The translations under genes and the position numbers were made by a program. This document shows, one piece after another, positions 1 through 64,000 of a DNA stretch of 64,000 bases. Under the pieces are notes generated by a model. The model ran no database searches. It worked only from the letters and a program-made list of their open reading frames with translations, and was not told the DNA's origin. This DNA is from a virus. The stretch lies in IMG/VR virus record IMGVR_UViG_3300050821_002122, positions 96,001-160,000 of that record; one strand, given 5' to 3'. Numbering within the stretch: position 1 is the stretch's first letter; every line of letters starts with the position of its first letter.

Positions 1-1763
1 TTGCAGCGCACCTTTTGCAAGGGGTTGTTTCCCATATCCTCTTGGATACGGTACAGCAGGTCAATACCTTGCCAGCGATCAGCGATCATCGCAACAGCGT
101 TGGTGTCTTTGGCTAAAGGTAATATGGCGTGAGTGTAAAGCAGATTGAAGTTGATGAGACGACCCTCTTGCGGCATGCATTCCAGTATCGTATGCGCTAC
201 AGTCTTGCCGGTATCGAAATCATAGTGCATGGAAAGAATCACGAACGAGTTATTCACATGGCCTGCGTCAAGAAGAATCACCGAAGGCCAGCGCGTGGTG
301 CGAATACGTTCAATGCGTCCGTAAATTTCGTCTGGTCGGTCGAATGCATATTGGAAGTTGTGCGAGTTCTGACCATTGACAAACGTGCCCTCTTCGTACG
401 CCTTGATGGGTACATAGCGGCTATGGACCGTCGGTGGATTGGCGCCCCAGTCACGCTCTGCCTTTTCATAGTTAGAGGCGTAGGCCGAGGCGATCATAGG
501 TGTGTCACGTTCCATGGAAGGGTTGACCTCCCATGTTGGTAAATTCACACCTAGGATGAATTTGGAGCCAACTTCAGTGCGCGACTCGCGCAGAAGGCGC
601 ATCATTTTATCGCGTAGGCTGTAAGGAGAAGAAACCGAACCCATGATGCATGGTGGTGCCGAACTCATGCCCTCTTTCAACAAGCGCCAGCGAATGGCCT
701 GTACGGTAGCCAAGCTATTCAACAGCGACTTGTGGGCCTCGTCTGCGTTGGCGCGCTCGCTTTCCGAATCTTCCTCTTCATCACCTTTCGGTAATGGGAA
801 CAGACCCAACTCATCGATACCTGCTAGAATGCGCGTATCACCTCGAAGCGTAGATGAGCGAGGACCGGTCGGGTAGAAGCGAATGTTCTTGTGGTAGATA
901 TCCATATACAGGCTGGATACCCTATAGAAGTCCTTACCATATTTGGCCTTGGCTTGGTCAAGAACCGCAAAGTATGATTGGAACCACTTGGACTTCTCAA
1001 TCAGTTTTTTGAACGGTGTCCACATAACACCAATTGCTTTGGCGAAATTCAGGCTCACGAATGTGCCCGTCAACAGAGTGGAGGCCTGCATCTCTGACCG
1101 AGCCAACGATTCCAAGTCAGGGAACGTCAGGTAGCAGTGTGCAACGTAGGTAGCGTAACCAGCTGCAAACGAACTGGACTTACCACTACGTTGACCCAGC
1201 ACGTTCACCAATTGCTGGTAATCGTTTAGCCTGAAGTTCTTAATCAGGTCGTACTTGTGACGCTTGCATTTAGGACAGACGCCGTGTTCCAATAGCGTCA
1301 TGTGCTTAATGATCTCCTCACTATGCATCGATTTGGGTAACCGATGTACGTCAAGGTATTCCGGTTTGGTACACGCAGTACACACTTCACCGAACAACAT
1401 GATACCTGTCCACATCTGCTTCATCCAAGGTGGATTGGCATCACGCCCAATGATGTGATAAGCGTAATCGTAGTAATTTTTGGCACGCGGCAGATCACGG
1501 TCATCAATGCGCAGGTTACGCATCGTGCCAGTAACTGGGTCTTCTGCCATCTTCATCAACGTCCGCACATCGAAATCATCACCGTAACTATCTGGCATAA
1601 TGATCTCTTGGTCGTCTGGCAGTATGATCTTCGTCTTCTTGCCCTCACCTTTGCTAGCCGTATCCCATTTGGCTATCATCTCCAGATCGGAGTCAGATGT
1701 CAGATCAGGAAATAGGTCATTAAGAAGAACTATCTTCCTTACTTTCTTTGGAACGTCTTTCAT
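1..1763 (-). CDS. terL: Terminase large subunit (partial, runs off window start; absent from ORF track)
   Basis: Manual translation from ATG at 1763: Walker A LGQRSGKS, Walker B ILAGIDELG, motif VSSP, RNase H-like LLDAGHVNNSF and IADRWQG; no stop to base 1. Confidence 0.85.
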   Translation of the reverse strand, partial: MKDVPKKVRKIVLLNDLFPDLTSDSDLEMIAKWDTASKGEGKKTKIILPDDQEIIMPDSYGDDFDVRTLMKMAEDPVTGTMRNLRIDDRDLPRAKNYYDYAYHIIGRDANPPWMKQMWTGIMLFGEVCTACTKPEYLDVHRLPKSMHSEEIIKHMTLLEHGVCPKCKRHKYDLIKNFRLNDYQQLVNVLGQRSGKSSSFAAGYATYVAHCYLTFPDLESLARSEMQASTLLTGTFVSLNFAKAIGVMWTPFKKLIEKSKWFQSYFAVLDQAKAKYGKDFYRVSSLYMDIYHKNIRFYPTGPRSSTLRGDTRILAGIDELGLFPLPKGDEEEDSESERANADEAHKSLLNSLATVQAIRWRLLKEGMSSAPPCIMGSVSSPYSLRDKMMRLLRESRTEVGSKFILGVNLPTWEVNPSMERDTPMIASAYASNYEKAERDWGANPPTVHSRYVPIKAYEEGTFVNGQNSHNFQYAFDRPDEIYGRIERIRTTRWPSVILLDAGHVNNSFVILSMHYDFDTGKTVAHTILECMPQEGRLINFNLLYTHAILPLAKDTNAVAMIADRWQGIDLLYRIQEDMGNNPLQKVRC

Positions 1764-2343
1764 TTGGATTCCCCATTGGTATCGGTATTGGCATGATCTG
1801 TGGTTGCTTTGGTGCTACCGATGCCATAATGGCAGCAGCTTCATCAGGCTCCAGACCGTAGTAGCGCGCTATAAACTTCGACATCTTGATGTTGGCAGCA
1901 GTGGCGCTCATACGGTCAAATTTAGCGAATAGGGTTCCGTCTACTTCCGTGTTTAACAGACGTTGTACAACTTGCTGTGCTTGTGTTGCACCTGCCGAAC
2001 CGGCCATCGTCAATGGTCCTACCTCCTTGAGGAAGAATTCCCTGACTGCTTCTATGTTAGCCTCTATCTTGCTTGGTGCTTCTTTGCGGTAACCCTTCAA
2101 TCGGGCCTCAATCTCGTGGTCTATGGGGACCAGTTCCTTACGCCGGGTAATACTACTTCTCTTCTGCACCTCTGTGTAAATCGAATCGGAAAGCACAAAA
2201 AAGAAGCGACTTTTACGCCGCTTCTTTTGTGGTTCTGCTTGCGCCTTCGGTGAAGGCATTGCATAGGCTAGTTCCGACAGCGCACTAAGTATTCCGTCGG
2301 CCTTATCCTCCTCTTTGGTGTCTGTCAGGACTAGGCTATTCAT
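1720..2343 (-). CDS. Hypothetical protein upstream of terL (small terminase not supportable)
   Basis: 207 aa ORF tiling between recA and terL. Confidence 0.6.
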   Translation of the reverse strand: MNSLVLTDTKEEDKADGILSALSELAYAMPSPKAQAEPQKKRRKSRFFFVLSDSIYTEVQKRSSITRRKELVPIDHEIEARLKGYRKEAPSKIEANIEAVREFFLKEVGPLTMAGSAGATQAQQVVQRLLNTEVDGTLFAKFDRMSATAANIKMSKFIARYYGLEPDEAAAIMASVAPKQPQIMPIPIPMGNPNERRSKESKEDSSS

Positions 2344-3780
2344 TTACTCTCCGTCAGGTTCTTCGTTGCATGCTACGTAAAGTTCCTCACCCTTGCCGCT
2401 AGCGATCTGCTTGAAGCAGTATGCTCGCAACGACATCGATTTGAAGCCAGCTTTCTTACTGATCTTAATCATTTGGTCACGATCACCCAACACCCAGGCC
2501 TTGTAGTCGTACCAGCTTAGGGGCTTGGCAGTACCGAGCCCGTCAAGCTTGAGCGTCAGTTTCTCTCGGCCTTTGCCAGCCAGTTGACCAGTCAAGCGTA
2601 GGTAGTGTATGGTATCGAAGAACGGATCGAAACCACGGGCTACACCGCTACCGTCTTGCTCCCATATACGTACCCAGACTTTACGACCTGGTGTCCACAG
2701 CTTGTTCTTGATGGCCTTGACCTGAATGTAGCGATAGATATCCTTACCTTCGAATTCGACGGACTTCTCAACCTCGCTGCGGTTATCATTGAAGTTCTTT
2801 GGCCACAAAGGCATACCGGAAGCACGCGCAGTATTACGAGTGCGAACGTCAGAATTGAAACGCAGAGCCTTCCCGCCTGGTTCTTGTTCTTTCGGACCGT
2901 ACATAGCCATCGGGATATCGCGCAACTGATTTACACCCAGCAATGCTACCATCTTTTCAGCCAAACGACCCTTGACTCGTGGCAAATGCTTGGCAAACAT
3001 CCGAGCGGCTAAGCCAAGGCTGTTGTTTGCATCCTCTTCATCATTGGCGGCTGGATTCATGGCTGGGTACGAGTCAACAAAGAAGATACCCTGCAGATTG
3101 CCGTCCGGTGCCGGAAGCCAGTAGCCTTTGCCGTATTTCTTGGTCATCGACGAGTCAGCCATATCCCCGTATTTGGCCTTATTCTCCTTTGTCTCATCGA
3201 AGCGCAACCACCATTTCTTGGCAATAAATTTCTTGTCTGGTAACTTACGTAGAACCTCCGACATGTAGTCGAAGAATTTATCGCCAACAGATTCAGAGTG
3301 GTAGCGAACTATTGGGCGTATTACCCACTTACCCGTATCTTCATCTCGTTTGCCGAATAGTTGATTTTTCTCCAACTTAACTCCAGCGCCACGAATGATC
3401 GATTCTACGTAACGCTTGGAGTTTCGGGTACTCCCCTCATAATCCCAAAATTCCAACAAGGGAATCTTCGCCTTAATAGCGTTGGCCATGACGGTCAGCG
3501 TATTAGTTGTCTTCGCTGTCTGCTCCCAACCCGAGGAAGTGTACATGCCAGCGCGAACACCACCACCGAGTTGGATATCAAGGCACAGCATGCCGGTAGA
3601 CATCGGGTCACCAATGTCCAAGCTGGAGACCTCTACGCCTTGACGGCGAGCGATTACATCCAGTTGATCCCCGTAGATGGAGGCATAATCGAACTTCTCG
3701 GTTGATCCTTTTTTCTTCTTGGATTTCGGCTCTTCCGCTTCGACATCAACCTCTACGTCTTTCTGTTTCTTTTTTGCCAT
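2344..3780 (-). CDS. recA: RecA/UvsX-like recombinase
   Basis: STGMLCLDIQLGGG, Walker A GWEQTAKT, Walker B IFFVDS, NQLR..PGGKALRFNSDVR. Confidence 0.9.
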   Translation of the reverse strand: MAKKKQKDVEVDVEAEEPKSKKKKGSTEKFDYASIYGDQLDVIARRQGVEVSSLDIGDPMSTGMLCLDIQLGGGVRAGMYTSSGWEQTAKTTNTLTVMANAIKAKIPLLEFWDYEGSTRNSKRYVESIIRGAGVKLEKNQLFGKRDEDTGKWVIRPIVRYHSESVGDKFFDYMSEVLRKLPDKKFIAKKWWLRFDETKENKAKYGDMADSSMTKKYGKGYWLPAPDGNLQGIFFVDSYPAMNPAANDEEDANNSLGLAARMFAKHLPRVKGRLAEKMVALLGVNQLRDIPMAMYGPKEQEPGGKALRFNSDVRTRNTARASGMPLWPKNFNDNRSEVEKSVEFEGKDIYRYIQVKAIKNKLWTPGRKVWVRIWEQDGSGVARGFDPFFDTIHYLRLTGQLAGKGREKLTLKLDGLGTAKPLSWYDYKAWVLGDRDQMIKISKKAGFKSMSLRAYCFKQIASGKGEELYVACNEEPDGE

Positions 3781-3798
3781 GTTAGCTCCGTGATAGAC

Positions 3799-3840
3799 AA
3801 AAGAAAAGCCCCAGCCTGAGCTACCTCTACCGGCTGGGGC
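3799..3840 (-). terminator. Rho-independent terminator
   Basis: GCCCCAGCC/GGCTGGGGC stem followed by TTTTCTTTT on minus strand. Confidence 0.75.
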
Positions 3841-3849
3841 GACTCTTAA

Positions 3850-5391
3850 TTACTTCTTCTTGGACTTTTTCTTTTTCTTCGCTGGAGGTTCGTCATCGTA
3901 ATCCTCATCATCCTCATCATCCTCATCGTCATCCAGGTCGTCGTCGAGGTCATCATCGTCCTCGTCATCGTCTTTGGATTTCTTCGACTTGCCTTTTGCC
4001 TTCACCTTGGGCTTGCTTTTGGATTTCTTGCCCTTCTTGGGTTCGTCATCCTCCTCGTCTTCGTCCTCATCGTCGTCTTCATCGTCGAGGTCATCATCAT
4101 CCTCCTCGTCTTCGTCTTCGTCCTCATCATCTTTCTTCGACTTGCCCTTCGACTTCGCTTTTACCTTGGACTTTCCTTTGCCTTTCTTTGGCTCGTCGTC
4201 TTCATCCTCATCATCGTCATCCTCATCATCGTCATCGTCATCATCATCGTCCTCGTCATCATCGTCACGGGATTTCTTCGATTTCGATTTACCTTTCGAT
4301 TTGCCCTTTTTGGGCTTCTCATCCTCATCGTCGTCATCGTCCTCATCGTCGTCATCGTCCTCATCGTCGTCATCGTCGTCGAGGTCATCATCCTCATCTT
4401 TGGACTTCTTGCCCTTCGATTTTGATTTGGACTTCTTGCCCTTCTTGGGTTCGTCATCCTCATCTTCATCGTCGTCATCCAGGTCATCGTCATCGCGCGA
4501 TTTGGATTTCTTGGCTTTGCCCTTGGACTTCTTGCCCTTCTTTGGCTCGTCGTCGTCATCCAGGTCATCGTCTGGCAGGTCGTCTTCGTCCTCGTCGTCA
4601 TCCTTCTTGGATTTTTTACCCTTCAGCTTAATGCCGTTGCGTTTGGCCCAACCTTCGAAGTCGGCTTTTACCTCAGCTGCTTTCATCGGTTCTTCCAGAT
4701 CGCTCAGATCGTATTTCAGGTATTCCATTTCCTCTTCGGTCAACGGAGTGCGCTTACCGATGACTACCTGATACTGGTTGGCCGGCTCTTTGGTCGAGTC
4801 GTACATGATGCGGATATCGCAACCATACTTCTCATGCGTGACCGGGTAAGCTTTGGCGCCACCCTTCTTGCTTTCGACGATGTTCAGGCCGCCTTGCTCT
4901 TTGATCTTGGTCAGCGCTGAGGTAGTCAGGCGAACCGGCACGATTGGCGTCCACGAGTCGGAGTCTTTGTCTTTGAAGCCGGCTTTGCGTTCGCTTTTGG
5001 TATGCTTCGGTTTCTTACGTGGTTCGTCTTTCTGCGCCTTACGCAGGATCGCATTGATGAAGCCTTGCTTGGAGAAGTTACCACATTGGTCCTTCTGCTC
5101 CATATCCGACTGCGAAGCGATCAGATCGCGCCATGGATCGTATATGGCGCCATCACGTTGCTGCGTTGCCGCATCATACGAGGGGCATGGCGTGTAGAAC
5201 GTGGTCTTTTTGCCCTCTTTGTTCTTGGTCTTGATCCAGTAGCCACCGTAGGTGTAGATCGAACCAATCAAACGCAGTTCAACCCACTTCTTTTCAGGGA
5301 ACTTGAACTGCGGGATTTTGTCACTGATCTTGCCACGTTTGTTGCCACCGCCTGCTAGTACATCGTTGAGGTCCGTGCCCTTTTGTGCCAT
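3850..5391 (-). CDS. Putative ssDNA-binding protein (gp32-like core) with long D/E-K low-complexity tail
   Basis: ~250 aa globular N-terminus (GCDIRIMYD..QYQV), adjacent to recA; C-terminal half alternates poly-D/E and K-rich blocks. Confidence 0.6.
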   Translation of the reverse strand: MAQKGTDLNDVLAGGGNKRGKISDKIPQFKFPEKKWVELRLIGSIYTYGGYWIKTKNKEGKKTTFYTPCPSYDAATQQRDGAIYDPWRDLIASQSDMEQKDQCGNFSKQGFINAILRKAQKDEPRKKPKHTKSERKAGFKDKDSDSWTPIVPVRLTTSALTKIKEQGGLNIVESKKGGAKAYPVTHEKYGCDIRIMYDSTKEPANQYQVVIGKRTPLTEEEMEYLKYDLSDLEEPMKAAEVKADFEGWAKRNGIKLKGKKSKKDDDEDEDDLPDDDLDDDDEPKKGKKSKGKAKKSKSRDDDDLDDDDEDEDDEPKKGKKSKSKSKGKKSKDEDDDLDDDDDDEDDDDDEDDDDDEDEKPKKGKSKGKSKSKKSRDDDDEDDDDDDDDDEDDDDEDEDDEPKKGKGKSKVKAKSKGKSKKDDEDEDEDEEDDDDLDDEDDDEDEDEEDDEPKKGKKSKSKPKVKAKGKSKKSKDDDEDDDDLDDDLDDDEDDEDDEDYDDEPPAKKKKKSKKK

Positions 5392-5418
5392 TTGATGCTC
5401 CTGTTACGGTTGAGTTAT

Positions 5419-5814
5419 TTATACGCCAGATACTAAGCAGCCCGTAGAATGCACGAGTTTGCCTTCACTGTCTACGGACACCACACCGAGATAATCTCTC
5501 GGCAAATTCAATTCTGTTTGAGTGTTTGGGTGATAAAAGGCTGGCGTCAAAATATCCATGCCAAACAAAACTGCCATGACACCTTTGTCTACTATTTCCT
5601 TTTCACCATAAGGGTCTATCAGACTGTAGAAGTCCGAGTCGGCGATCATGGTAGCGTACACACTACCTCCGCATATCAAAACGCGATTCTTGGCGTGTGC
5701 ATTCGCCGCAAGTGACATCTCCGCGATCAGCTTCGGCGACATGGGTATCCTGAATTCAGGCACCTCAGTTGCTGCTGCCGCTCCGATGTAACTTATGCAT
5801 TGTTCGAGGTTCAT
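5419..5814 (-). CDS. Hypothetical protein, paralog of 9708..10091
   Basis: Start MNLEQ at 5814 overlaps upstream stop; shared motif IDP..E....G....FGM.I.T.A.Y. Confidence 0.6.
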   Translation of the reverse strand: MNLEQCISYIGAAAATEVPEFRIPMSPKLIAEMSLAANAHAKNRVLICGGSVYATMIADSDFYSLIDPYGEKEIVDKGVMAVLFGMDILTPAFYHPNTQTELNLPRDYLGVVSVDSEGKLVHSTGCLVSGV

Positions 5815-6146
5815 CTTGACTCCGATAGTGTTAGCGCTTGTATGATCTGCACCATACCAGCTTTCGTTTTCTCGTCTGTGGTCTCCCTTGCTAACTGGTT
5901 CAGAGACATCAGCGTAGTCTGAATAAGACCAGCATACTGATCGCACTTTTGGATGCCACGTTCATCCATGTGCTTCATGATATTATTTACTAGCTCACGA
6001 ATACCGTCTTCGCCCAGCTTCTCGGTAAGCAGTTGGGCCGTAGTCCCTTCCGCCTGTTTGGCGCGAAGTTGGTAATCTTGCAGCAGGTTCTTGTATGCCT
6101 GGACCACGACGTTAGGGCCTGTCTGTTGCGTATCAAGACGGCTCAT
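5811..6146 (-). CDS. Hypothetical helical protein
   Basis: Start MSRLD at 6146; tiles between neighbours. Confidence 0.55.
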   Translation of the reverse strand: MSRLDTQQTGPNVVVQAYKNLLQDYQLRAKQAEGTTAQLLTEKLGEDGIRELVNNIMKHMDERGIQKCDQYAGLIQTTLMSLNQLARETTDEKTKAGMVQIIQALTLSESR

Positions 6147-7101
6147 ATACCAGTGCCTCCAATAGTTGTCGATCAGTCGGTGATACGTATTGCGGGATGC
6201 CCAGCGAGGTCCTGACCAAGCCATGTGGATCAGTGCAATACGCGACGTAGGCTACGTGTGCCCACAGCTCGCTTTCAACGTCTGGATTAGTGACACCGAT
6301 GAAGTCGTGTACCGCATCGCCATGTTCTTCTATCAGACCTTCGTAAGAAGAATCCGATGTGCCTTGCGCGAGTTGCGCTACCTCACCCTTTGCTGACTTG
6401 TACCAATTCTGGATGAAGGTCGTCAGTACACCCTGCCGAGGATCGCATCGGTCAACCGAACGTGATACGATTACCATGTATATCTGCACGATGTCGTCCA
6501 GCTTGACCAGGTAGCTGAAGTCTTTATAGGTCCGCTGCGCGTTCATGATCGTCATGCGCGCATACTTCTCGATGATCTTATTTTTCCATCCGATGGCTTT
6601 GGTGTCCCAGAACTTCGTCTCCTGTATTGCTTGATAGAGATTACCTTGAGGTCGAAGTCCTATGTTGGTTTCAATGCGATGCGTGATCGACCGACGAATC
6701 TCTGGCTTCAGCTTAACGAACTGAAGCTCAGTATAGGTTTTTAGGTAGCGCAAGAAAAAGCCCACAAGACCGAACAGCAAGCCACGGTTAATGTACATCT
6801 CCCGTATATTCGTGAAGGCTTTCTCTTGATCTTCTGCGATCAGTGCATTGAACAATTGGATCGGTAATTTCTGCCGATCGTTGGACGTGAATTTAGCGCT
6901 GGAGCGCAAGCTCTGTCGTGCAACCACTTTAGCAAAGTAGGTGTAGAACAAAGAGGGACACTCGGTGGCTATGGGATGCAAGGACTTCCAAATGAAGGAG
7001 TCCAGCGTTTGCAGATATTGTAGGCTGGTGTAGTTTGTGGTAATCGACTCTTTGGAAATTTTAATCTGGTCAAATACCTGACTATGTTCGTAACTGGCCA
7101 A
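6133..7101 (-). CDS. Phage sigma-70-like factor (region 2 present, region 4 apparently absent)
   Basis: IIEKYARMTIMNAQRTY..LDDIVQ..VSRSVDRCDPRQGVLTTFIQNWYK aligns by eye to sigma-70 region 2 (LIEANLRLV..DLIQEG..KAVEKFD..G.FSTYATWW). Confidence 0.7.
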   Translation of the reverse strand: MASYEHSQVFDQIKISKESITTNYTSLQYLQTLDSFIWKSLHPIATECPSLFYTYFAKVVARQSLRSSAKFTSNDRQKLPIQLFNALIAEDQEKAFTNIREMYINRGLLFGLVGFFLRYLKTYTELQFVKLKPEIRRSITHRIETNIGLRPQGNLYQAIQETKFWDTKAIGWKNKIIEKYARMTIMNAQRTYKDFSYLVKLDDIVQIYMVIVSRSVDRCDPRQGVLTTFIQNWYKSAKGEVAQLAQGTSDSSYEGLIEEHGDAVHDFIGVTNPDVESELWAHVAYVAYCTDPHGLVRTSLGIPQYVSPTDRQLLEALVYEPS

Positions 7102-7149
7102 GGTGTTTCCTTTCAGTTCAATCTTCGCAATTCCCTAACATCATAGCCA

Positions 7150-7575
7150 TTACAGGTACCCTTGCGGAAGTTTTGGTTTGATGAGGTTGACCAATGCTAC
7201 CTGATGCTTACACAAGCCGATCTTGAAGGTCGGATTGGTAGTGGTAGGAGGCTCTCCATTGGAGTACTCGATTTCTGCGGCACCTTTTTGTGTATTGGCC
7301 CACTCCCACCGGAAGGTCTGGTCTCCGCAAGAGCAGCTTGCTACAACGTGTAGTTTCTTATCAACGAAGGTCAGCATCGTCAAATACCGATGCTTGTTAG
7401 TGTTGCGGACCATACGACCGTCTGCGCCTACCTTATGGGTGGAGTAAGTCTGAGCCGCAATGTAGCCTTGACCCAGCTTGTTGTGACCTATCTTGGTCTT
7501 GATGATCTTGACGTAGGCCGCACGTTGCTTGCGGTGTTCATCAGTTCTCGCCATCAGAGATTTCAGTGCGCGCAT
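7150..7575 (-). CDS. SWIM-type zinc-finger protein
   Basis: ASCSCGD ... GLCKH spacing of SWIM domain. Confidence 0.65.
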   Translation of the reverse strand: MRALKSLMARTDEHRKQRAAYVKIIKTKIGHNKLGQGYIAAQTYSTHKVGADGRMVRNTNKHRYLTMLTFVDKKLHVVASCSCGDQTFRWEWANTQKGAAEIEYSNGEPPTTTNPTFKIGLCKHQVALVNLIKPKLPQGYL

Positions 7576-7600
7576 CGCATTCTCCTTGAAAGAATTAAAT

Positions 7601-7768
7601 TCACGGAATCGGTTTGCTCAGCTTGCCGTAGAGACTAACTGAGGCCCAAGACGCGAAGCCCATAAAGGTCATCATGAGACCATGCCAGTGACCGCTAAAG
7701 AAACCGTGGATGGCTAATCCAGCGAAGATGAGGGTCGTGACGATGCTAAACCACTTGATGAATTTCAT
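7601..7768 (-). CDS. Small membrane protein
   Basis: Two hydrophobic stretches; start MKFIK. Confidence 0.5.
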   Translation of the reverse strand: MKFIKWFSIVTTLIFAGLAIHGFFSGHWHGLMMTFMGFASWASVSLYGKLSKPIP

Positions 7769-8177
7769 AGGGATTCCACCTGTAGGCAAAAAGAAGAAGG
7801 GTCATATTGTCATGACGGAAGGAGATTGGTGTGGCTTCATTACGGCGTACCACAGGACCAGCAGCGTTACGGCCCTCCGATATAGGAGCCGGAAACATAC
7901 CACGCCGCGCATCAACAATGAATGCGTCGATCTTCTCTTTGGTACCTGGCCCATAGCAAACTGCCTGTCGCTTGCCATTGTAGCTGCCTCGATTTCGTAC
8001 CACTATGATTGCTCCGTAATCGCGCATCGTCTGCAAGTGATTGCGCGCGGTGCTGTCTGATATAACGAAGTGATTGGCGAGATCAGCGGACGTAGCGCAG
8101 TGGGTTCTCATATACTCTGCCGAATTCTCCAGCATCACCTCTCGGGTGACTGCTCTGTTTCTTCGTATTAAGGTCAT
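7746..8177 (-). CDS. Winged-helix HTH DNA-binding protein
   Basis: TSADLANHFVISDSTARNHLQTM resembles DeoR/HTH_11 helix-turn-helix. Confidence 0.6.
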   Translation of the reverse strand: MTLIRRNRAVTREVMLENSAEYMRTHCATSADLANHFVISDSTARNHLQTMRDYGAIIVVRNRGSYNGKRQAVCYGPGTKEKIDAFIVDARRGMFPAPISEGRNAAGPVVRRNEATPISFRHDNMTLLLFAYRWNPYEIHQVV

Positions 8178-8186
8178 GGTAAGCTC

Positions 8187-8789
8187 CTATTTGGATCGCC
8201 AGGCTTCGATTTCTGACATGCGCGTACCGTAATGTTTCACCTTATCAGCATCACGCTGGCCGCTGTTACCAGCTTTACGCTTACCCATTCGTGCAGCCGC
8301 CTTACGCCAGATTGCCTTGAAGGCTTCACCTTCAAAGAAGTCCATTTCTAGGTGCGCAATAATATCCTCGCACTCAGCTTTGTAAGGCTCCAGACGTTTC
8401 GGGTGGTGAATATCGGCAAGATAGTAATTGACGTCACCTCCACTATTTTCTGGTTCTATCTCCGACGGAATGGCGCGCCTGAACTCATCCTGTGTAACCG
8501 CGCAAGATGCACCGACGCCGGGACCTATGTCGAGAATAGAGAGATCATCCGAAAAGGCATCAGGGTATAATTCTACTTCACCGAATTTACGGGCGACTAT
8601 AGCTACCTTCTTCCTTTCGTGTTCAACAACGCGCTCGTCGACCGTAATACGGTAACTGAATCCCATCTCAGTAAGTTCTTCGATAACCTCAGCTACGACG
8701 AAGCAACTATCCAGAATTCGTTTGACCAACTCTGCGCGTGCGCCCACTGACTTGGGATTAACTACTCGCAAGATAGATACCTGGCTCAT
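8187..8789 (-). CDS. Two-domain protein, C-terminal DUF3310/T7 gp1.7-like domain
   Basis: GGDVNYY..ECEDII..FFEGEAFKAIWR..DADKVKHY resembles the DUF3310 pattern. Confidence 0.4.
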   Translation of the reverse strand: MSQVSILRVVNPKSVGARAELVKRILDSCFVVAEVIEELTEMGFSYRITVDERVVEHERKKVAIVARKFGEVELYPDAFSDDLSILDIGPGVGASCAVTQDEFRRAIPSEIEPENSGGDVNYYLADIHHPKRLEPYKAECEDIIAHLEMDFFEGEAFKAIWRKAAARMGKRKAGNSGQRDADKVKHYGTRMSEIEAWRSK

Positions 8790-9055
8790 TTTGCGTCCTT
8801 CCACTTAGGAATCACTGGCTGACTGTCTGGTACGTCTATGATCGGTACTGGTATGATATCCGACGTAAAGCAGTGTATCCGAGTGTCGAGGATGTCACAA
8901 TATTCGAGCATCGCTCGTCGTTGATGTACCAGGTGCGACAGATCGCGTGCGCTCAAAGCCTTAGCTGAATCGCCAGCGAGGAATGCGGTCAACGCCGTAA
9001 GCTTGGTATGCAACTCGTCACGTTCTTTTACAACTCGTTCTTGGTAGGCTTCCAT
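8786..9055 (-). CDS. Small coiled-coil phage protein (crAss001_48-like)
   Basis: YQERVVKERDEL..KL..L..FL..L..Q..AM..Y..IL..RI pattern. Confidence 0.5.
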   Translation of the reverse strand: MEAYQERVVKERDELHTKLTALTAFLAGDSAKALSARDLSHLVHQRRAMLEYCDILDTRIHCFTSDIIPVPIIDVPDSQPVIPKWKDAK

Positions 9056-9453
9056 TATTCGCTCCTGTGGATGACGGTTTGATCTTCGAGGCTAACTACC
9101 CGAATGCCGATATTGGCATGTGTGATGATGCACGGTGGGCGTGACCGCAGCATACCATCTGCTCTATCTTGATCGAGAACAGCAAGCACATGGTTGACCA
9201 CTATCTTCACCTTATCGAGTTGTTCAGGGTCCAAAGGCCACAGTGCAGGAGGCATCGGATTGAATATAGAAACCAGCGCCTGGTTCGGTACGCTGATTTT
9301 CTCCATATGAATACGACCACCCGAGATTGCACCCATCTCAGACACTTTGTACTGAAGGTAGTCTTCTGCATACAGGTGATGGACCGCCTGCATATCTTCT
9401 GCTGTGGGTATGTCACCAGGTTTACCCATGGTGATGTGAATGAACGTCCGCAT
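9055..9453 (-). CDS. Hypothetical protein
   Basis: Start MRTFIH at 9453; tiles. Confidence 0.5.
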   Translation of the reverse strand: MRTFIHITMGKPGDIPTAEDMQAVHHLYAEDYLQYKVSEMGAISGGRIHMEKISVPNQALVSIFNPMPPALWPLDPEQLDKVKIVVNHVLAVLDQDRADGMLRSRPPCIITHANIGIRVVSLEDQTVIHRSE

Positions 9454-9454
9454 G

Positions 9455-9700
9455 TTATTCTCGCGTTGTGATAGTGAATGGGATGTGTGGCATTGGCTGC
9501 TGTCGCTCCTCAATTACCATAATTGGATTGCGTGCTTGGATGTTGCGCAGCGCAGTTGCCATGTATTCGGCAGAGATAAGTTGGAACCGATTCAAGCCGA
9601 CATACTGGGTGGTGAAGCCTGCGTCAGTAAGCGCTTTATTTATCAGTTCAACCAAAATATGTTTGCCTTCACCGGCGATACCTTCGACTATGACTTTCAT
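9455..9700 (-). CDS. Hypothetical protein with P-loop-like N-terminus
   Basis: VIVEGIAGEGKH; only 81 aa. Confidence 0.45.
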   Translation of the reverse strand: MKVIVEGIAGEGKHILVELINKALTDAGFTTQYVGLNRFQLISAEYMATALRNIQARNPIMVIEERQQPMPHIPFTITTRE

Positions 9701-9707
9701 GGTTACC

Positions 9708-10091
9708 TCAGAGTAGGAAACAACTTACTTGATCGATGATACGCTCACCATCCCATTTCAACACGTAGAGACAATTGGCTGGGAGCAAAAGTTCATCCGA
9801 AGTGAAATACGCATCAGTGATGAGGTGCATGCCAAACATGGTAGCTACATACCCGGTAAGAACTTCCTCACGGCTTCGGGGCTCGATAGCCACTATGAAT
9901 CCATCGCTACCCATTACTGACCCGTAGGTCTTGGAGCCAAAGGCAACCACAATATCGCCTTTTGTTTTCTTGGTTAGCGACTGGTGCATGGATGCCAACA
10001 ACTGAATCGAAAATGGTAAATCGAACTTCGGCTCAGTTCCAGTAGATTGATCGACCAAGCTAAGGATTGATTTGATGTCTTCGGTTTTCAT
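9708..10091 (-). CDS. Hypothetical protein, paralog of 5419..5814
   Basis: IEP.S.EE..TGYVATMFGMHLITDAYF. Confidence 0.6.
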   Translation of the reverse strand: MKTEDIKSILSLVDQSTGTEPKFDLPFSIQLLASMHQSLTKKTKGDIVVAFGSKTYGSVMGSDGFIVAIEPRSREEVLTGYVATMFGMHLITDAYFTSDELLLPANCLYVLKWDGERIIDQVSCFLL

Positions 10092-10411
10092 TAGACCGCC
10101 ATAGGCGCTTTGATAGCCGCATGATGTTTATAGTTCAGTAGATGGATATCGTTTGGAGCAAGTCCGCTGACTAATTCATCGAGCGACAAGATTGTAGCCC
10201 CAACAGGAACCACTATATCGAGTTCGGGCGGATCGAATGGCTTCCGGCTCAACTGTTCTTCCACCTGATCCAAATGGTTCACGTAGATGTGGGTATCCGA
10301 TAGGAACATCGTCAGCGTTGCTGCGGTGCGGCCAGTCCAGGCAGCGAATAGTCCCAGCAGCAGTGCATAGCCGGCGATGTTGAATGGTGCGCCCAAAAAT
10401 AAATCTACTGA
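10091..10411 (-). CDS. thyA: Thymidylate synthase exon 2
   Basis: SVDLFLGAPFNIAGY, DTHIYVNH, IKAPMAV C-terminus; begins right after intron end GAACATAATG. Confidence 0.92.
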   Translation of the reverse strand, partial: SVDLFLGAPFNIAGYALLLGLFAAWTGRTAATLTMFLSDTHIYVNHLDQVEEQLSRKPFDPPELDIVVPVGATILSLDELVSGLAPNDIHLLNYKHHAAIKAPMAV

Positions 10412-11541
10412 CATTATGTTCGATGTGGTTCGCGATACCACACCCGCTAGCTTTGGGCCTCAGCTAACTGCTGCATGTTACCATGCAGAGCAGACTATAT
10501 CACGCTCCTACAAGGAGCCCTTTCTTTTCGAGTGCGCTTGCACCCTACTCTACTTGCTTCCGCACATGCGGGCTTTCGATAGTCGTTAGGCATTTAATCT
10601 ACATACGAGTAATCTGGATAATTCTTGGAACGAATACGATTTAGGATGGTTGCGGTAACTACACCAAGTTTTCTTGCTGCTGCTGTCATGCTTACGTAGG
10701 TTTTTTTACCAATTCGAACCCTCCGCGTGTTGGGAGGAAGTTTACCTTTGTTAAGCTCTGACAAAAGCTGTTTTGTTTTCTTGGTATGTACTTTACCAGC
10801 GAACGAATTCACGTAATCATCGGCAGCCACTCGTGCCAATGCTGATTTTCGATAATTTTCTCTGGCTTCAGGTGTAGTGATGCGCCCGACAGCCTTTTGA
10901 TTACCTAACATGGCATCTGAAAGAATCTTTCTAACTTTTTTAGTATGCGTGTTTCCATACATACCGTTAAGCTCACCAGGTCTGCCCCACGTTTCATCTC
11001 GTTCGTCTTGAGTCATTGCAGCGATGTTCTTATGCATTGTGGTTTTGATCTGCGCTATTATTTCAGTGCGCCTACCATTACGCGTAAGATTATCACCACC
11101 GACAGCGCGCATTCCAATAGTCAATGCTTTTTTATTTTGAAGATTTTTTCGTATTAATTTATCTTCAAGTTTATAAGCATCTCCCCTATCAAGTAGTTTT
11201 ACCACGGTAAAAGTCAGATCAGACGCACCATATTTATCATACAGTTTTTGTAACTTCTGATTTATATGGTCACCACTTGCCAATGCCTTAAGGTGGCCTC
11301 TCTTCCGCGCTCGCATGTTTTTTGAACTACCGTGATAGAATTTTCCAGTTGCTGCACTCGTTATTTTGTAAACACCGCATAGTATTTTCATGACACCTCC
11401 CATTTGGTAGCATCATTAAATTGTGTAGCTAAAAGCGATGTCTAGAATGTAGATATTTAGCACGGGATTGGGTCTGTGACCGTTCCCCGTTTAGAAAGGT
11501 TTGCTAGATAGGTTGCCCTATCAAGGCGCTCAGTGTATCGA
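10412..11541 (-). mobile_element. Group I (IA2, T4 td-like) intron, 1130 nt
   Basis: CTAAACGGGGAA..CAATCCCGTGCTAAAT, AAATGCCTAACGACTA, GATATAGTCTGCTCTGCATGGTAACATGCAGC and terminal GAACATAATG match recalled td intron; P1 (GCGU/UCG with UGAGCGC) and P10 (ACUGA with exon 2 UCAGU) pair; removal restores MLMR-SVDLFLG. Confidence 0.93.
10594..11391 (-). CDS. Intron-encoded GIY-YIG homing endonuclease (I-TevI/I-BmoI family)
   Basis: GVYKI..KFYHGSS, NUMOD3-like HTKK repeats, C-terminal HTH (SMTAAARKLGV); GGAGG RBS before ATG 11391. Confidence 0.9.
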   Translation of the reverse strand: MKILCGVYKITSAATGKFYHGSSKNMRARKRGHLKALASGDHINQKLQKLYDKYGASDLTFTVVKLLDRGDAYKLEDKLIRKNLQNKKALTIGMRAVGGDNLTRNGRRTEIIAQIKTTMHKNIAAMTQDERDETWGRPGELNGMYGNTHTKKVRKILSDAMLGNQKAVGRITTPEARENYRKSALARVAADDYVNSFAGKVHTKKTKQLLSELNKGKLPPNTRRVRIGKKTYVSMTAAARKLGVVTATILNRIRSKNYPDYSYVD

Positions 11542-12165
11542 ACGCATGAGCATTGTCATATGCAAAGTGCCATCTGAGCGCGGCAGGAATTGGAAACTCA
11601 TGTGGCACGCAGGCAAAGCGATCTTATCGATTACCGCCGGATTCCACGCAGTGACGATGATGCGGCGGCTCTGGCTATTGTTCCGAATGTCATTCAAGGC
11701 GTTAGCCAATTGGTCGATACGTTGCTGGGCCACAATGCCGGTTTTGCCTTCCCAGACAAAATCAAATATGGGCATCAGGTGGTCCGGCAAGAAAGGTGCC
11801 TCAGTTAGAATTTGTGGCTGACCTGCCCAGTTACGCCACTGACTGCCGTAGACTGGTCCCAGATCGTCTACGCCTTTACGGTTCGGATTGGCCAACCACG
11901 CAGCGTTCTCGTTGGCGTTCTGATCCCAGACCTTACACCCGTTTGCCCTGAACTCGGCTGCTGATGTGGCGCCATTCAGGAAGCTGATGTATTCACCCTT
12001 GACTGAATCGAAGGCCAGCTTCTTGGTTGTGGTTGCTGGGAAGCCGTCGCGCAGATCGTAGCGCAGCATCTCACCTGGTGTAGTGATCGTGTCGATGCCA
12101 GTACGGTTGGGTTCACGCTGGCCGACGGTCAAAACGTGCTTCATCAAATCTTGGTAGTTTTTCAT
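11542..12165 (-). CDS. thyA: Thymidylate synthase exon 1
   Basis: NRTGIDT, GFPATTTKK, DLGPVYGSQWR, SRRIIVTAWNP, catalytic LPACH; exon ends at Arg codon CGT. Confidence 0.93.
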
Positions 12166-12236
12166 TTTTGCTTCCTATTAATGAATATCGAAAAATACGG
12201 AGGTGGAATCTTGTGGTATTCCACCTCCGCTTTCTG

Positions 12237-12461
12237 TTACAGACCGTCGCCTACGCCCTCCAGGGGAATCAGCGCACTTGGGTAAAACAGGCCATCGGCA
12301 ATCTCAACTGCGACACCATGTTGCGTGCCATCCGCACCAGTGAAATAGCCGTAAAGATTGCCCTGCTCATCCCGGCGAATGAAGCCCACATGACGCACGT
12401 TGTTGGCATGCCATTCGTATGCACCCACACCAGTTACTTCCGAACCTTTAAGACCGACCAT
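12237..12461 (-). CDS. Hypothetical protein; matches C-terminus of 13015..13413
   Basis: RHVGFIRRDEQGNLYGYFTGADG; GGAG RBS. Confidence 0.55.
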   Translation of the reverse strand: MVGLKGSEVTGVGAYEWHANNVRHVGFIRRDEQGNLYGYFTGADGTQHGVAVEIADGLFYPSALIPLEGVGDGL

Positions 12462-12462
12462 T

Positions 12463-12666
12463 TTATTCTCCTTGAATTGTTACCTCGTCCCATTTGGAAC
12501 GACAGGCGTCTTCGATGTAATCCAAAATTTCTTCCAACGACATACGGTCATCAAAACAGCAACCATATCCTTCAGCACAGCCCATATACTTCGCCGTAAA
12601 ATGCCAACTGTTATACTCAAGAGTCTTGCCCGCAAGTAGCAACTGCCTTGCCTTCGCCCTGTCCAT
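12463..12666 (-). CDS. Hypothetical protein
   Basis: 67 aa with GAAGGTG RBS; lies within 3' end of the 181 aa ORF. Confidence 0.45.
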   Translation of the reverse strand: MDRAKARQLLLAGKTLEYNSWHFTAKYMGCAEGYGCCFDDRMSLEEILDYIEDACRSKWDEVTIQGE

Positions 12667-13025
12667 GACTCACCTTCTTTTTTGTAGATACCACGAGTTG
12701 TCCAGTCAAACTTACGATTGTACGGCTGCAGGTCAGCCTTATATGCTGCCCACACGGCTTTGCGTTCGGCAGCTTCTTTTTCTTGCTTAACCACAAGTTC
12801 GTTATACTGAGCGTCAGCAGCAGCCTTTGCTTCGGGTGTTGCCAGCATGCGTCGCGCGATGCCCATACGTGTGTTAGCAAGATACAGGCTATCTGCTAGA
12901 CCACAACCTAACGCATTCAACGAAGCATAGCCTAACGAATACGGCACACCATAGTGATGCATGTGAACGCGGTTACGATACGCCCAGTAGGCTTTCGACA
13001 GGTAGCGTTGGTGCTTACGTTTCAT
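12480..13025 (-). CDS. Hypothetical protein (3' end uncertain)
   Basis: Fills gap; last ~60 codons overlap the neighbouring ORF. Confidence 0.45.
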   Translation of the reverse strand: MKRKHQRYLSKAYWAYRNRVHMHHYGVPYSLGYASLNALGCGLADSLYLANTRMGIARRMLATPEAKAAADAQYNELVVKQEKEAAERKAVWAAYKADLQPYNRKFDWTTRGIYKKEGESWTGRRQGSCYLRARLLSITVGILRRSIWAVLKDMVAVLMTVCRWKKFWITSKTPVVPNGTR

Positions 13026-13413
13026 TGAAAAACTCCGTCATACTGATATGAAAGAACAGACCTTCCGCAAACGTACCGTCACCGTAGTCCAAGATAATGG
13101 CACGCACGCTACCGTCTGCTGCCACGAAACTACCGCTCAGGTAACCACGCTTGTCGCGTTGAATGAAACCCAGATGTCGCATGCCTTGATTTTGCCATAT
13201 GTAAGCACCTTCGCCCACTTTATCCGCAGTGATACCCTTCATTGTTGCCTCCAAGATCTTCGGCTTGAACGAATCGCAATCTTGGCCGTCATTGGCAAGA
13301 TTGAACGTGTACTTGAACCCGCTAGCTGTCTTGTCCTTCCAGCAGCCGAGGCGCACACCAACCGCACTACAGTTTGGATACGCATGCACGCAGGTACCGC
13401 AGTTCTTGGTCAT
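13015..13413 (-). CDS. Hypothetical Cys-rich protein
   Basis: Start MTKNCGTC at 13413 (ATGA overlap). Confidence 0.55.
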   Translation of the reverse strand: MTKNCGTCVHAYPNCSAVGVRLGCWKDKTASGFKYTFNLANDGQDCDSFKPKILEATMKGITADKVGEGAYIWQNQGMRHLGFIQRDKRGYLSGSFVAADGSVRAIILDYGDGTFAEGLFFHISMTEFFNET

Positions 13414-13733
13414 AGGTCCGCCATATAGATAGCTGACGGACGCATGCTGATCCTGTAGTCGCCGTCGTAGACATTGAAGTCTTCGACTGGGCCATCGTTG
13501 ACTGTATCGGTCTTCAACACATAGTGAACCTGACAACCAGCAATCGTTGTGTTGCCGACCTGCATGTACCAATTGGCGGACTTACCGTTTGGCCTGATAC
13601 CCAACGTATCCTCGGCTGTGCAGACACCATTTAGGGTGCCGAAGATAGCTCGGTACTGTTTGCCGTCAGCACCATAGAACCAGCTGTCTACGGTCACCAG
13701 AACTTTGTCACCAACCTGAGCGTTAATCATCAT
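13410..13733 (-). CDS. Hypothetical protein
   Basis: 107 aa, ATGA overlaps at both ends. Confidence 0.6.
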   Translation of the reverse strand: MMINAQVGDKVLVTVDSWFYGADGKQYRAIFGTLNGVCTAEDTLGIRPNGKSANWYMQVGNTTIAGCQVHYVLKTDTVNDGPVEDFNVYDGDYRISMRPSAIYMADL

Positions 13734-14260
13734 TGCACCATGAATGGTATGTGGAAGTGCTTCAGAGCCAACTCAACCTGCAGAGTGGACCAATCGAAAA
13801 GCGGGTACACGTATTGCTGACCATGTTCACCCAGTTCGAGGTACATGGGCATTTGTTCGATTGGCCACTGTACACCCCTGACGTCAAGCGTCTTACCTGG
13901 ATGGCGATCCATACGCAAACCACTGATGCACGTAATAAGACCCATTTCTTTAGCGTCAGCAGCCGCAGGCGCCGAGTAGTAATACTGCGTCAGCGTCTTG
14001 GTAAGCTCAGGCGCAGTAACACCAGGTTCGATGTTGAATACAACCGGGCATCCGATGCTGGCCTCACCAAGCAGTTCCATTATAAGAGTCGATGAGCGGC
14101 CACCGCTGTGTGCAACGTAGAGGCTATCACGGTCAAACGGGATTGCCTTCAATCGCTTGATGGTTTCTTCGATCATACCTGGTACAGTGCCGGTCATGAA
14201 TGCCAGGTATTCAGGAGTATGGCCTTGAGCAGCCAAGTAGCGGTCATCGATCAGTTGCAT
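13730..14260 (-). CDS. Degenerate PP-loop (PAPS-reductase-like) protein
   Basis: LYVAHSGGRSS, ISGLR, YPLFDWS..QV; GGAG RBS before ATG 14260; paralog of 19781..20371. Confidence 0.6.
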   Translation of the reverse strand: MQLIDDRYLAAQGHTPEYLAFMTGTVPGMIEETIKRLKAIPFDRDSLYVAHSGGRSSTLIMELLGEASIGCPVVFNIEPGVTAPELTKTLTQYYYSAPAAADAKEMGLITCISGLRMDRHPGKTLDVRGVQWPIEQMPMYLELGEHGQQYVYPLFDWSTLQVELALKHFHIPFMVQ

Positions 14261-14441
14261 TGTCGTCTCCATCGTATGGTGGTGGGGTTTGGGTCTGCGT
14301 TTCTCCACACATGGGACAACCGTCCTGCGTGTAGTGAATGTTGTCCACAGTTTGGATATGTGCAGGGTACCAATTGCCGCACAAACACTGTGCTACAATC
14401 TGAGGTTTATCTTTGCATGCCTTCCAGTCCAAGACCATCAC
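14244..14441 (-). CDS. Small zinc-ribbon protein
   Basis: CLC..CPMC. Confidence 0.5.
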   Translation of the reverse strand: MMVLDWKACKDKPQIVAQCLCGNWYPAHIQTVDNIHYTQDGCPMCGETQTQTPPPYDGDDNATDR

Positions 14442-15124
14442 GTTGCTCCTTTGGTTTGCTCCACCATACGGTAGAATTCTTCTTTTAGGGATTTGTCGGT
14501 GCGCATTTCACCACGCATCACGGAGGTGACCATACGACTACCTTGATCCTTCACACCGCGGTGGCCGCAGCACAAATGATTGCCCACGACCATAACGGCC
14601 AGACCTAATGGTTCGGTCAACGCCTCCAGCTCATTAGCTATCTGATCTGTAAGTTCCTCCTGAATTTGCGGGCGGCTTGCTATATGAGCCACGATGCGAT
14701 GGAACTTGGAGAGGCCGATCAGTTTGTCTTGAGGTAAGACACCGATGTAGGCCTGTCCGGTAATAGGTACCAGATGGTGGGCACATGAGCTACGCATATT
14801 AATGGGGCCAACGACGTATAGCTCATCGACCTTATTCACGTTAGGGAATTCAGTGACATCGGGCATCGGAACATACCGACCGTTGAAGGTCTCCAATACC
14901 AGCATCTTGGCAAAGCGACGAGCGGTATCTGCCGAGTTATGATCGTTCTTCGTGTCGATGACCAGCGACTTTAGCACTGCCTGCATTTTGGTAGCAACCT
15001 CATCGACCAACAGTGGTATGTCTTTCTCATCGATTGCCGACGAGATGTTGTCGTTGCTGAAGAACCGCATTTTACCTGCTGCGAGTCGGTCACGAATAAC
15101 ATCACTGATTGGTTTGATTTTCAT
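14438..15124 (-). CDS. folE: GTP cyclohydrolase I
   Basis: TARRFAKM, SSCAHHLVPI, GLSKFHRIV, RPQIQEELT, HLCCGHRGV; start MKIKP at 15124. Confidence 0.95.
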   Translation of the reverse strand: MKIKPISDVIRDRLAAGKMRFFSNDNISSAIDEKDIPLLVDEVATKMQAVLKSLVIDTKNDHNSADTARRFAKMLVLETFNGRYVPMPDVTEFPNVNKVDELYVVGPINMRSSCAHHLVPITGQAYIGVLPQDKLIGLSKFHRIVAHIASRPQIQEELTDQIANELEALTEPLGLAVMVVGNHLCCGHRGVKDQGSRMVTSVMRGEMRTDKSLKEEFYRMVEQTKGAT

Positions 15125-15909
15125 GCGATCCCCAGAAAAATATGTGCTTGAATACTGACGTTGATAGAGTGCTTCAGTGCGTAGGCTGCCGCGTATTGGA
15201 AGTTTGCTGCGGTCTGTACTTTGTCCACCAAGCCGTCTTCCCAGATGGAAGAAACTTCGCCCATGTACGCCTTCTGATAGATCACCATAGGTGACACGTA
15301 TATAGGCTTGTGGCTTTCTAGCGCCCAATCAGGAACCTCATGATGCGGGTTGTCTGGATCAGCAGATATAACAAACTTAAGGCAGTTAGCCCACCAGAGG
15401 ACGTCGTTGTTGATTTTCGGATACTTGCCAGTATTGACATTTGCTTTAGGCGAAACAACCGATACGAAACGTTTGGTCATCTTGCGACGCACTGCCTCCA
15501 AGTAGAACTTGGGCTGCGTACCGTTGGTTTCCAGTTGGATCGTCTCGAACATCGGCTCTGCCAAAACGATCAGATCGAGTAACGCCAGTTGCAACGTTGG
15601 TTCTCCGCCTGTGATGACCAGTATCTGTTTCTTGTTGTAGCCCTGGGTCATGATGAAGTCTAGCAACTCCTGCGGAGTGTAGGCATTAGCAGTATCGAAC
15701 TGGAAACTGGTATCGCAGAAGTGGCAGAAATCAGTCTTCGATCCGTAGTTGCAGCCAGCTAGGCGCACGAACATAGCTGGACGGCCCACCAAAGGACCCT
15801 CACCTTGATGCGTTGCGAAGACAGACGAAACCAACAGGCGACCATCCAGCGCCTTGTAATCTCGCGCAGATACATTGCGATCTGCGTTTTGGGGAATAAT
15901 TGGGATCAT
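15121..15909 (-). CDS. queE: 7-carboxy-7-deazaguanine synthase (radical SAM)
   Basis: FATHQGEG..GRPAMFVRLAGC, CX8CX2C, ITGGEP, ETNGT, SPK, SIQAH. Confidence 0.92.
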   Translation of the reverse strand: MIPIIPQNADRNVSARDYKALDGRLLVSSVFATHQGEGPLVGRPAMFVRLAGCNYGSKTDFCHFCDTSFQFDTANAYTPQELLDFIMTQGYNKKQILVITGGEPTLQLALLDLIVLAEPMFETIQLETNGTQPKFYLEAVRRKMTKRFVSVVSPKANVNTGKYPKINNDVLWWANCLKFVISADPDNPHHEVPDWALESHKPIYVSPMVIYQKAYMGEVSSIWEDGLVDKVQTAANFQYAAAYALKHSINVSIQAHIFLGIA

Positions 15910-15918
15910 GGTAATTCC

Positions 15919-16275
15919 TCAGTAGATCATTTTGTGATGGTCCTTGGTCTCGGCCAACTGGATACCATCGGATTTTGATTTGACGACTGCAGGTTTAAGT
16001 TCGCGTATGAAGCCCTTTATGAGCATAACCTCTGCATCGCGCTTCGGACGTACTGTTGACCGCATGTATAGACCTCGCGCATAAACAGCATCGCAGATCG
16101 GGATACCACAGACCTTCAGAGTGTCAACGTGATCGTAGATATATACATCGTTCGGTTTGCCAGCTTTGACCCAAGCATACACTGACTTGTAGGTCTCCTT
16201 GTCGATCCTGCCAAAGATCAGGCCACCTACTCGGCGTTTGACCTTACAGGAATTTGCGACTATGGAATTTTTCAT
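15919..16275 (-). CDS. Hypothetical protein inside deazaguanine cluster
   Basis: 118 aa between tgt-like gene and queE. Confidence 0.55.
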   Translation of the reverse strand: MKNSIVANSCKVKRRVGGLIFGRIDKETYKSVYAWVKAGKPNDVYIYDHVDTLKVCGIPICDAVYARGLYMRSTVRPKRDAEVMLIKGFIRELKPAVVKSKSDGIQLAETKDHHKMIY

Positions 16276-17530
16276 AGCTCCTCAGTATCTTGGTATAAAG
16301 TTCTTGATTGGGGACCTTACCCGTTGACCGAAACAACGACTTGGTCGTATTGGATTGTCGCAGGGTAGTGAATTTATCTTTCTCGATAATAGACTCAGCA
16401 TACTTAACAAACTTGTGGAATTCGTTGTACTTGAGCGTCAGGTTCAGTGTCTTGTAAATCTCTTCCAGCTTCACTGTGCCTTTAACGTACTGGTAGGCCA
16501 TGTCACTCATCAGCTTAGCCCACTGTGCGCGCACCCACAGGTTGTGGGCCTCCAGTACGTAGGTGTTGTTGACGATGCGGATGTCATCCAGCGCAAAGCA
16601 AACCGGACAGTTACAGGGCATCGCTTGGTGGTAAGTCTGTTTCTTGTGTAGGCTTATCGTCTGGAAGTCGTAAGTGTCGTACATGCCAACCAAAGCACCA
16701 AGGCGATGGCTAACCGAGTCGGCACCAATCGATTTGACGTAGCCTGACGAATCGAGCAATGCGTATATAAACAGCCAGAACTTGGAGGTGATACCAAGCA
16801 CATGGAAGTAGCGAGCGGATTTGTGGTAGCGTTGAACCACATACATCAAGCTCTCTAGAGCAGTGGTCACGTGATCGACGCCAGGAGCAGGTTTGATACC
16901 CAGACCTGCGATGGCTATAACCCTAGCCTTACGGTCTAGAACATCCAAGCGCGATTTGCGCCGAGCTAACGTTGATCCGTGACTGATGATTGCGAGATCG
17001 ATACCTGGCTTCAGATGCTTCAACATGAAGTCATCGTTGGCTTTAATCATCTTCGACACTGGGTCCCAGAACATATGCTCAGCAGCCGACGGCACCGGCA
17101 AGTCAAGGGGCATTGCGATGTTCGCCTTCACGTTGTAAAGCTTGACGAGATTGGTTGGGTCAACAAAGTCGACCGTACCTTTCAGCATTTGAAAGCCGCC
17201 GCTATCAACAATCGATTCGATGCCTTGCTGCTCGAATGGTTCTTTGATGAATCCACCGTGGATAGGATTGGCCAGAACCTTCGTGATGCCGCAGTTCTTT
17301 AGGAAGGACGAACTCAATGTTGGTACGATGACGTCGGCTTGGTCCTTCGATGTGACGCCACCGCGTGTAGAAGTATTGACGACAACGATGGTCTTCTCCT
17401 TCGCTCGCCATCTCTTGTACAGCTTACCGTGTTCGGATGTCTCCGCTTCATTTGGTTTGTTGGTAATCTGTATTTGAGTTGTGCGATCAGAGTAGCCCTC
17501 ACCACCGGCAGGAACGTAGCAGAGAGTCAT
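16244..17530 (-). CDS. tRNA/DNA guanine transglycosylase family (DpdA-like)
   Basis: DSGGFQ, PLD, SHG, HVLG, ADS, zinc site CNCPVC..H; phage context with folE/queD/queE. Confidence 0.85.
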   Translation of the reverse strand: MTLCYVPAGGEGYSDRTTQIQITNKPNEAETSEHGKLYKRWRAKEKTIVVVNTSTRGGVTSKDQADVIVPTLSSSFLKNCGITKVLANPIHGGFIKEPFEQQGIESIVDSGGFQMLKGTVDFVDPTNLVKLYNVKANIAMPLDLPVPSAAEHMFWDPVSKMIKANDDFMLKHLKPGIDLAIISHGSTLARRKSRLDVLDRKARVIAIAGLGIKPAPGVDHVTTALESLMYVVQRYHKSARYFHVLGITSKFWLFIYALLDSSGYVKSIGADSVSHRLGALVGMYDTYDFQTISLHKKQTYHQAMPCNCPVCFALDDIRIVNNTYVLEAHNLWVRAQWAKLMSDMAYQYVKGTVKLEEIYKTLNLTLKYNEFHKFVKYAESIIEKDKFTTLRQSNTTKSLFRSTGKVPNQELYTKILRSYEKFHSRKFL

Positions 17531-17555
17531 ATAGTCTTTCGTGATTAGATACTAC

Positions 17556-17563
17556 TATTTACT
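17556..17563 (-). promoter_or_regulatory. Candidate phage promoter AGTAAATA
   Basis: Intergenic, ~25 nt upstream of the ATG at 17530, just after a terminator. Confidence 0.6.
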
Positions 17564-17568
17564 GCGAC

Positions 17569-17600
17569 AAAAGGCACTGCTCTTGTTAGGAGTCAGTGCC
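17569..17600 (-). terminator. Rho-independent terminator
   Basis: GGCACTG..CAGTGCC stem followed by TTTT. Confidence 0.65.
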
Positions 17601-17608
17601 CAGTTGTC

Positions 17609-18700
17609 TCACAGGTCGAGTAGTTCGTTGATGATGTTGTCCATGCCGGAGGTATCGAGCGGCAACTTCGGACGCGGTGTATCGAATCGGCTTATCCACT
17701 TGCACGCCTGCTCGAAATCATCACCGTTCAAGCGCATGTTGAACTGGTACTGCCGAGTTACAAACTCATCGTGACTTAGGCCTGTTGATAGCAATGGTAC
17801 ACAGCCGTAGTGGACTGCTTCGGCTATGCAGTAGCCATAGTTCTCTTCAATTGAGTGCGAGACCATCATGTAAGCTTCAGCCAATTCGCGGTGATACTGC
17901 TCTTTGGTGAGACCGGGTTTGATGGTAATGATGCCGGCAGCAACCATGTTATTGAGCAGAAGGTTGTCCTCAACGCGACCGCGGAAGCCCGGTCGCCCGG
18001 TGCAGACCACAAATTCCCAATCAGGGAATTTATGCTTCAACTCCCTGAAAAGTTTGAGTGTCAAACTTGGTCGCTTCTCGTGGTCAAAGCGATTGGTCAG
18101 CACGACCTTTTTCTGCTTTTTTACGGCACCGAAATCATGGTATTCATCAAGGAACAGAGGATTCTTCGTGACCACGATTTTAGCCGGCCAGGCAGAACCG
18201 GTTAAACCACGCCGAGTAATAACGACTTGTTGATGATATTTGGAGCCCACGAAGACCTTATCCAACGCACTTAACCAGCCAACCTCGGTGTACTGCTGGT
18301 ACTCCTCTGCGATAGAGAACGCATCCTCTTTGGTATAGGATGCTGCATGCAGGAAGCCCGTCAGCTTCACATCTTTTAGGCCATTCATTTGAGCCATCAG
18401 CTTTACCGATTCCAAGCCCCAGAATTCGATATCACCGAAGAAGAAAATGTCGTCATTGCGGACTTCGCCACAATGGAACATGCGCGCGACTTCCTGCAAC
18501 TGCGTCATCTTGTAGTGGACGGTCGAGTTGATATCCAAGAAGGCGCCGACCTTAATTTCGTTGTCCAGTAGCGGCTTACCCTCTATGGTAAGAACCTCAA
18601 AGCCGAATCGCTCGAAGGCGAGTGGAAAGTTGCGGTACCATTGCTCCGTATAGCGCTCGGTGATAGGCTCGATAGGGACCATTATGATTCGACGTTTCAT
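17609..18700 (-). CDS. GT-B glycosyltransferase (GT4-like)
   Basis: TNRFDHEKRP, ENYGYCIAEA..GC (EX7E-like), HAASY. Confidence 0.85.
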   Translation of the reverse strand: MKRRIIMVPIEPITERYTEQWYRNFPLAFERFGFEVLTIEGKPLLDNEIKVGAFLDINSTVHYKMTQLQEVARMFHCGEVRNDDIFFFGDIEFWGLESVKLMAQMNGLKDVKLTGFLHAASYTKEDAFSIAEEYQQYTEVGWLSALDKVFVGSKYHQQVVITRRGLTGSAWPAKIVVTKNPLFLDEYHDFGAVKKQKKVVLTNRFDHEKRPSLTLKLFRELKHKFPDWEFVVCTGRPGFRGRVEDNLLLNNMVAAGIITIKPGLTKEQYHRELAEAYMMVSHSIEENYGYCIAEAVHYGCVPLLSTGLSHDEFVTRQYQFNMRLNGDDFEQACKWISRFDTPRPKLPLDTSGMDNIINELLDL

Positions 18701-19119
18701 AGCTCGGTATCTCCTTCAAATTCGTCTGGGGTGGTAGCGATAAAGTTTCTAGCCGCAACACACAGTACCTCACGCTCTGGTGAATGGAACTTGACCTGAT
18801 CGTCCTCCCACAAGTTTGCCACTGAATTGAAGTACTCCTGCGGCAACGTCAGCATCAGGCTCACGTTGCTAGGTCTTCGCATGTTTTGCTTACCGCAGAC
18901 CTTCGTCACTTCGATGGTAACCTGCTTGTTCTCAAACATGTTACCGACAGCCTCATAGTTCAGCGTGTTACCGTGATCGCTAACGTAGAGGTGGTTGGTG
19001 CAATTTTCTTTCAGTAGGTCTTGGATGATATGTTTGTTGGTGATCAATTCCACAGCGCTAACGAACAGCGTCTTTACGCCACGCAAGCGCCCTTCGCATT
19101 CTACCCCGATCTTAGCCAT
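18697..19119 (-). CDS. Hypothetical protein, translationally coupled to glycosyltransferase
   Basis: IGVECEG..GVKTLFV..HLYV; ATGA overlap. Confidence 0.6.
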   Translation of the reverse strand: MAKIGVECEGRLRGVKTLFVSAVELITNKHIIQDLLKENCTNHLYVSDHGNTLNYEAVGNMFENKQVTIEVTKVCGKQNMRRPSNVSLMLTLPQEYFNSVANLWEDDQVKFHSPEREVLCVAARNFIATTPDEFEGDTEL

Positions 19120-19788
19120 TTAAGCCTCCACAGTAATATTGTCGTAGGTGACTGTCACCTTACCGGTGCAGATAGCCAGCAAGTCATTCATAAATTCCCT
19201 GCGGTTGTGACCAAATTGACCACCTCGGTTATTTGTCAAATGCCAACCGAGTACCTTATCGACATCGTTCACTGGCACAGTGACGGCTAGCGTACGGCCG
19301 CTCGGCTGCGTCCATGCCAGCGTGCGGTACTCGTCGTAGTCAGTTTCCTGTATGTCCTCAAACAGCCAGTATTTGTCGTTGTTCTCCCATAGCGATGCCT
19401 GACTAGGATAAATATCGTTAAGTAGTTTTTGTTTGGCTCTTGGTACCTGTACCAACTTACCGCATGCCATATCAACGCTATAGAACTTGGTGGCCTTATT
19501 ACGATATTTTGCGTTGACCATCTTGTGGTCCGCATGCCAATCTTTGCGACTCGGGACATAGACCTCGTGGTACCCATCAGGAATTTCGTAAGTATTGAAG
19601 TCAGCGAACTCCAAATCGAAACCAAAGGATGCACAGCACACCAGGGCTTCTGCCTTGCGTTCATCGGTCAACTCAAAAAAGTAGACGACCGACACAGTTA
19701 CTTCAGGGTCCAGTAAGACCGACCAGCAGCCGATGACCTCATCGTCTGCGTGCGGTGCTAAGATCAATACCGGCTGGCGCCTAATCAT
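19120..19788 (-). CDS. PIG-L/LmbE-family N-acetyl deacetylase
   Basis: ILAPHADDEVIGC, R.AEA, WHADH; start MIRRQ at 19788. Confidence 0.8.
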   Translation of the reverse strand: MIRRQPVLILAPHADDEVIGCWSVLLDPEVTVSVVYFFELTDERKAEALVCCASFGFDLEFADFNTYEIPDGYHEVYVPSRKDWHADHKMVNAKYRNKATKFYSVDMACGKLVQVPRAKQKLLNDIYPSQASLWENNDKYWLFEDIQETDYDEYRTLAWTQPSGRTLAVTVPVNDVDKVLGWHLTNNRGGQFGHNRREFMNDLLAICTGKVTVTYDNITVEA

Positions 19789-20371
19789 GATAGTACTCCG
19801 GCGATACTGGGATGTCGTAGTGGAAAATCGCAGCCCATACTTCTTCGTCGGACCAGTCGTAGATCGGGTAGCAGAAATTCTGACCAAATAAACCACTAGT
19901 TAGATACAGCGGGGTCTCCGTGCGTGAGACTTCTCTACCTTCGACGATCAGGCCAATGTCGCGGCCATCACGACGATCAGCCTCAGCGACGCGAGTACCA
20001 TCGATTTGCACTTTGTAACCAAGTCGAGGTAAGTTCTCACCATCCGGTACGTACAGAATTGGACGATTCAGGCTGTACAGAAATTCTTTAGTCAGCGGAT
20101 GGACCTCATTGCGAATACCGCTAGGCTTCGGAGTGTGGATAGTCATCACGCCGGGACCAAGTGCGCGGTCAGTGAGCCAGCGCACGAGGACCGAGTCTTT
20201 GCCGCCGCTGTGGCCAACGTAGACGACGCTTCCAATAATACGAAATGGCATACCGAAGATACGCTGACCGGCCTCTTCCACTAGCGTATGGATACTCGCT
20301 GTGGCGTCACACAGTTTATTACGATCCAGTGCCTGACGTTCGATGATGATATTTTGAATTCTGGAATCCAT
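19781..20371 (-). CDS. PP-loop (PAPS-reductase-like) nucleotidyltransferase
   Basis: VYVGHSGGKDS, IDGTRVAE..R, YPIYDWSDEEVW. Confidence 0.8.
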   Translation of the reverse strand: MDSRIQNIIIERQALDRNKLCDATASIHTLVEEAGQRIFGMPFRIIGSVVYVGHSGGKDSVLVRWLTDRALGPGVMTIHTPKPSGIRNEVHPLTKEFLYSLNRPILYVPDGENLPRLGYKVQIDGTRVAEADRRDGRDIGLIVEGREVSRTETPLYLTSGLFGQNFCYPIYDWSDEEVWAAIFHYDIPVSPEYYHD

Positions 20372-20372
20372 G

Positions 20373-21734
20373 TTATTTTCCTTTGAATAGTTTGCGGGTA
20401 GTGGTCTTCGGCTGCTGATTCTTAACAGGCTTTACACCGGTGTGATAGTAAAGCGTGCCCTTTACTACCGTGGTCTCTACACCTAGCTTACGAAGACCGT
20501 GATAGTAGTCACTCCAGAATGTATTTACTGGCTGACGTCCGGTGGCAGACCATCCCATTACTGCGTAGACTTCTTGCTTCGTCAGCGCCTTCTTGTCGAG
20601 CGCCTTCATGACGAGCGCGATCTTTGGGCTCTTTGTAGATGCACGCTCAAGGCGCTGACCGAATACATCGACTAACCGGGCACTTAGTTTCTTTTTGTAC
20701 TGCTCGGTATTGGTGATTTTCGCCAGACCTTGTGCTGTGTATTTAAGGACCTTATCGGCGTAACCTTTTTCGGTTACCAAGCGATGCAAACGCTCGGGTA
20801 CTTCTTTTGCCTTCAGCGTAGTCTTATCACCTATGATTTTCGTATAGGCTTCGTTGCAAGGCAGATTGAATATCGCCAAACCATAACGTGCGCTTTCTAG
20901 AATGGAGATGCCGTAACTCTCTGCCGTTGACGTGCCAATGGTGACATTTGCGTCCATTAGCGATTGCTCATAAGCTGCGTCGTCATAGGCAAAGGGACGC
21001 TGCTCGGTGACCGCAGCCAGGCTCTTTGGTACTATTTTCTTGATCTCGTCGGATGTCAAGGACGACAGCAAAATGATCTTAATTGGCACCTTTGGGTACC
21101 GTGTGTGGAAGTCTTCTATTATGCCAAAGAACGCCTTTGGATTCTTTGCAGCATTCAGGCGGTGATTCCACAAGAATGTCAAGGTTTTGAAATTCTTCTT
21201 GATGTCCTTGGGCGGCTCAAACTTGTACAGGTCTGGAGGAGGCAAGACCAACATTTTAGATTCCACTACCTTGAGGGCATTCTTAGACCACAGCTTCGGC
21301 AATTCGATATTCATCAGAGTATCGCGCAGTACAGGCGACACCATGATAACATCAGAAACAAGCATTGAGGCAAATATATCCAGCATATGGGCTTTATTCT
21401 TTTGCCACCGCGTGTCCAGCAAATCCATCCCGTAGTGCCCGTGCGCTATACGCATCACCTTCAAGAAGTCTTGGAAATAAGCACCATGGTTACCAGAGAA
21501 GTTCAGTAGCTCGTTGAAGCTCAATGCATCTTCGGCGTAGAAGAAATCCGAATCGCAGTTCCAGAAGTCTATGGTTTCGTATGCCTGTCGCGTGTTCATA
21601 ACCGAACGCGGATTAAACAACGTCAGCCGTGTGTTGTCGTATAGTTTGTTGGCGAGAACGCGGTAGTGAGGAACGAATTTGTTCTTGTTGGCATTCGTTT
21701 CCTCAATGCCGAATATATTCAGAGTAGGCTTCAT
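20373..21734 (-). CDS. GT-B glycosyltransferase with basic C-terminal domain
   Basis: FLWNHRLNAAKNPKAFF, ESYGISILESARYG. Confidence 0.85.
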   Translation of the reverse strand: MKPTLNIFGIEETNANKNKFVPHYRVLANKLYDNTRLTLFNPRSVMNTRQAYETIDFWNCDSDFFYAEDALSFNELLNFSGNHGAYFQDFLKVMRIAHGHYGMDLLDTRWQKNKAHMLDIFASMLVSDVIMVSPVLRDTLMNIELPKLWSKNALKVVESKMLVLPPPDLYKFEPPKDIKKNFKTLTFLWNHRLNAAKNPKAFFGIIEDFHTRYPKVPIKIILLSSLTSDEIKKIVPKSLAAVTEQRPFAYDDAAYEQSLMDANVTIGTSTAESYGISILESARYGLAIFNLPCNEAYTKIIGDKTTLKAKEVPERLHRLVTEKGYADKVLKYTAQGLAKITNTEQYKKKLSARLVDVFGQRLERASTKSPKIALVMKALDKKALTKQEVYAVMGWSATGRQPVNTFWSDYYHGLRKLGVETTVVKGTLYYHTGVKPVKNQQPKTTTRKLFKGK

Positions 21735-21787
21735 TATGCGTCCAAGGCAAAAGCCCTGACCTGATGGTGCAGGCCAAGGCTCGTGGT

Positions 21788-22249
21788 TTAAATAGTTTGA
21801 ACTGGTATTGCCTTGACATACTCCAGCGTCGCACCGTTGATGTTGTCCTCCAGTACCGAGACTTTGATATCACGCCCCTTGTATTTGTCGGCGATGCGGC
21901 CAATCAACGACTCAGCAAGCATCTCGCACGATTGACTGTTCAACTTCATGACGCCTTGATCGTAGAGGCGCTGGCACCAACGGCTGAATTGGATAAATTC
22001 GATATCGCGGTCATTTTGGAAAACTTCGACAGTGACCTTGAACGTGAAGTAGTGGAAGTGAGGTGACGCCAAGAAAGAAACGTCATCCCATTCTCCGGTT
22101 GCCAGATTTGGATCGGTAGCCGCAGCAGGATAGCAGTGTACGCCTTCCTTGACGAACTCAACATGAATCCATCGTTTCATAAGCGGCTGGCTTACAAAGT
22201 CCACACCTTTGCTATCGGGTATGGAGGTCTTTTGATTTGGTTTGAACAT
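21788..22249 (-). CDS. Second T-fold (QueD-paralog, DpdL-like?) protein
   Basis: PHFH (HxH), RDIEF, SCEMLAE, VSVLEDNINGA; adjacent to queD. Confidence 0.6.
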   Translation of the reverse strand: MFKPNQKTSIPDSKGVDFVSQPLMKRWIHVEFVKEGVHCYPAAATDPNLATGEWDDVSFLASPHFHYFTFKVTVEVFQNDRDIEFIQFSRWCQRLYDQGVMKLNSQSCEMLAESLIGRIADKYKGRDIKVSVLEDNINGATLEYVKAIPVQTI

Positions 22250-22250
22250 T

Positions 22251-22697
22251 CTATTCTCCGAGGTAGATTGCGCTGTTGCTGCCGTGTTCCGAAACCTGTG
22301 CCGATACGAGACGCACTCGCGGCGCATGACCACTGCCTTGTAACCACTGGTTGGCTATGTCGTAGGCCATACGAGCGAATGCCTCGCAGCCGACTGCCTC
22401 GACTACCAGCAGGTCCAAGATGCCCTCTTGGCACATAGCCTTAAATTGGTCAAGCTTAGGATCGTCCTTTGCGACCAGCGTCTTGTGATCGAAGTGACTA
22501 CGATAGATAGCCTCCACTTCCTTCAGTGCGCCGAAATCGACAACCCAATTGCGTTCGTCCAATTCGGTGGCCTCGAAGACCAACTCAATGGCGATAGCGT
22601 AACCATGTACACGGGCACAATGCGATGCTGCCCGCCATTGCCTGAATGCGCAACTGAGGCCTCGCTCATGGCCCCATTTCTTGGTAGATCGAAACAT
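22251..22697 (-). CDS. queD: 6-carboxy-5,6,7,8-tetrahydropterin synthase
   Basis: SHCARVHGY, WVVDFG, FDHKTL, GCEAFA, VSEH. Confidence 0.9.
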   Translation of the reverse strand: MFRSTKKWGHERGLSCAFRQWRAASHCARVHGYAIAIELVFEATELDERNWVVDFGALKEVEAIYRSHFDHKTLVAKDDPKLDQFKAMCQEGILDLLVVEAVGCEAFARMAYDIANQWLQGSGHAPRVRLVSAQVSEHGSNSAIYLGE

Positions 22698-22716
22698 GTT
22701 TGCTCCTTAAAATCAG

Positions 22717-22724
22717 TATTTACT
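22717..22724 (-). promoter_or_regulatory. Candidate phage promoter AGTAAATA
   Basis: ~20 nt upstream of queD ATG. Confidence 0.6.
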
Positions 22725-22914
22725 ACCCGAGCGTATGTGACTCTGGGTCACTACGTGCTGCGCGCATATGGGTGTCGCCGCAGTTCGCGCAAGGTATCCG
22801 TGCAACGATCTGAAGAATCGTGATGTCGAATTTTGCATGACTGCGATATATGTGACCGCATTTGCATTCGACGGTGTATTCTGGGTATTGGTCTAGGTTG
22901 GTCCAGTCAATCAT
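22723..22914 (-). CDS. Small zinc-ribbon protein
   Basis: CKC..CANC; start MIDWT at 22914. Confidence 0.5.
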   Translation of the reverse strand: MIDWTNLDQYPEYTVECKCGHIYRSHAKFDITILQIVARIPCANCGDTHMRAARSDPESHTLG

Positions 22915-23437
22915 GATTTCTCCCTGCAGGTTTAGGTAAATATCCCTTCTTATGAAAGATAGTTTTTGCAGCAAAATACGCTGCGCTTGCAGCTTTGGCA
23001 GTGTCAAACCTACCAAGATAGTAATATTTACCGTTGAGACCGATTCGTGACATGAATACCCCATTCAGTTTCGTTACACCAAGCAGACCTGTCTTATTAC
23101 GCCTATGGGCAATTACCTGATTCTGTTGATTCACAGAATTAGTAGTTGCCCTAAGGTTGGACCAACTATTATTTTGCTTATTTCTGTCTTTATGGTCTAC
23201 CATATTTTCAGGGTAGCAACCTCTGACGAATAAATAGGCTAACCTATGAGCTTTATACGCCAATCCATGAATACGAATAACGACATAGCCTTTAGCCAAA
23301 GTACCCGCCGTAGTACCTTGTTTAGCTCTGGTAGCTATCGTTATTCGCCACGTAAAAGAGCCCGTAAGTTTGTCATAACGTAAAAGCGACATAAGCTCTC
23401 GGCGAGACAACTCATTTTTCTTTTTGAGTTTTGGCAT
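22907..23437 (-). CDS. Free-standing HNH-AP2 homing endonuclease
   Basis: YD..TG.FTW, YKAHRLAY, VDHKDRNKQNN..SNLR, G..GV..YLGRFDTAKAASAAY; visibly AT-rich. Confidence 0.9.
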   Translation of the reverse strand: MPKLKKKNELSRRELMSLLRYDKLTGSFTWRITIATRAKQGTTAGTLAKGYVVIRIHGLAYKAHRLAYLFVRGCYPENMVDHKDRNKQNNSWSNLRATTNSVNQQNQVIAHRRNKTGLLGVTKLNGVFMSRIGLNGKYYYLGRFDTAKAASAAYFAAKTIFHKKGYLPKPAGRNHD

Positions 23438-24416
23438 AGCTTATTGATTTTTCAAGTAGGCGCACGACTGCATCGGGTAATTTCTTGCCAGTCATGTGGA
23501 AGGCAAATACTTCTGCGAATAATTCCTTAACGTTTTTAGTACTATACTCAGATATAACCGGAGCAAGTTCTTTGCGGGGGATATTACGAACTGGCCAAAC
23601 CTTCGCGACTTCATCTTTGAAGCCAGCTTCAAAAAGGGTATCGAGGTCCTTGATGGATAGAGCACTAACTGTAGAGATAGTGCGAATAATCCACTTGAAG
23701 GCGAGTGCTTCTTCTTCATCGAGGTCGCGCTTGAAGTCAGAAGGTACTGCATCTTGGTCCAACAGACGTTCCAACAATTGTTTGGATAAATCCTTCCTGA
23801 CGGATACAACCTTAATCGAGGTATTAAATAATTTTAACCAGTATGCATTCAACTTTTTGGATTTGATAAATTCTAAATGTAGATGATGCCCGAGTTCATG
23901 CAGCAACACGTATGCGTACTCGGTAGCCGGAACTGACTCAGGTCGGAATTGAATACGAACAGGCACCTTTTCGTTTCTCGAAGAGATATAGCACCCTGCA
24001 TATTTCTCGCCGTTGAAGCGCTGCACTTCCCACATGATGTCTTGCAGCAGAAAGCCAAGACCGTGTTTGTCGAGCCGCTTCGATACCTTGCTCATGCTGA
24101 TCCACAGGTCTTTAACAATCTCCTTTTCCGGCTTGTAGAAGAAATGGATCGGACCGAAGTCATCATGGTCCTTACGAGCGCGGAACAGATTGGTGACGTC
24201 TGCACCGTAGACTTTGCCCGGGTGCGGCGTTGGTCCCAGCACAACCACCACGTCCTTCACATCAACAGTCATCGTATGACGCAGACCCTGGATGTGGCAC
24301 TTGTCTTCCAATACAGCTTCTACTGTATTACCGTGCTGGTTGCTCAGTGCCTTGGCAAGGTAGTCTTTGCCCTGTTCCCGAGCTGCCACAAAGTAATCGC
24401 CCTTTGCTAGTTTCAT
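23412..24416 (-). CDS. Zincin-like metallopeptidase-domain protein
   Basis: LLHELGHHLH and downstream YSTKNVKELFAE. Confidence 0.65.
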   Translation of the reverse strand: MKLAKGDYFVAAREQGKDYLAKALSNQHGNTVEAVLEDKCHIQGLRHTMTVDVKDVVVVLGPTPHPGKVYGADVTNLFRARKDHDDFGPIHFFYKPEKEIVKDLWISMSKVSKRLDKHGLGFLLQDIMWEVQRFNGEKYAGCYISSRNEKVPVRIQFRPESVPATEYAYVLLHELGHHLHLEFIKSKKLNAYWLKLFNTSIKVVSVRKDLSKQLLERLLDQDAVPSDFKRDLDEEEALAFKWIIRTISTVSALSIKDLDTLFEAGFKDEVAKVWPVRNIPRKELAPVISEYSTKNVKELFAEVFAFHMTGKKLPDAVVRLLEKSISYAKTQKEK

Positions 24417-24434
24417 ACCGATCTCCCTAAGGGA

Positions 24435-24467
24435 AAGCCCGACAGAAGCAACGCTCCAGTCGGGCTT
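24435..24467. terminator. Intergenic hairpin, possible terminator
   Basis: AAGCCCGAC/GTCGGGCTT. Confidence 0.55.
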
Positions 24468-24471
24468 CTTT

Positions 24472-25512
24472 TTACTGTTGAGCCACTACCACCGTGGCAG
24501 GTTGTACTTGCTGCGATGCCATCACGACAGTCGTATCCTGCACTGCTGGTATTGGCGGCGCTACCGTAGCGTTGATTACGATGGGTACGCTCTGAGATAC
24601 CACTGCATCGACAGCGGTAGTCACTGCAGGTACGTAAGTGGCAGCAGTGGTATTAAACAGCGGGATACCACCCACGCTACCAATGATCTGAGCGGCCTGC
24701 ACATCGTGCACTGCGACAGCTTCGACCGCGTTGTCGGCTTTTGCCATCGCGATTTGTGCGTCGGTTGTGAAGATGACCTGGTAGAACGTTTGACCACCGC
24801 GAACCATCGGGTATACACCCAAGAACGTATCCCAGTCGATGTCCAACGTGCCGTCTTTCGAATTGACCCGGAAGGCGTAGACCACGTTGGTCTCGATGTT
24901 GGCCGGCGTGAACGATGCAGTCAGGCTGTCCATCGTGATGCCGAATGCAGGGCGGAACAACAGCGTGTGCTGGATTTTCTTTTCGGAAACCAGGGGTGCC
25001 TGCACGTAGCCTTCGATAGCCGCCGAAAGAGCGTGTGCCGAGATGACGACTGGCAGACCTGTAGCTTCCGAGTAGAAGTCGATCATGTTGCCGGTGCCAG
25101 TATCTTCTTGCAGACCCGTAGCGAAGGGGCTGTCGTCATCGGAGAGGATCGTCTCTTTCATCTCGTCCGGTGCGTCATCGTCAGCAACCAGCAAATCATC
25201 GCCGTCGTCTTCGCCGCCGCCACCCAGATCGAAGGTTTCTTCTTTCGGCAACTGCAACAGATTTTGCAGACGGGTTTCCAGTTCTGGATCGACATTGAAG
25301 AATTTGCACTTGGCAAGGAATGCCTCGATGCTCACTGCCATGATGTTGTCGTTCTCGTCCGCGTAGACGACGACCGGAGGATACTCTTTGTGATACGTGG
25401 TAGGCAGAGATTCGTTTGCGACGAAGAGGAAGCGACGTTGTTTGCCGTTGTCGCGGGTCCAGATGGAACCAGGCGTCATCATTTCGAGGTCTGCGATGTC
25501 AGGTTTTTTCAT
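24472..25512 (-). CDS. Hypothetical protein (acidic linker, A/V/T/Q-rich tail)
   Basis: 346 aa ORF, biased codon usage. Confidence 0.65.
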   Translation of the reverse strand: MKKPDIADLEMMTPGSIWTRDNGKQRRFLFVANESLPTTYHKEYPPVVVYADENDNIMAVSIEAFLAKCKFFNVDPELETRLQNLLQLPKEETFDLGGGGEDDGDDLLVADDDAPDEMKETILSDDDSPFATGLQEDTGTGNMIDFYSEATGLPVVISAHALSAAIEGYVQAPLVSEKKIQHTLLFRPAFGITMDSLTASFTPANIETNVVYAFRVNSKDGTLDIDWDTFLGVYPMVRGGQTFYQVIFTTDAQIAMAKADNAVEAVAVHDVQAAQIIGSVGGIPLFNTTAATYVPAVTTAVDAVVSQSVPIVINATVAPPIPAVQDTTVVMASQQVQPATVVVAQQ

Positions 25513-25568
25513 TTCAAGAATCCTTGTTAGAGTAATGGTCGGCCGACCAGGTTTGTGTGATACGTGCT

Positions 25569-25859
25569 TTATTTACTACTGTCGATATTGAAAGAAGACT
25601 TGACGGTGTTGATGAGTATCAGGTCTTTGGTCCTGCATTTGTCGTACAAAGTGATGATAGTGTTGAGGTAATTCAGTGTCTCAAGTTGAGAGTATGGTTT
25701 GTCTTCCATCAGCGGAATGAAAGGGCACTCAGCTACCACACTTTGTGGAATATTTCCTTTTGTCGTAGGCGGAACAAGCACTACGTCGTCTAAAGGTTTG
25801 CGTACCGGCACCTGAGTGCATGCACTCAGCAGAAGAAGCGAGGCGAAGAAAGCTTTCAT
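25569..25859 (-). CDS. o-spanin lipoprotein (Rz1-like)
   Basis: Signal with lipobox LSAC, Pro-rich; 4 nt overlap with upstream TM gene. Confidence 0.75.
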   Translation of the reverse strand: MKAFFASLLLLSACTQVPVRKPLDDVVLVPPTTKGNIPQSVVAECPFIPLMEDKPYSQLETLNYLNTIITLYDKCRTKDLILINTVKSSFNIDSSK

Positions 25860-26302
25860 TTCGGTTCCCCTTGAGTTTTGATCAGGTTGTTGATTGCCCC
25901 AACCGTCTTCTCATCCAGTGCGCAGGTAGCGGTCTGTGGTGGCGCCGTGTTCTTGATGTATTGATCGATTACTGTATTGCGCTGTGTCTCTTTTGCAGTC
26001 TCTGCCTGTGCTGTGGCGATAGCCTGCTCCGAAACCTGACCTTCCAACTCATGCAACCTGTCGTTGCGGGCAGCAGTATCATCGTTGATCTTTTTTGTCA
26101 GAGTATCGACCTTTAACTGTAGAGCATCGACGATTGGTTTCTGAACCGCCACCTCGTCTGTGACACCATCCTTGTGTCCACTGGAATAACCAGTGTGATG
26201 CCCTGCAGAATATATGGCAGTCACAAGTAGCAGCAGAGCGAAGCCCACAATGAGGTCCTTACCTAGCGGCGTACCGAAAAATAGCTTTATTGCTGTGAAC
26301 AT
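25856..26302 (-). CDS. i-spanin (Rz-like)
   Basis: N-terminal TM helix then coiled coil, C-terminal Cys. Confidence 0.75.
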   Translation of the reverse strand: MFTAIKLFFGTPLGKDLIVGFALLLLVTAIYSAGHHTGYSSGHKDGVTDEVAVQKPIVDALQLKVDTLTKKINDDTAARNDRLHELEGQVSEQAIATAQAETAKETQRNTVIDQYIKNTAPPQTATCALDEKTVGAINNLIKTQGEPK

Positions 26303-26311
26303 GATAGGTCC

Positions 26312-27310
26312 TTAGAAGTACTTCGATTTAATTTTGGCGAGAATCCATTCTGGACAGCTACCTGGGTCCCACAAACTAACGCCTGCTTCTTTTGCTGCCT
26401 TGCTCGGTTCTGCTTCGTCAGCGAATGGAATGTAGGGGCTACCCTTTATCTTCCACAAGCGCAGGACCTTGACATCGAACATTTGCTTCAGCGACTCGTT
26501 CAGTTTCGTGGTACAAGCTATACCTGCGCAATCGCCGTCCATGAGCAACACAACTATCTTGGCACCACTAAGCTCAAGTATTTTTGTCTTCGTTGCGGTC
26601 CAACTTTGAGTACCCAAGATACACATCGCAGGTATTCCGTAGGCCAACAAACGCAGCGCATCGCGGGGACCTTCTACCAAGACTATAGTACGCGACTTCA
26701 TTTTGCGCATCATCTGGACGGAATAGTCATACGGGAACAGCCCATGTGTCTTGGACCATACGCCCTTGGAATTGATGTAAGACGAATACTCAGCATGCTT
26801 TTTCAAGCGTGCTTTTATGTAACCCTTGAGATTACCATTGACATAAACTGGTAGCCAAATCTTCTTGACCTGCCACCCGTAGTCTGGATGGTTGACCTTA
26901 CAAAACTTGGCGCCCAACGCAATCAACAGATTCGTAGGTATCTCTCTCCACCGTTTATTTGCCGGCAGCTTGCTATAAACAATCTCTTCGTCTTGGATTT
27001 CGTCTTCGTTTGCTAATGACATGACGGCCGTATTGGCAAACTCATCCTGCGGCTTCGATGGACCGAAGGGTTTCAGACCAAGCAAGGGAGATACCTTATT
27101 CCAAGTTGCAGTTTCGCCACACCCGTAACATTTGAAATAAGGACTGACCAAATGAGGTCCGTGGTAGATACGACCACTTGGGGTCTTCTCTGCGTGGAAG
27201 GGACAAAGCACGAATGTCGAATCGGGTATCTTCTTTGTCTCGCCGCTGTACTGCGCAAGCTGATCGAGTACGAACTGCCGCTTGCTGTCTGTACCAACAT
27301 AATCGTTCAT
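26312..27310 (-). CDS. dnaG: DNA primase (CHC2 zinc finger + TOPRIM)
   Basis: CPFHAEKTPS..CYGC, LVEGPRDA, MDGDCAG. Confidence 0.9.
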   Translation of the reverse strand: MNDYVGTDSKRQFVLDQLAQYSGETKKIPDSTFVLCPFHAEKTPSGRIYHGPHLVSPYFKCYGCGETATWNKVSPLLGLKPFGPSKPQDEFANTAVMSLANEDEIQDEEIVYSKLPANKRWREIPTNLLIALGAKFCKVNHPDYGWQVKKIWLPVYVNGNLKGYIKARLKKHAEYSSYINSKGVWSKTHGLFPYDYSVQMMRKMKSRTIVLVEGPRDALRLLAYGIPAMCILGTQSWTATKTKILELSGAKIVVLLMDGDCAGIACTTKLNESLKQMFDVKVLRLWKIKGSPYIPFADEAEPSKAAKEAGVSLWDPGSCPEWILAKIKSKYF

Positions 27311-27993
27311 GAGTAGTTTGGAACGTTTGGGTCTTTGTAAAGAATCTGCTCCAGTGCGTTAGCAGACCTCAGAACATTGAGGTAATCACTCGGAAATTTC
27401 CGACGCAAATTCCACCAGCGCGCACAAATATTTTGCGAGTGAATGAACAACGATCGGTTCAACAAAAGCGGAAGGGGGAACAGAATATAGCGTTGGTGCT
27501 TTTGAGCCACCAGAGTCGCCTTCAGATCGAAGGTGGACCACGTTAGGCGCACTGACTGATCCTCCGCGTCAAAAATCAGATTTACGTAAAGTGGTCGCGA
27601 ACCCGCAAACAGATAAAAGCTACCGCTCACTGGTTCGACTTCCGACTCTACACTAGCTATATTTACTACCGCAGTCAAATCTGGTAGTTGAGCCTGTAGT
27701 TGCCCCAACTTATAAAGTTGACGACAGCCTGGCCAAAGAGAATCAAGTTCTTCCAACCCTTTCACCAATGCCTCATGCTCACCGATGCATGATACAACCA
27801 TCCGTTTGAATCTTTGTGGCAGATATATGTCGATTGGTTTGGCCGTTGTTGCCTCTTGCCATGATCCTTTGTTCCTGTCCACTATGTGGATACCCGTACG
27901 CATGTACGGTACACTTAGGTTGAGGGCAAACGGGTTTATTTTTCCATTGGAGTATAGAACAAGACTTCCATACAGAGTATCAGTGTAGTTCAT
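27307..27993 (-). CDS. Hypothetical protein
   Basis: 228 aa, tiles with overlaps. Confidence 0.6.
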   Translation of the reverse strand: MNYTDTLYGSLVLYSNGKINPFALNLSVPYMRTGIHIVDRNKGSWQEATTAKPIDIYLPQRFKRMVVSCIGEHEALVKGLEELDSLWPGCRQLYKLGQLQAQLPDLTAVVNIASVESEVEPVSGSFYLFAGSRPLYVNLIFDAEDQSVRLTWSTFDLKATLVAQKHQRYILFPLPLLLNRSLFIHSQNICARWWNLRRKFPSDYLNVLRSANALEQILYKDPNVPNYS

Positions 27994-28351
27994 TGGTTGA
28001 CCTGTTATAGTTTAGCCGCATACCACTAAGTTCAGAGCCGTAAGTCAACGCCCAGGCGACTGGATTTGTCAGATCGCAGTCGCCCTCATAAAGCATGGTG
28101 AGCATTTCCCTAACAACGTCTTGAACTTGGATTTCGCTGGCAGCCCAGAATATGAAATTTAGGACTTCATGTTCAAAAATAACGAACCGCGGGCTAGAGG
28201 CACCCGCAGCAAGTGCAACGGTAATACGAGTATTAGCCCACGGGCTAACCAACTCGTCAACGAACAGCATGTAAATCTGTTGGTTCAAATGGTCCGATAT
28301 ATAAATCCTGTCTACCTCTACCTGTTCTATGCTGTAGCGGCTTCCTTGCAT
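27980..28351 (-). CDS. Hypothetical protein
   Basis: 123 aa, tiles. Confidence 0.55.
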   Translation of the reverse strand: MQGSRYSIEQVEVDRIYISDHLNQQIYMLFVDELVSPWANTRITVALAAGASSPRFVIFEHEVLNFIFWAASEIQVQDVVREMLTMLYEGDCDLTNPVAWALTYGSELSGMRLNYNRSTNELH

Positions 28352-31300
28352 TTAGACTCCTTGCCCTTATGAATGTAGATTGGCCGGATAGCTTCTACAA
28401 TCTGCTTGTCCAGGTCGCTCACATTCAGTAGAGGATAATGTTTTTGTAGCCAATGACGGCATTTTTTATTAGCCCAAGGTTTGAAGATTTCTTGTAGCAC
28501 ATCCTGTTCGGTTCTACCATCAGCCAACAGGCCAAGCTCTGCCGCTTCTTTTATAGAAGCCTGTATGCCAGAAACAATACTAGGTAAAGACCAATCCCAC
28601 TTATGAGTAATGTCATCACGCGCCCCAAACTCCAACTCGATCTCAGGCTCTACCGGAAACTTGAAGTTGAATTCACGTTCGTAGGCCTCAGTTACACCGT
28701 AAGTTGCACACCACTGGAGAATATGTGCATATGGAATAACCATAGCATACGGCACCGAATAGTAGTTCGCATCGTGAACGGCTCGATTGTACGGCACACG
28801 TAACGACCATGCGTCATATTCAATACCCAGCAGTTCGCAAATCTGAGGCAAACGTTTGTAATAGTGTTCCATAATGATGCGACCAGCTTTGACGCCAATC
28901 TCGGATGCCCAACCTTGGATTGGGGCATTGGAACCTCTACGCACTTGCTGCGCAATGATCTTCTTATCGCCCGTCATTGCAGCGAATAGGTGACGAATAC
29001 GACCGATTGGCGAGAATACGATGTACAGTTCTTCCGCCATCTTTTTCGTCTTGTTGGTCCAAGCACCAGCCTTCTTGAACTCAGCAAAGATTTTGTCGAT
29101 AAGACCTTGAGCGAACGGTGTGCGATCCTCCGCCAGCAAGTCCTTTAACTTCTTCTCGGCCTCAGCAGCCACCTTAGCAGGTGTCTCTTTGTTGCCAATC
29201 GTTGACATCAGTTCCAGCTTATCACCAGTCTTCGTGTCTTCGCCCAAGGTGGCCGCAGACTTACCGTAAATCAGACCGAAGATAATAGCCTTAATCGCAT
29301 CACGAAGGGGATGGTCTTTATCCACGATCTTGTTTAGCAACCGCTTCACGTTCAGGATATGGATATCACCGCGCAACTTTATATCAGCTAAAGCCTTTAC
29401 ACTTGGATGGCGGTAATCACCATCATCTTCGGCCATTGAATACATACCATCATTTGCGAATTCTGCATGATACTTCTTCGCAGCTTTGACGTAGGCCTTA
29501 TGTGCCAATTCTTGTGAGCCAAAGACACCTAAGTGCTTTACCTTTTTACGTGGACTCGGTTTTATCTGTGCTACCCAACTGCCTGCTTTCGGCCCAGGAT
29601 AAACACCTTTGTAACCAGAGCTAGTTTTTGTGGAATCAGTTCTGCGGTTTCTTGAATTCTCCAACCTAGTTGCTGGTCGTAGATTATTAATGCGATTGTT
29701 AAACGGATTGTTGTCTTTGTGGTCTACTTCAACTGGAAGGTACCCGTAAACCAGCAAAAAGGCTATTCTATGTGCTCTATACAACTCACCATTTAGGGAT
29801 AGGTACCACGAATCTTTACGTTTGGAGCCTGCCACACTTCCTATAGGTGTATTGCGGCTGCGAGCTTGTTTCCAGGTGAATTTTCCACTATCTGGGTCGT
29901 AAATAAACCACTCATCCATGAGTTTTTTTAGGTCTTTATCTTCTTGCGGAATACCAGGGATAGCTATATATGCCTGCCGCAATTTCTGACCAATGCGGAA
30001 AATACCAGCCAGCACATCGTCAAGTCCAACGTAAGACCACACACGTACCTCATGCGCGGAATAATCGTAACGCATGAGCAGATAGCCCTTAGGCGTAATG
30101 AACATGTGCTTGATGATCTTGGCCAATTTACCACGAGATGGAATCGTTTGCAAGCTTGGGTTCTTCGATGCCAGTCGCCCTGTAGCGACATCGAAATACG
30201 AATAGTCGGGTCGCAGATGATGGTCTTCAATACTGTCCGCATTAGAGCGGAGTTTTTTCAGCCAACCCTTAGCATAGGTGCCCAGCAGCTTAGAGAGTTT
30301 CGAGTAATCACCGTAGGCTGCTACGACCTGATTCTTATCCTTGTTGGCGGCAACAAAGGCTTTGTCGACCGACGATTCACCCTGCTTGGTCGTGTTGACC
30401 GGCTCGTAACCCATGACATCGAAGAATAGAGTACGCAAGTGATTACCCTTGCTAAGACTCAATGCCCAATTCAATGCCTTGGCTCTCGCTTTGCCGAACA
30501 GTCCTTTGGTTTTCAAACCGCTCTTAGCAAGTATGATATCGTTTGCCTTCACCGCCTCCGGGAACACACGGAATGCATTGCTGAGATTTTTCATCTCAGT
30601 ACGAAGCGGACTTTCTGTGGAGGTGAGATACTTCAGGTACTTCGCATCTATCAAGGACCCATCTTCGCGCAGGTGACTCAGTTGATGGACGGTATCGGAC
30701 ATTTGGTACTGCATATGACGTACGAAATACTCACCATAAGGCTTACCATCGATCAGCTGGTGATCTGCCATCTTGATCTGTTCTTGGCGCATTGCGAGAA
30801 TCGATACTACGTCCATGGCGGCATAGCGCAAGAAGTGCTTGTCGTTGGGCTTGATGTTACCGCAAGTGTTGCGATCTTCCTTGCTGAACTTCGTAGTCTC
30901 GCGGTAGTAGAAGTCGTTGCGATAGCTGCATAGCACAGCAGCCAAGTTACCTGGCTTTGATCCGAAGTTCGACAGCTCGACGATATTTTCATCGAGGTCA
31001 TGCTCACCCGCGATGATATCCCATGCGCGGTGTAGAATGATTGGTATCTTGAAATAGCGACGTATGACTCGCAGATCGTAGGGACCGTTAAAGAACACAA
31101 ACTCTTTAAGACCCTTCTTTTCTGCCTCACTGAAAAATGCCTTCAGTTCACGGCGTATGTATGCAAGTTCCTCTTTGGTCCACGGTGTCATTGGGTGGCT
31201 CAATGGAAGCACGTACCCGACGTCGGGATTCAATTCGGTGGCGAACTGCATCGTGTAGATTTTATTGAAGTGGACTGAGAGGTCTTTAGTCTCCGTATCC

Positions 31301-31998
31301 AATGCAATAGTCTTCGACTTGCGCAGGCGTACCATCAGCTTGTCGAATAATTCTATGGTGCCGATGTACTTAGGTTTAGGTTCCACGTGACCAATGTCAT
31401 GCGGATGTTTACCCAGCAATAGATTGTTCAAGTGTCTGCACCAGAAGCCCAGCAGATTGGCATACTTACCGTCTTTCTCCAACAATCGGCTGAAGTCCAA
31501 CGTCGATACGACTTTCAACTTCAGATCATGCGACTTGAGGTCATGGACCCATCCGCGCTTGTAGGTATGCTTCTCTACCTGCGGCCACATAGCGTTCATG
31601 GCTTCGTCACCGGAGACCAGTACATGCGTCGGCTGTAGTTTCTCAATAAGCTTGTGCATGTGGGCAGCGAACTCAAGTTCTGCTTGCTTGCGGGCTTTGC
31701 CCTTCAGGTGAAGGTGCCGTTTCTGATTGAAGTTCGCTACTGCGTAAGAAGCCTCGGCTGCACCTTCTTTGTAGGAGCGCACAATACCCCTGGTATACTT
31801 GATCGCGTTCTTGAATGCTGTGTTGACATTGCGGTCTTGAAGCAACCCTCGTGCTTTGAGATCGCGGCCGTCAACCGTTTGTAGGCATACCAGTACGCGC
31901 TTCTTACTTTGCTTCCAGTCAGAGCAACGAGGCATATGCAGATTGTATGCGTCCTCGTCCTCATATGGAAACTTGAATGTGGTCTCAAGCATATGCAC
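28327..31998 (-). CDS. polA: Family A DNA polymerase: UDG-like N-domain, 3'-5' exonuclease, polymerase with in-frame HNH-AP2 insert
   Basis: Exo ALDTET, FNGPYD, YAAMD; TGRLAS..NLQ, motif A DYSAHEVR, motif B RDAIKAIIFGLIYG, NAPIQG, motif C VHDA. Confidence 0.93.
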   Translation of the reverse strand: MHMLETTFKFPYEDEDAYNLHMPRCSDWKQSKKRVLVCLQTVDGRDLKARGLLQDRNVNTAFKNAIKYTRGIVRSYKEGAAEASYAVANFNQKRHLHLKGKARKQAELEFAAHMHKLIEKLQPTHVLVSGDEAMNAMWPQVEKHTYKRGWVHDLKSHDLKLKVVSTLDFSRLLEKDGKYANLLGFWCRHLNNLLLGKHPHDIGHVEPKPKYIGTIELFDKLMVRLRKSKTIALDTETKDLSVHFNKIYTMQFATELNPDVGYVLPLSHPMTPWTKEELAYIRRELKAFFSEAEKKGLKEFVFFNGPYDLRVIRRYFKIPIILHRAWDIIAGEHDLDENIVELSNFGSKPGNLAAVLCSYRNDFYYRETTKFSKEDRNTCGNIKPNDKHFLRYAAMDVVSILAMRQEQIKMADHQLIDGKPYGEYFVRHMQYQMSDTVHQLSHLREDGSLIDAKYLKYLTSTESPLRTEMKNLSNAFRVFPEAVKANDIILAKSGLKTKGLFGKARAKALNWALSLSKGNHLRTLFFDVMGYEPVNTTKQGESSVDKAFVAANKDKNQVVAAYGDYSKLSKLLGTYAKGWLKKLRSNADSIEDHHLRPDYSYFDVATGRLASKNPSLQTIPSRGKLAKIIKHMFITPKGYLLMRYDYSAHEVRVWSYVGLDDVLAGIFRIGQKLRQAYIAIPGIPQEDKDLKKLMDEWFIYDPDSGKFTWKQARSRNTPIGSVAGSKRKDSWYLSLNGELYRAHRIAFLLVYGYLPVEVDHKDNNPFNNRINNLRPATRLENSRNRRTDSTKTSSGYKGVYPGPKAGSWVAQIKPSPRKKVKHLGVFGSQELAHKAYVKAAKKYHAEFANDGMYSMAEDDGDYRHPSVKALADIKLRGDIHILNVKRLLNKIVDKDHPLRDAIKAIIFGLIYGKSAATLGEDTKTGDKLELMSTIGNKETPAKVAAEAEKKLKDLLAEDRTPFAQGLIDKIFAEFKKAGAWTNKTKKMAEELYIVFSPIGRIRHLFAAMTGDKKIIAQQVRRGSNAPIQGWASEIGVKAGRIIMEHYYKRLPQICELLGIEYDAWSLRVPYNRAVHDANYYSVPYAMVIPYAHILQWCATYGVTEAYEREFNFKFPVEPEIELEFGARDDITHKWDWSLPSIVSGIQASIKEAAELGLLADGRTEQDVLQEIFKPWANKKCRHWLQKHYPLLNVSDLDKQIVEAIRPIYIHKGKESKCKEAATA
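29410..29961 (-). mobile_element. HNH-AP2 endonuclease domain inserted in frame in polA
   Basis: YDPDSGKFTW, YRAHRIAF, VDHKDNNPFNNRINNLR, GYKGV, HLGVF, YHAEFA; boundaries approximate. Confidence 0.88.
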
Positions 31999-32018
31999 CT
32001 CTGTGTGATCGATATATC

Positions 32019-32026
32019 TATTTACT
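32019..32026 (-). promoter_or_regulatory. Candidate phage promoter AGTAAATA
   Basis: ~21 nt upstream of polA ATG, just after a terminator. Confidence 0.6.
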
Positions 32027-32039
32027 AGGCCACAATAGG

Positions 32040-32073
32040 AAAAAGCGACTGCTCTTGGTAGAGTCAGTCGCTT
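32040..32073 (-). terminator. Rho-independent terminator
   Basis: AAGCGACTG..CAGTCGCTT stem followed by TTT. Confidence 0.7.
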
Positions 32074-32085
32074 CTTGGTTAGAAT

Positions 32086-32367
32086 CTAGCTTGAGGTTGC
32101 AGGACCTCCCCAATACGTAGCGATAGTCTTGCCGGCCTCATTCATCACATACGCATTCCCGTAGAGAACCAACTTCTCCCGGCGTTCACTGTTGTAATCG
32201 ATGGTCAGCGTTCGTGGATACTTGGTATGAAAATCTCCGAGGTCAGGGTCTTGCGCCTCCATGTTGAACTTGATTTGTGCTGCATCAGGAATTTGGATGA
32301 TACGGAATCCTTTTACAGGATCGGTGTCAGGCAAGTCCTCGTCGGCCATGAGTTTCAGGTATAACAT
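32086..32367 (-). CDS. Hypothetical phage protein
   Basis: GNAYVMNEAGKTIA; GGAG RBS. Confidence 0.6.
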   Translation of the reverse strand: MLYLKLMADEDLPDTDPVKGFRIIQIPDAAQIKFNMEAQDPDLGDFHTKYPRTLTIDYNSERREKLVLYGNAYVMNEAGKTIATYWGGPATSS

Positions 32368-32426
32368 ATAGTTCTCCTAGTAGTGGTAAGTGGCTACAGT
32401 TTCGGTCGATAGCCTTGGACCTGAAC

Positions 32427-32786
32427 TTAGATACGCAGCATCGCCGTAGCGTCACTGAGGCGTTCGGTGATATTCTTGACGCGACACAGAAGGTGCTCAA
32501 GGTCTTGCTCGATTGGAGTCATCGCACGTGAAGGTTCTTCGTTACCACCTACTGCGTCTCTGCTGTCCATCAGCGAGATCGGTGCCAGTCGGTTGACGTG
32601 TTCGATCAGGACCTGTTCAGCATTGTACAACGCTACGCCGATCTCCTCGATGAACTCTTTCGTAGGTGAGATACGCGCCGCCTCAGGAACCTTGGTCAGC
32701 GTGCCAGTGCCAACCCCAGTATTTTGGGAGCCAGTCATAGCAGAACGGATTGAAGTGCCGACGATCATTGTCTTTTTAGATGCCAT
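32427..32786 (-). CDS. Hypothetical helical protein
   Basis: 119 aa, GGAG RBS. Confidence 0.6.
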   Translation of the reverse strand: MASKKTMIVGTSIRSAMTGSQNTGVGTGTLTKVPEAARISPTKEFIEEIGVALYNAEQVLIEHVNRLAPISLMDSRDAVGGNEEPSRAMTPIEQDLEHLLCRVKNITERLSDATAMLRI

Positions 32787-32800
32787 AGTATTCTCCTGAG

Positions 32801-33142
32801 TTAGCCGATGAAGTTACGGCGAATTTGTGCCAGCCAGCGCGTGCGACGCTCGACTTCGCGGCTCATGTTGCGCAGTTGGTTCTGATATCCGGTGGCCGAC
32901 GATGACGTAGGTGGTATTTTCGATTCTTCCTCTTTGCACTCTTCTGACTCATCGAATAAATCTGGATTCACCAACGGCTTAACCGTGGCAGTCAGCAGTT
33001 CGGATTCTGCTCGTAAGTTATCGACAGCTTCGATCAGGTGGTTGAAGTCTGCTTGCAGGGGAGTAAGCGGACCACTGTCTCCTGGGACAACTTCGGGCAA
33101 TTCTGCGACACGTTCTTTTGCTTTGGATTTACGGGTAGTCAT
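32801..33142 (-). CDS. Hypothetical helical protein
   Basis: 113 aa, GGAGG RBS. Confidence 0.6.
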   Translation of the reverse strand: MTTRKSKAKERVAELPEVVPGDSGPLTPLQADFNHLIEAVDNLRAESELLTATVKPLVNPDLFDESEECKEEESKIPPTSSSATGYQNQLRNMSREVERRTRWLAQIRRNFIG

Positions 33143-33534
33143 GATACCTCCTTATAGATGATGCCGACATTTATTTCAGCGCCGACATGGTCATGTGAAA
33201 AATAGAAACGTGGGTACTGCAGGCACAACTCTACATGTATCAAACGTTCTGGTTTGCCGATATAGTGCCGATGCTTGATGAACCTATCACCATTAGTTTG
33301 CATATCGAGTAGAATTGCATTCACCATTGCGTCCAGTATCTGATTCTCGTACATACCTTCAGCGAAAGGGACATCAACGTCAAACCAATTGGTGATCGAT
33401 TGTTTGTTGAAGTATTCGTCTTGTGCCGGATCATGAGGCGGTGCCATCTTGATGACGACGTTCTCGTATTCGATGCCCAAACGTTGGGCAAGCAAGCGGC
33501 CGAAAGCCTCTGCCTCCAGATAACATTTACTCAT
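33139..33534 (-). CDS. Hypothetical protein
   Basis: 131 aa, GAGG RBS. Confidence 0.55.
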   Translation of the reverse strand: MSKCYLEAEAFGRLLAQRLGIEYENVVIKMAPPHDPAQDEYFNKQSITNWFDVDVPFAEGMYENQILDAMVNAILLDMQTNGDRFIKHRHYIGKPERLIHVELCLQYPRFYFSHDHVGAEINVGIIYKEVS

Positions 33535-33543
33535 AGTGACCTC

Positions 33544-33930
33544 TCAGATTACGCCGAGATAACTCTCGATCTCGATGCGCAGATGACCCGCAGGGGATAT
33601 ATAGAACATTGGTAAGCGTGAGTAGAACCACACTGAGGGGTTATGCATTTTGGCCTCAGCATGAGCATGGATACAGTCTGCAATGCGGTCAAGAGTTGCC
33701 TTGACCAAGCGCGTGGTGATGTGGTCTTGCGTCAGATCGTGTATGGTAAACACATGCTGCTCTCTGTAAGCAGGTAGTATTATGAATTTCTTTGGTCCAC
33801 CGATCATTGGTGCAGCGCTCAAGTCCCATGCTGTATTGATAGCGAACAGGTTTGGAACCTGCTTCATAAGCGCAGGCTCTACCTTGCTACGTGCCAACTC
33901 ATATGGATCAAGGGTTATCCAATCATCCAT
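33544..33930 (-). CDS. Hypothetical protein
   Basis: 128 aa, GAGG RBS. Confidence 0.55.
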   Translation of the reverse strand: MDDWITLDPYELARSKVEPALMKQVPNLFAINTAWDLSAAPMIGGPKKFIILPAYREQHVFTIHDLTQDHITTRLVKATLDRIADCIHAHAEAKMHNPSVWFYSRLPMFYISPAGHLRIEIESYLGVI

Positions 33931-34026
33931 GTTATTCCTCGGTCTTCGTTTCTATCACTGTCAGTTCGGCTGTGACCATACCGTTGAGGTTTGCTTTGAT
34001 TGCGTTGGAGACGGTTTCGGGTAAGC

Positions 34027-34353
34027 TCATGATATTCCTTTGAGAGGGTTATTGCTTTCGATATAGATATTTGGTTCAACAAATGCAGGTGCTTGAACTA
34101 CTTCGATGCCTTCGATTAAGAAAGACACCACACTACGATAGACCGACCGCCTGCAATCCGACTTTGCTAGAAAGCATTGGTCTACATTCAGATGCGAATT
34201 CTGATTCAGAAAGAAGTCACCTTTCTTCAAGTCCTTGAAATATGCTGGTACCCAATTATTGTTGTACCAAATTTCTATGCACCTGTCGTTAGGCCCATCC
34301 TGTTCCGTGGACCACACACGGGTTACTACTGCCGTTCTTGTTACTAGGTCCAT
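34027..34353 (-). CDS. Hypothetical protein
   Basis: 108 aa. Confidence 0.55.
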   Translation of the reverse strand: MDLVTRTAVVTRVWSTEQDGPNDRCIEIWYNNNWVPAYFKDLKKGDFFLNQNSHLNVDQCFLAKSDCRRSVYRSVVSFLIEGIEVVQAPAFVEPNIYIESNNPLKGIS

Positions 34354-34390
34354 ATTAATTCCTGATGTGAGTGGATTAACTGTGTTCTAG

Positions 34391-34433
34391 TATTTACTAG
34401 CCGAAGAAAAGGGCTCCCAATCGATGAGAGCCC
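34391..34433 (-). promoter_or_regulatory. Terminator hairpin followed by AGTAAATA motif
   Basis: GGGCTC..GAGCCC-TTTT then AGTAAATA at 34391-34398. Confidence 0.55.
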
Positions 34434-34440
34434 GTTGCCT

Positions 34441-34935
34441 TCATTTCTTTTGCAAGTGTTCGTACATCTTCTTCAGCGAAGACTGCACTATCGCTTTGCC
34501 TTCCTCGGTACGTATGAACGCCGGAAGATGTATGATGTTGTTGGACAGCCATACTTGTTGATCCGGCGTCAAATTATCGCCTATGGCAGAACGTAGTTGA
34601 TCGAAGAAAGCTTTCATTGGAGTTTCCTCTGGAAGAGTAGCGGTCGCTTCTGGGAACGGCGATGGCTCAGTGACAGCCGCAGGCGCAGGGGCAACCGCAT
34701 CTGGAAAAGGAGACGGCGGTGCTGCAATGGCCAGGGGTTGCGCGACTTGTGCAGTGAGGGGAGCGAACCTCTGCATCTCAGACGCGATCATGGCCTTCAT
34801 CGTAGCAGTCATGTCGGTTGTGCCGACTTGACCAAGAGCGGTGTTGTTGAGTTGACCTGCCATGTTCGATACATTGGCCAACTGTGATTGAATACTGGAC
34901 AGCATTTGCTGTATGTGATTAGCATCGTAAGCCAT
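34441..34935 (-). CDS. Hypothetical Q/A/P-rich protein
   Basis: 164 aa, GGAGG RBS. Confidence 0.65.
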   Translation of the reverse strand: MAYDANHIQQMLSSIQSQLANVSNMAGQLNNTALGQVGTTDMTATMKAMIASEMQRFAPLTAQVAQPLAIAAPPSPFPDAVAPAPAAVTEPSPFPEATATLPEETPMKAFFDQLRSAIGDNLTPDQQVWLSNNIIHLPAFIRTEEGKAIVQSSLKKMYEHLQKK

Positions 34936-34955
34936 GATTACCTCCGTTGTAAGGA

Positions 34956-34977
34956 AAGGAGTGGGGCCCCACTCCTT
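34956..34977. repeat. Perfect 22 bp palindrome between two genes
   Basis: AAGGAGTGGGGCCCCACTCCTT. Confidence 0.8.
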
Positions 34978-34986
34978 CGTGTTACG

Positions 34987-36009
34987 TTATGCTACGTTGG
35001 TAGGATTGGCAGTCTGCGGGCCAGTAACGACAGCGCCGCTGTTACCGGCGATAACGTTGCTGTTAGTAGCGTGAGCAACCTGCACCAGGCCACCCAGAGT
35101 CTGGGCGATCTGAGCCAACAGGAAGCCCTGTTGTTGCTGTTGCTGTTGAGCCTGACCTTGTGCTTGTGCCTGAACTGCATTGGCCGTATTGTTGATGCTC
35201 AGACGCATTTCTGCGCCATCGGCGGCACGGCGACCTTCCGATTGCAGTTCGATGACGCGAGCATTCAACTCGTTGATACGGGTCGAATCCTCCAACTGGA
35301 AGCGCGAGAACAGCATGCCGCGCGTCTTGTCGCCATCGTTCTGGATTGCTTCGCGGGTTTGGCAACCCTGGGCCGATACGTTCTGGTTCAGGTTGCAGAT
35401 CGCAGTACCCAACAGAGCGCCGACGTTCTGCACCGTGTCTTTGGTATTTGCGAATGCTTGCTGCGTGCCCAGAGCCAAAGAGGCCAAGTCACGTTCCAGA
35501 GCGATGGTTTGTTGCAGCGTGACGTTGGTCAGGCCAGCAGCGGCGGATGCTACAGCAGCCTGGGTACGGCACTCGGACGCAGGGATCGATGCTTCAATCG
35601 AACCCAGTTTGGCCAGAATTTGTGTGTCGAAGATCGTGTCTTCGATGCGAGTTTCTGCGCGACCGCCTTCACCACCCTCACCACCACGACCACCGCGACG
35701 ACCGTTCATGAATTCACCTGCGAAGAAGCCGAGTGCAGCAGCACCCAGCATGCCGAAACCACCATCACGGCAATCACTGCCGCCTCGACGACCTTCTGCT
35801 GCCAGTGCTGGCAGAACCGATGCCCATATGCCGTCCATGTTGCCTCCTTTGCCGGTATCACCGAAAATGTTCACGTCAACTTTGTCTTTGATGCTGGTAC
35901 CTTCGCTCATGTTATCACCCATTTGGTTGAGTTTAGAAAGGATTGCGTCGGCACGCGCCTGGCTATGGCGCTCATGCGTGGGCAAATCTATCCCGTCAAT
36001 AGGGTCCAT
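34987..36009 (-). CDS. Gly-rich, hydrophobic, coiled-coil, Gln-rich protein of unknown function
   Basis: 340 aa, AAGGAGG RBS, strongly biased codons; GCQTREAIQNDGDKTR motif. Confidence 0.75.
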   Translation of the reverse strand: MDPIDGIDLPTHERHSQARADAILSKLNQMGDNMSEGTSIKDKVDVNIFGDTGKGGNMDGIWASVLPALAAEGRRGGSDCRDGGFGMLGAAALGFFAGEFMNGRRGGRGGEGGEGGRAETRIEDTIFDTQILAKLGSIEASIPASECRTQAAVASAAAGLTNVTLQQTIALERDLASLALGTQQAFANTKDTVQNVGALLGTAICNLNQNVSAQGCQTREAIQNDGDKTRGMLFSRFQLEDSTRINELNARVIELQSEGRRAADGAEMRLSINNTANAVQAQAQGQAQQQQQQQGFLLAQIAQTLGGLVQVAHATNSNVIAGNSGAVVTGPQTANPTNVA

Positions 36010-36428
36010 AAGTTCCTCCTTGTGTCCTATTGATTACGTCTAGCGATGAAAAGGCATCGCCACCTTTTGTCAACGGTGAGAGCCACCGTTAGCTTCGCCG
36101 CGTAGTGCGGCAAAACGAATCGATGGAGAAGGGAGTTGTATATTCTTGTTCTTGGTGAAGAGAGGAGTGTGTAGGGAAACACTGAGGCTGTTTTTAGCCT
36201 ATAGGTATAGGAGAAGGTGGAGGCCTATTTATGGCTCTGGTATAGCGGAGAAGGTGTCGCGGGTAAATCTGAGTATTATGGGAGAATTGCAGACGGTCGT
36301 TGTCGACCTGTAGATATTTGAGAGGAGGTAGAAGCCTATTTATGGCCTGTAGTGTGTGACGCACAGAGAGCGCGTCGATATAATGAGAATAAAATTAAAG
36401 TGAGTTGCCCTGAAGCAACTCACTTGTT

Positions 36429-36749
36429 TCAACGCCTGTTACCTAACACGATATTACGGTTGGCGATATTAATTGCGTTCAAGGCACTAGTCTCACCAAC
36501 CACCACACCTTTGGCAAAAGCATCCTTGATGGCTTGCTCCATCAGGTAAAGAATATGCCAATCGACATTAGGCTTGATGTGATCTTGCACCACGGTAGTA
36601 TCACCAAGCGTAACCGTGAGCCTGATCTTCTGGTCCTCGGCCCGACAATAAGGAGTCAGGTCAAGTTGCAGGCCTGGGCTACTCTTCATCATATCGTCTA
36701 TGCGGGCTTGTACCTCGTCAGTTTTCATTTCAACCTCCCGTGTAGCCAT
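36429..36749 (-). CDS. Hypothetical protein
   Basis: 106 aa. Confidence 0.5.
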   Translation of the reverse strand: MATREVEMKTDEVQARIDDMMKSSPGLQLDLTPYCRAEDQKIRLTVTLGDTTVVQDHIKPNVDWHILYLMEQAIKDAFAKGVVVGETSALNAINIANRNIVLGNRR

Positions 36750-37186
36750 TTAGGGAACAGCATGGGTCGTAACATAGGCATCATGCAATGTCCTGCCATG
36801 AAGCCCAGGCGTGGTCTGTCAGAGCTTTCCATTTCAATGCGAGCACCTCGGGCATCTTGCATGTAGCTTTTTATCAGAGCGGGTTGGTTGTTCTTATACG
36901 TCTGTATATGGTTCACCATTTGCAAAACGTCTTGGTAGCCGTAGTCCATACCTTCTATGAAGACCAGAACCGCGAACATCCAATGCAGCATCGAGTTGGC
37001 TTTGTGGGCACGCTGCAAGAACAACAGCATATTGCTGTTGCGCCTGCGGTCTTGCATCTGAGCCAAACCAATGAAGTCCTCGCTCAGTGCATTGTGCATG
37101 ATGCCAGTATGCAGGCCCGTCATACCGCTGAGGCGATTGATGATGTCAGTCATCTGTGCATCGTTCATTTGCGTCTCCTGCCGCAT
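36725..37186 (-). CDS. Hypothetical protein
   Basis: 153 aa. Confidence 0.55.
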   Translation of the reverse strand: MRQETQMNDAQMTDIINRLSGMTGLHTGIMHNALSEDFIGLAQMQDRRRNSNMLLFLQRAHKANSMLHWMFAVLVFIEGMDYGYQDVLQMVNHIQTYKNNQPALIKSYMQDARGARIEMESSDRPRLGFMAGHCMMPMLRPMLFPKWLHGRLK

Positions 37187-37683
37187 AAAGCCCGGCGTTG
37201 CTTCTTGCGTTTGTTGAATGCCTTCAGTTGCAAGCGTTTGAGTATACGGTCAGATTCAATCTTAGCTACCTGTATCTCGAAGCAGACCATCGTTTTCATC
37301 ATGAGTGGGTGAACGAAATTCTCTATAAGAGAATTGTGAGTAGAAGCCATACGTGCAGTGAGGTCTGCCCGTTGCTGCTTAAGGTACTCGGTTAGAGAAG
37401 AAGCCTCTGCCGCGAACGCACTCGTAAGAAAATATGGACTGACACCAACCTTACTGGCAAGGGAATCCAGAATAGATTTTTGAAATGCGCCAAGGTGTGA
37501 TTCAGCCTCGCTCATGTCAACGCAGTCCATAGTACCAACAGGTACGTTAGTAAGTAGGTGATTTTCGATGGTTGCGATGCTCGCAAAGAAATCAGGATTC
37601 ATTGTTGAGTGAATCTGTTCATGCCAGGTATCGTCTTCCGTAACCTCAAGCAGTGGCTGCTCGGGCTTCTCTGTGTTTGGCAA
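37165..37683 (-). CDS. Hypothetical protein
   Basis: 172 aa, basic C-terminus. Confidence 0.55.
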   Translation of the reverse strand: MPNTEKPEQPLLEVTEDDTWHEQIHSTMNPDFFASIATIENHLLTNVPVGTMDCVDMSEAESHLGAFQKSILDSLASKVGVSPYFLTSAFAAEASSLTEYLKQQRADLTARMASTHNSLIENFVHPLMMKTMVCFEIQVAKIESDRILKRLQLKAFNKRKKQRRALCGRRRK

Positions 37684-39355
37684 TTTCGGCCTCCAATTCT
37701 TTTTCGGTTAGGACCTTGATGTCCTTGAAGATGGCGTTTTCGCACAGCGCCGTCAGAGTGAATTTATCCTCAACGGCCTTACACACCCGGTGCGTCAAAC
37801 GAATCAGGTTCTGGATGTCACGACCTGCGACCTCCGGGAAGTAGAGAACCGCTTTCTTGGTCTCTTCGACACTGAGTTCGACGTTGAATTCCTTCAGCAT
37901 CAGCTTCCACAGGCGCAGACGTTCAGCCGGCTTTGGCGTATCGAACTGGATTACAGCCAAGCAACGGCTCAAGAATGCATCATCGATCTGATCGCCGCGA
38001 TTGGAGGTAAGAAAGACCAGACCGTTGTGGTACTCAAGCAAACGCAAGAAGACGGCCACGATTGCATTTTGCACTGGATCGTCGCCACGTTCTTTGATGA
38101 ACACATCCGCCTCGTTTATGAGCAGGGGCATGCGCAAACGTGCAGAGCGTTGCAAGATACGGCTCAGGTTCTCTTCGATCTGCTCAGGCCGCGAGCCGAT
38201 CTGACCACTCTGAATTTCGTACAGAGGACGGCGCATCTCGTTGGCATAGACTTCTGCCGTCAGTGTCTTACCAGTACCTGGTTTGCCTTTGGCTAAGATG
38301 ACCGATGCGGAGGCCTTAGCCTTGATTGTCTTCGACTTGTTTTCTGCGTCGTTCTCGTCGCGAAGGGCGTCCAAGTTGGAGATCAGTGCGCCGATCAGGC
38401 GAGTGTGACTCTTCGGCAGAATCAACTTGTCCATCAGGTCTTCTTCGTACTTGTATACCCGCATATTGATGACGTTGATCCACACCATGCAGTGGTGCGC
38501 CATCGAGAAGACAGGCAGCATCGGGTGCGTTGGGACGATGACCATTTTGCCAGTGAGGTCAGATTTGATGACTGGCATCGAGCGATCGTTCTCGTTGTCC
38601 TCTTCGTTGTCTTCATCGCGTCCGAAATCGATGATAGCCCGCGTGGTTGTCGTACCATTCATCATCGAAACAGTCGAAGACGACCACCAGCGATGACCAT
38701 TCGTTTTGTACGCATGACCACGGCAGAGGAACTGCTCACCTTGCTGCGAACCGAAGTCAGCAAAGCGGGACATGACCTTCTCGTAATCCTCGGTCATGTC
38801 TTTATCAGGCACCAGCAGATTGCGGGCTCGCAGAATCTGTGGCAGAGTCATGCCGATAACCTGACGCCGACTGAAGTTGTGAGTTTCATGCGAATGGCTC
38901 ATGCGGATGTTGTAAGCTAAGTTGAGGGTGGCATATTCTTCGCGACCATAACCATTACGGTCACGTTTCACCTCTGGCACGAAGGTGACGTTGTAAGGGA
39001 CATACGCGACACCACGTTGGTCACTCAGTACAGAATGCAGTAATGGCCAATCGTTCTCTTTCAAATAAGCGATCAGCTTGGTAGCGAATTCCTCCACACT
39101 TTCGATTTTCTTCTGCGCCGGGTCTTTCAGCACGTTGATGAGGCGACTCACGCGGCGAATCTCATCCTCTTCCTTTTCCTTCATGACTGCTCGGAGAATT
39201 TCCAGATGCTCCAGCGCCAAATTGTCCAGATCGATATCGAGCTTCTCCCTGTCCTTCTTACGCTTGAACGTGAAGTTGTAGCCCAGGTGAATTGCATCTG
39301 CACCCAGGCGTTTCGCTACCTCTTTCAGGCAACCGGCTGTGACTGAGATTTCCAT
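37646..39355 (-). CDS. AAA+ ATPase
   Basis: GKPGTGKT, Walker B LLINEAD, sensor I LTSNR, SRH DDAFLSR. Confidence 0.9.
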   Translation of the reverse strand: MEISVTAGCLKEVAKRLGADAIHLGYNFTFKRKKDREKLDIDLDNLALEHLEILRAVMKEKEEDEIRRVSRLINVLKDPAQKKIESVEEFATKLIAYLKENDWPLLHSVLSDQRGVAYVPYNVTFVPEVKRDRNGYGREEYATLNLAYNIRMSHSHETHNFSRRQVIGMTLPQILRARNLLVPDKDMTEDYEKVMSRFADFGSQQGEQFLCRGHAYKTNGHRWWSSSTVSMMNGTTTTRAIIDFGRDEDNEEDNENDRSMPVIKSDLTGKMVIVPTHPMLPVFSMAHHCMVWINVINMRVYKYEEDLMDKLILPKSHTRLIGALISNLDALRDENDAENKSKTIKAKASASVILAKGKPGTGKTLTAEVYANEMRRPLYEIQSGQIGSRPEQIEENLSRILQRSARLRMPLLINEADVFIKERGDDPVQNAIVAVFLRLLEYHNGLVFLTSNRGDQIDDAFLSRCLAVIQFDTPKPAERLRLWKLMLKEFNVELSVEETKKAVLYFPEVAGRDIQNLIRLTHRVCKAVEDKFTLTALCENAIFKDIKVLTEKELEAEIAKHREARAATA

Positions 39356-39820
39356 TTAGTGGCTCACTTTCTGAGTTGGTGGTACGAATGCCTCGAAGTC
39401 GTAGACTTCCATTTCTAGCGTCATAGGTTCGGTGCTACCCAGCTGCATCAGATCGAGATAACCGCCCTCGCAGATGTGACTGTAGACCGGAACACCGTTG
39501 AGCGAATACTCGATGATGACCGTCATGTGCGTCGGGTCTGCGTTGTACTGCATGTACTCCTGAATCGCTGCGGCCATCTGCGCAGGATTGGCGCCCTCAT
39601 TCAGCTGCATGCGCAGTGTACCTTTAATCTTTGCATCGTTCTCGTCCTCATCTTCGTCTTCCTCGGATTCTTCATCAGGAGGCATCGGGATGACCAGGTC
39701 ATCTTCATCGTCGTCATCTTCATCGAGGTCTTCAAATTCCCACTCGGCACAAACGGCACCGAGGTTCAGCATTTCCAGTTCGTTGTTATTCGTGTCGCCG
39801 ATGATGATTCGCATTTCCAT
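39356..39820 (-). CDS. Acidic hypothetical protein
   Basis: 154 aa with D/E runs. Confidence 0.6.
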   Translation of the reverse strand: MEMRIIIGDTNNNELEMLNLGAVCAEWEFEDLDEDDDDEDDLVIPMPPDEESEEDEDEDENDAKIKGTLRMQLNEGANPAQMAAAIQEYMQYNADPTHMTVIIEYSLNGVPVYSHICEGGYLDLMQLGSTEPMTLEMEVYDFEAFVPPTQKVSH

Positions 39821-39829
39821 TTGAGACTC

Positions 39830-40171
39830 CTAGTTAGGTATGATAAAATCTTTATTTACTGCATTGGCAAAGTCGACCACTACAGAGAACGGTCGTATGT
39901 AATCCAGCATCTCAGTGTGGCCAGAATTTGCTAGTGCCTCATACACAGAGGTTTCCATCGCCTCTGTAGCCAACGCAATTAAGTCGGAGACCTTGAAACC
40001 GTAGACTGCGCACAGTTCCAATAACTGCTCCAACGTTGGCTTGTATGACCCGCGTTCTATGCGACTAACTATGCCAACATGCATCTTCGATAGTTCTGCC
40101 ACACGAGTTAGTGTTAGGTGTCTCGTTTTACGCAGGCACCTGAGGTAGACTCCTACGTAGGCCGAGATCAT
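39830..40171 (-). CDS. XRE-family HTH regulator
   Basis: LRKTRHLTLTRVAELS..IVSRIERG..PTLEQL. Confidence 0.85.
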   Translation of the reverse strand: MISAYVGVYLRCLRKTRHLTLTRVAELSKMHVGIVSRIERGSYKPTLEQLLELCAVYGFKVSDLIALATEAMETSVYEALANSGHTEMLDYIRPFSVVVDFANAVNKDFIIPN

Positions 40172-40689
40172 AGGTTCACGTATGCCTTGACCAAGGTAGT
40201 CAAGTCACCCTTATACTCATCGTTGGCGCAGAACTTACCAGGTACGTCGCAGCAAGTCGCTCGCTTGAACGTATCGGTGCAGGCAGCCAATGCTGCATCA
40301 ACACGGTCTAGATTCACGGGCACATGCTTCTTATCACCATAGCGTTCATACAGATGGTCAACTAACCGAGCTAGTTTAGTAATGTCATTGAGGTCCTTTT
40401 CACCCTCGTGAAACTCGTGTATGGCATTGCTGTTATGCTGCATCATACCGAGCTTGCGCAGTGCTTCCTTGCTGTCGATATGGTAAGCAGGAAATATCTT
40501 TAGCCACAGTTCTTTACGTTGATTGCGTTTGACCAATGGTGCCCATGCCACGCAGCCTTCTGTGGTATTGCGGTCACCAAAGATTGCGATGCCACCCGTG
40601 GTCAACAGTTGAATCTTGCCACCTGGAGGATCGATATCGATGCCGAAATAGTTCCAGGTAACATCATGCGATGCATGGTAGTCTTTCAT
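40168..40689 (-). CDS. Hypothetical protein
   Basis: 173 aa, tiles. Confidence 0.55.
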   Translation of the reverse strand: MKDYHASHDVTWNYFGIDIDPPGGKIQLLTTGGIAIFGDRNTTEGCVAWAPLVKRNQRKELWLKIFPAYHIDSKEALRKLGMMQHNSNAIHEFHEGEKDLNDITKLARLVDHLYERYGDKKHVPVNLDRVDAALAACTDTFKRATCCDVPGKFCANDEYKGDLTTLVKAYVNL

Positions 40690-40690
40690 T

Positions 40691-41008
40691 TTATTTCCCT
40701 ATGAATTGTTTGCATTTGGCTGCACACTTGACGATGGCACGACAGGTAGCAGCCTTCTTGTCGTTACCGTGGAGTTCTGTTTCGGATACGTAACTGACCG
40801 AAGCCACCACACGATGAATACCATGAGGTTGAAAGTGTTGAACACTCATGTTCAGTGCTAGCGCCAGTTCAGCAGCCTGAGTGAGATTGGTTGCGGGTGT
40901 CCATGGTTCATGATTGTGGAACGGTATCCAAGGACTATCACCCACACTGGCCCATGACAGTTCTATACCTGCCGCGATTGCGGCGTCTTCCAATATCTGC
41001 TTGTCCAT
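40691..41008 (-). CDS. Hypothetical phage protein
   Basis: W.P..N..QA.ELA..ATCRAIVKCA pattern. Confidence 0.55.
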   Translation of the reverse strand: MDKQILEDAAIAAGIELSWASVGDSPWIPFHNHEPWTPATNLTQAAELALALNMSVQHFQPHGIHRVVASVSYVSETELHGNDKKAATCRAIVKCAAKCKQFIGK

Positions 41009-41010
41009 AA

Positions 41011-41487
41011 TTACCTCGGCTTGGTAAGATTTCTTTCACGGATTTTATCGATCAAGGGCTGTACGCGCGTCAACTCACGCTCACCTTCTTCCATCATATC
41101 GAAGCCAGCAGCAGAGGCCAAGGCAGCCAGCGTAGTCATCACGCCACCAATCTCTTGGTTCACTACGCCGATGGGACGGGCAAATACATATGTTACCAAC
41201 TCATGAGCCTTCTCCTCGGTCATGCCGTTGGCTTGTACCAACTCTAGTGCCTCTTCAATGAACCGCAAATTGCGTTCGTGCGCGCTGGTAGTCTTTTCGA
41301 TACCGAAGCATGCGAGTACCCAAAGATGTACACGACCGCTGAATGACTCTTTATAATCACCAACAGTTTTGCCATCAAGCGCTGCATGAATTTTGTTGGC
41401 GACTTCTTGCAGGCGATTACCAGCCGGTTTGGTTACGTCGTGAAGATCAACGTACCAGTCGTGTAAAGTTTCGTTGTCGATGGTCAT
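41011..41487 (-). CDS. MazG-like all-alpha NTP pyrophosphatase (tentative)
   Basis: ERNLRFIEEALELVQA..QEIGGVMTTLAAL. Confidence 0.45.
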   Translation of the reverse strand: MTIDNETLHDWYVDLHDVTKPAGNRLQEVANKIHAALDGKTVGDYKESFSGRVHLWVLACFGIEKTTSAHERNLRFIEEALELVQANGMTEEKAHELVTYVFARPIGVVNQEIGGVMTTLAALASAAGFDMMEEGERELTRVQPLIDKIRERNLTKPR

Positions 41488-41753
41488 TTACTTCTCCTTA
41501 AACCAATAATGCTACCAAATAAGATACCTAAGCTTACTCCAACTGCGTAGATCGGGGAATCACCAAGAATGATGAGCCTCAAATGCGTACTTAGGTGATC
41601 GAATAACATACCCCAAATAATTCCAAATGGAACCATGAGCGCTACAATCAAAATCAGCCACCTAGCGCGGAGATGTACCACTGCATAGAACGGTATAAAC
41701 GCACCAATACCAGCAGATATCATAGCCAACACAAACGTCCAAAGATAATTCAT
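41484..41753 (-). CDS. Membrane protein (3 TM)
   Basis: Three hydrophobic segments. Confidence 0.6.
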   Translation of the reverse strand: MNYLWTFVLAMISAGIGAFIPFYAVVHLRARWLILIVALMVPFGIIWGMLFDHLSTHLRLIILGDSPIYAVGVSLGILFGSIIGLRRSK

Positions 41754-44700
41754 ATTTTATCCTCTTGGTAAGTATTTAAGACCTGACAGATGTGGTCAAA
41801 GTATTCATCCTGAATTTTCTGCGTTGGTTCAGTGTCGAAGTCGGCTCGGGCTATGCGAACAGTACCACAGCAGAGTACACCATTGCCGTGATGCCACCTG
41901 CCAAATGTCGGGTATTTATTTGTATCAAGCGTGTCGTTGCTCATCACTACATCCATCGTCTGCGCCTCTTCCGATAGTGTCAATTCCTTTGCGTTCATGT
42001 GTTTCTCCTAGAGAGCGCTAGGCTCGGCGACAATGTACCAGTCGTCACGTATAATATCGTATGCCGTTGGGCAGTAGTCTAAGAAAAGGTTACCTTCTGC
42101 ATCGTAAGGTTGCTGTCGGTCTTTAACATAAACCTGACGAAGGGCTCTTTCGTAAGTCTGAGATCGGGTCATACGTATGACGCAGCCTCGATCAGACAAC
42201 CAGGTTGGATTGGTCACAACCAAATCGTGTTTGTCAGTTTGGTCAAAGAAGTGCCGCACGATTTCATGAAGTTGCATTTTGTTTCCTCTTGAAGTGTGGT
42301 TTGCCGAACAGGATTTCCCAGTGCTGAGGGTTGGTGACGATCATCGGAGATTTGAAGAACCGTTTTGCCAACCGGCGGGTTCGGAATTTCAAGCTCGCCG
42401 GCAATTTCTGTTCCTTGATATCGTCAAGGGTATAGTATTTGCCCACGCGTGCGATCTTGGGTTGCGGAGGTGGTTTGCGATTCAGTCGGCCTATCGACTG
42501 AAAATGGTTGCAAGGTGACCAACTCATGGTAGAGAAATTCAGAGTAGAGGTGTAACTGATAGACGAATCGAAGTTCAGGGGTTCTCCAAGAACCATGGCC
42601 TGCTGCTCCGTCAAATGGAGAGTTGCTACTACCCGGCCATTTTCGTTTACCGTTGCGTTCACTACCTTGCCAACTACTTCACCTTCCGATGTTACTGGCT
42701 TACCGACGAAGGTAGTAGGATCGATATCAGATGGCAATCCGATGATTACGTTGATATCACTCATGGCTAACCAGATCGATGTTGATTGCCACATGAGTAA
42801 GCATGCTAAATTCTACCACAATGGTAGTGTGCTCCTTACCATTGCGTTCACGAATGATTCTAAAGACTGGTTTGTCGGCCTCTGCTTCCGGACGTTGGTT
42901 AGTAATAAGACTTGCGGCAATGAAGCCTTCAACTTCTGCGTAGTCTAATTCGGTTGGCTCAGTCTCAAGCTTCAGTAGGTGTTTAGTTGTCGTAGCAAAG
43001 AGACGGTCGACTGCATTCGAGATGCCAGTCACGATTTCGATGATACGCTCATCGGTGATTGATTGGTCTATACTGGGTCGAGCGCAGATGTAGAGTGGTT
43101 TGGCCTCTATTGGTTCGGTAACTGCCTCTGCTCGTGTAAGTGACGTTGTGTGCATACCGCGTCTGAAAGTAAGACCGTTATCATCGCGCAGCGTGAGGTG
43201 CTGAAAGGTAAGAGAATTATTCAGCATGTAGATATTCGCTTGCTTGCACAAATAGGCTGGGATAGCCTCGTAGTCCTGTTGCTCGAATAATTCCCTCACA
43301 CCATTGATTGCATTCATTTCTTCCTCGCTTTACGTGCAGCCTTGGCCTTAGCACGATTCTTGGTTTTGAGTTTGTCGACCGGCACCTTGTTGCCAGACCG
43401 ATCCCGAGTACCTGAGTACTTCTTGTATTCCTGTAGTTTCAACTCCGCTACTGAATCATCGACTATCCACTTGATATCAGGTTGATTATTGAGAGGTATC
43501 ATATATCTCCTATTAGGATGTCTTCGATGTGGTCAACGGAAACTTCCCACTGGTGTGGTGATGTCTCACGCCGTAGTTGAAGGCCATGGTAAAGAGTAGT
43601 TCCAAAAAGAACAGGTGGGTACCTACGACCAATCGAGCCAACCTCAAGTTCAGATAGTTCAACAACGCCCAAACTGAAGGTCATACGGCCAGGGAACTCC
43701 GTAGTAGGCTCATGTTCCGGTTTTGGATTACGCAACCGAAACCAGAAACTTTGTAGGCTATGCGTATCTAGCTCCACAGCATCGATGATTCGAGACACTG
43801 GTATGATGAGCCTCATGTTGTTATCCTATAAAAGAGGGAATTGACATCGACCTTAAGTGCCAGCGATTTGGTGAAAAGACAGTTGCGTAGAGAACGTTCC
43901 CCGTAATCCCGTATCCGCCACACTGAATAATCGTGAATCACACCAACCAGAGTTCTGCCTCGAAATTTGGCAGGGCCGTCTTCCGCGCTGCAAGGTGTTA
44001 GTTGAATCTCGAGGTCTCGCAGGGTTTGTTGCGTATCACCATCTACGGACCTGATCCATTGAACCGCACACTGCATGTTGAAACATACTACGTAGACATC
44101 GTTGGGTGTCGGATCAGTCTCGCGTAGTTTCTTTACGTTGGCGATGATGTTATCGAGCGGGTTCATCTTTATCTCCTTTGCTGTTAGCTAGTGCATCTGC
44201 TTCTTTTTCGTAATCGATACCAAACTGACTGAAATATTCTTGACGAGTAAGTGGCTTGCCGTCGTCACCCACTGACTTGCAAATGAGACCTTGTTCTGCC
44301 AATCCTTGCGTGAATTTTGTTTTATCGGCACCTATGGTAGCGGAGGCAGAACGCAACATGTGGTGAACTACTGCGACTGCGCGTTTCTGATCTAGCTCAG
44401 TGGCGGCCGCTGCCATGCGATCAAGTTCATCAACCCACCACTGACCTTCTTGGAAATTGCTCAAAGGATCGATACCTTTGTCAAGCTGGTTCATAAGCTT
44501 GTCGTTGTGTTCTCGGATGACCTCCATGCGTCCAGCCTGGTGTGCTTCCTTAATCAAGTCTTCGATGTGCCTGCGCAGTGCCTTGAGTGCAGCTGAGCCT
44601 TTAGTACTTCCCAAAGAATGTAACCTAAGATAGTTAATACGGCGCACCAAGTCCTGCTCAAAGAAAGTTGGTGTGCCGGCCACATCAGATACAGCGGTAG

Positions 44701-44974
44701 CAAGATCATATGCCAGTTTCAAGGATGGGCTAGGCTTGCCTACGTTACCTGCTACATGATCTGTACAGGTGTAGATTACAAATCCTTGAGAGTTATCTAC
44801 AGTAACCTCACACCAGTCATCACCAGTAAGGTCTGCGGGTATAGTGTGCCCTTTGATATGACCATCATGACTATGAATTACTAGGCTCATGCCAACCATA
44901 CTATAGAATAGGCCTACTACTGAGGCCTCCGCATTGGTGAAGTACGTATATGTTGAGGCGTCGGTGTAGTTCAT
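41750..44974 (-). other. Run of eight tiled hypothetical ORFs (41750-41998, 42008-42277, 42264-42764, 42757-43317, 43314-43502, 43499-43816, 43813-44166, 44150-44974)
   Basis: Head-to-tail ORFs with start/stop overlaps; no recognisable family. Confidence 0.55.
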
Positions 44975-45195
44975 GTTGGTACCTTAAAGACCAAGGTGTT
45001 TAACTGGCTGTTCACGTAGGCCAACAATTCAGATATTTGGGAGACCTCACAAGGTGTTTGAGGACCGCTAAACATACTTACGAACTTGTTATCAGCATTC
45101 AGTGTTACGGTTATGCTGACACCGGATTGGTCGTCGTAGAAGGCATGTACCATCTTTTGGTAGCCAAGATTCTTGGCGATGATTTTGATTGTCAT
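44971..45195 (-). CDS. Tandem paralog 3
   Basis: MTIKIIA..FYDD..LVF. Confidence 0.6.
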   Translation of the reverse strand: MTIKIIAKNLGYQKMVHAFYDDQSGVSITVTLNADNKFVSMFSGPQTPCEVSQISELLAYVNSQLNTLVFKVPT

Positions 45196-45196
45196 T

Positions 45197-45418
45197 TTAG
45201 TCCTCGAACACTAGGTTTTGAATTTTGTTATTGATTTCTGCCAGCAGTGTTGCCACCACATCCCCAGGTTGTGAACAAGAGATTTGCCGAATGGTGTAAT
45301 GCGCGTCATAAAATACGCGTATGTAGCACGCAGGATTATCCTCATAGGAGGCTGTTACCATCCGCGTGGAACCGTTGGAGCCTATTACAAGGCTTTGGGC
45401 AATGAGCTTGATATTCAT
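45197..45418 (-). CDS. Tandem paralog 2
   Basis: MNIKLIA..SYEDNP..LVF. Confidence 0.6.
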   Translation of the reverse strand: MNIKLIAQSLVIGSNGSTRMVTASYEDNPACYIRVFYDAHYTIRQISCSQPGDVVATLLAEINNKIQNLVFED

Positions 45419-45657
45419 TCCAAGCACTCCTCAAAGACGATGTTGGGCAGCTCGCGGTGAATCTCATTCATCAAAGCAATGATGGTAGTCATCGATGCGA
45501 ACGGAGCATTGGGCATCGAGTACATACCACCCACTTCATTCGCATCATTGAACAGAACAGCAATCCTGTATTCTGGATTGTCCTCAAAGTAGGCGTAGGC
45601 CAACTTCGTGCCTAAGTTAGAGGGCTTGATATGCCGTGCAATAATTCGTATGGTCAT
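45415..45657 (-). CDS. Tandem paralog 1
   Basis: MTIRIIA..YFEDNP..IVF. Confidence 0.6.
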   Translation of the reverse strand: MTIRIIARHIKPSNLGTKLAYAYFEDNPEYRIAVLFNDANEVGGMYSMPNAPFASMTTIIALMNEIHRELPNIVFEECLE

Positions 45658-46271
45658 TTTCCATACCTCTTCTTTGCTCCTAGCTTACCAGCAATGGCGG
45701 CTTCCTCTTTGGTGTAGCGATGAGCCGTTCCGTCGGCGTGTGCCTTCTTACCGCCCTGGGATGCTATCTCACGTTGACGCTCTGGACTGATAGCCGCGAA
45801 GCCTCGTGCGTTCAGGTCTTTCACGTAGACATCGCTGACCTGACCCTCATAGGGAGGTGCAGTATGCGAGAACTTGAAGTTCCAATTCTTGATGTACCAC
45901 TGTGCCGCCGAATGAGTGTCTAACGCTACATGCGTGAAACCCAGCCTACGGCAATACTGAATTGCTTTCGCAACCAATGCCTTACCAGTACCTTTGTTGC
46001 GATGTTCGGCGTCCACATGGACAGCATAAAGATGCGGCATCTGCAATAAGGGCAAATTCAAACGAGGCCAGTATGCTGGGTCTGGCTCGTATTCAATTAT
46101 AACCGATCCGATTACCACACCTTCTTCCTCTGCGATATACGCCCAGGGAATTGGGTTAGGTATTGGTCCATCTGGCAGAGCTGGAATCTGTGGTAAGAAG
46201 CCGGTGAAGTAATGCTTGGTGGCGTAGGCCAAATGGTCTTTCCTGTTGCGATCAAAGTTCACGATTTTCAT
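45654..46271 (-). CDS. GNAT acetyltransferase fused to KGG (YciG/GsiB-like) stress motif
   Basis: VHVDAEHRNKGTGKALV; C-terminal RGFAAISPERQREIASQGGKKAHADGTAHRYTKEEAAIAGKLG. Confidence 0.8.
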   Translation of the reverse strand: MKIVNFDRNRKDHLAYATKHYFTGFLPQIPALPDGPIPNPIPWAYIAEEEGVVIGSVIIEYEPDPAYWPRLNLPLLQMPHLYAVHVDAEHRNKGTGKALVAKAIQYCRRLGFTHVALDTHSAAQWYIKNWNFKFSHTAPPYEGQVSDVYVKDLNARGFAAISPERQREIASQGGKKAHADGTAHRYTKEEAAIAGKLGAKKRYGK

Positions 46272-46906
46272 TTTGGTGTCCTCAGATATTCGTGGAGTAG
46301 TGCGCCAGTGCGCTCATCTATGTGCGTCCTGCCGCTCTTTACGAAGCCTGCTTTGGTAAAGACTTTGATGGAGGCCAAGTTTGCGTCATCGATGTAAGCA
46401 CGCCCGGTACGCAAAGCAAAGTGACGTATAACGAAAGCAGTTGCGATGCCTTGACCGCGGAATTCTTTGAGGACAAACAAGGGACCGATGCGATTGTGCC
46501 CACTGGAATCAGTGTAAGGCCAACACACTCCGACTGGAGTTTTACCCTCATGGTAGATGACGACTAGATTGGCATCTGTTTGATGTTCAACTGCACCGTT
46601 CAAGAATGCCTCACGCATAGCGTAGTCAATAATACGATTTACCTGAAGGTCGCGAGGGTCTATGATGAAAGACAATAGGTCCCTACTGTGTACAGACCAA
46701 AGTACTTCCTTGGTCTCGTCGATGAGCATCATATGCCCACGATTCACGAGGTACAACTTGCCTTCCACTGGCGGTCGGGTCAACATCGAAATGTGACCTT
46801 TGATATTAACCGACTTTTCTAGCTGATAGGTTTCGTCACCTACCACTACGGTAGAACCTACGGGTATCATATAGGCGGGTATCATTACCTTCATGTCAAT
46901 ATGCAT
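46268..46906 (-). CDS. GNAT acetyltransferase with extra N-terminal domain
   Basis: LFVLKEFRGQGIAT, NLASIKVFTKAGF. Confidence 0.8.
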   Translation of the reverse strand: MHIDMKVMIPAYMIPVGSTVVVGDETYQLEKSVNIKGHISMLTRPPVEGKLYLVNRGHMMLIDETKEVLWSVHSRDLLSFIIDPRDLQVNRIIDYAMREAFLNGAVEHQTDANLVVIYHEGKTPVGVCWPYTDSSGHNRIGPLFVLKEFRGQGIATAFVIRHFALRTGRAYIDDANLASIKVFTKAGFVKSGRTHIDERTGALLHEYLRTPK

Positions 46907-46934
46907 TTCGTTCTCCTGTTGTTCACTTACTGCA

Positions 46935-46942
46935 TATTTACT
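46935..46942 (-). promoter_or_regulatory. Candidate phage promoter AGTAAATA
   Basis: ~29 nt upstream of first leftward ATG at the divergent switch. Confidence 0.6.
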
Positions 46943-46986
46943 AGACCAGGATTCTGATTAACAGAAGAATAAATACAGAAGAATGC

Positions 46987-47053
46987 TGTCAGACAATAGA
47001 CAAAAGAATGCTTAGAAGAATACTATTATGTTTTGAAAGAGTGTTGTCAGACA
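46987..47053. repeat. Two copies of palindrome TGTC-A-GACA, 58 bp apart
   Basis: TGTCAGACAAT at 46987 and 47045 in AT-rich divergent intergenic region. Confidence 0.7.
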
Positions 47054-47148
47054 ATGGCATCACAGTAAATATGTACTGATCCGATCAAGACTAAGGTGCG
47101 CTACATGTTAGTCCCAACTACTGATGAGCTTAATACATAAGGTAACCT

Positions 47149-48357
47149 ATGAAATACGAGTACACCATGCTGGACGGAATAAAGATGGGTCTAAATATAC
47201 AAGACAATGGCATAGCTTTGGACAAGGAGGAATTGGAGGTCTTGAGAAGGATATTCAAGAAAATGAAAGCAGTGTATTACGAACAGAACAAGGAGTATGT
47301 GATATCAAAGCCAGGCAATACGTCTAGCATACGTATAGGACTACGGCAGCACCATTCAAACGGAGACCATTGGTACCTAAATATAGATGGTAATCCAATG
47401 AATCACTTCAAAGAACAGAACGTATATGGGTACGCAGACGCAGGTCGTCAGATACGTAATACGTTTAAAGCATGCATATTGTGGTTATCAAAGCGCAGTA
47501 AAGTGGTGATAAATGAAAGCCTATATGGAAAGATAGAGAAAGGTGAGATAAACATCCACAGTTTGGAATTCGCTTCTTATACCAAGAAATTGGACTGTGA
47601 TATAGATCAATTGATTAATTCGTGGCAGGCAATGTATCGATTGGCAAACTGGACAGTAGACGGTAAGACCGAAAGCTTGGATAGGATGCTTGGTATATCT
47701 ACGCGCATTGATTCAGAGGAGTATGCCAGCTCGTTTGCCTTAGCCACTATAGAGAAATACCAAAGCAGGGTGTATCGCGTGGTGGGTCTACGCCTATACA
47801 GAAAGGACGTAGAGATAGAAGAGACCAAGACCGAAGTATCTGCTGAGATATTGGCCGACGTACGCCAACGCCTGCGGGTTGACATAGAATTCGGGTCACG
47901 CTGGCTGCACCGTAAGAAGATAAAGACGGTAAAGGAACTGGAAACATTCGTTGGCATAAATTACGATGGGGATTGGGCCAAGTTCGTTAGAACCGAGTTG
48001 AATGACCTGATTGAAAAAGCATGCTTGCGCTACATGTGGACGTTTCCGAATATATTCACTTTGTCGGAGAAAGCCAAAATACCACCTCAGTGGTTCGGGG
48101 GTGTGGTAGATGCCGAAGTCAGGCAATGGGCGCTTCAGCGCGGGATAAATCCAGATATCAGTTATAAGGCTCATGTGTCAATGGTGTGGGCACGCTTGAG
48201 TGAGCAACCTGGCTACGATAAATTGAAAGCATTGGAGTCGCCGAAAGCCTACGCTAAATCTGCTCTGAGGGCTTACAAGCAAATGGACAAACTCAAGAAT
48301 AATCAAGCACTTGCTGTAGCAGGGTTGACCTTTGATAGAAAAGAGGTGGCCCTATGA
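47149..48357 (+). CDS. Rolling-circle replication initiator-like protein (inovirus gpII/Phage CRI, Rep_trans superfamily)
   Basis: LNIDGNPMNHFKEQNVYG, RLYRKDVE (YxKxxE), RLRVDIEF.SRWL. Confidence 0.6.
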   Translation: MKYEYTMLDGIKMGLNIQDNGIALDKEELEVLRRIFKKMKAVYYEQNKEYVISKPGNTSSIRIGLRQHHSNGDHWYLNIDGNPMNHFKEQNVYGYADAGRQIRNTFKACILWLSKRSKVVINESLYGKIEKGEINIHSLEFASYTKKLDCDIDQLINSWQAMYRLANWTVDGKTESLDRMLGISTRIDSEEYASSFALATIEKYQSRVYRVVGLRLYRKDVEIEETKTEVSAEILADVRQRLRVDIEFGSRWLHRKKIKTVKELETFVGINYDGDWAKFVRTELNDLIEKACLRYMWTFPNIFTLSEKAKIPPQWFGGVVDAEVRQWALQRGINPDISYKAHVSMVWARLSEQPGYDKLKALESPKAYAKSALRAYKQMDKLKNNQALAVAGLTFDRKEVAL

Positions 48358-49582
48358 AAACCTCAGTAGTAGGCTTGGGCTACTCGCGAACACAGGGTTA
48401 CTTTGAGGCCACCGAAGGGTTGAAGGGAATGCGTCTCAAAATACCAGTGGACGCAAAACGAGGCACATTAGCGTTGGTGTATTTTACACGCATCTTCAAA
48501 GGGCCGCCAGTAACAACACATATACTAAGTGGAAATGTCCAATGGCGTTGTGAGTTCAAGGGTACAGAATTCTGGTTCGACGTTTATCATATGTGGTTAA
48601 AGGCCCGTAACGCTGCTGATGTAGAGCAAGCACTTCATGAACTTGAAATCTTACCCAAGATTCAAAAAGTATTCAAACGAGAGATGGTTGAGTGGCAAAC
48701 ACTTTGCGATTACATGCCGCGTAGTAGGCCTGACATTGCTATAGTTCAGGCCGCATTATTCAACCAGAATCCAGTTGAGGTACTGCGTGGCGACGCGAAA
48801 GTAAATAGAGCAAAGATAGAAAAATTCTTGGACTACATAAGTCCTGTTATAGACAACCTTCTCTAGGAGATAGACATGTGTGAATTAAGTCCAGAAGTAT
48901 TGAAGCACAACGCCATCAGCCAGTATATTGCCCTATCGTGGCCGACCGAAGGTATCATGTCATACCCAGATGAATTGGGTAGCTTAGGTGGTGTTACGAC
49001 TCGCACGGTATCACCGTTGGGTGTGGAACCCCATCATATTACCGTCGATGGTTACTACGAGCCAGAGTCCATAGATGTTGATGACGCCGTTGCCACAATG
49101 GTAAGATGCTCGCCGTGGCCGATGAAGGTAGTGTATCTGGATGTCATCAAGACCGGTACCCACATTTGGTTTGAACTTCTAGTGGTGGTAAAATGACATA
49201 CCATAAATTAATTGATGGGCAACTGGTAGCAGCGGAAGATGGTGATTGGGTACCTCGTCTAACCTACGACGCACTGACGAAACAATTCATCGAGTACCTG
49301 AGCGCTCAGTTGGAAAAACTCAAGTTAGATCATCTGGGCAACCTAGCCATAAAAGAAGCTGACAGGTTGTGGGCAATAGAGAACGAAACACCCGTGCAAC
49401 GGGGAATCAGAGAAGGTGCCGAAGCCCAAGCTCGCGCACAAGAAGAGGTAATTGCTAAAATGGAGTTGCCTGAGAATATACGTGTCTTGCTTGAGAAGCC
49501 AGTAAAAGATAGCGCAGAATTCGATAAGCTGGTGCAAGAAACTCTTGCAATGCGTCGTAAATTTACCGTGGTGATGAGGTAA
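48354..49582 (+). other. Three hypothetical ORFs (48354-48866, 48876-49196, 49193-49582)
   Basis: Tiled, with RBSs. Confidence 0.55.
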
Positions 49583-49584
49583 TC

Positions 49585-49965
49585 ATGAAAGCCATGACAG
49601 CAAACCAAAGAGTCAGCAAGCAACGTGCGTTGCGGAAGAGATTGGGGTGGTATGAAGTGCGTGTGTGGGTACCTACCAAAGAGGATGCAACGAGCATCCA
49701 AGCACTAGCCCAGAAGATGCGGGAAGTCAGTGACGAACATAAGGGCATCGATCTACATGAAGCTTGCTTGGAGGCATGCGAAAGCCACCTACAAGGTGTG
49801 GTAATAAAGTTGGGGTCTTACCAACTGAAGGAGGTAATCAAGTACTGGCGATCCTATTACACTGCTGGTGGTCGTTTGCTTTGGGTGGATGGCCTGAATC
49901 ATCACCTGACCTCTGTCGAACGTGCAATACTTCTTGGAGTTGACAATGAAAATCAAACTAGCTGA
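49585..49965 (+). CDS. Protein with DUF3018/MazE-like antitoxin N-terminus (tentative)
   Basis: MTANQRVSKQRALRKRLGWYEVRVWVP. Confidence 0.45.
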   Translation: MKAMTANQRVSKQRALRKRLGWYEVRVWVPTKEDATSIQALAQKMREVSDEHKGIDLHEACLEACESHLQGVVIKLGSYQLKEVIKYWRSYYTAGGRLLWVDGLNHHLTSVERAILLGVDNENQTS

Positions 49966-50131
49966 CGACCACGGCTTCGGTATCCTTACTCCAGAGATGA
50001 GTGCAATTATTGATAGAGAGGTACAAACCTTAACTGAGTTCTTATTCTGGACGCATGACTTCCCAGAACCGGTAGTCATTCGAGCCTTCGATACCGACAC
50101 GATCTATATCGATCATCCATGGGCCTACTAA
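49946..50131 (+). CDS. Hypothetical protein
   Basis: Start MKIKL with GGAG RBS. Confidence 0.45.
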   Translation: MKIKLADDHGFGILTPEMSAIIDREVQTLTEFLFWTHDFPEPVVIRAFDTDTIYIDHPWAY

Positions 50132-50132
50132 C

Positions 50133-50729
50133 ATGAAAACCAGACCAACTAATGACCCCACTGAGGTGGAGGTCGAAATCATTGCTGGTGGGTGGGTCAG
50201 CTACAAGCGTGGCCTGCGGGCGATCATCGAGGAGACCAAACGACGCCACCATATTACATGCAGAGGTTATGGTACACCAATACGCCATCTGATTGGTCTA
50301 CGTCACGAGACTATCACCCGCAGTGTACCTGGTACTCCACTGGTTGCAACTCAGTTGTTGGTAATCGCGTTAGCAGGTTCGCGAATCTCAATCCGCGAAA
50401 TGTACGAGCTGAACTTGGAAGACCCAGAGATCAGAGAGGTCACCAACGATCTCAGCCTACAGATACAAGGCAAAGCAGTACATGTGATCCGCCACATGGA
50501 AGTAGAGGCTGTATTCGATCTGGCTACACCAGCCGACAACTTTATCGAAGTATGTGCCTATGCCTCCAAGCAGCGTCGGACACAAGCGATGGGAGACCTT
50601 GGTATAACTCATCCTGTTTTGGGTCACGCTCGCGGCAAACCTCAGGTACCAGCGTCGTGGATTATCAAGGCACATCTTTATACCGGAATACCAATCGCTC
50701 AACTTACGGAGATGGGAACATGCAAATAG
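50133..50729 (+). CDS. Double HTH-like protein, paralog of next gene
   Basis: LGITHPVLGHARG..PASWIIKAHLYTG. Confidence 0.6.
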   Translation: MKTRPTNDPTEVEVEIIAGGWVSYKRGLRAIIEETKRRHHITCRGYGTPIRHLIGLRHETITRSVPGTPLVATQLLVIALAGSRISIREMYELNLEDPEIREVTNDLSLQIQGKAVHVIRHMEVEAVFDLATPADNFIEVCAYASKQRRTQAMGDLGITHPVLGHARGKPQVPASWIIKAHLYTGIPIAQLTEMGTCK

Positions 50730-51307
50730 AGAACATCGATGGCAGGCTGATTAAAGTTGTACTAGATGACAAAACCATGGTGGTTCAACGTGGTGTGTTG
50801 GCAATAATTGAGGTAGTGAAGCATCAAAGAAAAATCAAACGCAGTGGTTACTGCAAAGCTGTAAAACCTTTAGTCGGCATGACATCGGAGGTAGTGAGTC
50901 GGTGCCGGACCCAGAACAAGAATATGGCTGCATCCCAAATCCTGAAGGTACACCGCTTGAGTGGTCTACCGATTGCCGACATCTACGCGCTGGACCTACA
51001 AGAGTGCAACCCAATAGCACTACAAGAAGATGTTGTCGAACGCGTACCTGATGCAGTATGCGGTTACTGGCTAACCGTAAATGATGGTCCCGCTAACTAT
51101 CACCGTGACCATGTTGACGCCTTCTTAGGCGCGCTGACCACAGTATGTCAAGAACCGAAGCACATAATAATGGGCGAATTGGACCTCTCGATTTACCGAG
51201 TGAGTCAACAGCGTCGGTTGTCCAACATACCCGCACCGTGGATTTTGAAAGCCCACCTGTACACAGGCCTGAAACTAAGCGAGTTATCGAAATTGGAGGC
51301 ATTATGA
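50720..51307 (+). CDS. Double HTH-like protein, paralog of previous gene
   Basis: Start MQIEN at 50720; IPAPWILKAHLYTG. Confidence 0.6.
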   Translation: MQIENIDGRLIKVVLDDKTMVVQRGVLAIIEVVKHQRKIKRSGYCKAVKPLVGMTSEVVSRCRTQNKNMAASQILKVHRLSGLPIADIYALDLQECNPIALQEDVVERVPDAVCGYWLTVNDGPANYHRDHVDAFLGALTTVCQEPKHIIMGELDLSIYRVSQQRRLSNIPAPWILKAHLYTGLKLSELSKLEAL

Positions 51308-52115
51308 GCGACGAGAAACTGAGGCAGCAAATTACCAATATGGCCAACGATGAGTATATCTCGGATGCCAAGTTTTTGTCTGTCGTTGAGGACCTGATCG
51401 TAGATCGCCGCACTGAGTTGAACCGAGTTGCGCGAGTGGAGGCGGCCACTACTCGGGTAATTGAGGCTTTCAAGGCAGCTGGTATACCAGTCAACTCTGA
51501 ACCACTGTCCCAAGATGAACGAGCAGCTGCCTTGAAGGTAGTGTATGACACAGTACGCGGTGTAACCTACGCATCGCTTGGCAGTGTTCGTAATGAAGTC
51601 TACACTGTTGGCATGGCGATCGCTTTGATTCAGGAGTTGGCCAAATGAATTTAGCCTACATACTAGGTGCAGTCAGTTACGGGCGGACTGACATTATGCC
51701 TCATCTTACCTTCGTGCGGTTGGCGCCAGGTCGCGTGCCACAAACGCACATCAACGATGATATGAGAATACCAGAACTCGATTTAGTGGTGCGTTTGCAT
51801 AGCAACGTTACCGACGACGAAGCAATCGGTTACCTGTTGCAGGCAGAAATGGAATTCTACAAGCAGTTATTTGAACCAACCGCAGAACCAGACGTCTACA
51901 ACATTCACCATGGTACGGTTCACTATCGGGAGAATTTCTGGACCTACGAAAAAGATGAACGCCCGTCGGCGCTGCGGCCCCATATGTTTGTGGCACAAGT
52001 GAGTTACCACATGATGCAGCGCCTACCAGGTGTAGTAAATAACATTCAGATAAAGACCATGATCTCGAAGACCGAGTTCCGGACCTACATTAACGGATTA
52101 CAGAAGGGCTTGTGA
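51304..52115 (+). other. Two hypothetical ORFs (51304-51648, 51645-52115)
   Basis: Tiled with ATGA overlaps. Confidence 0.55.
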
Positions 52116-53123
52116 ATGTCTAAGCTTATTGCTTTGGGGGACCTCCACCTCACAGATCAGCACGGTAGCGGTGGTCTCGCTAAGTATGTGGAGAAGCCCG
52201 ACGAATACGTCATGAGCGAGGTTTCAAGGGTTGTGAAATGGGGATTGAAGCATGATGTTCTCGATTACGTTTTTGAGGGCGATATCTGCGAGAACCCGCG
52301 CATGAGTTATGAGGCACAGTTGGCATTCGCTCGATGCCTGCGTCGCTATCCTGACCTTCAGTTCTGGTTGATCCCAGGTAACCACGATAAGGTTGGTCGT
52401 GACTCAGCGGAAGGTCACTCGCTGGAAATCATCAAAGAAATGCGTATCAAGAATTTGAAAATCTGTTTGACCGATGAGGTGGTTCAAATCGGTCGGACGA
52501 AGGTTAAGATGTGCCCGTGGCCTTCTACTGCATTTGACCCGAAGATGTTGAACATCGGCCACGTTGAGGTGCGTGGCTCAAAGACCGACAGTGGTCGTAA
52601 GATGGAAGGTGAGGAATTATCGAAGTCGCAGGCAGTGGTCCTGATGGGACACTTGCACACACCACACAAAGTCCGCAACACTCACTACACCGGCACTCTG
52701 TACCAAACGAATTTCGGTGAACCTCTACCAAAAGGCTTTCACTATGTTGAATGGACCAGTAGGGATGACCACGAGATTACCCATGTGCCTTTCGATCCCA
52801 AGTACAAGTTGCATAACTGTGTCATCGAATCTGAGGATGACATAAAGGCTCTGCCTCGTAGCGAGACTGACCTCATAAAGTTGGTCGTCAAAGATGGGGC
52901 CGACGTAGTGGTCCCACAGTGGTCGAACATTGTTGTAACCAAAGTTTTCAAAACAAAGAATGATCTGGTATCTATTCTCACCGAAGACCTTTTGAACGGA
53001 CATGAGTTGGTCATCCGATCCTCTGACTACTTCAACAAGTGGTTAGGAGCCCAAACGATACCGCAAGCTTTAAAGGTAAGGGCGACGCGTCTTCGCAAAC
53101 AAATATTAGGTGGTGGAAAATGA
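52116..53123 (+). CDS. SbcD/Mre11/gp47-like metallophosphoesterase nuclease
   Basis: GDLH, GDICE, GNHD, GH, GHLH, YTGTLYQTNFGE. Confidence 0.88.
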   Translation: MSKLIALGDLHLTDQHGSGGLAKYVEKPDEYVMSEVSRVVKWGLKHDVLDYVFEGDICENPRMSYEAQLAFARCLRRYPDLQFWLIPGNHDKVGRDSAEGHSLEIIKEMRIKNLKICLTDEVVQIGRTKVKMCPWPSTAFDPKMLNIGHVEVRGSKTDSGRKMEGEELSKSQAVVLMGHLHTPHKVRNTHYTGTLYQTNFGEPLPKGFHYVEWTSRDDHEITHVPFDPKYKLHNCVIESEDDIKALPRSETDLIKLVVKDGADVVVPQWSNIVVTKVFKTKNDLVSILTEDLLNGHELVIRSSDYFNKWLGAQTIPQALKVRATRLRKQILGGGK

Positions 53124-53548
53124 AAGTAGGTTTTGCAGGTTCGCAACGAGGCATGACTCAGTGCCAAAGAGAGACGCTGGTCAAGGTATGTAAAGAATTA
53201 CAGATGACCGAAGCACACCACTGTGATAGTGAGGGTTCCGATATACAGGCGCATCATATCTTTCGCCGTGCTGACCGTTACCTCATGATAGCGGCACATC
53301 CACCAGCGACATCTCACCGAGCTTACTGCAACGCCGACCATTTCTATCCGCAAGCAGGGTACATCACCAGCAAAAAGAATATGGTGGATGCGACTGACAT
53401 GTTGATCGCCTGTCCCTATACAACTCAAGAGAATACCAAAGGTGTCACATGGATTACAGTGCGGTATGCACGACTGAAGGCGAAGAACTGCCTAATCATC
53501 TTGCCTAACGGACTACACATTTTGGAGATAAATGATGGCAGTAAATAG
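53120..53548 (+). CDS. SLOG (DprA/YspA-like) family protein
   Basis: VGFAGSQRG, HH..GSD, NMVDATDMLIA, TWITVRYAR. Confidence 0.65.
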   Translation: MKVGFAGSQRGMTQCQRETLVKVCKELQMTEAHHCDSEGSDIQAHHIFRRADRYLMIAAHPPATSHRAYCNADHFYPQAGYITSKKNMVDATDMLIACPYTTQENTKGVTWITVRYARLKAKNCLIILPNGLHILEINDGSK

Positions 53549-53774
53549 TGTAGGTACATTCTGTGTTGTAATCCACAAGCAACTTGTCGTAAAAAATTGT
53601 CCAATCCGAACCTGTACCTGGCGCGCAGAGAATGGTCAGTGTCGTTATTCTCCGCAAGCAGAATCGTATACCGCTCAAGAGTTGGCCAAGTTGCTGGACC
53701 GCCCTTCTCCCACAGATGAACCAAGAATTAAAGCTGACCTTTTCAAGGCAGTTAAAAGCGCAGTATCCAAATAG
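53532..53774 (+). CDS. Small Cys-rich protein
   Basis: C..C..C..C spacing. Confidence 0.5.
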   Translation: MMAVNSVGTFCVVIHKQLVVKNCPIRTCTWRAENGQCRYSPQAESYTAQELAKLLDRPSPTDEPRIKADLFKAVKSAVSK

Positions 53775-53807
53775 CCCTGAGCTTCCCTAATCCTAACGAG
53801 GACCAAG

Positions 53808-54524
53808 ATGAACTTTATACCACTCTCCGCCTACGACAAAGAAGGTCGTGATTCGACTAACCCGATCTGGGGTATCAATATCTCGGATCAATCGGTCACC
53901 GCAGTTGCCGGTGAGGTCATTCTCGCCGTGCCGCGCGACAACGGTGACCAGCGCGATTTGCTGAAGTTGCCGAAAACCTGGCTGCCGCAAGAATTGACTC
54001 GTGACATTCCGCGCCTGCGTCTGCTGAATTCGCCGGAGTTCCGCCGCGCCGTCAACGGTGACCTGATCGGCCTGATCTCCGAGGAAGATGCCGAACGTCT
54101 GTTGCGCCAGAACGGCGCCAAAGAAGAGAAAGCGCTGCTGCGTTCGCAAGAACAACACATCCGCAAAGCCGGTGCGCCACGTACCATCGCTGACTCGGGC
54201 GCAGAGATCAGTCGTCTGGACGGCATCACCGATGACGACGATGATGACGGTTCTGGCCGTAATCAAACGGTCATCATCGATACCAATCGCAAGAAGACAG
54301 TGGCGCAGGCCGCACTCGACGGCGTGGAGGATGTCGAACCTGGTATCACCCCGCAGTTCAAAATGTGGGTCGACCGCCTGAAGACGCAAAACGACATGGA
54401 TGTTCGCAACCAGCTCAAGAGCCGGTCTTCCTACAAGAAAGCGGAACTACGGTTCCTGCAACGCGAATTGCCACGCGCTCTGACGCTGGCCCACAAGCTG
54501 ATCGCAAAAGCGCTCGGCAAGTAA
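53808..54524 (+). CDS. Hypothetical, likely highly expressed protein
   Basis: 238 aa, biased codons, own terminator. Confidence 0.7.
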   Translation: MNFIPLSAYDKEGRDSTNPIWGINISDQSVTAVAGEVILAVPRDNGDQRDLLKLPKTWLPQELTRDIPRLRLLNSPEFRRAVNGDLIGLISEEDAERLLRQNGAKEEKALLRSQEQHIRKAGAPRTIADSGAEISRLDGITDDDDDDGSGRNQTVIIDTNRKKTVAQAALDGVEDVEPGITPQFKMWVDRLKTQNDMDVRNQLKSRSSYKKAELRFLQRELPRALTLAHKLIAKALGK

Positions 54525-54530
54525 TTACCA

Positions 54531-54558
54531 GGGAGGCCCTTTGTGGTCTCCCATTTTT
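54531..54558 (+). terminator. Rho-independent terminator
   Basis: GGGAGGCC/GGTCTCCC then TTTTT. Confidence 0.7.
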
Positions 54559-54571
54559 CTAGGAGACTCAT

Positions 54572-55174
54572 ATGTCCAAAGTGTACGATCAGGCTACTCG
54601 CCGAAATCTCAAAGAGATACGCGCGCTTCGCGTCGGTGATGTACTTCGTGTGTACCGACAAGATAGTGAGGTGACCTTCGACTGCTTCGTCACTCACTGT
54701 AGCACCACATCCAAAACGGGTGACGAGTGGAATGTGATGGTTTTAACTCTCAGCAGTTTTGGCAAGCGGTGGTCGGAATCGCGTCGATTAGCTACCGATC
54801 GCTTTGAGGTCATCGGCAAGCTGAGCGTGGCATCTCTTGGTGTGACCGTCTCGGCCAATAAAGCTGTATCTCGCGGTATGCTTAGCTCGATGTTTCAGGT
54901 TGACGACGCTGGACATATACCAAAATCCGCTAAGATGAAAGAACCAGGAAAGCAAAGCGTACAGACCAACATCAGACGCGAGGGCCACTACAGCGAATCG
55001 GGCAAGCAACCGAAGTTCGTCATGTCAAAAGAAACTAAGACCAGCCGCGTACCGTCGGCCAAACCCCAGCAACCCAATACGCCGAAGCCTGCTAAGCCAA
55101 GTTGGTCCAATGCTCAGGTCAATGCAGCATTTGAAAAAGCAGGCAAACCAACCTCCACTAAAGCAAAGAAATAA
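54572..55174 (+). CDS. Hypothetical basic protein
   Basis: 200 aa, K/P-rich tail. Confidence 0.6.
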   Translation: MSKVYDQATRRNLKEIRALRVGDVLRVYRQDSEVTFDCFVTHCSTTSKTGDEWNVMVLTLSSFGKRWSESRRLATDRFEVIGKLSVASLGVTVSANKAVSRGMLSSMFQVDDAGHIPKSAKMKEPGKQSVQTNIRREGHYSESGKQPKFVMSKETKTSRVPSAKPQQPNTPKPAKPSWSNAQVNAAFEKAGKPTSTKAKK

Positions 55175-55180
55175 CCGCAT

Positions 55181-55209
55181 GCGCTGCTCTCGCAAAGCAG
55201 CGCTTTTTT
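55181..55209 (+). terminator. Rho-independent terminator
   Basis: GCGCTGCT/AGCAGCGC then TTTTTT. Confidence 0.8.
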
Positions 55210-55420
55210 ACGTCGCCACAGGTGGTTTTTACTGCGTTTTCCATGCTCTGGCACGCTGAAAATCGACTCTATGACGCTCTGTACGTGCAGGATGTTGCTA
55301 AAAAGCTACATTTTGCTCTGCCAGAGTGATATTTACCACATTCTTTACGATTTTTACCACTTCCACGCTGAAAATCATGCTAAAATGGAGGCACAGCAGC
55401 AAACAAACGAAAGGAACCAA

Positions 55421-55681
55421 ATGAAACAAATTCGATTCAGAATGCTTGATCTGCTCAACGTCGATGGCCTGACTCTGCAACAGATGATCGTGCCCCTGAC
55501 TGATACGACCGAGCAACGGCTGATTCTCGCAAAAACAGCAAGCTGGGAATACACGTTCGCACTCGATCTGTGCGGAACCGAAATGACTGTGACGACGCCG
55601 TACAATACGCTGAGCCGCAGTTACTGGAAACTCGGCGAACTGATTGCAGCGGAAGTCCCGCACGTAATCGAAACGATTTAA
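55421..55681 (+). CDS. Hypothetical early protein
   Basis: Start MKQIRF with AAGGA RBS. Confidence 0.55.
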   Translation: MKQIRFRMLDLLNVDGLTLQQMIVPLTDTTEQRLILAKTASWEYTFALDLCGTEMTVTTPYNTLSRSYWKLGELIAAEVPHVIETI

Positions 55682-55715
55682 ACGATTTAAACGATCTAAA
55701 CGATCTAAACGATTT
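55671..55715 (+). repeat. Five tandem 9 bp repeats AAACGAT(T/C)T
   Basis: Read directly; spans a stop codon and intergenic space. Confidence 0.9.
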
Positions 55716-55758
55716 ACACTGTTTTCTAACGTAGTTCAATCTCACTAGGAGTAATATC

Positions 55759-56064
55759 ATGGCAACCGCAAACATCGAACGTACCGTCCGTCAATTCATC
55801 CGTGCCCAGTTCTCGGCTCGTCTGCGTCACAACGAAGACAAGACCTTCGACTTCACGATGACCGGCAACAAAGCACGCTGCGGCATCACGAATCCGCGCA
55901 CTGTCGCAGCGAGTCTGGAAGAACAAGCGAAATCGTTCGCCGAAAAAGGCAACACCACGGTGTTCACGATGCCGAAGTCCCTCGGCGGCGGCACGATCAC
56001 GCTGAAAGTCGGCGATGTCAGCAGCGTGACACTGGCCGGTGTCGCAATCGACTTCGACGAATAA
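55759..56064 (+). CDS. Hypothetical, likely highly expressed protein
   Basis: AGGAG RBS, biased codons, terminator. Confidence 0.7.
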   Translation: MATANIERTVRQFIRAQFSARLRHNEDKTFDFTMTGNKARCGITNPRTVAASLEEQAKSFAEKGNTTVFTMPKSLGGGTITLKVGDVSSVTLAGVAIDFDE

Positions 56065-56081
56065 GCAATGTGCAGTAAACC

Positions 56082-56109
56082 AGAGCGGCTCAATTGAGCC
56101 GCTCTTTTT
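56082..56109 (+). terminator. Rho-independent terminator
   Basis: 24 bp palindrome AGAGCGGCTCAATTGAGCCGCTCT then TTTT. Confidence 0.8.
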
Positions 56110-56308
56110 GCATTCAATCGAAGAACCAAATGGAACGCTTCTATCCGTCATTGGAATTTTTTACACATGCCTGCTTTATGTTTAATGAAGACCCTATCAA
56201 ACTAATTGATAGCAAAGAGTACCACGCATGGCCGGACGGTACGGTAAGAGCATACGCAGCATAATCTTAGCATTCACTAATAATCAGCATCCACTCTCGG
56301 AGCAAATC

Positions 56309-59300
56309 ATGAACACAGCTAAAGCAACGAACCAGGCCCTGAAATGGTTCAACCAGAATTTTGCAGAAAAAGACGGTAAGGATTTCTCATTGCCGCTTAC
56401 TGTGCTGTATGTAGACAACACGTGGTTATTCGCCACGCAAGTAACTTCCAACGATTGGGACACTGATCGTATCGTCTGCGTTCAACTTCAAGGCACCAAG
56501 ATCGTTAAGATCACGGCTCGCGAATTCGGTATCCTCGCGGATTCCAAGGAGGCCAACACGATTCCGAGCGCTGTTGCATACTTCGCGCAATTCGGCATTG
56601 CCACGAAACAGCGGTGGAGGAAACCTAATACCGTGAACGTGTCTACCACACATGCGGATGTGGTTAAAAATCTTTAAGAGTTTCGGGCTGCCAGATTTGT
56701 CATGCAACCCTGGCAACAGGCTGAAGTATTATGAATTCTTGGTACCAGGCTTCGGTAGTATCGTTGCGACGACTCGCAATGACACTAGCTTCGGTATCAC
56801 TATCTATAATGGTGAGGGAATATGATAAAGAAACGGAGTGCGCGTATTCAACGCAATGATGCTGGGCAGATTCCCTATACCAAATTGCGTGGTATCGGAC
56901 TGAACAAGTACAGGTCCACGCGCTACTACCTGGTTCCCCGTTCCCACGAGAACGGATTCTACAGCGTGCGGTCCATCCACTTCTGGAACCAGAACCGCGA
57001 TCTGCTCAATCCGCCGTCATCACGCTTAGTCAAGGGGAAGAAATGAAACACCTCGATCTGATTTATATCTTGCGGTCGCTGTCGATCAACTATGATGTAT
57101 CCGTTGATTACGATCCAGTACCGTGCCAAATCAACCGTGCATATTTCAAGCGCGAGGGTCTGAAAGAGTTTTTGTCCAGAACTGGACTCACCAGCAAAAC
57201 AAAAGACATTGCACAGTTGGTTGTGGCTACTCGTTTTACCAACTACGAACACGAAGACAAACGCGGCGTTTGGATTCTGTTTGACACCGTCAACGGCAAT
57301 TACGATGATCCAGAAAACGGTGACGCGCACATATTCATCTTTGCGTCGCGGCACGCAGCACGCGAGCATAAACGCGAGTTGGATCGTCGTCGGCAAACTA
57401 AACCGAACACGATCACCGTCAGTGGTCCACACCGCTACTATTACGCACAAAAGGAGATACCATGAAGTTCTCAGAACAAAAACACATTCGCACGGTGCTG
57501 TACTGCGAAGGAATATCGATAGAAGTATTCAGCTACCAGGGCGCGCACTACATACAAACGTGGGTGGACATTGATTGGGGATCGCCGGTTGTCAACTACT
57601 TTGTAGCAGCGCAGATTACCGGCGATCAGTACGCGGCTTACTTGCAACGCAAGCTGAGTCTTGCTGAAATCCAGCGCGCTACGCCCGTGCTGTACTACGG
57701 TGCGCACACCGCTAATCTAGATGCAGAAATGCAGATCGTCACCTACGATCAAATTCCCGAAGATCGCCGCGCGCCAGATACGGCGTTCTACGATCCAAGC
57801 CTCGATCCACTCAACTAAAAGGAGTCACCATGTCTATTACCAAATTTGGCTGGGGTCATTTCCCTGTGGGTACTACTTGTGTCATTCATCTTGACCACGG
57901 TCAGCAAGTTAAACCACCATTCACTGTAACGGTCACAGGTGTGAGCCGCAATGGTCCTAACAGCTATTGCATTGATACGGATACCCCCGGTACCGTCACC
58001 GAGTTTTTCACCTGCAACATAGACCACGTAGCGGAGATAACGAAACGAGGTCCCGGCATCGCCACCTTAATCGATGCACACAGTCAATCCTCAGAAAATT
58101 CTGGACAAACTACTCGCAAGAACACCTCGTCAAACATAAGAATCATTACGGTACTTACGTACCACGTGGTCTGTGTTATGCAATCGCGTCAGAATATCTG
58201 ACTGACGACCAACAACTGAGCATGGATCGGCTTATCGCTGCGCTGTATGAGCGCGGCATTATGCAAGCCGCATTTAGCGCGCCGCAAGATGAGTGGCATC
58301 GCACAAGCTGCATCTTCAAAAAGAAACAACTGCGCAAAGCAATCAGGCAATTGGTAAATAAATGCCTGCTCAACCACAAGCATGAGCAACGTCGGCAAGA
58401 CACAGAAGACGCCATAGCCGCAGATCGCGACTGGGAGAATTCCGAGTGCGACAGATTTGCTGAAATCTACGACCAATCCGAAGGAGCATAGGATGCGTAT
58501 CTCTTACGAAAAAGCCCGCAACTTGCGGTCGGGTCAAATGATCTGGCGTGTGATGGTCCACGTTCACGTCAACCGGTTTGTCACACCATATACGGAGCGG
58601 ATTGAGGCCTATGCCGACGCTCAGTACTTCAAGGGGAAGCGCACGCACCACGAGGACTGGCCCGGTCCAAAGAGTCTGGGGCAGCTTCTCAACGGAACCT
58701 ACGGCGGCTACTTCACAACGAAGAAACAAGCCGAAGCCTTCGTGCAAGAAATTCTTGACGGGCTGCACCCGAGTATCATCTCTGCCGCGCGTGAATACGG
58801 CGCGGAGATGGACTACATGGACGAATGCATGGGCATCTGCAACCGAGGTTTCGGCTTCTATGAGTGTGACCTCGAATCTGATTACATGACTGACCCTTTC
58901 TAACTGGAGAACAAAATGAACCACTTACTCGCAAACATCAAAGCCGGTGACCTCATCGTTTTCAACCCAGAGCATGAACAACGTGGCCACGGTACAGTGC
59001 TGCAAGTTCTGGCTGATCGCAAAGTTGAAGCCGAGGTCGGCATGCTGGGAGACAGCGTGCTTTCGGAACCGAAGGTAGTTGAGGTCAACTACTACGATAT
59101 CGAGCGCGTCAACGGCGCGTATGTTTTCAGCCGTCTCCATAATGTCTATGGTTCGATTCCTGAAATCGACATCGTGGTCAAGGTCGGCGAGGAACAGCAA
59201 CAAAAGGGCATAGCGCAAGACAAAATTCTCCAAGAGAGCCTGGAGTTCGTGGCTCGTCAGGCTCATAGCTACCGTCGCCAATGCTTGCGAAATTTGTTCA

Positions 59301-61785
59301 CGCAGATCAGCAGTGCGGTAAAGGAAATACGTCTCCTAGGAGAGATCAACGAGGTCTTCAAAATCGGTACTACTCTGATGGAGCAAAGCATCGATGCCGC
59401 CTCAACCCGAGCCGATGAACTATCTAAGTTCGAGACAGATATGTTGGTCTACCATCGCATTCAACATCGTCTTGCCAAAATGAGCATGGGCGAACTGCGC
59501 AAGGTCCTCACGCCGGAGGCACAGGCGGATATCCTCAAGGACCTGGATACCAACAACAACCCGAAAGATGAGGTGACGAAATGAACGCAAATCCTATCGT
59601 CGTCGCATTCAACGATGCGACCAATAACAAATTCGCCGATTTTGACTACACCTCGTGGATAACGTTGACGTACCGTCCGCAAGATTGCTTGGAGTCGCAA
59701 GCGAAGGCATTCGATGCCGCAGTTCGGCTCTATTTGGGCGACACACTGTACAAGACTGCTGAGTCGCAAGTCCGCATCGATCAGATGCTAAGGTTCAAGC
59801 TGGGATTTACTTCCGGCTTGAATATCGAGCTACTGACTTTCATGGACCACGTGGCTGCCTTCCGTAACAGTCTTACGCCCAATCCCAAAATCGCTCAGCA
59901 AGAAAATGTGGAAGCCGCCGACCTGTATCGCCTGCTGACGCTGTTCTACGATGATGTGCGGCCGGAATGGCCAGGTAGTATTTACGCCTGGGCAGTCGCT
60001 GCACTCACTCGCAAAGAAACTGAGTTGATCGATCATGTGCAGGCGGCTCGCAAGAAGATCAAGGGCCGCGATACTTACGCACATACGGTCTTCGGCATGA
60101 TGCACGCGCATCTCACCAAGCACAGGAGCTGGAAATGAACCAACCAAAAACCATTATGCTACTCTGCATAATTTTTAGTTCAACAGTTATGTTGCTTGAA
60201 GCCTTCGGCGTGATAGAGAAGGGCCTGTCGAAATGGGCTCTGTTGTCTTCGCTGTTGACCGGTGTGGTCTTCATTGAAGTCCGCGCTTGGTTCAAACGTA
60301 AGAAATAAATACCTGCACATTAATCAGTATCAACTTAGGAGCAACAAATGACCAAAGTACAAATCGCCTTGCTCAAGCGTCTGATCGAAGCGGATCGAGC
60401 ATACCGCACTGAGGTCAAGCTATTCGGTGCAGCGCAAGATAGCCTGCGTGGTGTGAAAGTCTGCGCACGGAATGGCGTGCAATACCGGACTGCTGAAGTG
60501 CTGACTCACTACGGTCTCGCAGAGATTGCAATGATCTCTTGCGAACCTCATGTGTACCTCGGCAAATATCGACCCACCGACGAGGTGCGACCATGAAAAA
60601 GCTACTGATAGCTGTGATAGTAATTGCTGCTGTCATAGCGCACCTCGTCGTTAGCGATATGGCCGACGCGCGTATTACTATACTATACGACGGCGTAACC
60701 ATCGGGTTGATCGCTGGTGTCGCGTGGTGGTGTGCAAACAACGAAATCGCCAAAGCCGAACGACGGGCCGACATCAAGAAAGCCTTCGATCAGCTTATGG
60801 AGATAAGCGATACTGACGGGCCAAACGATGAACATCAAACGTAAAGGCCCGTCGGCTGCGACGGTGGTCTTGGCAAATATACGCACGGCCTTGGCCTCCG
60901 ATATACCGCAGCCCTCAAAGACTAAGCTGGTTGTCTTGCAATACAAAATCGCCCAGCAGATCATCGCTAACGAAATCCCCAAATATTTACAGTGAGGTTG
61001 AAATGAAAAAGTATATTGTACCTATAATCGCAGTCTTGCTGGGTAGCTTCGGCATCGGCTGCCTGCTCTCTGTGCAAATCCTGACATACAGAAAGGACCA
61101 TGATGTGGCCCATCTGTATTTCCTGGCATTCGCTATCGTGATGACTCTGCTCGCCACGATCATCGTCTATCAATTGATCCGCATGCATCTGCGGTTCCAA
61201 GAGCAATTCAAAAGGATGGAGAAATGAACGCCATTCTAGCCGCGGTTGCCATAATATTCCTCGTCACGGTATTTATGACACCGAGCAAACAAGTAGCAGT
61301 CGACCACAATCTCAAGACAGACTGCCTCTTGCATGGCGGCGAGTTAGTTCAGCGTCTGGGTCATCAAGACTATGAATGCGCAGTCATCAAACAAATCGTT
61401 CCATTTTTCGGGAGGTAATATGCTACACCTTACCAATAAGACTTTAGCAGAAGAGCCAAAGCGTGTTGTCACTATCTGCGCGGATACCGAAGGTAACTTG
61501 TGGTATTTATTTTTCAATGGATGGCGACAGCGTGGAGGCGATGTGGTTACATCAGAGGTAACCACGGATAACGATCAACTGAGTTCTCAATTGCGCACGG
61601 GACTGGCCGAGGATCAACTTCGGTATTCGTTGATCGAAGAGAAAGCTAAACAACTTCGCTGTGAGTTAGAATCAGAGCGCTGTCAGGTATGGGCTGAGCG
61701 CCTAAATTATGACGACAAAGCACCGTTAATGCTGAACCGTGCGACTCTGAAACAATATTATCTAGGCCTGACGGCGTTTAACTGA
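56309..61785 (+). other. Array of small early-type hypothetical ORFs (56309-56677, 56822-57046, 57043-57465, 57462-57818, 57830-58201, 58222-58491, 58493-58903, 58916-59584, 59581-60138, 60135-60308, 60348-60596, 60593-60844, 60828-60995, 61003-61227, 61224-61418, 61420-61785)
   Basis: Tiled ORFs with RBSs; four small ones between 60135 and 61418 have TM-like segments. Confidence 0.55.
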
Positions 61786-61794
61786 AAGGGCAAC

Positions 61795-62019
61795 ATGCGC
61801 AAACAATCCATTGACTCACGCATTCTGGAGATTTTCACTGACCTGCTCGACGACCCCAGCAACGTAACCATCGATTGCAAACTTGTTGGTCTTGGTCTCA
61901 AACTCGACGAATTGAAGTTGGCCTTCGACGCACTTGAACTCATGTTCGGCTACCCTTGTGTCATCAGCCTGGGTAGCGTGACCATCCGCGATGTAATAAC
62001 CTTCTACAAAGGAAAGTAA
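61795..62019 (+). CDS. Acyl-carrier-protein-like fold lacking the phosphopantetheine Ser
   Basis: Aligns to E. coli ACP by eye: I..R...I....L..VT..V.LG-x11-ALE..F..T....I; DSL replaced by KLD. Confidence 0.6.
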   Translation: MRKQSIDSRILEIFTDLLDDPSNVTIDCKLVGLGLKLDELKLAFDALELMFGYPCVISLGSVTIRDVITFYKGK

Positions 62020-63672
62020 ATGAACTTCACGGCCCAACAGTATTACGACGATATCATTAGCCACGCTTACAAAGGTGGTCTGCATCTGCTTTCGCAGGTT
62101 GCAGTCTCATCTGCCGATGTGCCGTACTGTATTTCTGAAGTTGAAGCCCGTGCAGTTCATTTGTCTTTCTACTTGCCTGATCGGCAATTCGTTTTGGTAG
62201 CGGAGCATCACGAGTTGGTGACCGCTACCAACACATATCGCTACTGGACTTTCAAGCTTGATGCAGCTTGGAAGATGGGAACCAAGCCAGAGACCAAGAC
62301 AGGTATCCTCTTGTCGAAGGTCGGATGCACATACAATCCTCTGTTCGCTGGCTTCAGGACGATCAAATCCGATGTGCTGCGCGGTGTCTGGTACTGGTCC
62401 ATGATACAAGCGCACATTGGTCCCCATAATATATCGGCTGAGGCCTTGATGACCAGCCCACTACACTTCATCAAATATGCCCGTAATCATCTGGACACTG
62501 GTCCTTTCCATTTCTTGGAAATCAATTGGGCACCAATCAAAACTTTCTGTGGCTCCAATCAACACATGGAGGACAGGAAGATGATGCAGAGGAAATGCAA
62601 AGACATCTTCTGGTCACGCTTTACACAACCACAGCTGGTTGCAAAAATAGCTGAATTTTACCGTGGTGCATCTTTCCCTAACCAACTGCAAGGAGCATAA
62701 AATGTCCAAACGTTTCATCTGCGAATTCTCAAGCCAATCGCTGGCGCGTTTTGAATGCGCAGTCAAATCTTTCTCTCATCCGCGGGTTACGTTGATGATC
62801 GAGGAAAGCAAGGGTCACAACGATCACGCTCTGTATGCCAATGCCAAGAATTGGCCAGAGGACCTCACTGGCTTCTGGCGGGCACTGGATCAACAGCCGG
62901 CGACGGTGCAGTAAATAGCTTACACAAACTTTAGAGGAAAATATGGATACTCAAAACCTGCTGCGTGGTGCCTTCGCTTTTGAACCAAACGAGAAGGCGG
63001 GTTACAGGTTGGCTGAAAACCTTACCGTCGTTGTGCGGGAATGCATCTGGACGGTGGACGGCGTGTTTTATCGCTGTGACTTCCCGAACGGCCAAGCATC
63101 TGGACTTTTGCCGGCGAATGAATTGATGTCGCTTTCTTACCCGCAGGCTGTATAAACCACAGACCAGACACTCACTCGGTGTCTGGTCTCATTACATTCA
63201 GGGAGGTAAAATGAACGTACAACGCATGCACGAGGTGCTAGCAGCAGTCCCAAATTATTGCAGGATCGATACCAAGGCGAGTTGGTCTGATGTAGCAGCA
63301 ATTCGCAAGCTCTTTGATCTCAAAGTTTTGGAACTGGTTGAGACTGTACACCATTCGCGGTGGCATCATATCGCATATGAGCATAAAGATGCCACATTAA
63401 CTTACGACGGTTGTATCGAATTGAGCATAGACAAACAAGCTCGGGTTCACATGACTGTGTGGAATGGTGATAGCTACGTCGGCCACCCTACAAAGAAGCG
63501 TGAGACCTATATTTTCACCGGCGACTGGTTTGCTATTGCTGCTGTGTTTCATGCGGTCGAAAAAGCTTTTACCAGGCGTGTCACCCAACAGCTTAAAGAG
63601 GAAGACGAGGCTGCTTTTCAAAAGCGAGTGGAAGAACGTTCGCATAAACTACTGGAGGCTGAAGATGAATGA
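62020..63672 (+). other. Hypothetical ORFs (62020-62700, 62702-62914, 62943-63155, 63211-63672)
   Basis: Tiled ORFs with RBSs. Confidence 0.55.
63161..63189. repeat. Intergenic 11 bp-stem hairpin without U-tract
   Basis: AGACCAGACAC/GTGTCTGGTCT. Confidence 0.7.
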
Positions 63673-64000
63673 ACACAAGTACATCCGCGACTATGCTATG
63701 CATGCGCAGCACTCGATAAAGCCAATACCGCTATATACGCATCGGCCATTCCATGGCAGGATTTGGTCAGAGCAGGTCTATACGCAAGAAGCATAGATGC
63801 CACACTCAGCACGGAAGAGATTGTCCGTGCTGTTGCGTACTCCAATGTTTACCGAAAATATGGCTTCGCTAAAATCAACGATTGGTTTCTCAGCAATCCA
63901 GATGAAGTATTCACGCGCAACCAGTGGTTCGATTGCGCCTGTGGTCTGAAGGTTTACCTACGCAAGTCCAAGCATTCGATACGCGGTGAGTCGCATACGT

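What the first reader, a model, noticed from the sequence alone, without database searches (positions are those of the whole stretch)
13730..22697. Candidate new DNA hypermodification system: 7-deazaguanine pathway interleaved with glycosyltransferases, a deacetylase and PP-loop enzymes
Seen: in transcription order queD, second T-fold protein, GT-B (453 aa), PP-loop, PIG-L deacetylase, hypothetical, GT-B (363 aa), then terminator+promoter, TGT/DpdA, hypothetical, queE, folE, Zn-ribbon, second PP-loop; many genes overlap at start/stop. Established: FolE-QueD-QueE make CDG from GTP, and phage DpdA-family transglycosylases put 7-deazaguanines into DNA to evade restriction. The phage bases I know (dPreQ0, dPreQ1, dG+, dADG, dCDG, dDG, methyl- and formyl-preQ1) carry no sugar. 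Inference: the sugar-handling genes sit physically between queD and dpdA, so the end product may be a glycosylated or aminosugar-conjugated 7-deazaguanine in DNA.
Basis: partly seen in the sequence, partly recalled or inferred. Interest (0 to 1): 0.9.

Follow-up and report, generated by a model that had tools for sequence, protein, structure and literature searches.

The report
Sugar module inside phage deazaguanine operon
An uncultured large phage carries the genes that swap guanine in its DNA for a 7-deazaguanine, and built into that operon are sugar-adding and sugar-trimming enzymes that travel with these genes in many phages, which predicts a sugar-bearing purine in DNA that I found in no paper.

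Summary
Window 13730-22697 (minus strand) is one tightly packed run: QueD, a DpdL-type T-fold protein, a GT4-like glycosyltransferase with a C-terminal extension (GT453), a PAPS-reductase-like PP-loop protein, an LmbE/PIG-L-type deacetylase, a small unknown protein (hyp140), a second GT4-like glycosyltransferase (GT363), a hairpin, a DpdA-type transglycosylase, QueE, FolE, a Cys-rich peptide and a degenerate PP-loop paralogue. No QueC was found in the 190-kb record.

The sugar genes are tied to the deazaguanine genes. Sixty-one viral contigs were fished with a GT363 motif alone. Fifty-eight of them carry DpdL, FolE, QueE, QueD or DpdA within 8 kb. Conversely, 44 of 45 DpdL loci with enough flank carry this glycosyltransferase. 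In 14 loci the deacetylase and DpdL are one fused protein.

Cultured phages have the pair too (PA5oct, ACP17, Phosso, BCSR5, BUDD, X1). Only BCSR5, BUDD and X1 also have the deacetylase, PP-loop and hyp140 genes.

The product is untested. The only DpdL phage analysed chemically (phiST, which has no glycosyltransferase) has plain dDG. I read this as a new variant of the DpdL/DpdA system that probably yields an amino-sugar-bearing 7-deazaguanine. This scan has reported the same module on other DNA at least ten times.

The parts
22251..22697 (-). QueD (6-carboxytetrahydropterin synthase)
   Evidence: PF01242 1.6e-18 and phrog_2389 3e-39. TIGR03367 QueD 7e-11.
21788..22180 (-). DpdL-type T-fold protein (QueD paralogue; proposed CDG decarboxylase)
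   Evidence: phrog_17812 1.4e-22. By tblastn it is 56% identical to the PA5oct homologue and 44% to ACP17 DpdL. Alignment A5 shows it 30% identical to phiST DpdL, with the motif LASPHFHYF against LxxxHRHxF, and with DRDIEF, SCEM and ED.(E/I)NG blocks.
20373..21734 (-). GT453: GT4-like retaining GT-B glycosyltransferase with a C-terminal helix/beta-hairpin extension and a basic tail
   Evidence: AF2 model pLDDT 83.4. Foldseek gives MshA, SenB, PimA and BshA. VIA gives Z 22.7 to BshA over residues 1-360. R192, K197 and E272 are invariant. Only 12 homologues were found. The C-terminal part was not searched on its own.
19781..20371 (-). PP-loop1: PAPS-reductase / CysD / FMN-adenylyltransferase-like ATP pyrophosphatase
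   Evidence: SGGKDS, DGTR and P-I-x-D-W motifs. Its profile hits CysD 1zun 1.7e-9, FAD synthase 6.6e-8 and PAPS reductase 1e-5, but QueC only at 0.66.
19120..19788 (-). LmbE/PIG-L-type metal-dependent de-N-acetylase
   Evidence: PF02585 1.3e-3, below the cut-off. The BCSR5 orthologue scores 4.7e-5. APHxDDE and HxxH are invariant in 16 sequences. It is fused to DpdL in 14 related loci.
18697..19119 (-). hyp140: conserved small protein of unknown function
   Evidence: It lies between PIG-L and GT363 in BCSR5, BUDD, L022-L024 and 12 IMG/VR loci. There are 341 representatives at E<=1e-3, all stand-alone. No Pfam, PDB or Atlas lead.
17609..18700 (-). GT363: core GT4-like glycosyltransferase of the cassette
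   Evidence: PF00534 3.6e-7. AF2 pLDDT 93.2. VIA Z 28.1 to sucrose-phosphate synthase, 26.9 to BshA and 19.8 to T4 AGT. R204, K209, E286 and E294 are invariant in 39 sequences.
17563..17611 (-). Stem-loop followed by a U-run, between GT363 and DpdA
   Evidence: RNA fold -24.5 kcal/mol, z -3.3, with 0 of 200 shuffles as stable. Not called by the simple terminator scan because its loop is too long.
16244..17530 (-). DpdA-type guanine transglycosylase (TGT superfamily)
   Evidence: DSGGFQ at 109-114 and CNCPVC at 306-311. 53% identical to the BCSR5 protein and 27% to the Motura TGT. Profile A9 hits ArcTGT 1.6e-11, QTRT1 8e-5 and DNA-guanine transglycosylase 7ui4 3.5e-3.
15919..16275 (-). hyp118: small protein that follows DpdA
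   Evidence: Conserved after DpdA in BCSR5 and in L032-L034 and L038. No family hit.
15121..15909 (-). QueE (7-carboxy-7-deazaguanine synthase, radical SAM)
   Evidence: PF04055 3.7e-9. The five best NCBIfam hits are QueE models, 1e-17 to 3e-15. 45% identical to the annotated QueE of BCSR5.
14438..15124 (-). FolE (GTP cyclohydrolase I)
   Evidence: PF01227 2.2e-45. NF006824 3.8e-46.
14244..14441 (-). 65-aa Cys-rich peptide (possible zinc ribbon)
   Evidence: The translation shows CLCG...CPMCG. No family hit.
13730..14308 (-). PP-loop2: degenerate paralogue of PP-loop1
   Evidence: It aligns with the PP-loop1 family at 27% identity, with SGGRSS in place of SGGKDS and the DGTR block lost. No separate orthologue in BCSR5.

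Best explanation
This is a phage DNA-modification operon of the DpdL/DpdA (QueC-less) 7-deazaguanine type, extended by a dedicated glycosylation module.

Steps that follow from the known families:
- FolE, QueD and QueE make 7-carboxy-7-deazaguanine (CDG) from GTP.
- The DpdA-type transglycosylase exchanges guanine in the phage's DNA for the deazapurine.

Steps inferred:
- The DpdL-type T-fold protein acts on CDG. Its proposed activity is decarboxylation to 7-deazaguanine.
- GT363, an intact retaining GT4-like enzyme, transfers a hexosamine-type sugar from a host nucleotide sugar onto the deazaguanine. The sugar is most likely GlcNAc, because this subclade of the enzyme travels with an LmbE-type deacetylase.
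- The PIG-L/LmbE enzyme removes the acetyl group to expose an amine.
- PP-loop1, hyp140 and, in this lineage, the second glycosyltransferase GT453 elaborate the adduct further. GT453 carries a possibly nucleic-acid-binding tail.

Not determined: the atom that bears the sugar, and whether glycosylation comes before or after insertion into DNA.

The expected benefit is protection of deazaguanine DNA from restriction and from defences that recognise plain deazaguanines.
For: Gene identities.

No QueC in the 190-kb record.

The same gene order occurs in Burkholderia phage BCSR5 and Xanthomonas phage BUDD. The related phage Motura has QueC plus an AsnB-like gene in the same slot.

Linkage starting from GT363. 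Sixty-one IMG/VR loci were found by a GT363 N-terminal motif alone. Within 8 kb:
- DpdL in 52.
- FolE in 48.
- QueE in 38.
- DpdA in 25.
- At least one of these or QueD in 58 of 61.

Linkage starting from DpdL. At least 576 loci exist. Of the best 80, 62 have GT363. Of the 45 with 3 kb or more on both sides, 44 have it.

A PIG-L::DpdL fusion protein occurs in 14 loci.

PIG-L is present in 21 of 22 loci whose GT363 is at least 41% identical to the window's. It is present in 0 of 39 loci at 36% or below.

The residues expected to bind the nucleotide-sugar donor (the conserved Arg/Lys pair and the E-x7-E glutamates) are invariant in both transferases.

The thymidylate-synthase homologue next to the cluster is an ordinary TS (3v8h, 1.4e-62). 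So there is no sign of a hydroxymethyl-pyrimidine route that the transferases could serve instead.

PA5oct, which has the DpdA-GT-DpdL unit, has a modified G of unknown chemistry (PMC12191111). ACP17 DpdL plus DpdA alone gave no dDG in E. coli, and the authors suggested that other enzymes may be needed (PMC10516641).
Against: - No chemical data exist for any phage with this module.
- The only DpdL phage analysed (phiST) has unglycosylated dDG. If DpdL removes the carboxyl, C7 carries no obvious handle for an O- or N-glycoside.
- GT4 enzymes have many acceptor types, and fold similarity says nothing about the acceptor.
- PIG-L scores below Pfam's cut-off.
- The PP-loop protein resembles enzymes that adenylate sulfate or phosphate (CysD, FMN adenylyltransferase) rather than carboxylates. 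Its role is open.
- Counts over metagenomic loci include related contigs, so they are not independent events.
Confidence: 0.55

Rival explanations
1. The sugar is only transient. GT363 and PIG-L act on a free small-molecule intermediate, for example a sugar-tagged CDG, deazaguanine or pterin precursor that DpdL needs. The base that ends up in DNA would then be plain dDG or dCDG.
For: DpdL is fused to the deacetylase, which fits consecutive steps on one small molecule. Tetrahydrobiopterin glucosyltransferase, which acts on a pterin, is among the structural neighbours of both transferases, with Z 23.2 and 18.3. ACP17 DpdL plus DpdA gave no dDG without further genes (PMC10516641). phiST DNA carries plain dDG (PMC10516641).
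Against: phiST makes dDG without any such transferase. The pterin enzyme is no closer than dozens of other GT4 enzymes. Variable tailoring genes around the module (methyltransferase, radical SAM, acetyltransferase, second GT) look like diversification of a final product rather than of a transient carrier. GT453 has an extra basic C-terminal domain.
Confidence: 0.17
2. The glycosylation genes serve another target, such as another DNA base, a virion or host protein, or envelope sugars. They would sit in the operon only because of shared early or middle expression.
For: GT4 enzymes commonly act on lipids, proteins and polysaccharides. In Xanthomonas PhiXhv phages a distant GT hit is annotated together with a BshB-like deacetylase, about 90 kb or more from the DpdA-like hit in the same genomes.
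Against: Near-obligate two-way linkage with DpdL, FolE, QueE and DpdA across many lineages, and the PIG-L::DpdL fusion. No hydroxymethylase-type TS homologue, since the TS is ordinary. A narrow motif scan found no GT363 relatives in 185,579 prokaryote species genomes.
Confidence: 0.1
3. The transglycosylase modifies tRNA rather than DNA, and the sugars decorate a queuosine-like tRNA base, as in eukaryotic mannosyl- and galactosyl-queuosine.
For: An intact CxCxxC zinc site, and best profile similarity to archaeosine tRNA-guanine transglycosylase. Glycosylated 7-deazaguanine is known only in tRNA (10.64898/2026.06.28.735034).
Against: The record encodes a single tRNA (Met-CAT) and none with a GUN anticodon. 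Phage DpdA proteins with CDG-pathway genes are linked to DNA modification in every tested case (PMC10516641, PMC6884629). PA5oct virion DNA resists G-containing restriction sites (PMC12191111). No QTMAN_N match.
Confidence: 0.04

Closest known systems
DpdL/DpdA3 system of Cellulophaga phage phiST, giving 2'-deoxy-7-deazaguanosine (Cui, Hutinet et al., NAR 2023, PMC10516641)
   Same: FolE, QueD and QueE, no QueC, a DpdL-type QueD paralogue and a DpdA-family transglycosylase in one cluster.
   Different: phiST has no glycosyltransferase, deacetylase, PP-loop or hyp140 gene in the region examined. Its DpdA3 is 259 aa and does not match this DpdA's profile. The window's DpdL reads HFH instead of HRH.
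QueC-containing phage deazaguanine systems (dPreQ0, dADG, dG+; Hutinet et al. 2019, PMC6884629), for example the cluster of Achromobacter phage Motura
   Same: Same genomic slot and same order of QueD, DpdA, QueE and FolE. The Motura DpdA is 27% identical.
   Different: QueC and the AsnB-like amidotransferase are replaced by DpdL, two glycosyltransferases, a PP-loop protein, PIG-L and hyp140.
Mycothiol and bacillithiol logic: MshA/BshA (a GT4 GlcNAc transferase), then MshB/BshB (an LmbE deacetylase), then an ATP-dependent ligase
   Same: A GT4-like transferase with BshA or MshA among its nearest structures, plus an LmbE-type deacetylase, plus an ATP-using enzyme with a nucleotide-binding alpha/beta fold, all encoded side by side.
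   Different: The acceptor is unknown and the context is DNA modification. The ATP enzyme is PAPS-reductase-like, not a Cys ligase. The family relations are remote (9-14% identity).
Glucosylation of 5-hydroxymethylcytosine in T-even phage DNA (alpha- and beta-glucosyltransferases)
   Same: Phage-encoded GT-B enzymes that would put a sugar on an already non-canonical DNA base as a second layer of protection. T4 AGT is a structural neighbour, with Z 19.8 and 16.2.
   Different: Purine rather than pyrimidine. No hydroxymethyl handle. Closer to GT4 enzymes than to AGT or BGT.
Glycosyl-queuosine in vertebrate tRNA (QTMAN, QTGAL) and the natural product huimycin (HuiG puts GlcNAc on N2 of a 7-deazaguanine base, PMC7439116)
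   Same: The only described sugar-bearing 7-deazaguanines. Huimycin shows that a glycosyltransferase can use the deazaguanine ring system itself as acceptor.
   Different: One is tRNA and the other a free metabolite, not DNA. No detectable QTMAN_N domain here. HuiG was not compared.

Membership tests
DpdA (DNA-guanine transglycosylase, TGT superfamily) | Homology to the TGT fold | tested here: met
   Profile A9 hits ArcTGT 1iq8 at 1.6e-11, QTRT1 at 8e-5 and bacterial DpdA 7ui4 at 3.5e-3. Pfam TGT itself does not reach significance.
DpdA (DNA-guanine transglycosylase, TGT superfamily) | Catalytic aspartates and zinc site | tested here: met
   D109 (in DSGGFQ), D143 and D271 are invariant in 18 sequences. 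CNCPVC is present. The mapping onto catalytic roles is inferred from the motif.
DpdA (DNA-guanine transglycosylase, TGT superfamily) | Acts on DNA | not testable with these tools
   Context only: the CDG-pathway genes are adjacent, and the record has one tRNA, Met-CAT.
DpdL (proposed CDG decarboxylase) | QueD-like T-fold with LxxxHRHxF in place of CxxxHGH | tested here: met
   The window has L-ASP-HFH-Y-F, with R replaced by F as in PA5oct. It is 30% identical to phiST DpdL and 43% to ACP17 DpdL in alignment A5.
DpdL (proposed CDG decarboxylase) | Occurs with FolE, QueD, QueE and DpdA, and without QueC | tested here: met
DpdL (proposed CDG decarboxylase) | Decarboxylase activity | not testable with these tools
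   Unproven even for the founding members (PMC10516641).
GT4-like retaining GT-B glycosyltransferases | GT-B fold with the conserved Arg/Lys pair and the E-x7-E glutamates (taken as the donor-binding residues) | tested here: met
   GT363: pLDDT 93, Z 26.9 to BshA, with R204, K209, E286 and E294 invariant. GT453: pLDDT 83, Z 22.7 to BshA, with R192, K197 and E272 invariant.
LmbE/PIG-L deacetylases | Pfam PF02585 above the gathering score | tested here: inconclusive
   19.7 bits against a cut-off of 28.2. The BCSR5 orthologue scores 24.3 bits. The profile found no PDB hit.
LmbE/PIG-L deacetylases | Metal and catalytic motifs AHPDD(E) and HxxH | tested here: met
   APHxDDE and H85..H88 are invariant in 16 sequences. 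That these are the LmbE zinc ligands is from my knowledge of MshB.
QueC (preQ0 synthase) | Match to the QueC family by either PP-loop protein | tested here: not met
   No PF06508 match in the whole record. QueC 3bl5 scores only E 0.66, against 1.7e-9 for CysD.
QTMAN/GTDC1 (queuosine mannosyltransferase) | QTMAN_N (PF12038) N-terminal domain | tested here: not met
   No match at E<=1 in the record, and none for GT453 at E<=10.

The most novel reading that the evidence does not exclude
Phages with this cassette replace guanine with a 7-deazaguanine that carries a sugar. In this extended form the sugar would be a de-N-acetylated, further elaborated amino sugar. That would be the first glycosylated purine in any DNA. 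It might be joined through an unusual bond, either C-glycosidic at the electron-rich C7 after decarboxylation or N2-linked as in huimycin.
Probability: 0.45. Interest if true: 0.9.

Novelty: new variant of a known kind. Interest (0 to 1): 0.78.

Why it matters
Every 7-deazaguanine so far described in DNA carries only a small C7 group, and the sugar-bearing DNA bases I know of (from memory) are pyrimidines. A sugar-bearing deazaguanine would be a new class of DNA base.

It would help explain three things:
- Why DpdL and DpdA alone failed to reconstitute dDG in E. coli.
- The unknown modified G of the therapy-relevant jumbo phage PA5oct.
- How phages answer defences that recognise deazaguanines (Dag glycosylases, END nucleases).

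It would also supply new enzymes for DNA labelling. The hypothesis can be tested now, because phages with the minimal module (PA5oct, ACP17, Phosso) and with the extended module (BCSR5, BUDD, X1) are in culture.

Tried and rejected
- Megablast of the region against phage records: no match.
- The search for related loci with the single DpdA protein: no match.
- Pfam, NCBIfam and PHROGs gave nothing for GT453, hyp140 or hyp118. For DpdA they gave only a weak TgtA hit.
- QTMAN/GTDC1 kinship of GT453, suggested by a sibling note: no PF12038 match.
- The PP-loop proteins as QueC substitutes by homology: rejected, because they are of the CysD / FAD-synthase / PAPS-reductase type.
- A hydroxymethyl-pyrimidine route as the real target of the transferases: the neighbouring TS homologue is an ordinary thymidylate synthase.
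- hyp140: the profile found nothing in the PDB, the Atlas gave only unnamed clusters with a poor model, and the 1.84-billion-protein search found only stand-alone small proteins.
- The C-terminal part of GT453: the Atlas feature search scored 0.78, which is noise. It was not folded on its own.
- PIG-L profile against the PDB: no hit.
- Pfam TGT on five related viral records: too insensitive for these DpdAs.
- GT363 relatives in prokaryote genomes by a narrow motif: none.
- DpdL in 'genome contigs': 13 MAG contigs with the phage-like order. I could not tell islands from mis-binned phage DNA.
- The MMBR 2024 review was not available.

Full report
**What is there.** The window is bases 96001-160000 of a 189,689-bp IMG/VR virus record, estimated 80% complete. 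The finding sits in the replication and nucleotide-metabolism region. Upstream lie a DNA polymerase, a primase and a peptidase-like gene. Downstream lie a thymidylate synthase and a sigma factor.

On the minus strand, in transcription order, the genes are:
- QueD
- a second T-fold protein
- GT453
- PP-loop1
- PIG-L
- hyp140
- GT363
- a hairpin
- DpdA
- hyp118
- QueE
- FolE
- a 65-aa Cys-rich peptide
- PP-loop2

Gene ends abut or overlap by 4-8 nt at most junctions, as read from the coordinates.

The 78-nt gap before dpdA folds into a stable stem-loop of -24.5 kcal/mol, z -3.3. A promoter there is not shown.

**Identities of the canonical genes.**
- FolE, QueD and QueE are clear.
- The 428-aa protein has the DSGGFQ and CxCxxC motifs.
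- As a family profile it matches archaeosine tRNA-guanine transglycosylase (1.6e-11), QTRT1 and the solved bacterial DNA-guanine transglycosylase. It is a divergent DpdA-type enzyme.
- The record has no QueC.
- Its only tRNA is Met-CAT.

**The second T-fold protein is a DpdL homologue.**
- It aligns with phiST DpdL (30%), ACP17 DpdL (43%) and the PA5oct homologue (56%).
- It shares the blocks L-x3-H-(R/F)-H-x-F, DR(D/E)IEF, SCE and ED.ENG.
- DpdL was proposed, not proven, to decarboxylate CDG (PMC10516641).

**The sugar-handling genes.**
- GT363 folds with pLDDT 93 into a GT-B enzyme. VIA gives Z 28.1 to sucrose-phosphate synthase, 26.9 to BshA and 19.8 to T4 alpha-glucosyltransferase.
- The residues expected to bind the nucleotide-sugar donor (R204, K209, E286, E294) are invariant in 39 homologues.
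- GT453 has no Pfam hit, but folds with pLDDT 83 into the same fold (Z 22.7 to BshA). It adds a C-terminal three-helix plus beta-hairpin unit and a disordered basic tail. That this tail binds nucleic acid is my inference.
- The PIG-L call rests on a sub-threshold Pfam score. It also rests on the invariant APHxDDE and HxxH motifs of LmbE enzymes.
- PP-loop1 has SGGKDS and is closest to CysD, eukaryotic FAD synthase and PAPS reductase, not to QueC.
- PP-loop2 is a degenerate paralogue.
- hyp140 is a widespread stand-alone family without any lead.

**Is the association more than chance?**

1. Cultured relatives.
   - Burkholderia phage BCSR5 (DpdA 53% identical) has the same order. An AAA_28 kinase-like gene stands where GT453 is.
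   - Xanthomonas phage BUDD has FolE, PP-loop, PIG-L, hyp140, GT363, DpdA, DpdL, QueE.
   - In Achromobacter phage Motura, the same slot between QueD and DpdA holds QueC and an AsnB-like gene. So the sugar module occupies the place of the known tailoring enzymes.

2. Search from the transferase. A search of IMG/VR with nothing but a GT363 N-terminal motif gave 61 loci. Within 8 kb:
   - 52 have DpdL.
   - 48 have FolE.
   - 38 have QueE.
   - 25 have a DpdA that my lineage-specific profile can see.
   - 58 have at least one of these or QueD.

3. Search from DpdL.
   - A DpdL motif search found at least 576 loci.
   - Of the best 80, 62 carry the GT363 family.
   - Of the 45 with 3 kb or more on both sides, 44 do.

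4. Fusions. In 11 of the 61 loci and in three contigs reached through GT453 homologues, PIG-L and DpdL are one polypeptide.

5. Subclade pattern.
   - PIG-L accompanies 21 of 22 GT363 genes that are at least 41% identical to the window's.
   - It accompanies none of the 39 more distant ones.
   - This fits a subclade that transfers an N-acetylated sugar.

These counts include related contigs. They describe conservation, not independent events.

**Two grades of the system.**
- The common, minimal form is DpdA, DpdL and GT with the CDG genes. It occurs in PA5oct-like phages, ACP17, Phosso and BUCT-ZZ01, and in all 80 DpdL loci examined.
- The window has the rarer extended form, which adds PP-loop, PIG-L and hyp140. 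Its own small lineage also adds GT453, which has only 12 homologues.
- Other loci add a SAM methyltransferase, extra radical-SAM proteins or an acetyltransferase. This looks like diversification of a final adduct.

**What the literature says.**
- phiST has FolE, QueD, QueE, DpdL and DpdA3 but no such transferase. All its G is replaced by dDG.
- ACP17 DpdL plus DpdA gave no dDG in E. coli. The authors suggested that other enzymes may be needed (PMC10516641).
- PA5oct DNA resists enzymes with G in their sites. The chemistry is unknown (PMC12191111).
- I found no paper on a glycosylated deazaguanine in DNA.
- Sugar-bearing 7-deazaguanines are known in vertebrate tRNA (10.64898/2026.06.28.735034). 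One is also known as the metabolite huimycin, in which HuiG puts GlcNAc on N2 of the base (PMC7439116).

**Mechanism.**
- Established by family: GTP is converted to CDG by FolE, QueD and QueE, and base exchange is done by a TGT-type enzyme.
- Inferred: DpdL processes CDG. GT363 adds a (probably N-acetyl)hexosamine. PIG-L deacetylates it. PP-loop1, hyp140 and GT453 extend it.
- The pairing of a GT4 enzyme with an LmbE enzyme repeats the GlcNAc-transfer-then-deacetylation logic of mycothiol, bacillithiol, GPI and aminoglycoside pathways (my knowledge of those pathways).
- PP-loop1 might adenylate a carboxylate for amide formation with the freed amine. Given its CysD / PAPS-reductase kinship, it might instead handle sulfate or a phosphate. 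Neither was tested.
- The linkage atom is unknown. The options are C7 (a C-glycoside on the electron-rich pyrrole carbon), N2 as in huimycin, or the CDG carboxyl if DpdL is not a decarboxylase here.
- Whether the sugar is added before or after insertion into DNA is also open.

**Rivals.**
- A transient sugar on a small-molecule intermediate, leaving plain dDG or dCDG in DNA.
- An unrelated target for the transferases.
- A tRNA target.

The linkage data and the fusion argue against the second. The tRNA content and the published phage DpdA data argue against the third. The first cannot be excluded without chemistry.

**Verdict.** This is a new variant of the DpdL/DpdA deazaguanine DNA-modification system, with a conserved glycosylation module and an untested product. 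The same module was reported by this scan on at least ten other genomes. My linkage tests were run independently here and agree.

Noticed in passing
window 10094-12165 (-): The thymidylate synthase gene is split. The N-terminal part is at 11530-12165 and the C-terminal part at about 10094-10417. A GIY-YIG/homing-endonuclease ORF (10594-11403, phrog_314 7.6e-26) lies between them, which suggests an intron-type insertion. The TS itself is ordinary (3v8h, 1.4e-62).
   Followed up: partly
window 28327-31998 (-): A 1223-aa DNA polymerase ORF carries an in-frame HNH endonuclease domain at residues about 690-861 (phrog_99 1.6e-55). This looks like an intein-like or in-frame homing insertion.
   Followed up: no
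window 22907-23437 (-): A free-standing HNH_3 endonuclease gene (5.3e-13) lies just upstream of queD. It is a third homing-type nuclease in this 20-kb replication region.
   Followed up: no
L001 5138-6064 (Burkholderia phage BCSR5): Where the window has GT453, BCSR5 has a 308-aa AAA_28 kinase-like protein (5e-11). So the slot after DpdL holds interchangeable tailoring genes.
   Followed up: partly
L006 2742-3281 and 70-1440; L005 8263-9012; L024 12900-13382: Related cassettes carry a SAM methyltransferase, extra radical-SAM proteins and a weak acetyltransferase hit between the PIG-L::DpdL fusion and GT363. These are further candidate tailoring steps.
   Followed up: partly
L030 6212-7363 (Vibrio phage Bakedbeans gp176): The DpdL domain forms the C-terminal third of a 383-aa protein. 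The N-terminal 260 residues match none of my profiles, so this is another DpdL fusion partner.
   Followed up: no
L172-L184 (genome contigs): Thirteen MAG contigs assigned to very different bacterial and archaeal phyla carry DpdL, and most show the phage-like order DpdA, DpdL, GT, FolE. DpdL is 51-56% identical to the window's in 11 of them. They are probably phage DNA binned into MAGs, but islands were not excluded.
   Followed up: partly
window 13410-13733 (-): A 107-aa ORF overlaps the end of PP-loop2 by 4 nt (phrog_22562, unknown function, 4e-20). It may still belong to the operon.
   Followed up: no

Follow-up and report, generated by a model that had tools for sequence, protein, structure and literature searches.

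An HNH-AP2 module carried in frame inside a jumbo-phage family A DNA polymerase gene, a candidate homing endonuclease that probably persists without splicing

The window, by which we mean the whole 64,000-nucleotide stretch of DNA that was analysed, is part of a 190-kb IMG/VR record of an uncultured jumbo phage whose kin include BcepSaruman, phiRSL1 and Motura. It encodes a family A DNA polymerase whose reading frame contains a predicted nuclease module, and the features considered here are as follows.

28327..31998, minus strand: family A DNA polymerase (3'-5' exonuclease plus polymerase), one unbroken ORF of 1223 codons, likely ATG at 31992
30787..31365, minus strand: 3'-5' exonuclease domain, residues 212-404 (Pfam PF01612, 33.7 bits)
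30043..30066, minus strand: motif A (DYSAHEVR), residues 645-652, identical in every aligned polymerase
29404..29955, minus strand: 184 codons inserted in frame (G682-P865), encoding an entire HNH-AP2 module followed by a linker of ~15 residues at its C-terminal end
29650..29781, minus strand: HNH_3 nuclease core, residues 740-783 (Pfam 50.7-53.6 bits, cut-off 24.8)
29464..29619, minus strand: AP2-type DNA-binding domain, residues 794-845, supported by its predicted fold (Pfam 28.2-31.8 bits, under the cut-off of 33.3)
29404..29421, minus strand: C-terminal junction peptide GDYRHP, residues 860-865, unchanged in 8 of 9 inserts
29356..29403, minus strand: residues 866-881, comprising the helix by which the fingers hairpin returns and the beginning of the DIH helix (model helices 436-447 and 450-459)
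29260..29304, minus strand: motif B, residues 899-913, from alignments A1 and A3
28768..28779, minus strand: motif C, residues 1074-1077, invariant in alignment A1
22907..23437, minus strand: free-standing HNH-AP2 paralogue of 176 aa in the same phage, sharing 34% identity with the insert, or 29% when taken from the multiple alignment

The window polymerase is 46-53% identical to those of BcepSaruman, phiRSL1 and Motura, and Pfam recognises in the ORF both DNA_pol_A, from residue 513 (120.6 bits), and DNA_pol_A_exo1 (33.7 bits), each in excess of its cut-off. The exonuclease motif residues are unchanged throughout alignments A1 and A3, as are Arg899, Lys903, Phe907 and Gly908 of motif B, while the invariance of Tyr911, Gly912 and Lys913 is limited to alignment A1 because one row of A3 ends early at its own intron. 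With motifs A, B and C and the exonuclease motifs all intact, the gene is, judged by its sequence, that of a family A polymerase with 3'-5' exonuclease, and the predicted polymerase model matches the KlenTaq and Bst structures (E 1e-15). No second DNA polymerase turned up in the 190-kb record, itself ~80% complete, a search for PolB and DnaE having returned neither, and the gene is presumably essential for the phage.

The insert lies between motif A and motif B, in the frame of the polymerase. In an alignment with BcepSaruman, phiRSL1, Motura and ~28 IMG/VR relatives the window gene has 229 residues at the site compared with 45 in insert-free genes, and the insert is therefore exactly 184 codons long. 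The DNA_pol_A profile match ends at profile position 184 before the insert and restarts at 182 after it, so that the polymerase part has no missing sequence. An initial annotation of this DNA had described a complete HNH-AP2 nuclease in the polymerase frame, bounded by motif A DYSAHEVR and a DIH helix, and the Pfam matches to HNH_3 and AP2 in that one frame, together with the alignment it had called for, bear out this description. Of the boundaries it gave, 29410-29961, the length is correct and the position shifts slightly, the most natural ends being 29404-29955, two codons away; a proline stands at both ends, so the two choices are equivalent.

Both halves of the module resemble known domains. 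Residues Asp759-His760, Asn772, Asn781 and Asn784 of HNH_3 are invariant in all nine inserts of this family (see below), and the profile match and these catalytic Asp-His and Asn residues place the insert among the HNH (His-Me finger) nucleases of the HNH_3 type, with nuclease activity predicted. In a wide search with VIA-align the HNH fold resembled that of I-HmuI (structure 1U3E), with Z 5.6 and 2.4 A over 82 residues, and the sequence match to it had an E value of 0.013; I-HmuI was absent from the matches of a Foldseek search with the insert model. The Pfam score for AP2 lies under the gathering cut-off of 33.3 both for the whole protein (28.2 bits) and for the insert alone (31.8 bits), whereas the modelled fold, a three-stranded sheet on a helix, is that of an AP2 domain: Foldseek aligned it with TEM1 and ERF1 at probability 1.00 (rmsd 1.5-1.8 A over 49-53 residues, 35-39% identity) and VIA-align gave Z 7.1-7.6. 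Additionally, the insert aligns along its whole length with free-standing HNH-AP2 proteins of 150-180 aa, the best of them 46% identical. The paralogue at 22907..23437 is merely 34% identical and is therefore not a recent source of the insert. No stop and no conserved start belonging to the nuclease itself were found, and in nine genes the nuclease shares an unbroken frame with the polymerase.

An AlphaFold (AF2) model of the polymerase domain with its insert (pLDDT 91.3, pTM 0.89) places the module, as the initial annotation had proposed to examine, on the fingers, where it sits between the two helices of a hairpin specific to this family, at its tip. The returning helix has 11 residues between Pro and Gly-Asp with or without the insert. 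The same tip carries unrelated expansions of 42-46 residues in five other family members, and in the light of the model the hairpin tip is a permissive site.

Eight other polymerases, each 34-71% identical to that of the window, have a homologous insert at this site, in every case in frame; pairwise identities among the nine insert-bearing polymerases are 30-71%. The window is a single metagenomic record, and an assembly chimera, which the initial annotation had named as a possible undoing of its reading, could in principle produce such a gene, as could sequencing error or a decaying pseudogene; however, the same in-frame layout is found in nine independent assemblies (JGI, Logan, ENA and NCBI), the polymerase and exonuclease motifs are intact and purifying selection is strong, leaving an artefact with a negligible probability.

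On a tree of 37 polymerases, from which near-duplicate insert-free rows had been left out, the insert is present in 9 and lacking from 28. Its presence requires eight state changes, at least seven of them by well-supported branches, and the insert-bearing tips are no more clustered than shuffled labels. Besides the insert-bearing L042 and L043, the nearest neighbours of the window gene are L023 and L025, both without insert, and none of the cultured members (BcepSaruman, BcepSauron, phiRSL1 and Motura) has one. This is the sporadic presence at one exact site among homologous alleles by which homing genes are recognised, as far as the sequences indicate, and the recurrence in distant phage polymerases looks like a real, little-described home for a selfish nuclease gene. 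Searching 50,697 phage records with the gene by megablast gave no match, single-protein scans of IMG/VR and JGI metagenomes gave no close relative (the sole match was a 52%-identical insert-free fragment), and a scan of 185,579 prokaryote genomes with the insert profile gave no match; across the megablast, IMG/VR and JGI searches there was no near-identical pair of phages with and without the insert.

The two junctions are conserved at the level of protein. On the C-terminal side every codon of GDYRHP varies synonymously between genes, including CGN versus AGA for Arg, and the peptide is missing from free-standing relatives and from the insert of L008. On the N-terminal side there is a conserved Ile-Pro nearby that free-standing relatives also lack. 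Nonsynonymous divergence is similar in the insert (dN 0.19-0.26) and in the polymerase domain (0.17-0.23); since saturation at synonymous sites reaches even the most similar pairs, the comparison is one of dN alone. This pattern of substitution indicates that selection acts on the protein, across both junctions.

No Hint or intein family was detected by Pfam at E values up to 1, and no Rfam match was found in the insert, whether at the gathering threshold or with E relaxed to 10; as a positive control, the same Rfam search recovered a group I intron (RF00028, 54.2 bits) in motif B of the polymerase of relative L041. The nuclease reading frame fills ~480 or more of the 552 nucleotides, so there is no space for a ribozyme core. 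The earlier claim that the insert carries no intein or intron machinery holds at the sensitivity of Pfam and Rfam, and its further claims of no N-terminal Cys/Ser block, no His-Asn end and no spare sequence for a group I core are borne out. An intein is rejected on the lack of Hint, on variable junction residues that include Ile, Leu, Phe and Trp, and on an end of His-Pro rather than His-Asn; a group I or group II intron is rejected on the lack of a covariance match, the lack of a stop within the insert and the synonymous variability of the junction codons. Translational bypassing was set aside on prior grounds, 552 nucleotides being far past known hops and a take-off stop being absent.

Removal by a route outside the known models, whether non-canonical protein splicing or proteolysis at the junction peptides or RNA excision of an unfamiliar kind, would account for how strikingly Ile-Pro and GDYRHP are conserved, for their absence from free-standing relatives, and for the Thr or Cys that precedes the first Pro in 7 of 9 genes. 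Against this, the residue in that position is Ile in the window gene and Leu in L008, the latter without GDYRHP altogether; there is no Hint; the C-junction ends in His-Pro, followed by Ser, Thr, Phe, Trp or Leu; and the synonymous variation of the junction codons means that nothing is conserved at the RNA level. Rfam, which detects the L041 intron, is silent here, 552 nucleotides leave no ribozyme room, and AF2 folds the junctions confidently as one protein (pLDDT 93 for GDYRHP). We consider removal of this kind very unlikely, and regard as highly improbable the more specific idea that the junction peptides mark a new Hint-free excision or cleavage chemistry, self- or host-assisted, that frees the nuclease and restores a compact polymerase.

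A nuclease in an alternative frame, as in the ShiLan type, was rejected, the only other coding-strand ORF of at least 40 aa that overlaps the insert being one of 43 aa at its edge (29397-29528). An internal promoter was likewise rejected, no promoter-like site having been found within the insert on the coding strand. In relatives L007, L026, L008, L031 and L033 the polymerase is encoded as two ORFs, split after motif B.

Such fission lends some plausibility to a past in which a nuclease gene stood between two polymerase genes, the stops were then lost and the C-terminal part is made by internal initiation, for which the Met codons in the window's C-linker (MYSMAED, read by the initial annotation as a restart) might serve. 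The eight homologous inserts do not, however, share these Met residues, no relative is split at the insert site, the best free-standing form is only 46% identical, no stop ends an N-terminal product, and the insert lacks a coding-strand promoter-like site, which together make this history extremely improbable. Among the three alternatives that the initial annotation had left side by side, the non-spliced fusion is thus favoured because of the in-frame conservation in nine genes, the protein-level selection at the junctions, the patchiness and the permissive loop; the split-gene remnant is unsupported because no insert-bearing gene has a stop there and the Met is absent from the other eight; and a processing route found no positive evidence.

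Base composition and descent bear on whether the module is mobile. In eight of the nine genes the insert has a lower GC3 than any segment of equal size in its host gene (z -3.9 to -7.4), even though insert and host gene are read in one frame. This foreign third-position composition, with the patchiness and the absence from the nearest relatives, is a sign of mobility as far as sequence comparison can indicate. A co-conversion test (sliding-window identity and regression on 12-residue flanks) gave no clear signal past the first few residues, where MAFFT placement of the short loop is unreliable.

The in-polymerase inserts form one clade relative to free-standing relatives (support 97/97), the AU test does not reject the polymerase topology for the insert tree (p 0.23, which does not prove co-divergence either), and insert identity correlates with polymerase identity (r 0.70); in view of the last two results the insert may have been vertically resident for long and lost repeatedly. 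This single origin, the compatible topologies and the correlated identities would also be expected of a domesticated accessory domain, that is, an HNH-AP2 captured once long ago, kept for its benefit to the polymerase or the phage and inherited vertically with many losses, which might lend additional DNA binding or processivity, work as a nickase that primes or processes replication, or serve as a weapon against co-infecting relatives. Purifying selection on the insert as strong as on the polymerase domain, catalytic residues intact in 9 of 9 genes and a conserved junction peptide are in keeping with such a benefit; that every one of the nine copies is intact, with none in decay, is not obviously what a purely selfish element predicts. 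A nuclease encoded in an intron of PhiPA3 is documented to aid its phage in competition (PMC11620839).

Several observations nonetheless weigh against domestication. The polymerase tree calls for at least seven independent state changes, the nearest neighbours L023 and L025 show no insert, most family members lack it, all cultured ones included, and in 8 of 9 cases GC3 still marks the insert as foreign to its host gene. Furthermore, insert-free loops in most lineages share a motif of Pro, Ser/Thr and an acidic residue at which the insert-bearing alleles differ, and a shared motif of this kind would be hard to regenerate through independent deletions; the acidic residues after Pro-Ser/Thr are a tendency among insert-free genes and an imperfect discriminator. 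On balance we regard a domesticated domain as unlikely.

The reading that we prefer, and which is probably correct, is that the insert is a homing-endonuclease module persisting as a non-spliced, in-frame domain insertion. An I-HmuI-like HNH-AP2 homing-endonuclease gene would be carried here with neither intron nor intein, and the polymerase mRNA would be translated straight across it to give a polymerase of ~1221 residues with a folded nuclease and DNA-binding module at the solvent-exposed tip of the fingers hairpin, flanked by the helix that follows motif A and by the DIH helix that precedes motif B. The polymerase would be functional with the module in place because that tip is structurally permissive. 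In a mixed infection the module, as part of the polymerase, would nick or cut the loop-coding site of insert-free alleles, and recombinational repair would then copy the insert into the cut allele. The in-frame position in a presumably essential gene would shield the nuclease ORF, because a stop or frameshift there would kill the polymerase.

The usual view is that homing-endonuclease genes reside inside conserved essential genes only by means of a self-splicing intron or intein, and are otherwise free-standing between genes. The present case suggests a third arrangement, in which a permissive loop of what is apparently the sole polymerase of the phage accommodates a nuclease as an additional domain, the presumed essentiality of the host gene then guarding the nuclease frame against decay. 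If this is true, the list of vehicles for selfish nucleases becomes longer, the gene encodes a natural polymerase-nuclease chimera, and a site in a family A polymerase that accepts a 184-residue insertion has been mapped, which would be useful for enzyme engineering. Annotation pipelines tend to read such inserts as unannotated introns or inteins, and the gene would provide a counter-example. Since a group I intron and gene fission occur at other sites of the same family, these polymerases also offer a compact system for comparing how one presumably essential gene copes with mobile elements.

A full-text search of open-access papers and preprints returned no report of an in-frame, non-spliced HNH-AP2 within a polymerase, and the arrangement can be set beside several known systems. 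The HNH-AP2 family was reportedly first described by Magnani et al. in 2004. Free-standing HNH-AP2 ('IPA-HNH') genes occur in phages such as Felix O1-like phages and ICP1, and 29% of them adjoin DNA polymerase genes (Barth et al. 2023, PMC10448857). These share with the insert an N-terminal I-HmuI-like HNH, a C-terminal AP2 and an equal length at 36-46% identity, but they are separate genes with a start and a stop, between or beside host genes, whereas the window insert has neither and is an internal polymerase domain with an acquired, conserved C-terminal linker.

I-HmuI, I-HmuII and I-BasI are HNH nicking endonucleases in group I introns of the DNA polymerase genes of SPO1-type phages. Like the insert, this group places an HNH homing nuclease inside a phage family A polymerase gene, and the first ~100 residues match in fold; in contrast, their ORF lies in a self-splicing ribozyme and ends in a stop, while in the insert a ribozyme is undetected and the frame continues into the polymerase.

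The closest precedent is the ShiLan domain of an actinophage DNA methylase, a patchy, non-splicing insertion described by Arsenault, Gosselin and Gogarten (2025, PMC11855218). It likewise has no intein or intron features and a disjoint distribution, and is predicted to be retained by the mature methylase, from which it would protrude. Its HNH is read in a different frame from the methylase, what is translated in frame amounts to no more than a hairpin, and the methylase gene is dispensable (PMC11855218), whereas the window nuclease is in the host frame with a folded, two-domain structure and resides in the sole DNA polymerase that the record yielded. Inteins that contain a homing-endonuclease domain are also in-frame selfish inserts in replication genes, co-translated with the host, and differ from the window insert in having Hint and the nucleophile and His-Asn residues and in occupying a conserved catalytic motif rather than a variable loop. 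Cas9 carries an HNH domain inserted in its RuvC fold and retained in the mature protein, where it is fixed, universal and functionally integrated. The window insert resembles it as an HNH inside the fold of another enzyme that would be kept in the mature protein, and differs from it in its scattered occurrence within a single phage polymerase family and in its foreign composition.

The window's family A polymerase gene is a single uninterrupted open reading frame in which four Pfam domains are read in one frame, and the initial annotation was therefore correct in describing an HNH-AP2 nuclease lying in frame inside a DNA polymerase. This gene and a second, free-standing HNH-AP2 gene elsewhere in the window have the following features:

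28327-31998, minus strand: polymerase open reading frame, 1223 codons
Residues 212-404 of the polymerase frame: 3'-5' exonuclease domain
From residue 513 of the polymerase frame: DNA_pol_A
Residues 740-783, same frame: HNH_3 (50.7 bits against a cut-off of 24.8)
Residues 794-845, same frame: AP2 (28.2 bits, slightly below the cut-off)
22907-23437, minus strand: free-standing HNH-AP2 gene, 176 aa, directly upstream of and overlapping neighbouring open reading frames

Homologues begin at a methionine two codons into the reading frame, which makes the ATG at 31992 the probable start. The match to the DNA_pol_A profile runs to position 184 ahead of the insert and restarts at position 182 beyond it, indicating that no polymerase sequence is missing. 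In tblastn comparisons, the polymerase has 46-52% identity to its counterparts in the jumbo phages BcepSaruman, BcepSauron, BCSR5, phiRSL1, and Motura, with which the window also shares a downstream order of two small genes followed by a DnaG-type primase; alignment showed the insert to be absent from all of these cultured relatives. No second PolA, and no PolB or DnaE-type polymerase, was found in the 189,689-bp IMG/VR source record of this uncultured phage (estimated to be 80% complete), of which the window covers bases 96001-160000.

The limits of the insert were defined by comparing the loop between the helix after motif A and the Gly-Asp-Ile-His helix across approximately 40 related polymerases. 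This loop spans 45 residues in most of them, 87-91 in five, and 228-240 in nine, and its length of 229 residues in the window's polymerase, against 45 in insert-free homologues, makes the insert exactly 184 codons long. Insert-free genes follow a pattern of Pro, Ser/Thr, and then eleven residues to Gly-Asp, while the window has Pro, an insert with a His-Pro end, Ser, and then the same eleven-residue helix; these matching flanks place the insert at G682-P865 (29404-29955). The interval of 29410-29961 proposed initially is off by two codons, but is equivalent owing to a repeated proline. Free-standing HNH-AP2 proteins (150-180 residues), which belong to a recognised family of phage homing endonucleases often adjoining polymerase genes (PMC10448857), align with the insert end to end, with their starts approximately 10 residues into it and their stops approximately 15 residues short of its end. 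Judging from these alignments, the extra C-terminal linker with the junction peptide GDYRHP at its end is specific to the fused form. The window's own free-standing protein shares 34% identity with the insert (29% in the multiple alignment).

When 5.8 billion protein clusters were searched with a restriction to long proteins, eight polymerases with the same fused architecture were recovered; a ninth (L008) came from IMG/VR. An assembly artefact was rejected, as the fused polymerases stem from independent JGI, Logan, ENA, and NCBI assemblies. The initial claim that intein and intron machinery are lacking also held: Rfam gave no intron match in the window at gathering thresholds, and relaxing the limit to E up to 10 for 28900-30500 also yielded none. 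The L041 polymerase, a relative that carries the HNH-AP2 insert as well, provided a positive control within the family: a genuine group I intron (RF00028, 54.2 bits) was detected in its motif B. There is no room for a ribozyme core within the insert, where the nuclease reading frame takes approximately 480 of the 552 nt. Pfam gave no match to Hint or intein families at E up to 1, and an intein was rejected on the basis of junction residues that include Ile, Leu, Phe, and Trp and an insert end of His-Pro rather than His-Asn. We infer that the insert is not spliced. Its excision or processing by an unrecognised route is improbable, the conserved junction peptides being the sole positive evidence for it; GDYRHP is invariant in eight of the nine inserts (it is missing from L008), and the junction peptides are encoded with synonymous differences at each codon, such as CGN vs. 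AGA for Arg, which shows that the constraint is on the protein and that the junctions are translated in the polymerase frame.

Pairwise identity among the nine insert-bearing genes is 30-71% for the host polymerases and 41-76% for the inserts, in which the HNH catalytic Asp-His and three Asn residues are invariant, as is much of the AP2 domain. Even the most similar pairs are saturated at synonymous sites; dN for the insert is 0.19-0.26, compared with 0.17-0.23 in the polymerase domain and 0.32-0.38 in the N-terminal half. Re-initiation following an old gene split, suggested initially by an apparent restart at MYSMAED, is unsupported and very improbable: the Met residues in question are not conserved among inserts, and no promoter-like site was found inside the insert on the coding strand. 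Only one other coding-strand open reading frame of at least 40 codons overlaps the insert (43 codons, at its edge, 29397-29528). In the inserts of L043 and L046, the Ala-His-Arg motif that precedes the catalytic Asp-His has Asn in place of its His; these natural variants, together with L008 and its lack of GDYRHP, would be useful for dissecting which residues matter.

An AF2 model of polymerase residues 430-1223, built from an alignment of 56 sequences (pLDDT 91.3, pTM 0.89), matches the KlenTaq and Bst structures in its polymerase part. The insert is flanked in this model by the post-motif-A helix (model 232-249) and a returning helix (436-447); six loop residues precede its start, and it closes with a linker of lower confidence (74) and then GDYRHP (93). 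This helix-insert-helix order suggests a hairpin that protrudes from the fingers and is made up of the two helices, with the insert at its tip. Modeled alone (pLDDT 90.3), the insert matches the AP2 domains of TEM1 and ERF1 (probability 1.00, rmsd 1.5-1.8 Å; Z 7.1-7.6), and its first ~100 residues resemble the HNH homing endonuclease I-HmuI in fold (Z 5.6, 2.4 Å over 82 residues). Nucleases of the I-HmuI type are carried by group I introns within the polymerase genes of SPO1-type phages. Additionally, five insert-free polymerases carry, at the same loop tip, expansions unrelated to the insert (46 residues in L017, L034, and L036, 42 in L030, and 44 in L038) that are probably helical. These expansions independently mark the hairpin tip as permissive, and the loop seems to be prone to length changes in general.

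On a maximum-likelihood tree of 37 polymerases, with the loop columns left out, the nine insert-bearing genes are scattered, requiring 8 state changes (at least 7 forced by well-supported branches), no fewer than with shuffled labels (mean 8.2). The window's polymerase groups with L042 and L043, both of which bear the insert; the sister genes of L042 are the insert-free L023 and L025, with the insert-free L007 as the next branch. The data demand many gains or losses and are compatible with either direction, and no recent gain or loss was caught among the polymerases compared. The inserts form one clade against their free-standing relatives (support 97/97), the polymerase topology is not rejected for them (AU test, p 0.23), and insert identity correlates with polymerase identity (r 0.70). 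Long-standing domestication with repeated loss, the main rival explanation, is nevertheless unlikely. Most insert-free lineages share a common loop motif of their own, one that would not be restored if insert-bearing alleles lost the insert independently, and GC3 of the insert is lower than in every same-size window of the host gene in 8 of 9 genes (z -3.9 to -7.4), although the two form one reading frame; both observations favour transfer between genomes over deletion. A search for co-converted flanks, by sliding-window identity and by regression on flanks of 12 residues, showed no clear signal further out than the first few residues.

On the computational evidence, the best-supported account is a polymerase fused with a homing module. 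The polymerase would be made with the nuclease in place and would work regardless, while the module would act as an I-HmuI-like homing nuclease that, in mixed infections, targets the loop-coding site of related phages lacking the insert, and repair would copy the insert into the empty allele. A stop or frameshift would destroy a presumably essential polymerase, which would protect the nuclease reading frame against decay. The nearest precedent is the ShiLan domain, a non-spliced, in-frame, patchily distributed insertion in an actinophage methylase, which differs in that its HNH is read in another frame and its host gene is dispensable (PMC11855218). No earlier description of a polymerase gene that encodes an internal nuclease module in its own reading frame turned up in full-text searches of the open-access literature.

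Several related polymerases are split into two open reading frames in the variable region after motif B (approximately residues 926-948 in the window gene's numbering), and L041 carries further elements around its polymerase, P0005:

L026:3323-4507: polymerase split, antisense DUF7487 gene between the halves
L007:4271-4911: polymerase split, two small open reading frames without assigned function between the halves
L008:4904-4916, L031:4312-4322, L033:4301-4328: polymerase split, halves overlapping or abutting with nothing between
L041:516-3431: Dda/PIF1-like helicase gene upstream of P0005, with an internal LAGLIDADG_3 match
L041:7742-7962: the group I intron, interrupting motif B of P0005 directly after Phe-Gly
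L041:8112-9299: DUF7487 gene, 395 aa, antisense to the polymerase, between the intron core and the second exon

Since no intron was detected in the split polymerases of L007, L008, L026, L031, and L033, these forms may be true two-subunit polymerases. The DUF7487 product of L041 has weak TnsA/endonuclease I-like matches. The LAGLIDADG_3 match in the helicase gene is possibly an intein, and the replication module of this phage may hold three or four different mobile elements.

Follow-up and report, generated by a model that had tools for sequence, protein, structure and literature searches.

A predicted gpII-type rolling-circle initiator at the strand switch of a large RSL1-like soil phage

A gene of filamentous-phage type lies at the strand switch of a tailed phage genome that encodes a polymerase and a primase of its own, and this raises the question of what a predicted single-strand nickase would do there. 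The start of DNA replication is largely unknown in jumbo phages; two reviews of these phages (PMC7824862, PMC13282480) leave rolling-circle replication unmentioned, and the second also makes no mention of replication origins or initiation. No paper on gpII-like genes of jumbo phages came to light. The window analyzed here is a stretch of 64,000 nucleotides (positions 96,001 to 160,000 of IMG/VR record IMGVR_UViG_3300050821_002122). A first, sequence-only reading of it had reported a rolling-circle initiator beside a primase and PolA, a setting in which such nickases were not expected; both replication genes are indeed present, in the same window as the initiator (Table 1).

The source record comprises 189,689 bp (about 190 kb; GC 0.498) at an estimated completeness of about 80%, and relatives of the phage span 221-264 kb, so that its description as a jumbo phage can be kept as probable. 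Large, uncultured and from soil, the phage is by sequence comparison a relative of Ralstonia phage RSL1 (RSL1-like), with a PolA identity of 49-52%; it also encodes RecA-like and SbcD-like genes.

Family, active site and predicted fold

The gene, which we call rep, starts with an ATG (AAGG 8 nt upstream) and encodes a catalytic region of about residues 1-255 and, from 256 to 402, a C-terminal region that is helical. As first described, the rightward arm opens with it: the long open reading frames to its left (up to 46906) are all on the minus strand and those to its right all on the plus strand. The AT-richness noted for its 5' half is likewise real (GC 0.407, versus 0.479 in the second half and 0.498 in the genome).

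Table 1. Features of the rep locus and of the replication genes in the window (window coordinates)
Feature	Position	Strand	Remarks
Primase	26312-27310	-	Same window as rep
PolA	28327-31998	-	Same window as rep
Divergent intergenic region, 242 bp; candidate origin and/or operator	46907..47148		AT-rich (GC 0.36); upstream of rep
Leftward phage promoter-like motif CTAGTAAATAT	46934..46944	-	YAGTAAATA-type
Four A(A/G)AAGAAT direct repeats, iteron-like	46963..47021	+	Starts 46963, 46977, 47002, 47014; spacer sequence
Repeat copy 1, TGTCAGACAAT	46987..46997	+	Contains palindrome TGTCnGACA; followed by AG, giving ACAATAG
Repeat copy 2, TGTCAGACAAT	47045..47055	+	7 nt upstream of the rightward promoter motif
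Rightward phage promoter-like motif CAGTAAATAT	47063..47072	+	77 nt upstream of rep start
rep, 402-aa gpII/Phage_CRI-type rolling-circle initiator (predicted nickase), Rep_trans-like fold	47149..48357	+	ORF, Pfam, model
Asp9, candidate metal ligand (Rep_trans motif N')	47173..47175	+	D in 72/72 ungapped homologues; strand 7-13 of model
GNP..NVYG motif GNPMNHFKEQNVYG, Phage_CRI signature	47389..47430	+	Residues 81-94; aligned to M13 gpII SPAKVLQGHNVFG
HSLEFASYT strand	47557..47583	+	Strand 135-145 in model; E140, A142 and Y144 on one face
YRKDVE active-site motif, Rep_trans motif III (YxKxxE), R215-L-Y217-R-K219-D-V-E222	47791..47814	+	YRKDVE residues 217-222 at 47797-47814; Tyr217 predicted nucleophile
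R241-L-R243-V-D245...RWL, RLRVDIEFGSRWL, Rep_trans motif IV (RxE/D)	47869..47907	+	Residues 241-253; strand 243-248 in model
Partner gene, 170 aa, no known family	48354..48866	+	Start overlaps rep stop (ATGA)

Three profiles bear on the assignment to a rolling-circle initiator family, and one of them matched. Against Phage_CRI (PF05144) rep scores 23.5 bits, above the Pfam gathering cut-off of 21.7 bits (E 5.2e-5; residues 52-265 on profile positions 41-230 of 232), and neither the gpII C-terminal X domain (PF05155) nor Rep_trans (PF02486) produced a match in a Pfam scan at E up to 10. We gathered 80 homologues and made the conservation counts and the Pfam check over 75; PF05144 matches 51 of these 75 (best E 2.9e-12). 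The database names that were looked up for homologues were all absent or 'hypothetical protein', and searches of the PDB by sequence, from rep singly or from a profile, returned nothing meaningful. We also considered a rolling-circle endonuclease of the HUH type (Rep_1, Rep_2, phiX174 A, P2 A) and rejected it: the rep sequence contains no H-U-H motif, the Pfam scan returned no HUH family, and in the predicted model Tyr217 ends a beta strand (207-217), unlike the helix-borne tyrosine of HUH endonucleases.

The motifs on which the initial assignment rested (GNP..EQNVYG, YxKxxE and R.(D/E).EF..RWL) are all present, and they are not chance occurrences, because their key residues are invariant or at least 90% conserved across the 75 homologues. 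N82, Y217, K219 and R243 are invariant (75/75), and D9, N78, P83, N91, G94, A142, Y144 and R241 are conserved in at least 90%, with G81, the first residue of the GNP motif, at 87% or above. Around the predicted nucleophile, the family HMM aligns LYdKaeEl with A-Y197-L-K-H-V-E-L of M13 gpII, placing Y217 and K219 opposite Y197 and K199; Tyr-197 is the residue that becomes covalently linked to the nicked DNA in M13 gpII (PMC5405960). The R-x-Y-x-K-x-x-E spacing equals that of the RepD catalytic residues R189/Y191/K193/E196 (PMC4797284), and of the 75 homologues 58 have E and 14 have Q at position 222.

Set against the published definitions of Rep_trans motifs N', III and IV (PMC5714925), the last of which is given as W/LxRxE (PMC5714925), rep has a counterpart of each: D9, Y217-x-K219-x-x-E222 and R243-x-D245. 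For motifs I (RxD) and II (T/SxY/ExG), HSLEFASYT and N78/N82 are candidate counterparts only. D9 of RepSTK1 is a metal ligand (PMC4797284), and from order and strand position, rather than from a residue-level superposition, we infer that Asp9 is its equivalent. Asp245 is a candidate metal ligand (D in 65 homologues and E in 10 at this position; R241 in 70 of 75). A third ligand may be E140; A142 (73/75) and Y144 (74/75) of the same strand are nearly constant, and the third ligand is uncertain because E140 is found in only 41 of the 75. The conserved residues are spaced i, i+2, as on one face of a sheet. Taken by its residues, rep is apparently an active relative of gpII.

The AlphaFold2 model of rep (pLDDT 93.3, pTM 0.91) points to the same superfamily by a second route. 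Its best PDB matches are the Rep_trans initiators RepDE/RepDN and RepSTK1, and by these matches it is assigned the crescent-shaped Rep_trans catalytic domain, a curved sheet of two five-strand modules with TBP-like connectivity. The top Foldseek matches were 4cwe_A, 4cij and 4cwc_A (probability 0.99-1.0, E 2-7e-4, TM-score only 0.32-0.44); VIA gave Z 8.0 for 4cwc_A, over 212 aligned residues, and Z 7.6 for 4cij_A, and matches of the model in BFVD include Inoviridae G2P. A Rep_trans fold, whose absence from structure searches had been named in advance as grounds for abandoning the assignment, is thus predicted here. TATA-binding proteins (TBPs) tied with the Rep_trans structures in VIA (Z 8.4 and 8.1), as is expected because Rep_trans and TBP share a sheet topology (PMC4797284). 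The C-terminal domain modeled alone (pLDDT 61) was too poor for structure search. Membership of a rolling-circle initiator family is supported by the Phage_CRI match, the predicted fold and the tyrosine aligned with gpII Tyr-197.

The spacer upstream of rep

The spacer between the divergent arms combines promoter-like motifs with repeats that are nearly private to it. The promoter motif YAGTAAATA has 29 copies in the genome versus about 3 expected, always oriented with the genes, and a motif of this type also precedes rep in five relatives (L002, L004, L006, L013 and L015). In all 189,689 bp of the genome the 11-mer TGTCAGACAAT has just two copies, which lie 58 bp apart in this spacer, and three of the four genome-wide copies of ARAAGAATRCT lie there as well. 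Upstream of rep the relatives differ, each with paired palindromes or tandem repeats peculiar to it; in L004 these take the form of GCACT..AGTGC hairpins. In the source spacer we found no significant hairpin (it folds no better than shuffled sequence; z -0.07) and no short-range inverted repeats beyond promoter-related ones.

The Ff origin is intergenic and directly upstream of gene II, and its nick site is CTTT/AATAG (PMC5405960). AATAG recurs in repeat copy 1 (within ACAATAG) and in both L002 repeats (CAGTAATAG); as a putative nick core it is a lead only, since chance alone would give such a 5-mer about 0.5 times per strand in AT-rich DNA. We rejected GC skew as origin evidence: the cumulative minimum falls near 135-141 kb of the record, 2-8 kb to the left of the rep locus, and the sign changes near the locus, but skew tracks gene orientation throughout the record, which is itself incomplete, and a skew that follows transcription direction cannot decide the origin question.

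In four of nine relatives the contig stops 55-270 nt short of rep on its upstream side, in two cases within tandem repeats. We compared Logan contigs from three soil runs; those from two of the runs (X1 and X2) bridge the spacer without an alternative junction, and because they do so the spacer is not a physical genome end in the source phage.

Distribution of the locus and its possible roles

On balance we favor, by a modest degree of belief, a replication initiator that nicks an adjacent origin: rep would be a catalytically intact, site-specific gpII (Phage_CRI)/Rep_trans nickase and a stable core gene in one branch of RSL1-like myophages. Judging by the sequence, rep and its translationally coupled partner are transcribed from the phage's own YAGTAAATA-type promoter. 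Rep would bind the locus-specific TGTCAGACAAT pair and, close by, the AGAAGAAT repeats, all in the AT-rich spacer that immediately precedes its gene. By analogy with its family, Rep would then cut one strand of the circularized, supercoiled genome, with Tyr217 as the nucleophile and with Asp9, Asp245 and a third ligand holding the metal, and would stay on the 5' end; the PolA-based replisome may extend the free 3'-OH, yielding rolling-circle (sigma) concatemers for packaging. Three readings had been put forward originally (a domesticated nickase that starts rolling-circle synthesis, a captured satellite or plasmid module, and a selfish nickase), and of these the first, an inference, fits best. 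Against an initiator, the repeats sit between two divergent promoters, and so could equally be operators for autoregulation.

The partner gene is syntenic with rep in L002, L005 and L004, where its products are 24-33% identical, and returned no Pfam, PHROG or word-index homologues. A Rep-partner complex prediction scored 0.47 against 0.02 for the best control, a weak hint of association. A shallow profile did not find the partner in RSL1, BcepSaruman, Motura or the more distant carrier G001, and an unannotated open reading frame in the switch spacer of RSL1, considered as a counterpart, proved unrelated on comparison. For the partner the ESM Atlas pointed, at feature level and from a poor model, to DUF932/DUF3871 (0.94), which is a lead only.

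Conservation in related phages, proposed at the outset as a check, was found: the strand-switch position of rep is kept in L004, L006/L007 and L015, with the same divergent promoter region and partner, among relatives only 35-46% identical. By sequence identity these form with the source a subclade distinct from G001, a 248,884-bp viral contig whose rep homologue (28% identical; profile E 6e-102) lies off the strand switch, about 110 kb from PolA, and has no YAGTAAATA promoter. Two further distant members of the family are on contigs of 59 kb and 353 kb. In a relative about 95% identical, from another soil run, 15 of the 17 listed differences inside rep fall at third codon positions, a pattern from which rep is judged to evolve under purifying selection.

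A search that recovered G001 as a positive control found no rep in RSL1, BcepSaruman or Motura, which have a common replisome with the source phage; because these phages replicate without it, rep is not essential to an RSL1-type replisome. Their lack of the gene is one reason to consider an active nickase put to another use, such as making breaks for recombination-dependent replication, relaxing or resolving DNA, or attacking host or competitor DNA, with the repeats between the divergent promoters serving as its own operator. RecA-like and SbcD-like genes are at hand, the SbcD-like nuclease coming directly after rep and the partner in L004 and L015 and 3.8 kb downstream in the source phage, and reviews stress that rolling-circle initiators are multifunctional (PMC5714925). 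Yet characterized members of the superfamily all act in cis on a site of their own replicon (PMC4797284, PMC5714925), the repeats, unique, adjacent to rep and different in each lineage, resemble a cognate origin, and we saw no host-targeting feature; we regard such a use as unlikely.

Somewhat less likely again is that rep, partner and origin form a selfish or accessory rolling-circle module, a captured plasmid, inovirus or satellite cassette that amplifies or moves itself and does not serve the phage. The patchy distribution would suit it: apart from its absence from the nearest cultured relatives, the gene gave no megablast or tblastn match in 50,697 deposited phage records, for rep or for two relatives (tblastn with all three members), and it occupies a different genomic place in G001. 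So would the low GC of rep (0.443, the 5th percentile among ORFs) and the variable flanks seen in the 95% relative, in which replacement has affected the neighboring GNAT gene and a portion of the spacer. On the other side, GC3 (24th percentile) and codon usage (79th percentile) are not outlying in the genome, within about 5 kb of rep we found neither integrase, transposase, coat or assembly genes nor flanking direct repeats, and the bridging contigs of two runs offer no alternative junction. Because synteny with the partner is conserved at 35-46% identity, the gene stands under the phage's own promoter motif and selection appears to be purifying, rep is judged not to be a recent capture. The idea of a captured satellite or plasmid module is weakened by the synteny, the promoter motif, the unremarkable codon usage and the lack of integrase, transposase or coat genes nearby.

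A catalytically inactive DNA-binding protein of TBP-resembling fold that regulates the divergent promoters is very improbable, for although TBPs give the best VIA scores and the repeats flank promoters, the TBP matches are expected from the shared sheet topology, the sequence family is Phage_CRI, and Tyr217, Lys219, Arg243 and Asp9, with an acidic side chain at 245, show no variation across 75 diverged homologues, the pattern of a working active site.

A broader proposal, which we hold tentatively and with rather less conviction than the reading of rep as an origin-nicking initiator, is this: one branch of RSL1-like jumbo phages, together with other large carriers, may start or switch genome replication by a gpII-type nick at a defined origin, through a cassette of Rep, partner and iteron-like origin in which the partner would be a new accessory factor. 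A cassette type of tiny ssDNA replicons would then drive the replisome of a genome that exceeds 200 kb. The finding of rep itself adds large tailed dsDNA phages to the range of the gpII/Rep_trans superfamily, which includes ssDNA phages, small plasmids and conjugative elements. The locus also adds a predicted family of sequence-specific nickases with lineage-specific putative target repeats, and its candidate initiator and candidate cis site lie side by side within about 1.5 kb, an arrangement amenable to a simple in vitro test.

Comparison with known systems

The nearest sequence family is gpII (G2P) of the Ff phages M13, f1 and fd (PF05144). rep belongs to Phage_CRI above the gathering cut-off, has the NP..NV(Y/F)G motif, aligns its Y-x-K with Tyr-197 and Lys199 of gpII and is of similar length (402 versus 410 amino acids), and both genes lie directly downstream of a non-coding region, the repeat-bearing spacer for rep and the intergenic origin for gene II (PMC5405960). 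Ff has a 6.4-kb ssDNA replicon copied with host Pol III and Rep helicase; rep, by contrast, resides in a tailed dsDNA phage whose genome measures at least 190 kb and supplies its own PolA, primase and RecA-like genes, and where Ff has gene V this phage has another partner gene. A pairwise comparison does not detect M13 gpII at so low an identity, the motifs aligning by profile only, and the C-terminal region of rep has no gpII X-domain match. That domain and the internal gene X start are features of Ff-type gpII and not part of the PF05144 domain; we rejected a gene X analogue in rep, where a conserved Met296 occupies a gpX-like position but lacks a preceding Shine-Dalgarno sequence in all five relatives compared.

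The nearest structures are those of the Rep_trans plasmid initiators of the pT181 family and pSTK1 (RepC/RepD/RepDE and RepSTK1; PF02486; 4cwc, 4cwe, 4cij), which are the best PDB structural matches of the model, with low TM-scores (0.32-0.44). In them, as predicted for rep, the catalytic tyrosine ends a beta strand and is followed by a helix with a glutamate, the R-x-Y-x-K-x-x-E spacing is the same, and an N-terminal aspartate and an R-x-(D/E) strand appear as metal ligands. rep differs in having no sequence-level PF02486 match, in that motifs I and II are not recognizable as such, in a C-terminal region that is a longer helical domain and not the DNA-binding domain of RepD, and in an upstream region with no nick-site hairpin like IR-II of pT181-type origins.

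Protein A of P2 and 186, like other HUH initiators, has an unrelated fold and active site, rep having no H-U-H and bearing its tyrosine on a strand rather than a helix. The P2 genome is 33 kb and encodes no polymerase of its own. Its protein A is nonetheless the conceptual precedent for rep as an initiator, since in P2 and 186 the replication of a tailed dsDNA phage is started by a phage-encoded, cis-acting tyrosine nickase.

Family, fold and active site of Rep

The rep gene encodes a protein of 402 residues in which every motif picked out by the sequence-only reading lies where that reading had placed it (GNPMNHFKEQNVYG at residues 81-94, YRKDVE at 217-222 and RLRVDIEFGSRWL at 241-253); no HUH motif was found in the Rep sequence. 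Rep matches Phage_CRI (PF05144), the catalytic domain at the N terminus of gpII in filamentous phages, with 23.5 bits, above the curated Pfam cut-off of 21.7; residues 52-265 are matched, to almost the full length of the profile. In the Pfam scan Rep matched neither Rep_trans (PF02486) nor the X domain of gpII. An exhaustive HMMER search returned 80 homologues (56 at E <= 1e-10), and 51 of the 75 that were aligned match Phage_CRI independently (best E 2.9e-12).

A likeness to Rep_trans did emerge from predicted structure. With the alignment of 75 homologues, AlphaFold2 gave a confident model of Rep (pLDDT 93.3, pTM 0.91), for which the first-ranking Foldseek matches in the PDB are Rep_trans initiators (RepDN 4cwe, RepSTK1 4cij and RepDE 4cwc; probability 0.99-1.0, E 2-7e-4, with TM only 0.32-0.44). 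A structure search independent of Foldseek placed RepDE (Z 8.0) and RepSTK1 (Z 7.6) level with TATA-binding proteins (Z 8.1-8.4), a tie that is expected because the Rep_trans sheet topology is shared with TBP (PMC4797284). A search of predicted viral structures gave Inoviridae G2P proteins as its named matches.

In the family profile, L-Y-D-K-x-x-E-L aligns with A-Y197-L-K-H-V-E-L of M13 gpII, whose Tyr-197 is the residue linked to nicked DNA (1999 work cited in PMC5405960), and NP..NVYG aligns with gpII SPAKVLQGHNVFG. The spacing of R215-L-Y217-R-K219-D-V-E222 in Rep is exactly that of RepD R189/Y191/K193/E196, residues that mutagenesis found to matter for nicking and religation (PMC4797284). 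Across the 75 homologues Y217, K219, R243 and N82 are invariant, position 9 is D in 72 of 72 ungapped sequences, position 245 is D in 65 and E in 10, and position 222 is E in 58 and Q in 14 (an E/Q alternation as in RepD/RepSTK1). Rep_trans enzymes hold their metal by three carboxylates on separate strands (D9, D116 and E196 in RepSTK1; PMC4797284). In the AlphaFold2 model D9 lies on strand 7-13, E140 on strand 135-145 and D245 on strand 243-248, with Tyr217 ending strand 207-217; by analogy these three are candidate metal ligands, in Rep_trans order around Tyr217, the middle one being uncertain because E140 is present in just 41 of the 75 homologues. From sequence and model we predict, and with high confidence, that Rep functions as a tyrosine nickase within the gpII/Rep_trans superfamily.

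Genomic setting and inheritance of rep

The source record (IMG/VR; 189,689 bp, completeness estimated at about 80%), of which the window takes up bases 96001-160000, holds a single copy of rep. The window's PolA shares 49-52% identity with its counterparts in Burkholderia phages BcepSaruman and BcepSauron and in Ralstonia phage RSL1, and 46% with the one in Achromobacter phage Motura (genomes of 221-264 kb); the stretch is present in two soil metagenome runs, and a third run holds a relative about 95% identical. PolA identities, replisome genes and occurrence in soil mark the source as an uncultured RSL1-like large myophage from soil. The primase/PolA replisome named in the earlier reading is indeed in the window (table below), and its label of jumbo phage is likely, although a record of this length and completeness is not proof. 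In PolA (1223 aa) an HNH_3 + AP2 nuclease is inserted in frame (residues ~740-845) between polymerase motifs, and RSL1-group polymerases align in two pieces around this insert; the 999-aa polymerase of G001, a 248,884-bp viral contig, is without it.

Features of the window and of related loci (a prefix marks coordinates of another locus)
Feature	Position	Strand	Basis or remark
RecA-like gene	2344-3780	-	annotation
Primase	26312-27310	-	annotation
PolA	28327-31998	-	PolA comparison with RSL1 group
YAGTAAATA copy	32026	-	
YAGTAAATA copy	39860	-	
Three tandem small ORFs	44971-45657	-	74, 76, 80 aa
Two adjacent GNAT acetyltransferase genes	45654-46906	-	end of leftward arm
Promoter-proximal GNAT gene	46268-46906	-	
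Spacer	46907-47148		242 bp, GC 0.36
YAGTAAATA copy, outward-facing	46934-46944	-	in spacer
Spacer part swapped in relative	46998-47143		
YAGTAAATA copy, outward-facing	47063-47072	+	in spacer
rep	47149-48357	+	ORF, 402 aa
Partner	48354-48866	+	ORF, 170 aa
Paralogous pair, ~195 aa	50133-50729, 50720-51307	+	BLASTP E 3e-15
SbcD-like phosphoesterase	52116-53123		annotation
YAGTAAATA copy	62910	+	
RSL1 non-coding stretch	RSL1 204434-204969 (L016:14435-14970)		annotated, 536 bp
PrkA kinase-like, DUF444, SpoVR trio	L006:16381-21149		95-kb contig, 5 kb downstream of rep
Gene directly after rep	L015:1896-2243		
Contig end upstream of rep	L013:1-268		in 69-nt repeats
Contig end upstream of rep	L002:1-88		
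Contig end upstream of rep	L005:1-84		
Contig end upstream of rep	L014:1-54		

Long ORFs all lie on the minus strand from the window start to 46906 and all on the plus strand from 47149 onward, so rep is the first gene of the rightward arm, as had been proposed. Its 5' half is AT-rich, again as read earlier (GC 0.407; the 3' half has 0.479 and the genome 0.498), and its overall GC is low (5th percentile for the genome); neither GC3 (24th percentile) nor codon usage (79th) stands out. Third codon positions account for 15 of the 17 differences listed within rep for the ~95% relative, a bias indicating that rep is under purifying selection.

Conservation in related phages, a check named by the earlier reading, was found: relatives 35-46% identical keep the gene in the same place, as the first plus-strand gene after a run of minus-strand genes in L004 (95-kb contig), L006/L007 and L015. 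Directly after rep, often overlapping its stop, comes a gene for 156-196 aa, 24-33% identical to the window's partner, and an SbcD-like phosphoesterase comes as the next larger gene in L004 and L015. ORF296 of RSL1, the homologous SbcD-like gene, is itself first past the corresponding strand switch, where the spacer measures 536 bp; the rep-partner pair therefore fills exactly the switch position in the window's branch. Profile search found no rep in RSL1, BcepSaruman or Motura and did find the G001 copy (E 6e-102); tblastn of deposited phage records with three family members gave no match. G001, whose PolA is 43% identical, is more distantly related, and its rep lies in a co-directional gene run ~110 kb from PolA. 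Within ~5 kb of rep we saw no integrase, transposase or filamentous-phage structural genes. Together, synteny, partner conservation, ordinary codon usage and the lack of such genes nearby point to an old, stably inherited two-gene module of patchy distribution, and speak against the earlier suggestion of a captured satellite or plasmid module if recent capture is meant.

The partner product has no family in Pfam, PHROG or the homologue index. Complex prediction, fed with our own shallow alignments, gave Rep and partner a median score of 0.47 (best of three controls, 0.02), with the three runs sharing at least 87% of contacts and a pLDDT of 85 or more for the partner. When the predictor was calibrated, 58 of 80 solved complexes reached the pass mark, as did 2 of 110 mismatched pairs; scores no higher than 0.60, however, include only 7 of the 80 together with both passing mismatches. 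A physical interaction is weakly supported and possible. Among nearby small genes, the ORFs of 74, 76 and 80 aa look like paralogues (ends M-x-I-K/R-I/L-I-A ... L-V/I-F-E/K), and the ~195-aa pair, which has no Pfam match, has in common a C-terminal motif P-x-W-I-(I/L)-K-A-H-L-Y-T-G, resembled by the C-terminus of the L015 gene directly after rep.

Probable promoter motif and repeats upstream of rep

YAGTAAATA occurs 29 times in the genome (about 3 expected), every time pointing along the local genes and in many cases 20-35 nt ahead of a ribosome-binding site, and on these grounds is very likely a promoter element of this group of phages. It is also found upstream of rep in L002, L004, L006, L013 and L015, and is absent from G001. 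Between the two spacer copies lie four A(A/G)AAGAAT repeats and two copies of the 11-mer TGTCAGACAAT, 58 bp apart, each with a palindrome TGTCnGACA; the 11-mer occurs nowhere else in the 189,689 bp.

Upstream of rep in relatives the elements differ by lineage yet are analogous: two hairpin-capable palindromes 49-69 bp apart (L004, L003), a palindrome plus half-site (L015), 20-69-nt repeats (L013), 28-bp tandem units (L002) and 12-bp units repeated in tandem at least four times (L005; CATCAGTACATA). Of nine contigs from relatives, four independent ones break off 55-270 nt before rep begins, vs ~0.4 expected from contig sizes, and two of the four do so within tandem repeats; L002 ends in its 28-mers, L005 in its 12-mers and L013 in 69-nt repeats. 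This suggests that such arrays break short-read assemblies. Lineage-specific repeats adjoining an initiator gene have the look of a candidate cognate origin and equally that of an autoregulatory operator, which sequence cannot separate. No significant secondary structure was found in the spacer; if an origin, it would be more Ff-like than pT181-like. The Ff origin has binding repeats beside the nick site and requires supercoiling (PMC11765958); its place is the spacer that immediately precedes gene II (PMC5405960), the same layout as the candidate here.

Of the two GNAT genes that close the leftward arm, one encodes a KGG stress-repeat motif at its C terminus; in the ~95% relative the promoter-proximal GNAT gene is swapped for 258 other bases, and part of the spacer for 85. 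The RSL1 stretch, between the DEAD-like helicase ORF295 and ORF296, has several 18-25-nt inverted repeats and no rep, and could be RSL1's own origin region.

Proposed role and relation to known systems

On balance we lean toward a reading in which Rep nicks at the upstream repeats and starts rolling-circle synthesis by the phage PolA replisome. In the mechanism that we infer, Rep would be expressed from its own phage promoter and bind the unique repeats on circularized, supercoiled phage DNA; one strand would be nicked, and covalently held, through Tyr217 with bound metal, and the 3'-OH would pass to the phage polymerase, giving concatemers and hence a role in genome replication. We regard as unlikely an active nickase that serves some purpose other than initiation, such as feeding recombination-dependent replication, with the repeats as its operator. 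Somewhat less credible is a selfish rolling-circle cassette, with patchy distribution on its side and the retained position and partner against it. An inactive regulator could also act at an operator, but with an invariant Tyr217 is highly improbable.

We found no paper describing an initiator of the Phage_CRI or Rep_trans kind in tailed or in jumbo phages, and two jumbo-phage reviews (PMC7824862, PMC13282480) do not mention rolling-circle replication; our own profile search places a gpII-type homologue also in the 249-kb contig G001. The kind of enzyme, a gpII/Rep_trans nickase, is already well known. What is new is the type of replicon, a large tailed dsDNA phage that encodes a replisome itself, together with a divergent subfamily that lacks the gpII X domain, a coupled partner gene and repeat sets specific to each lineage.
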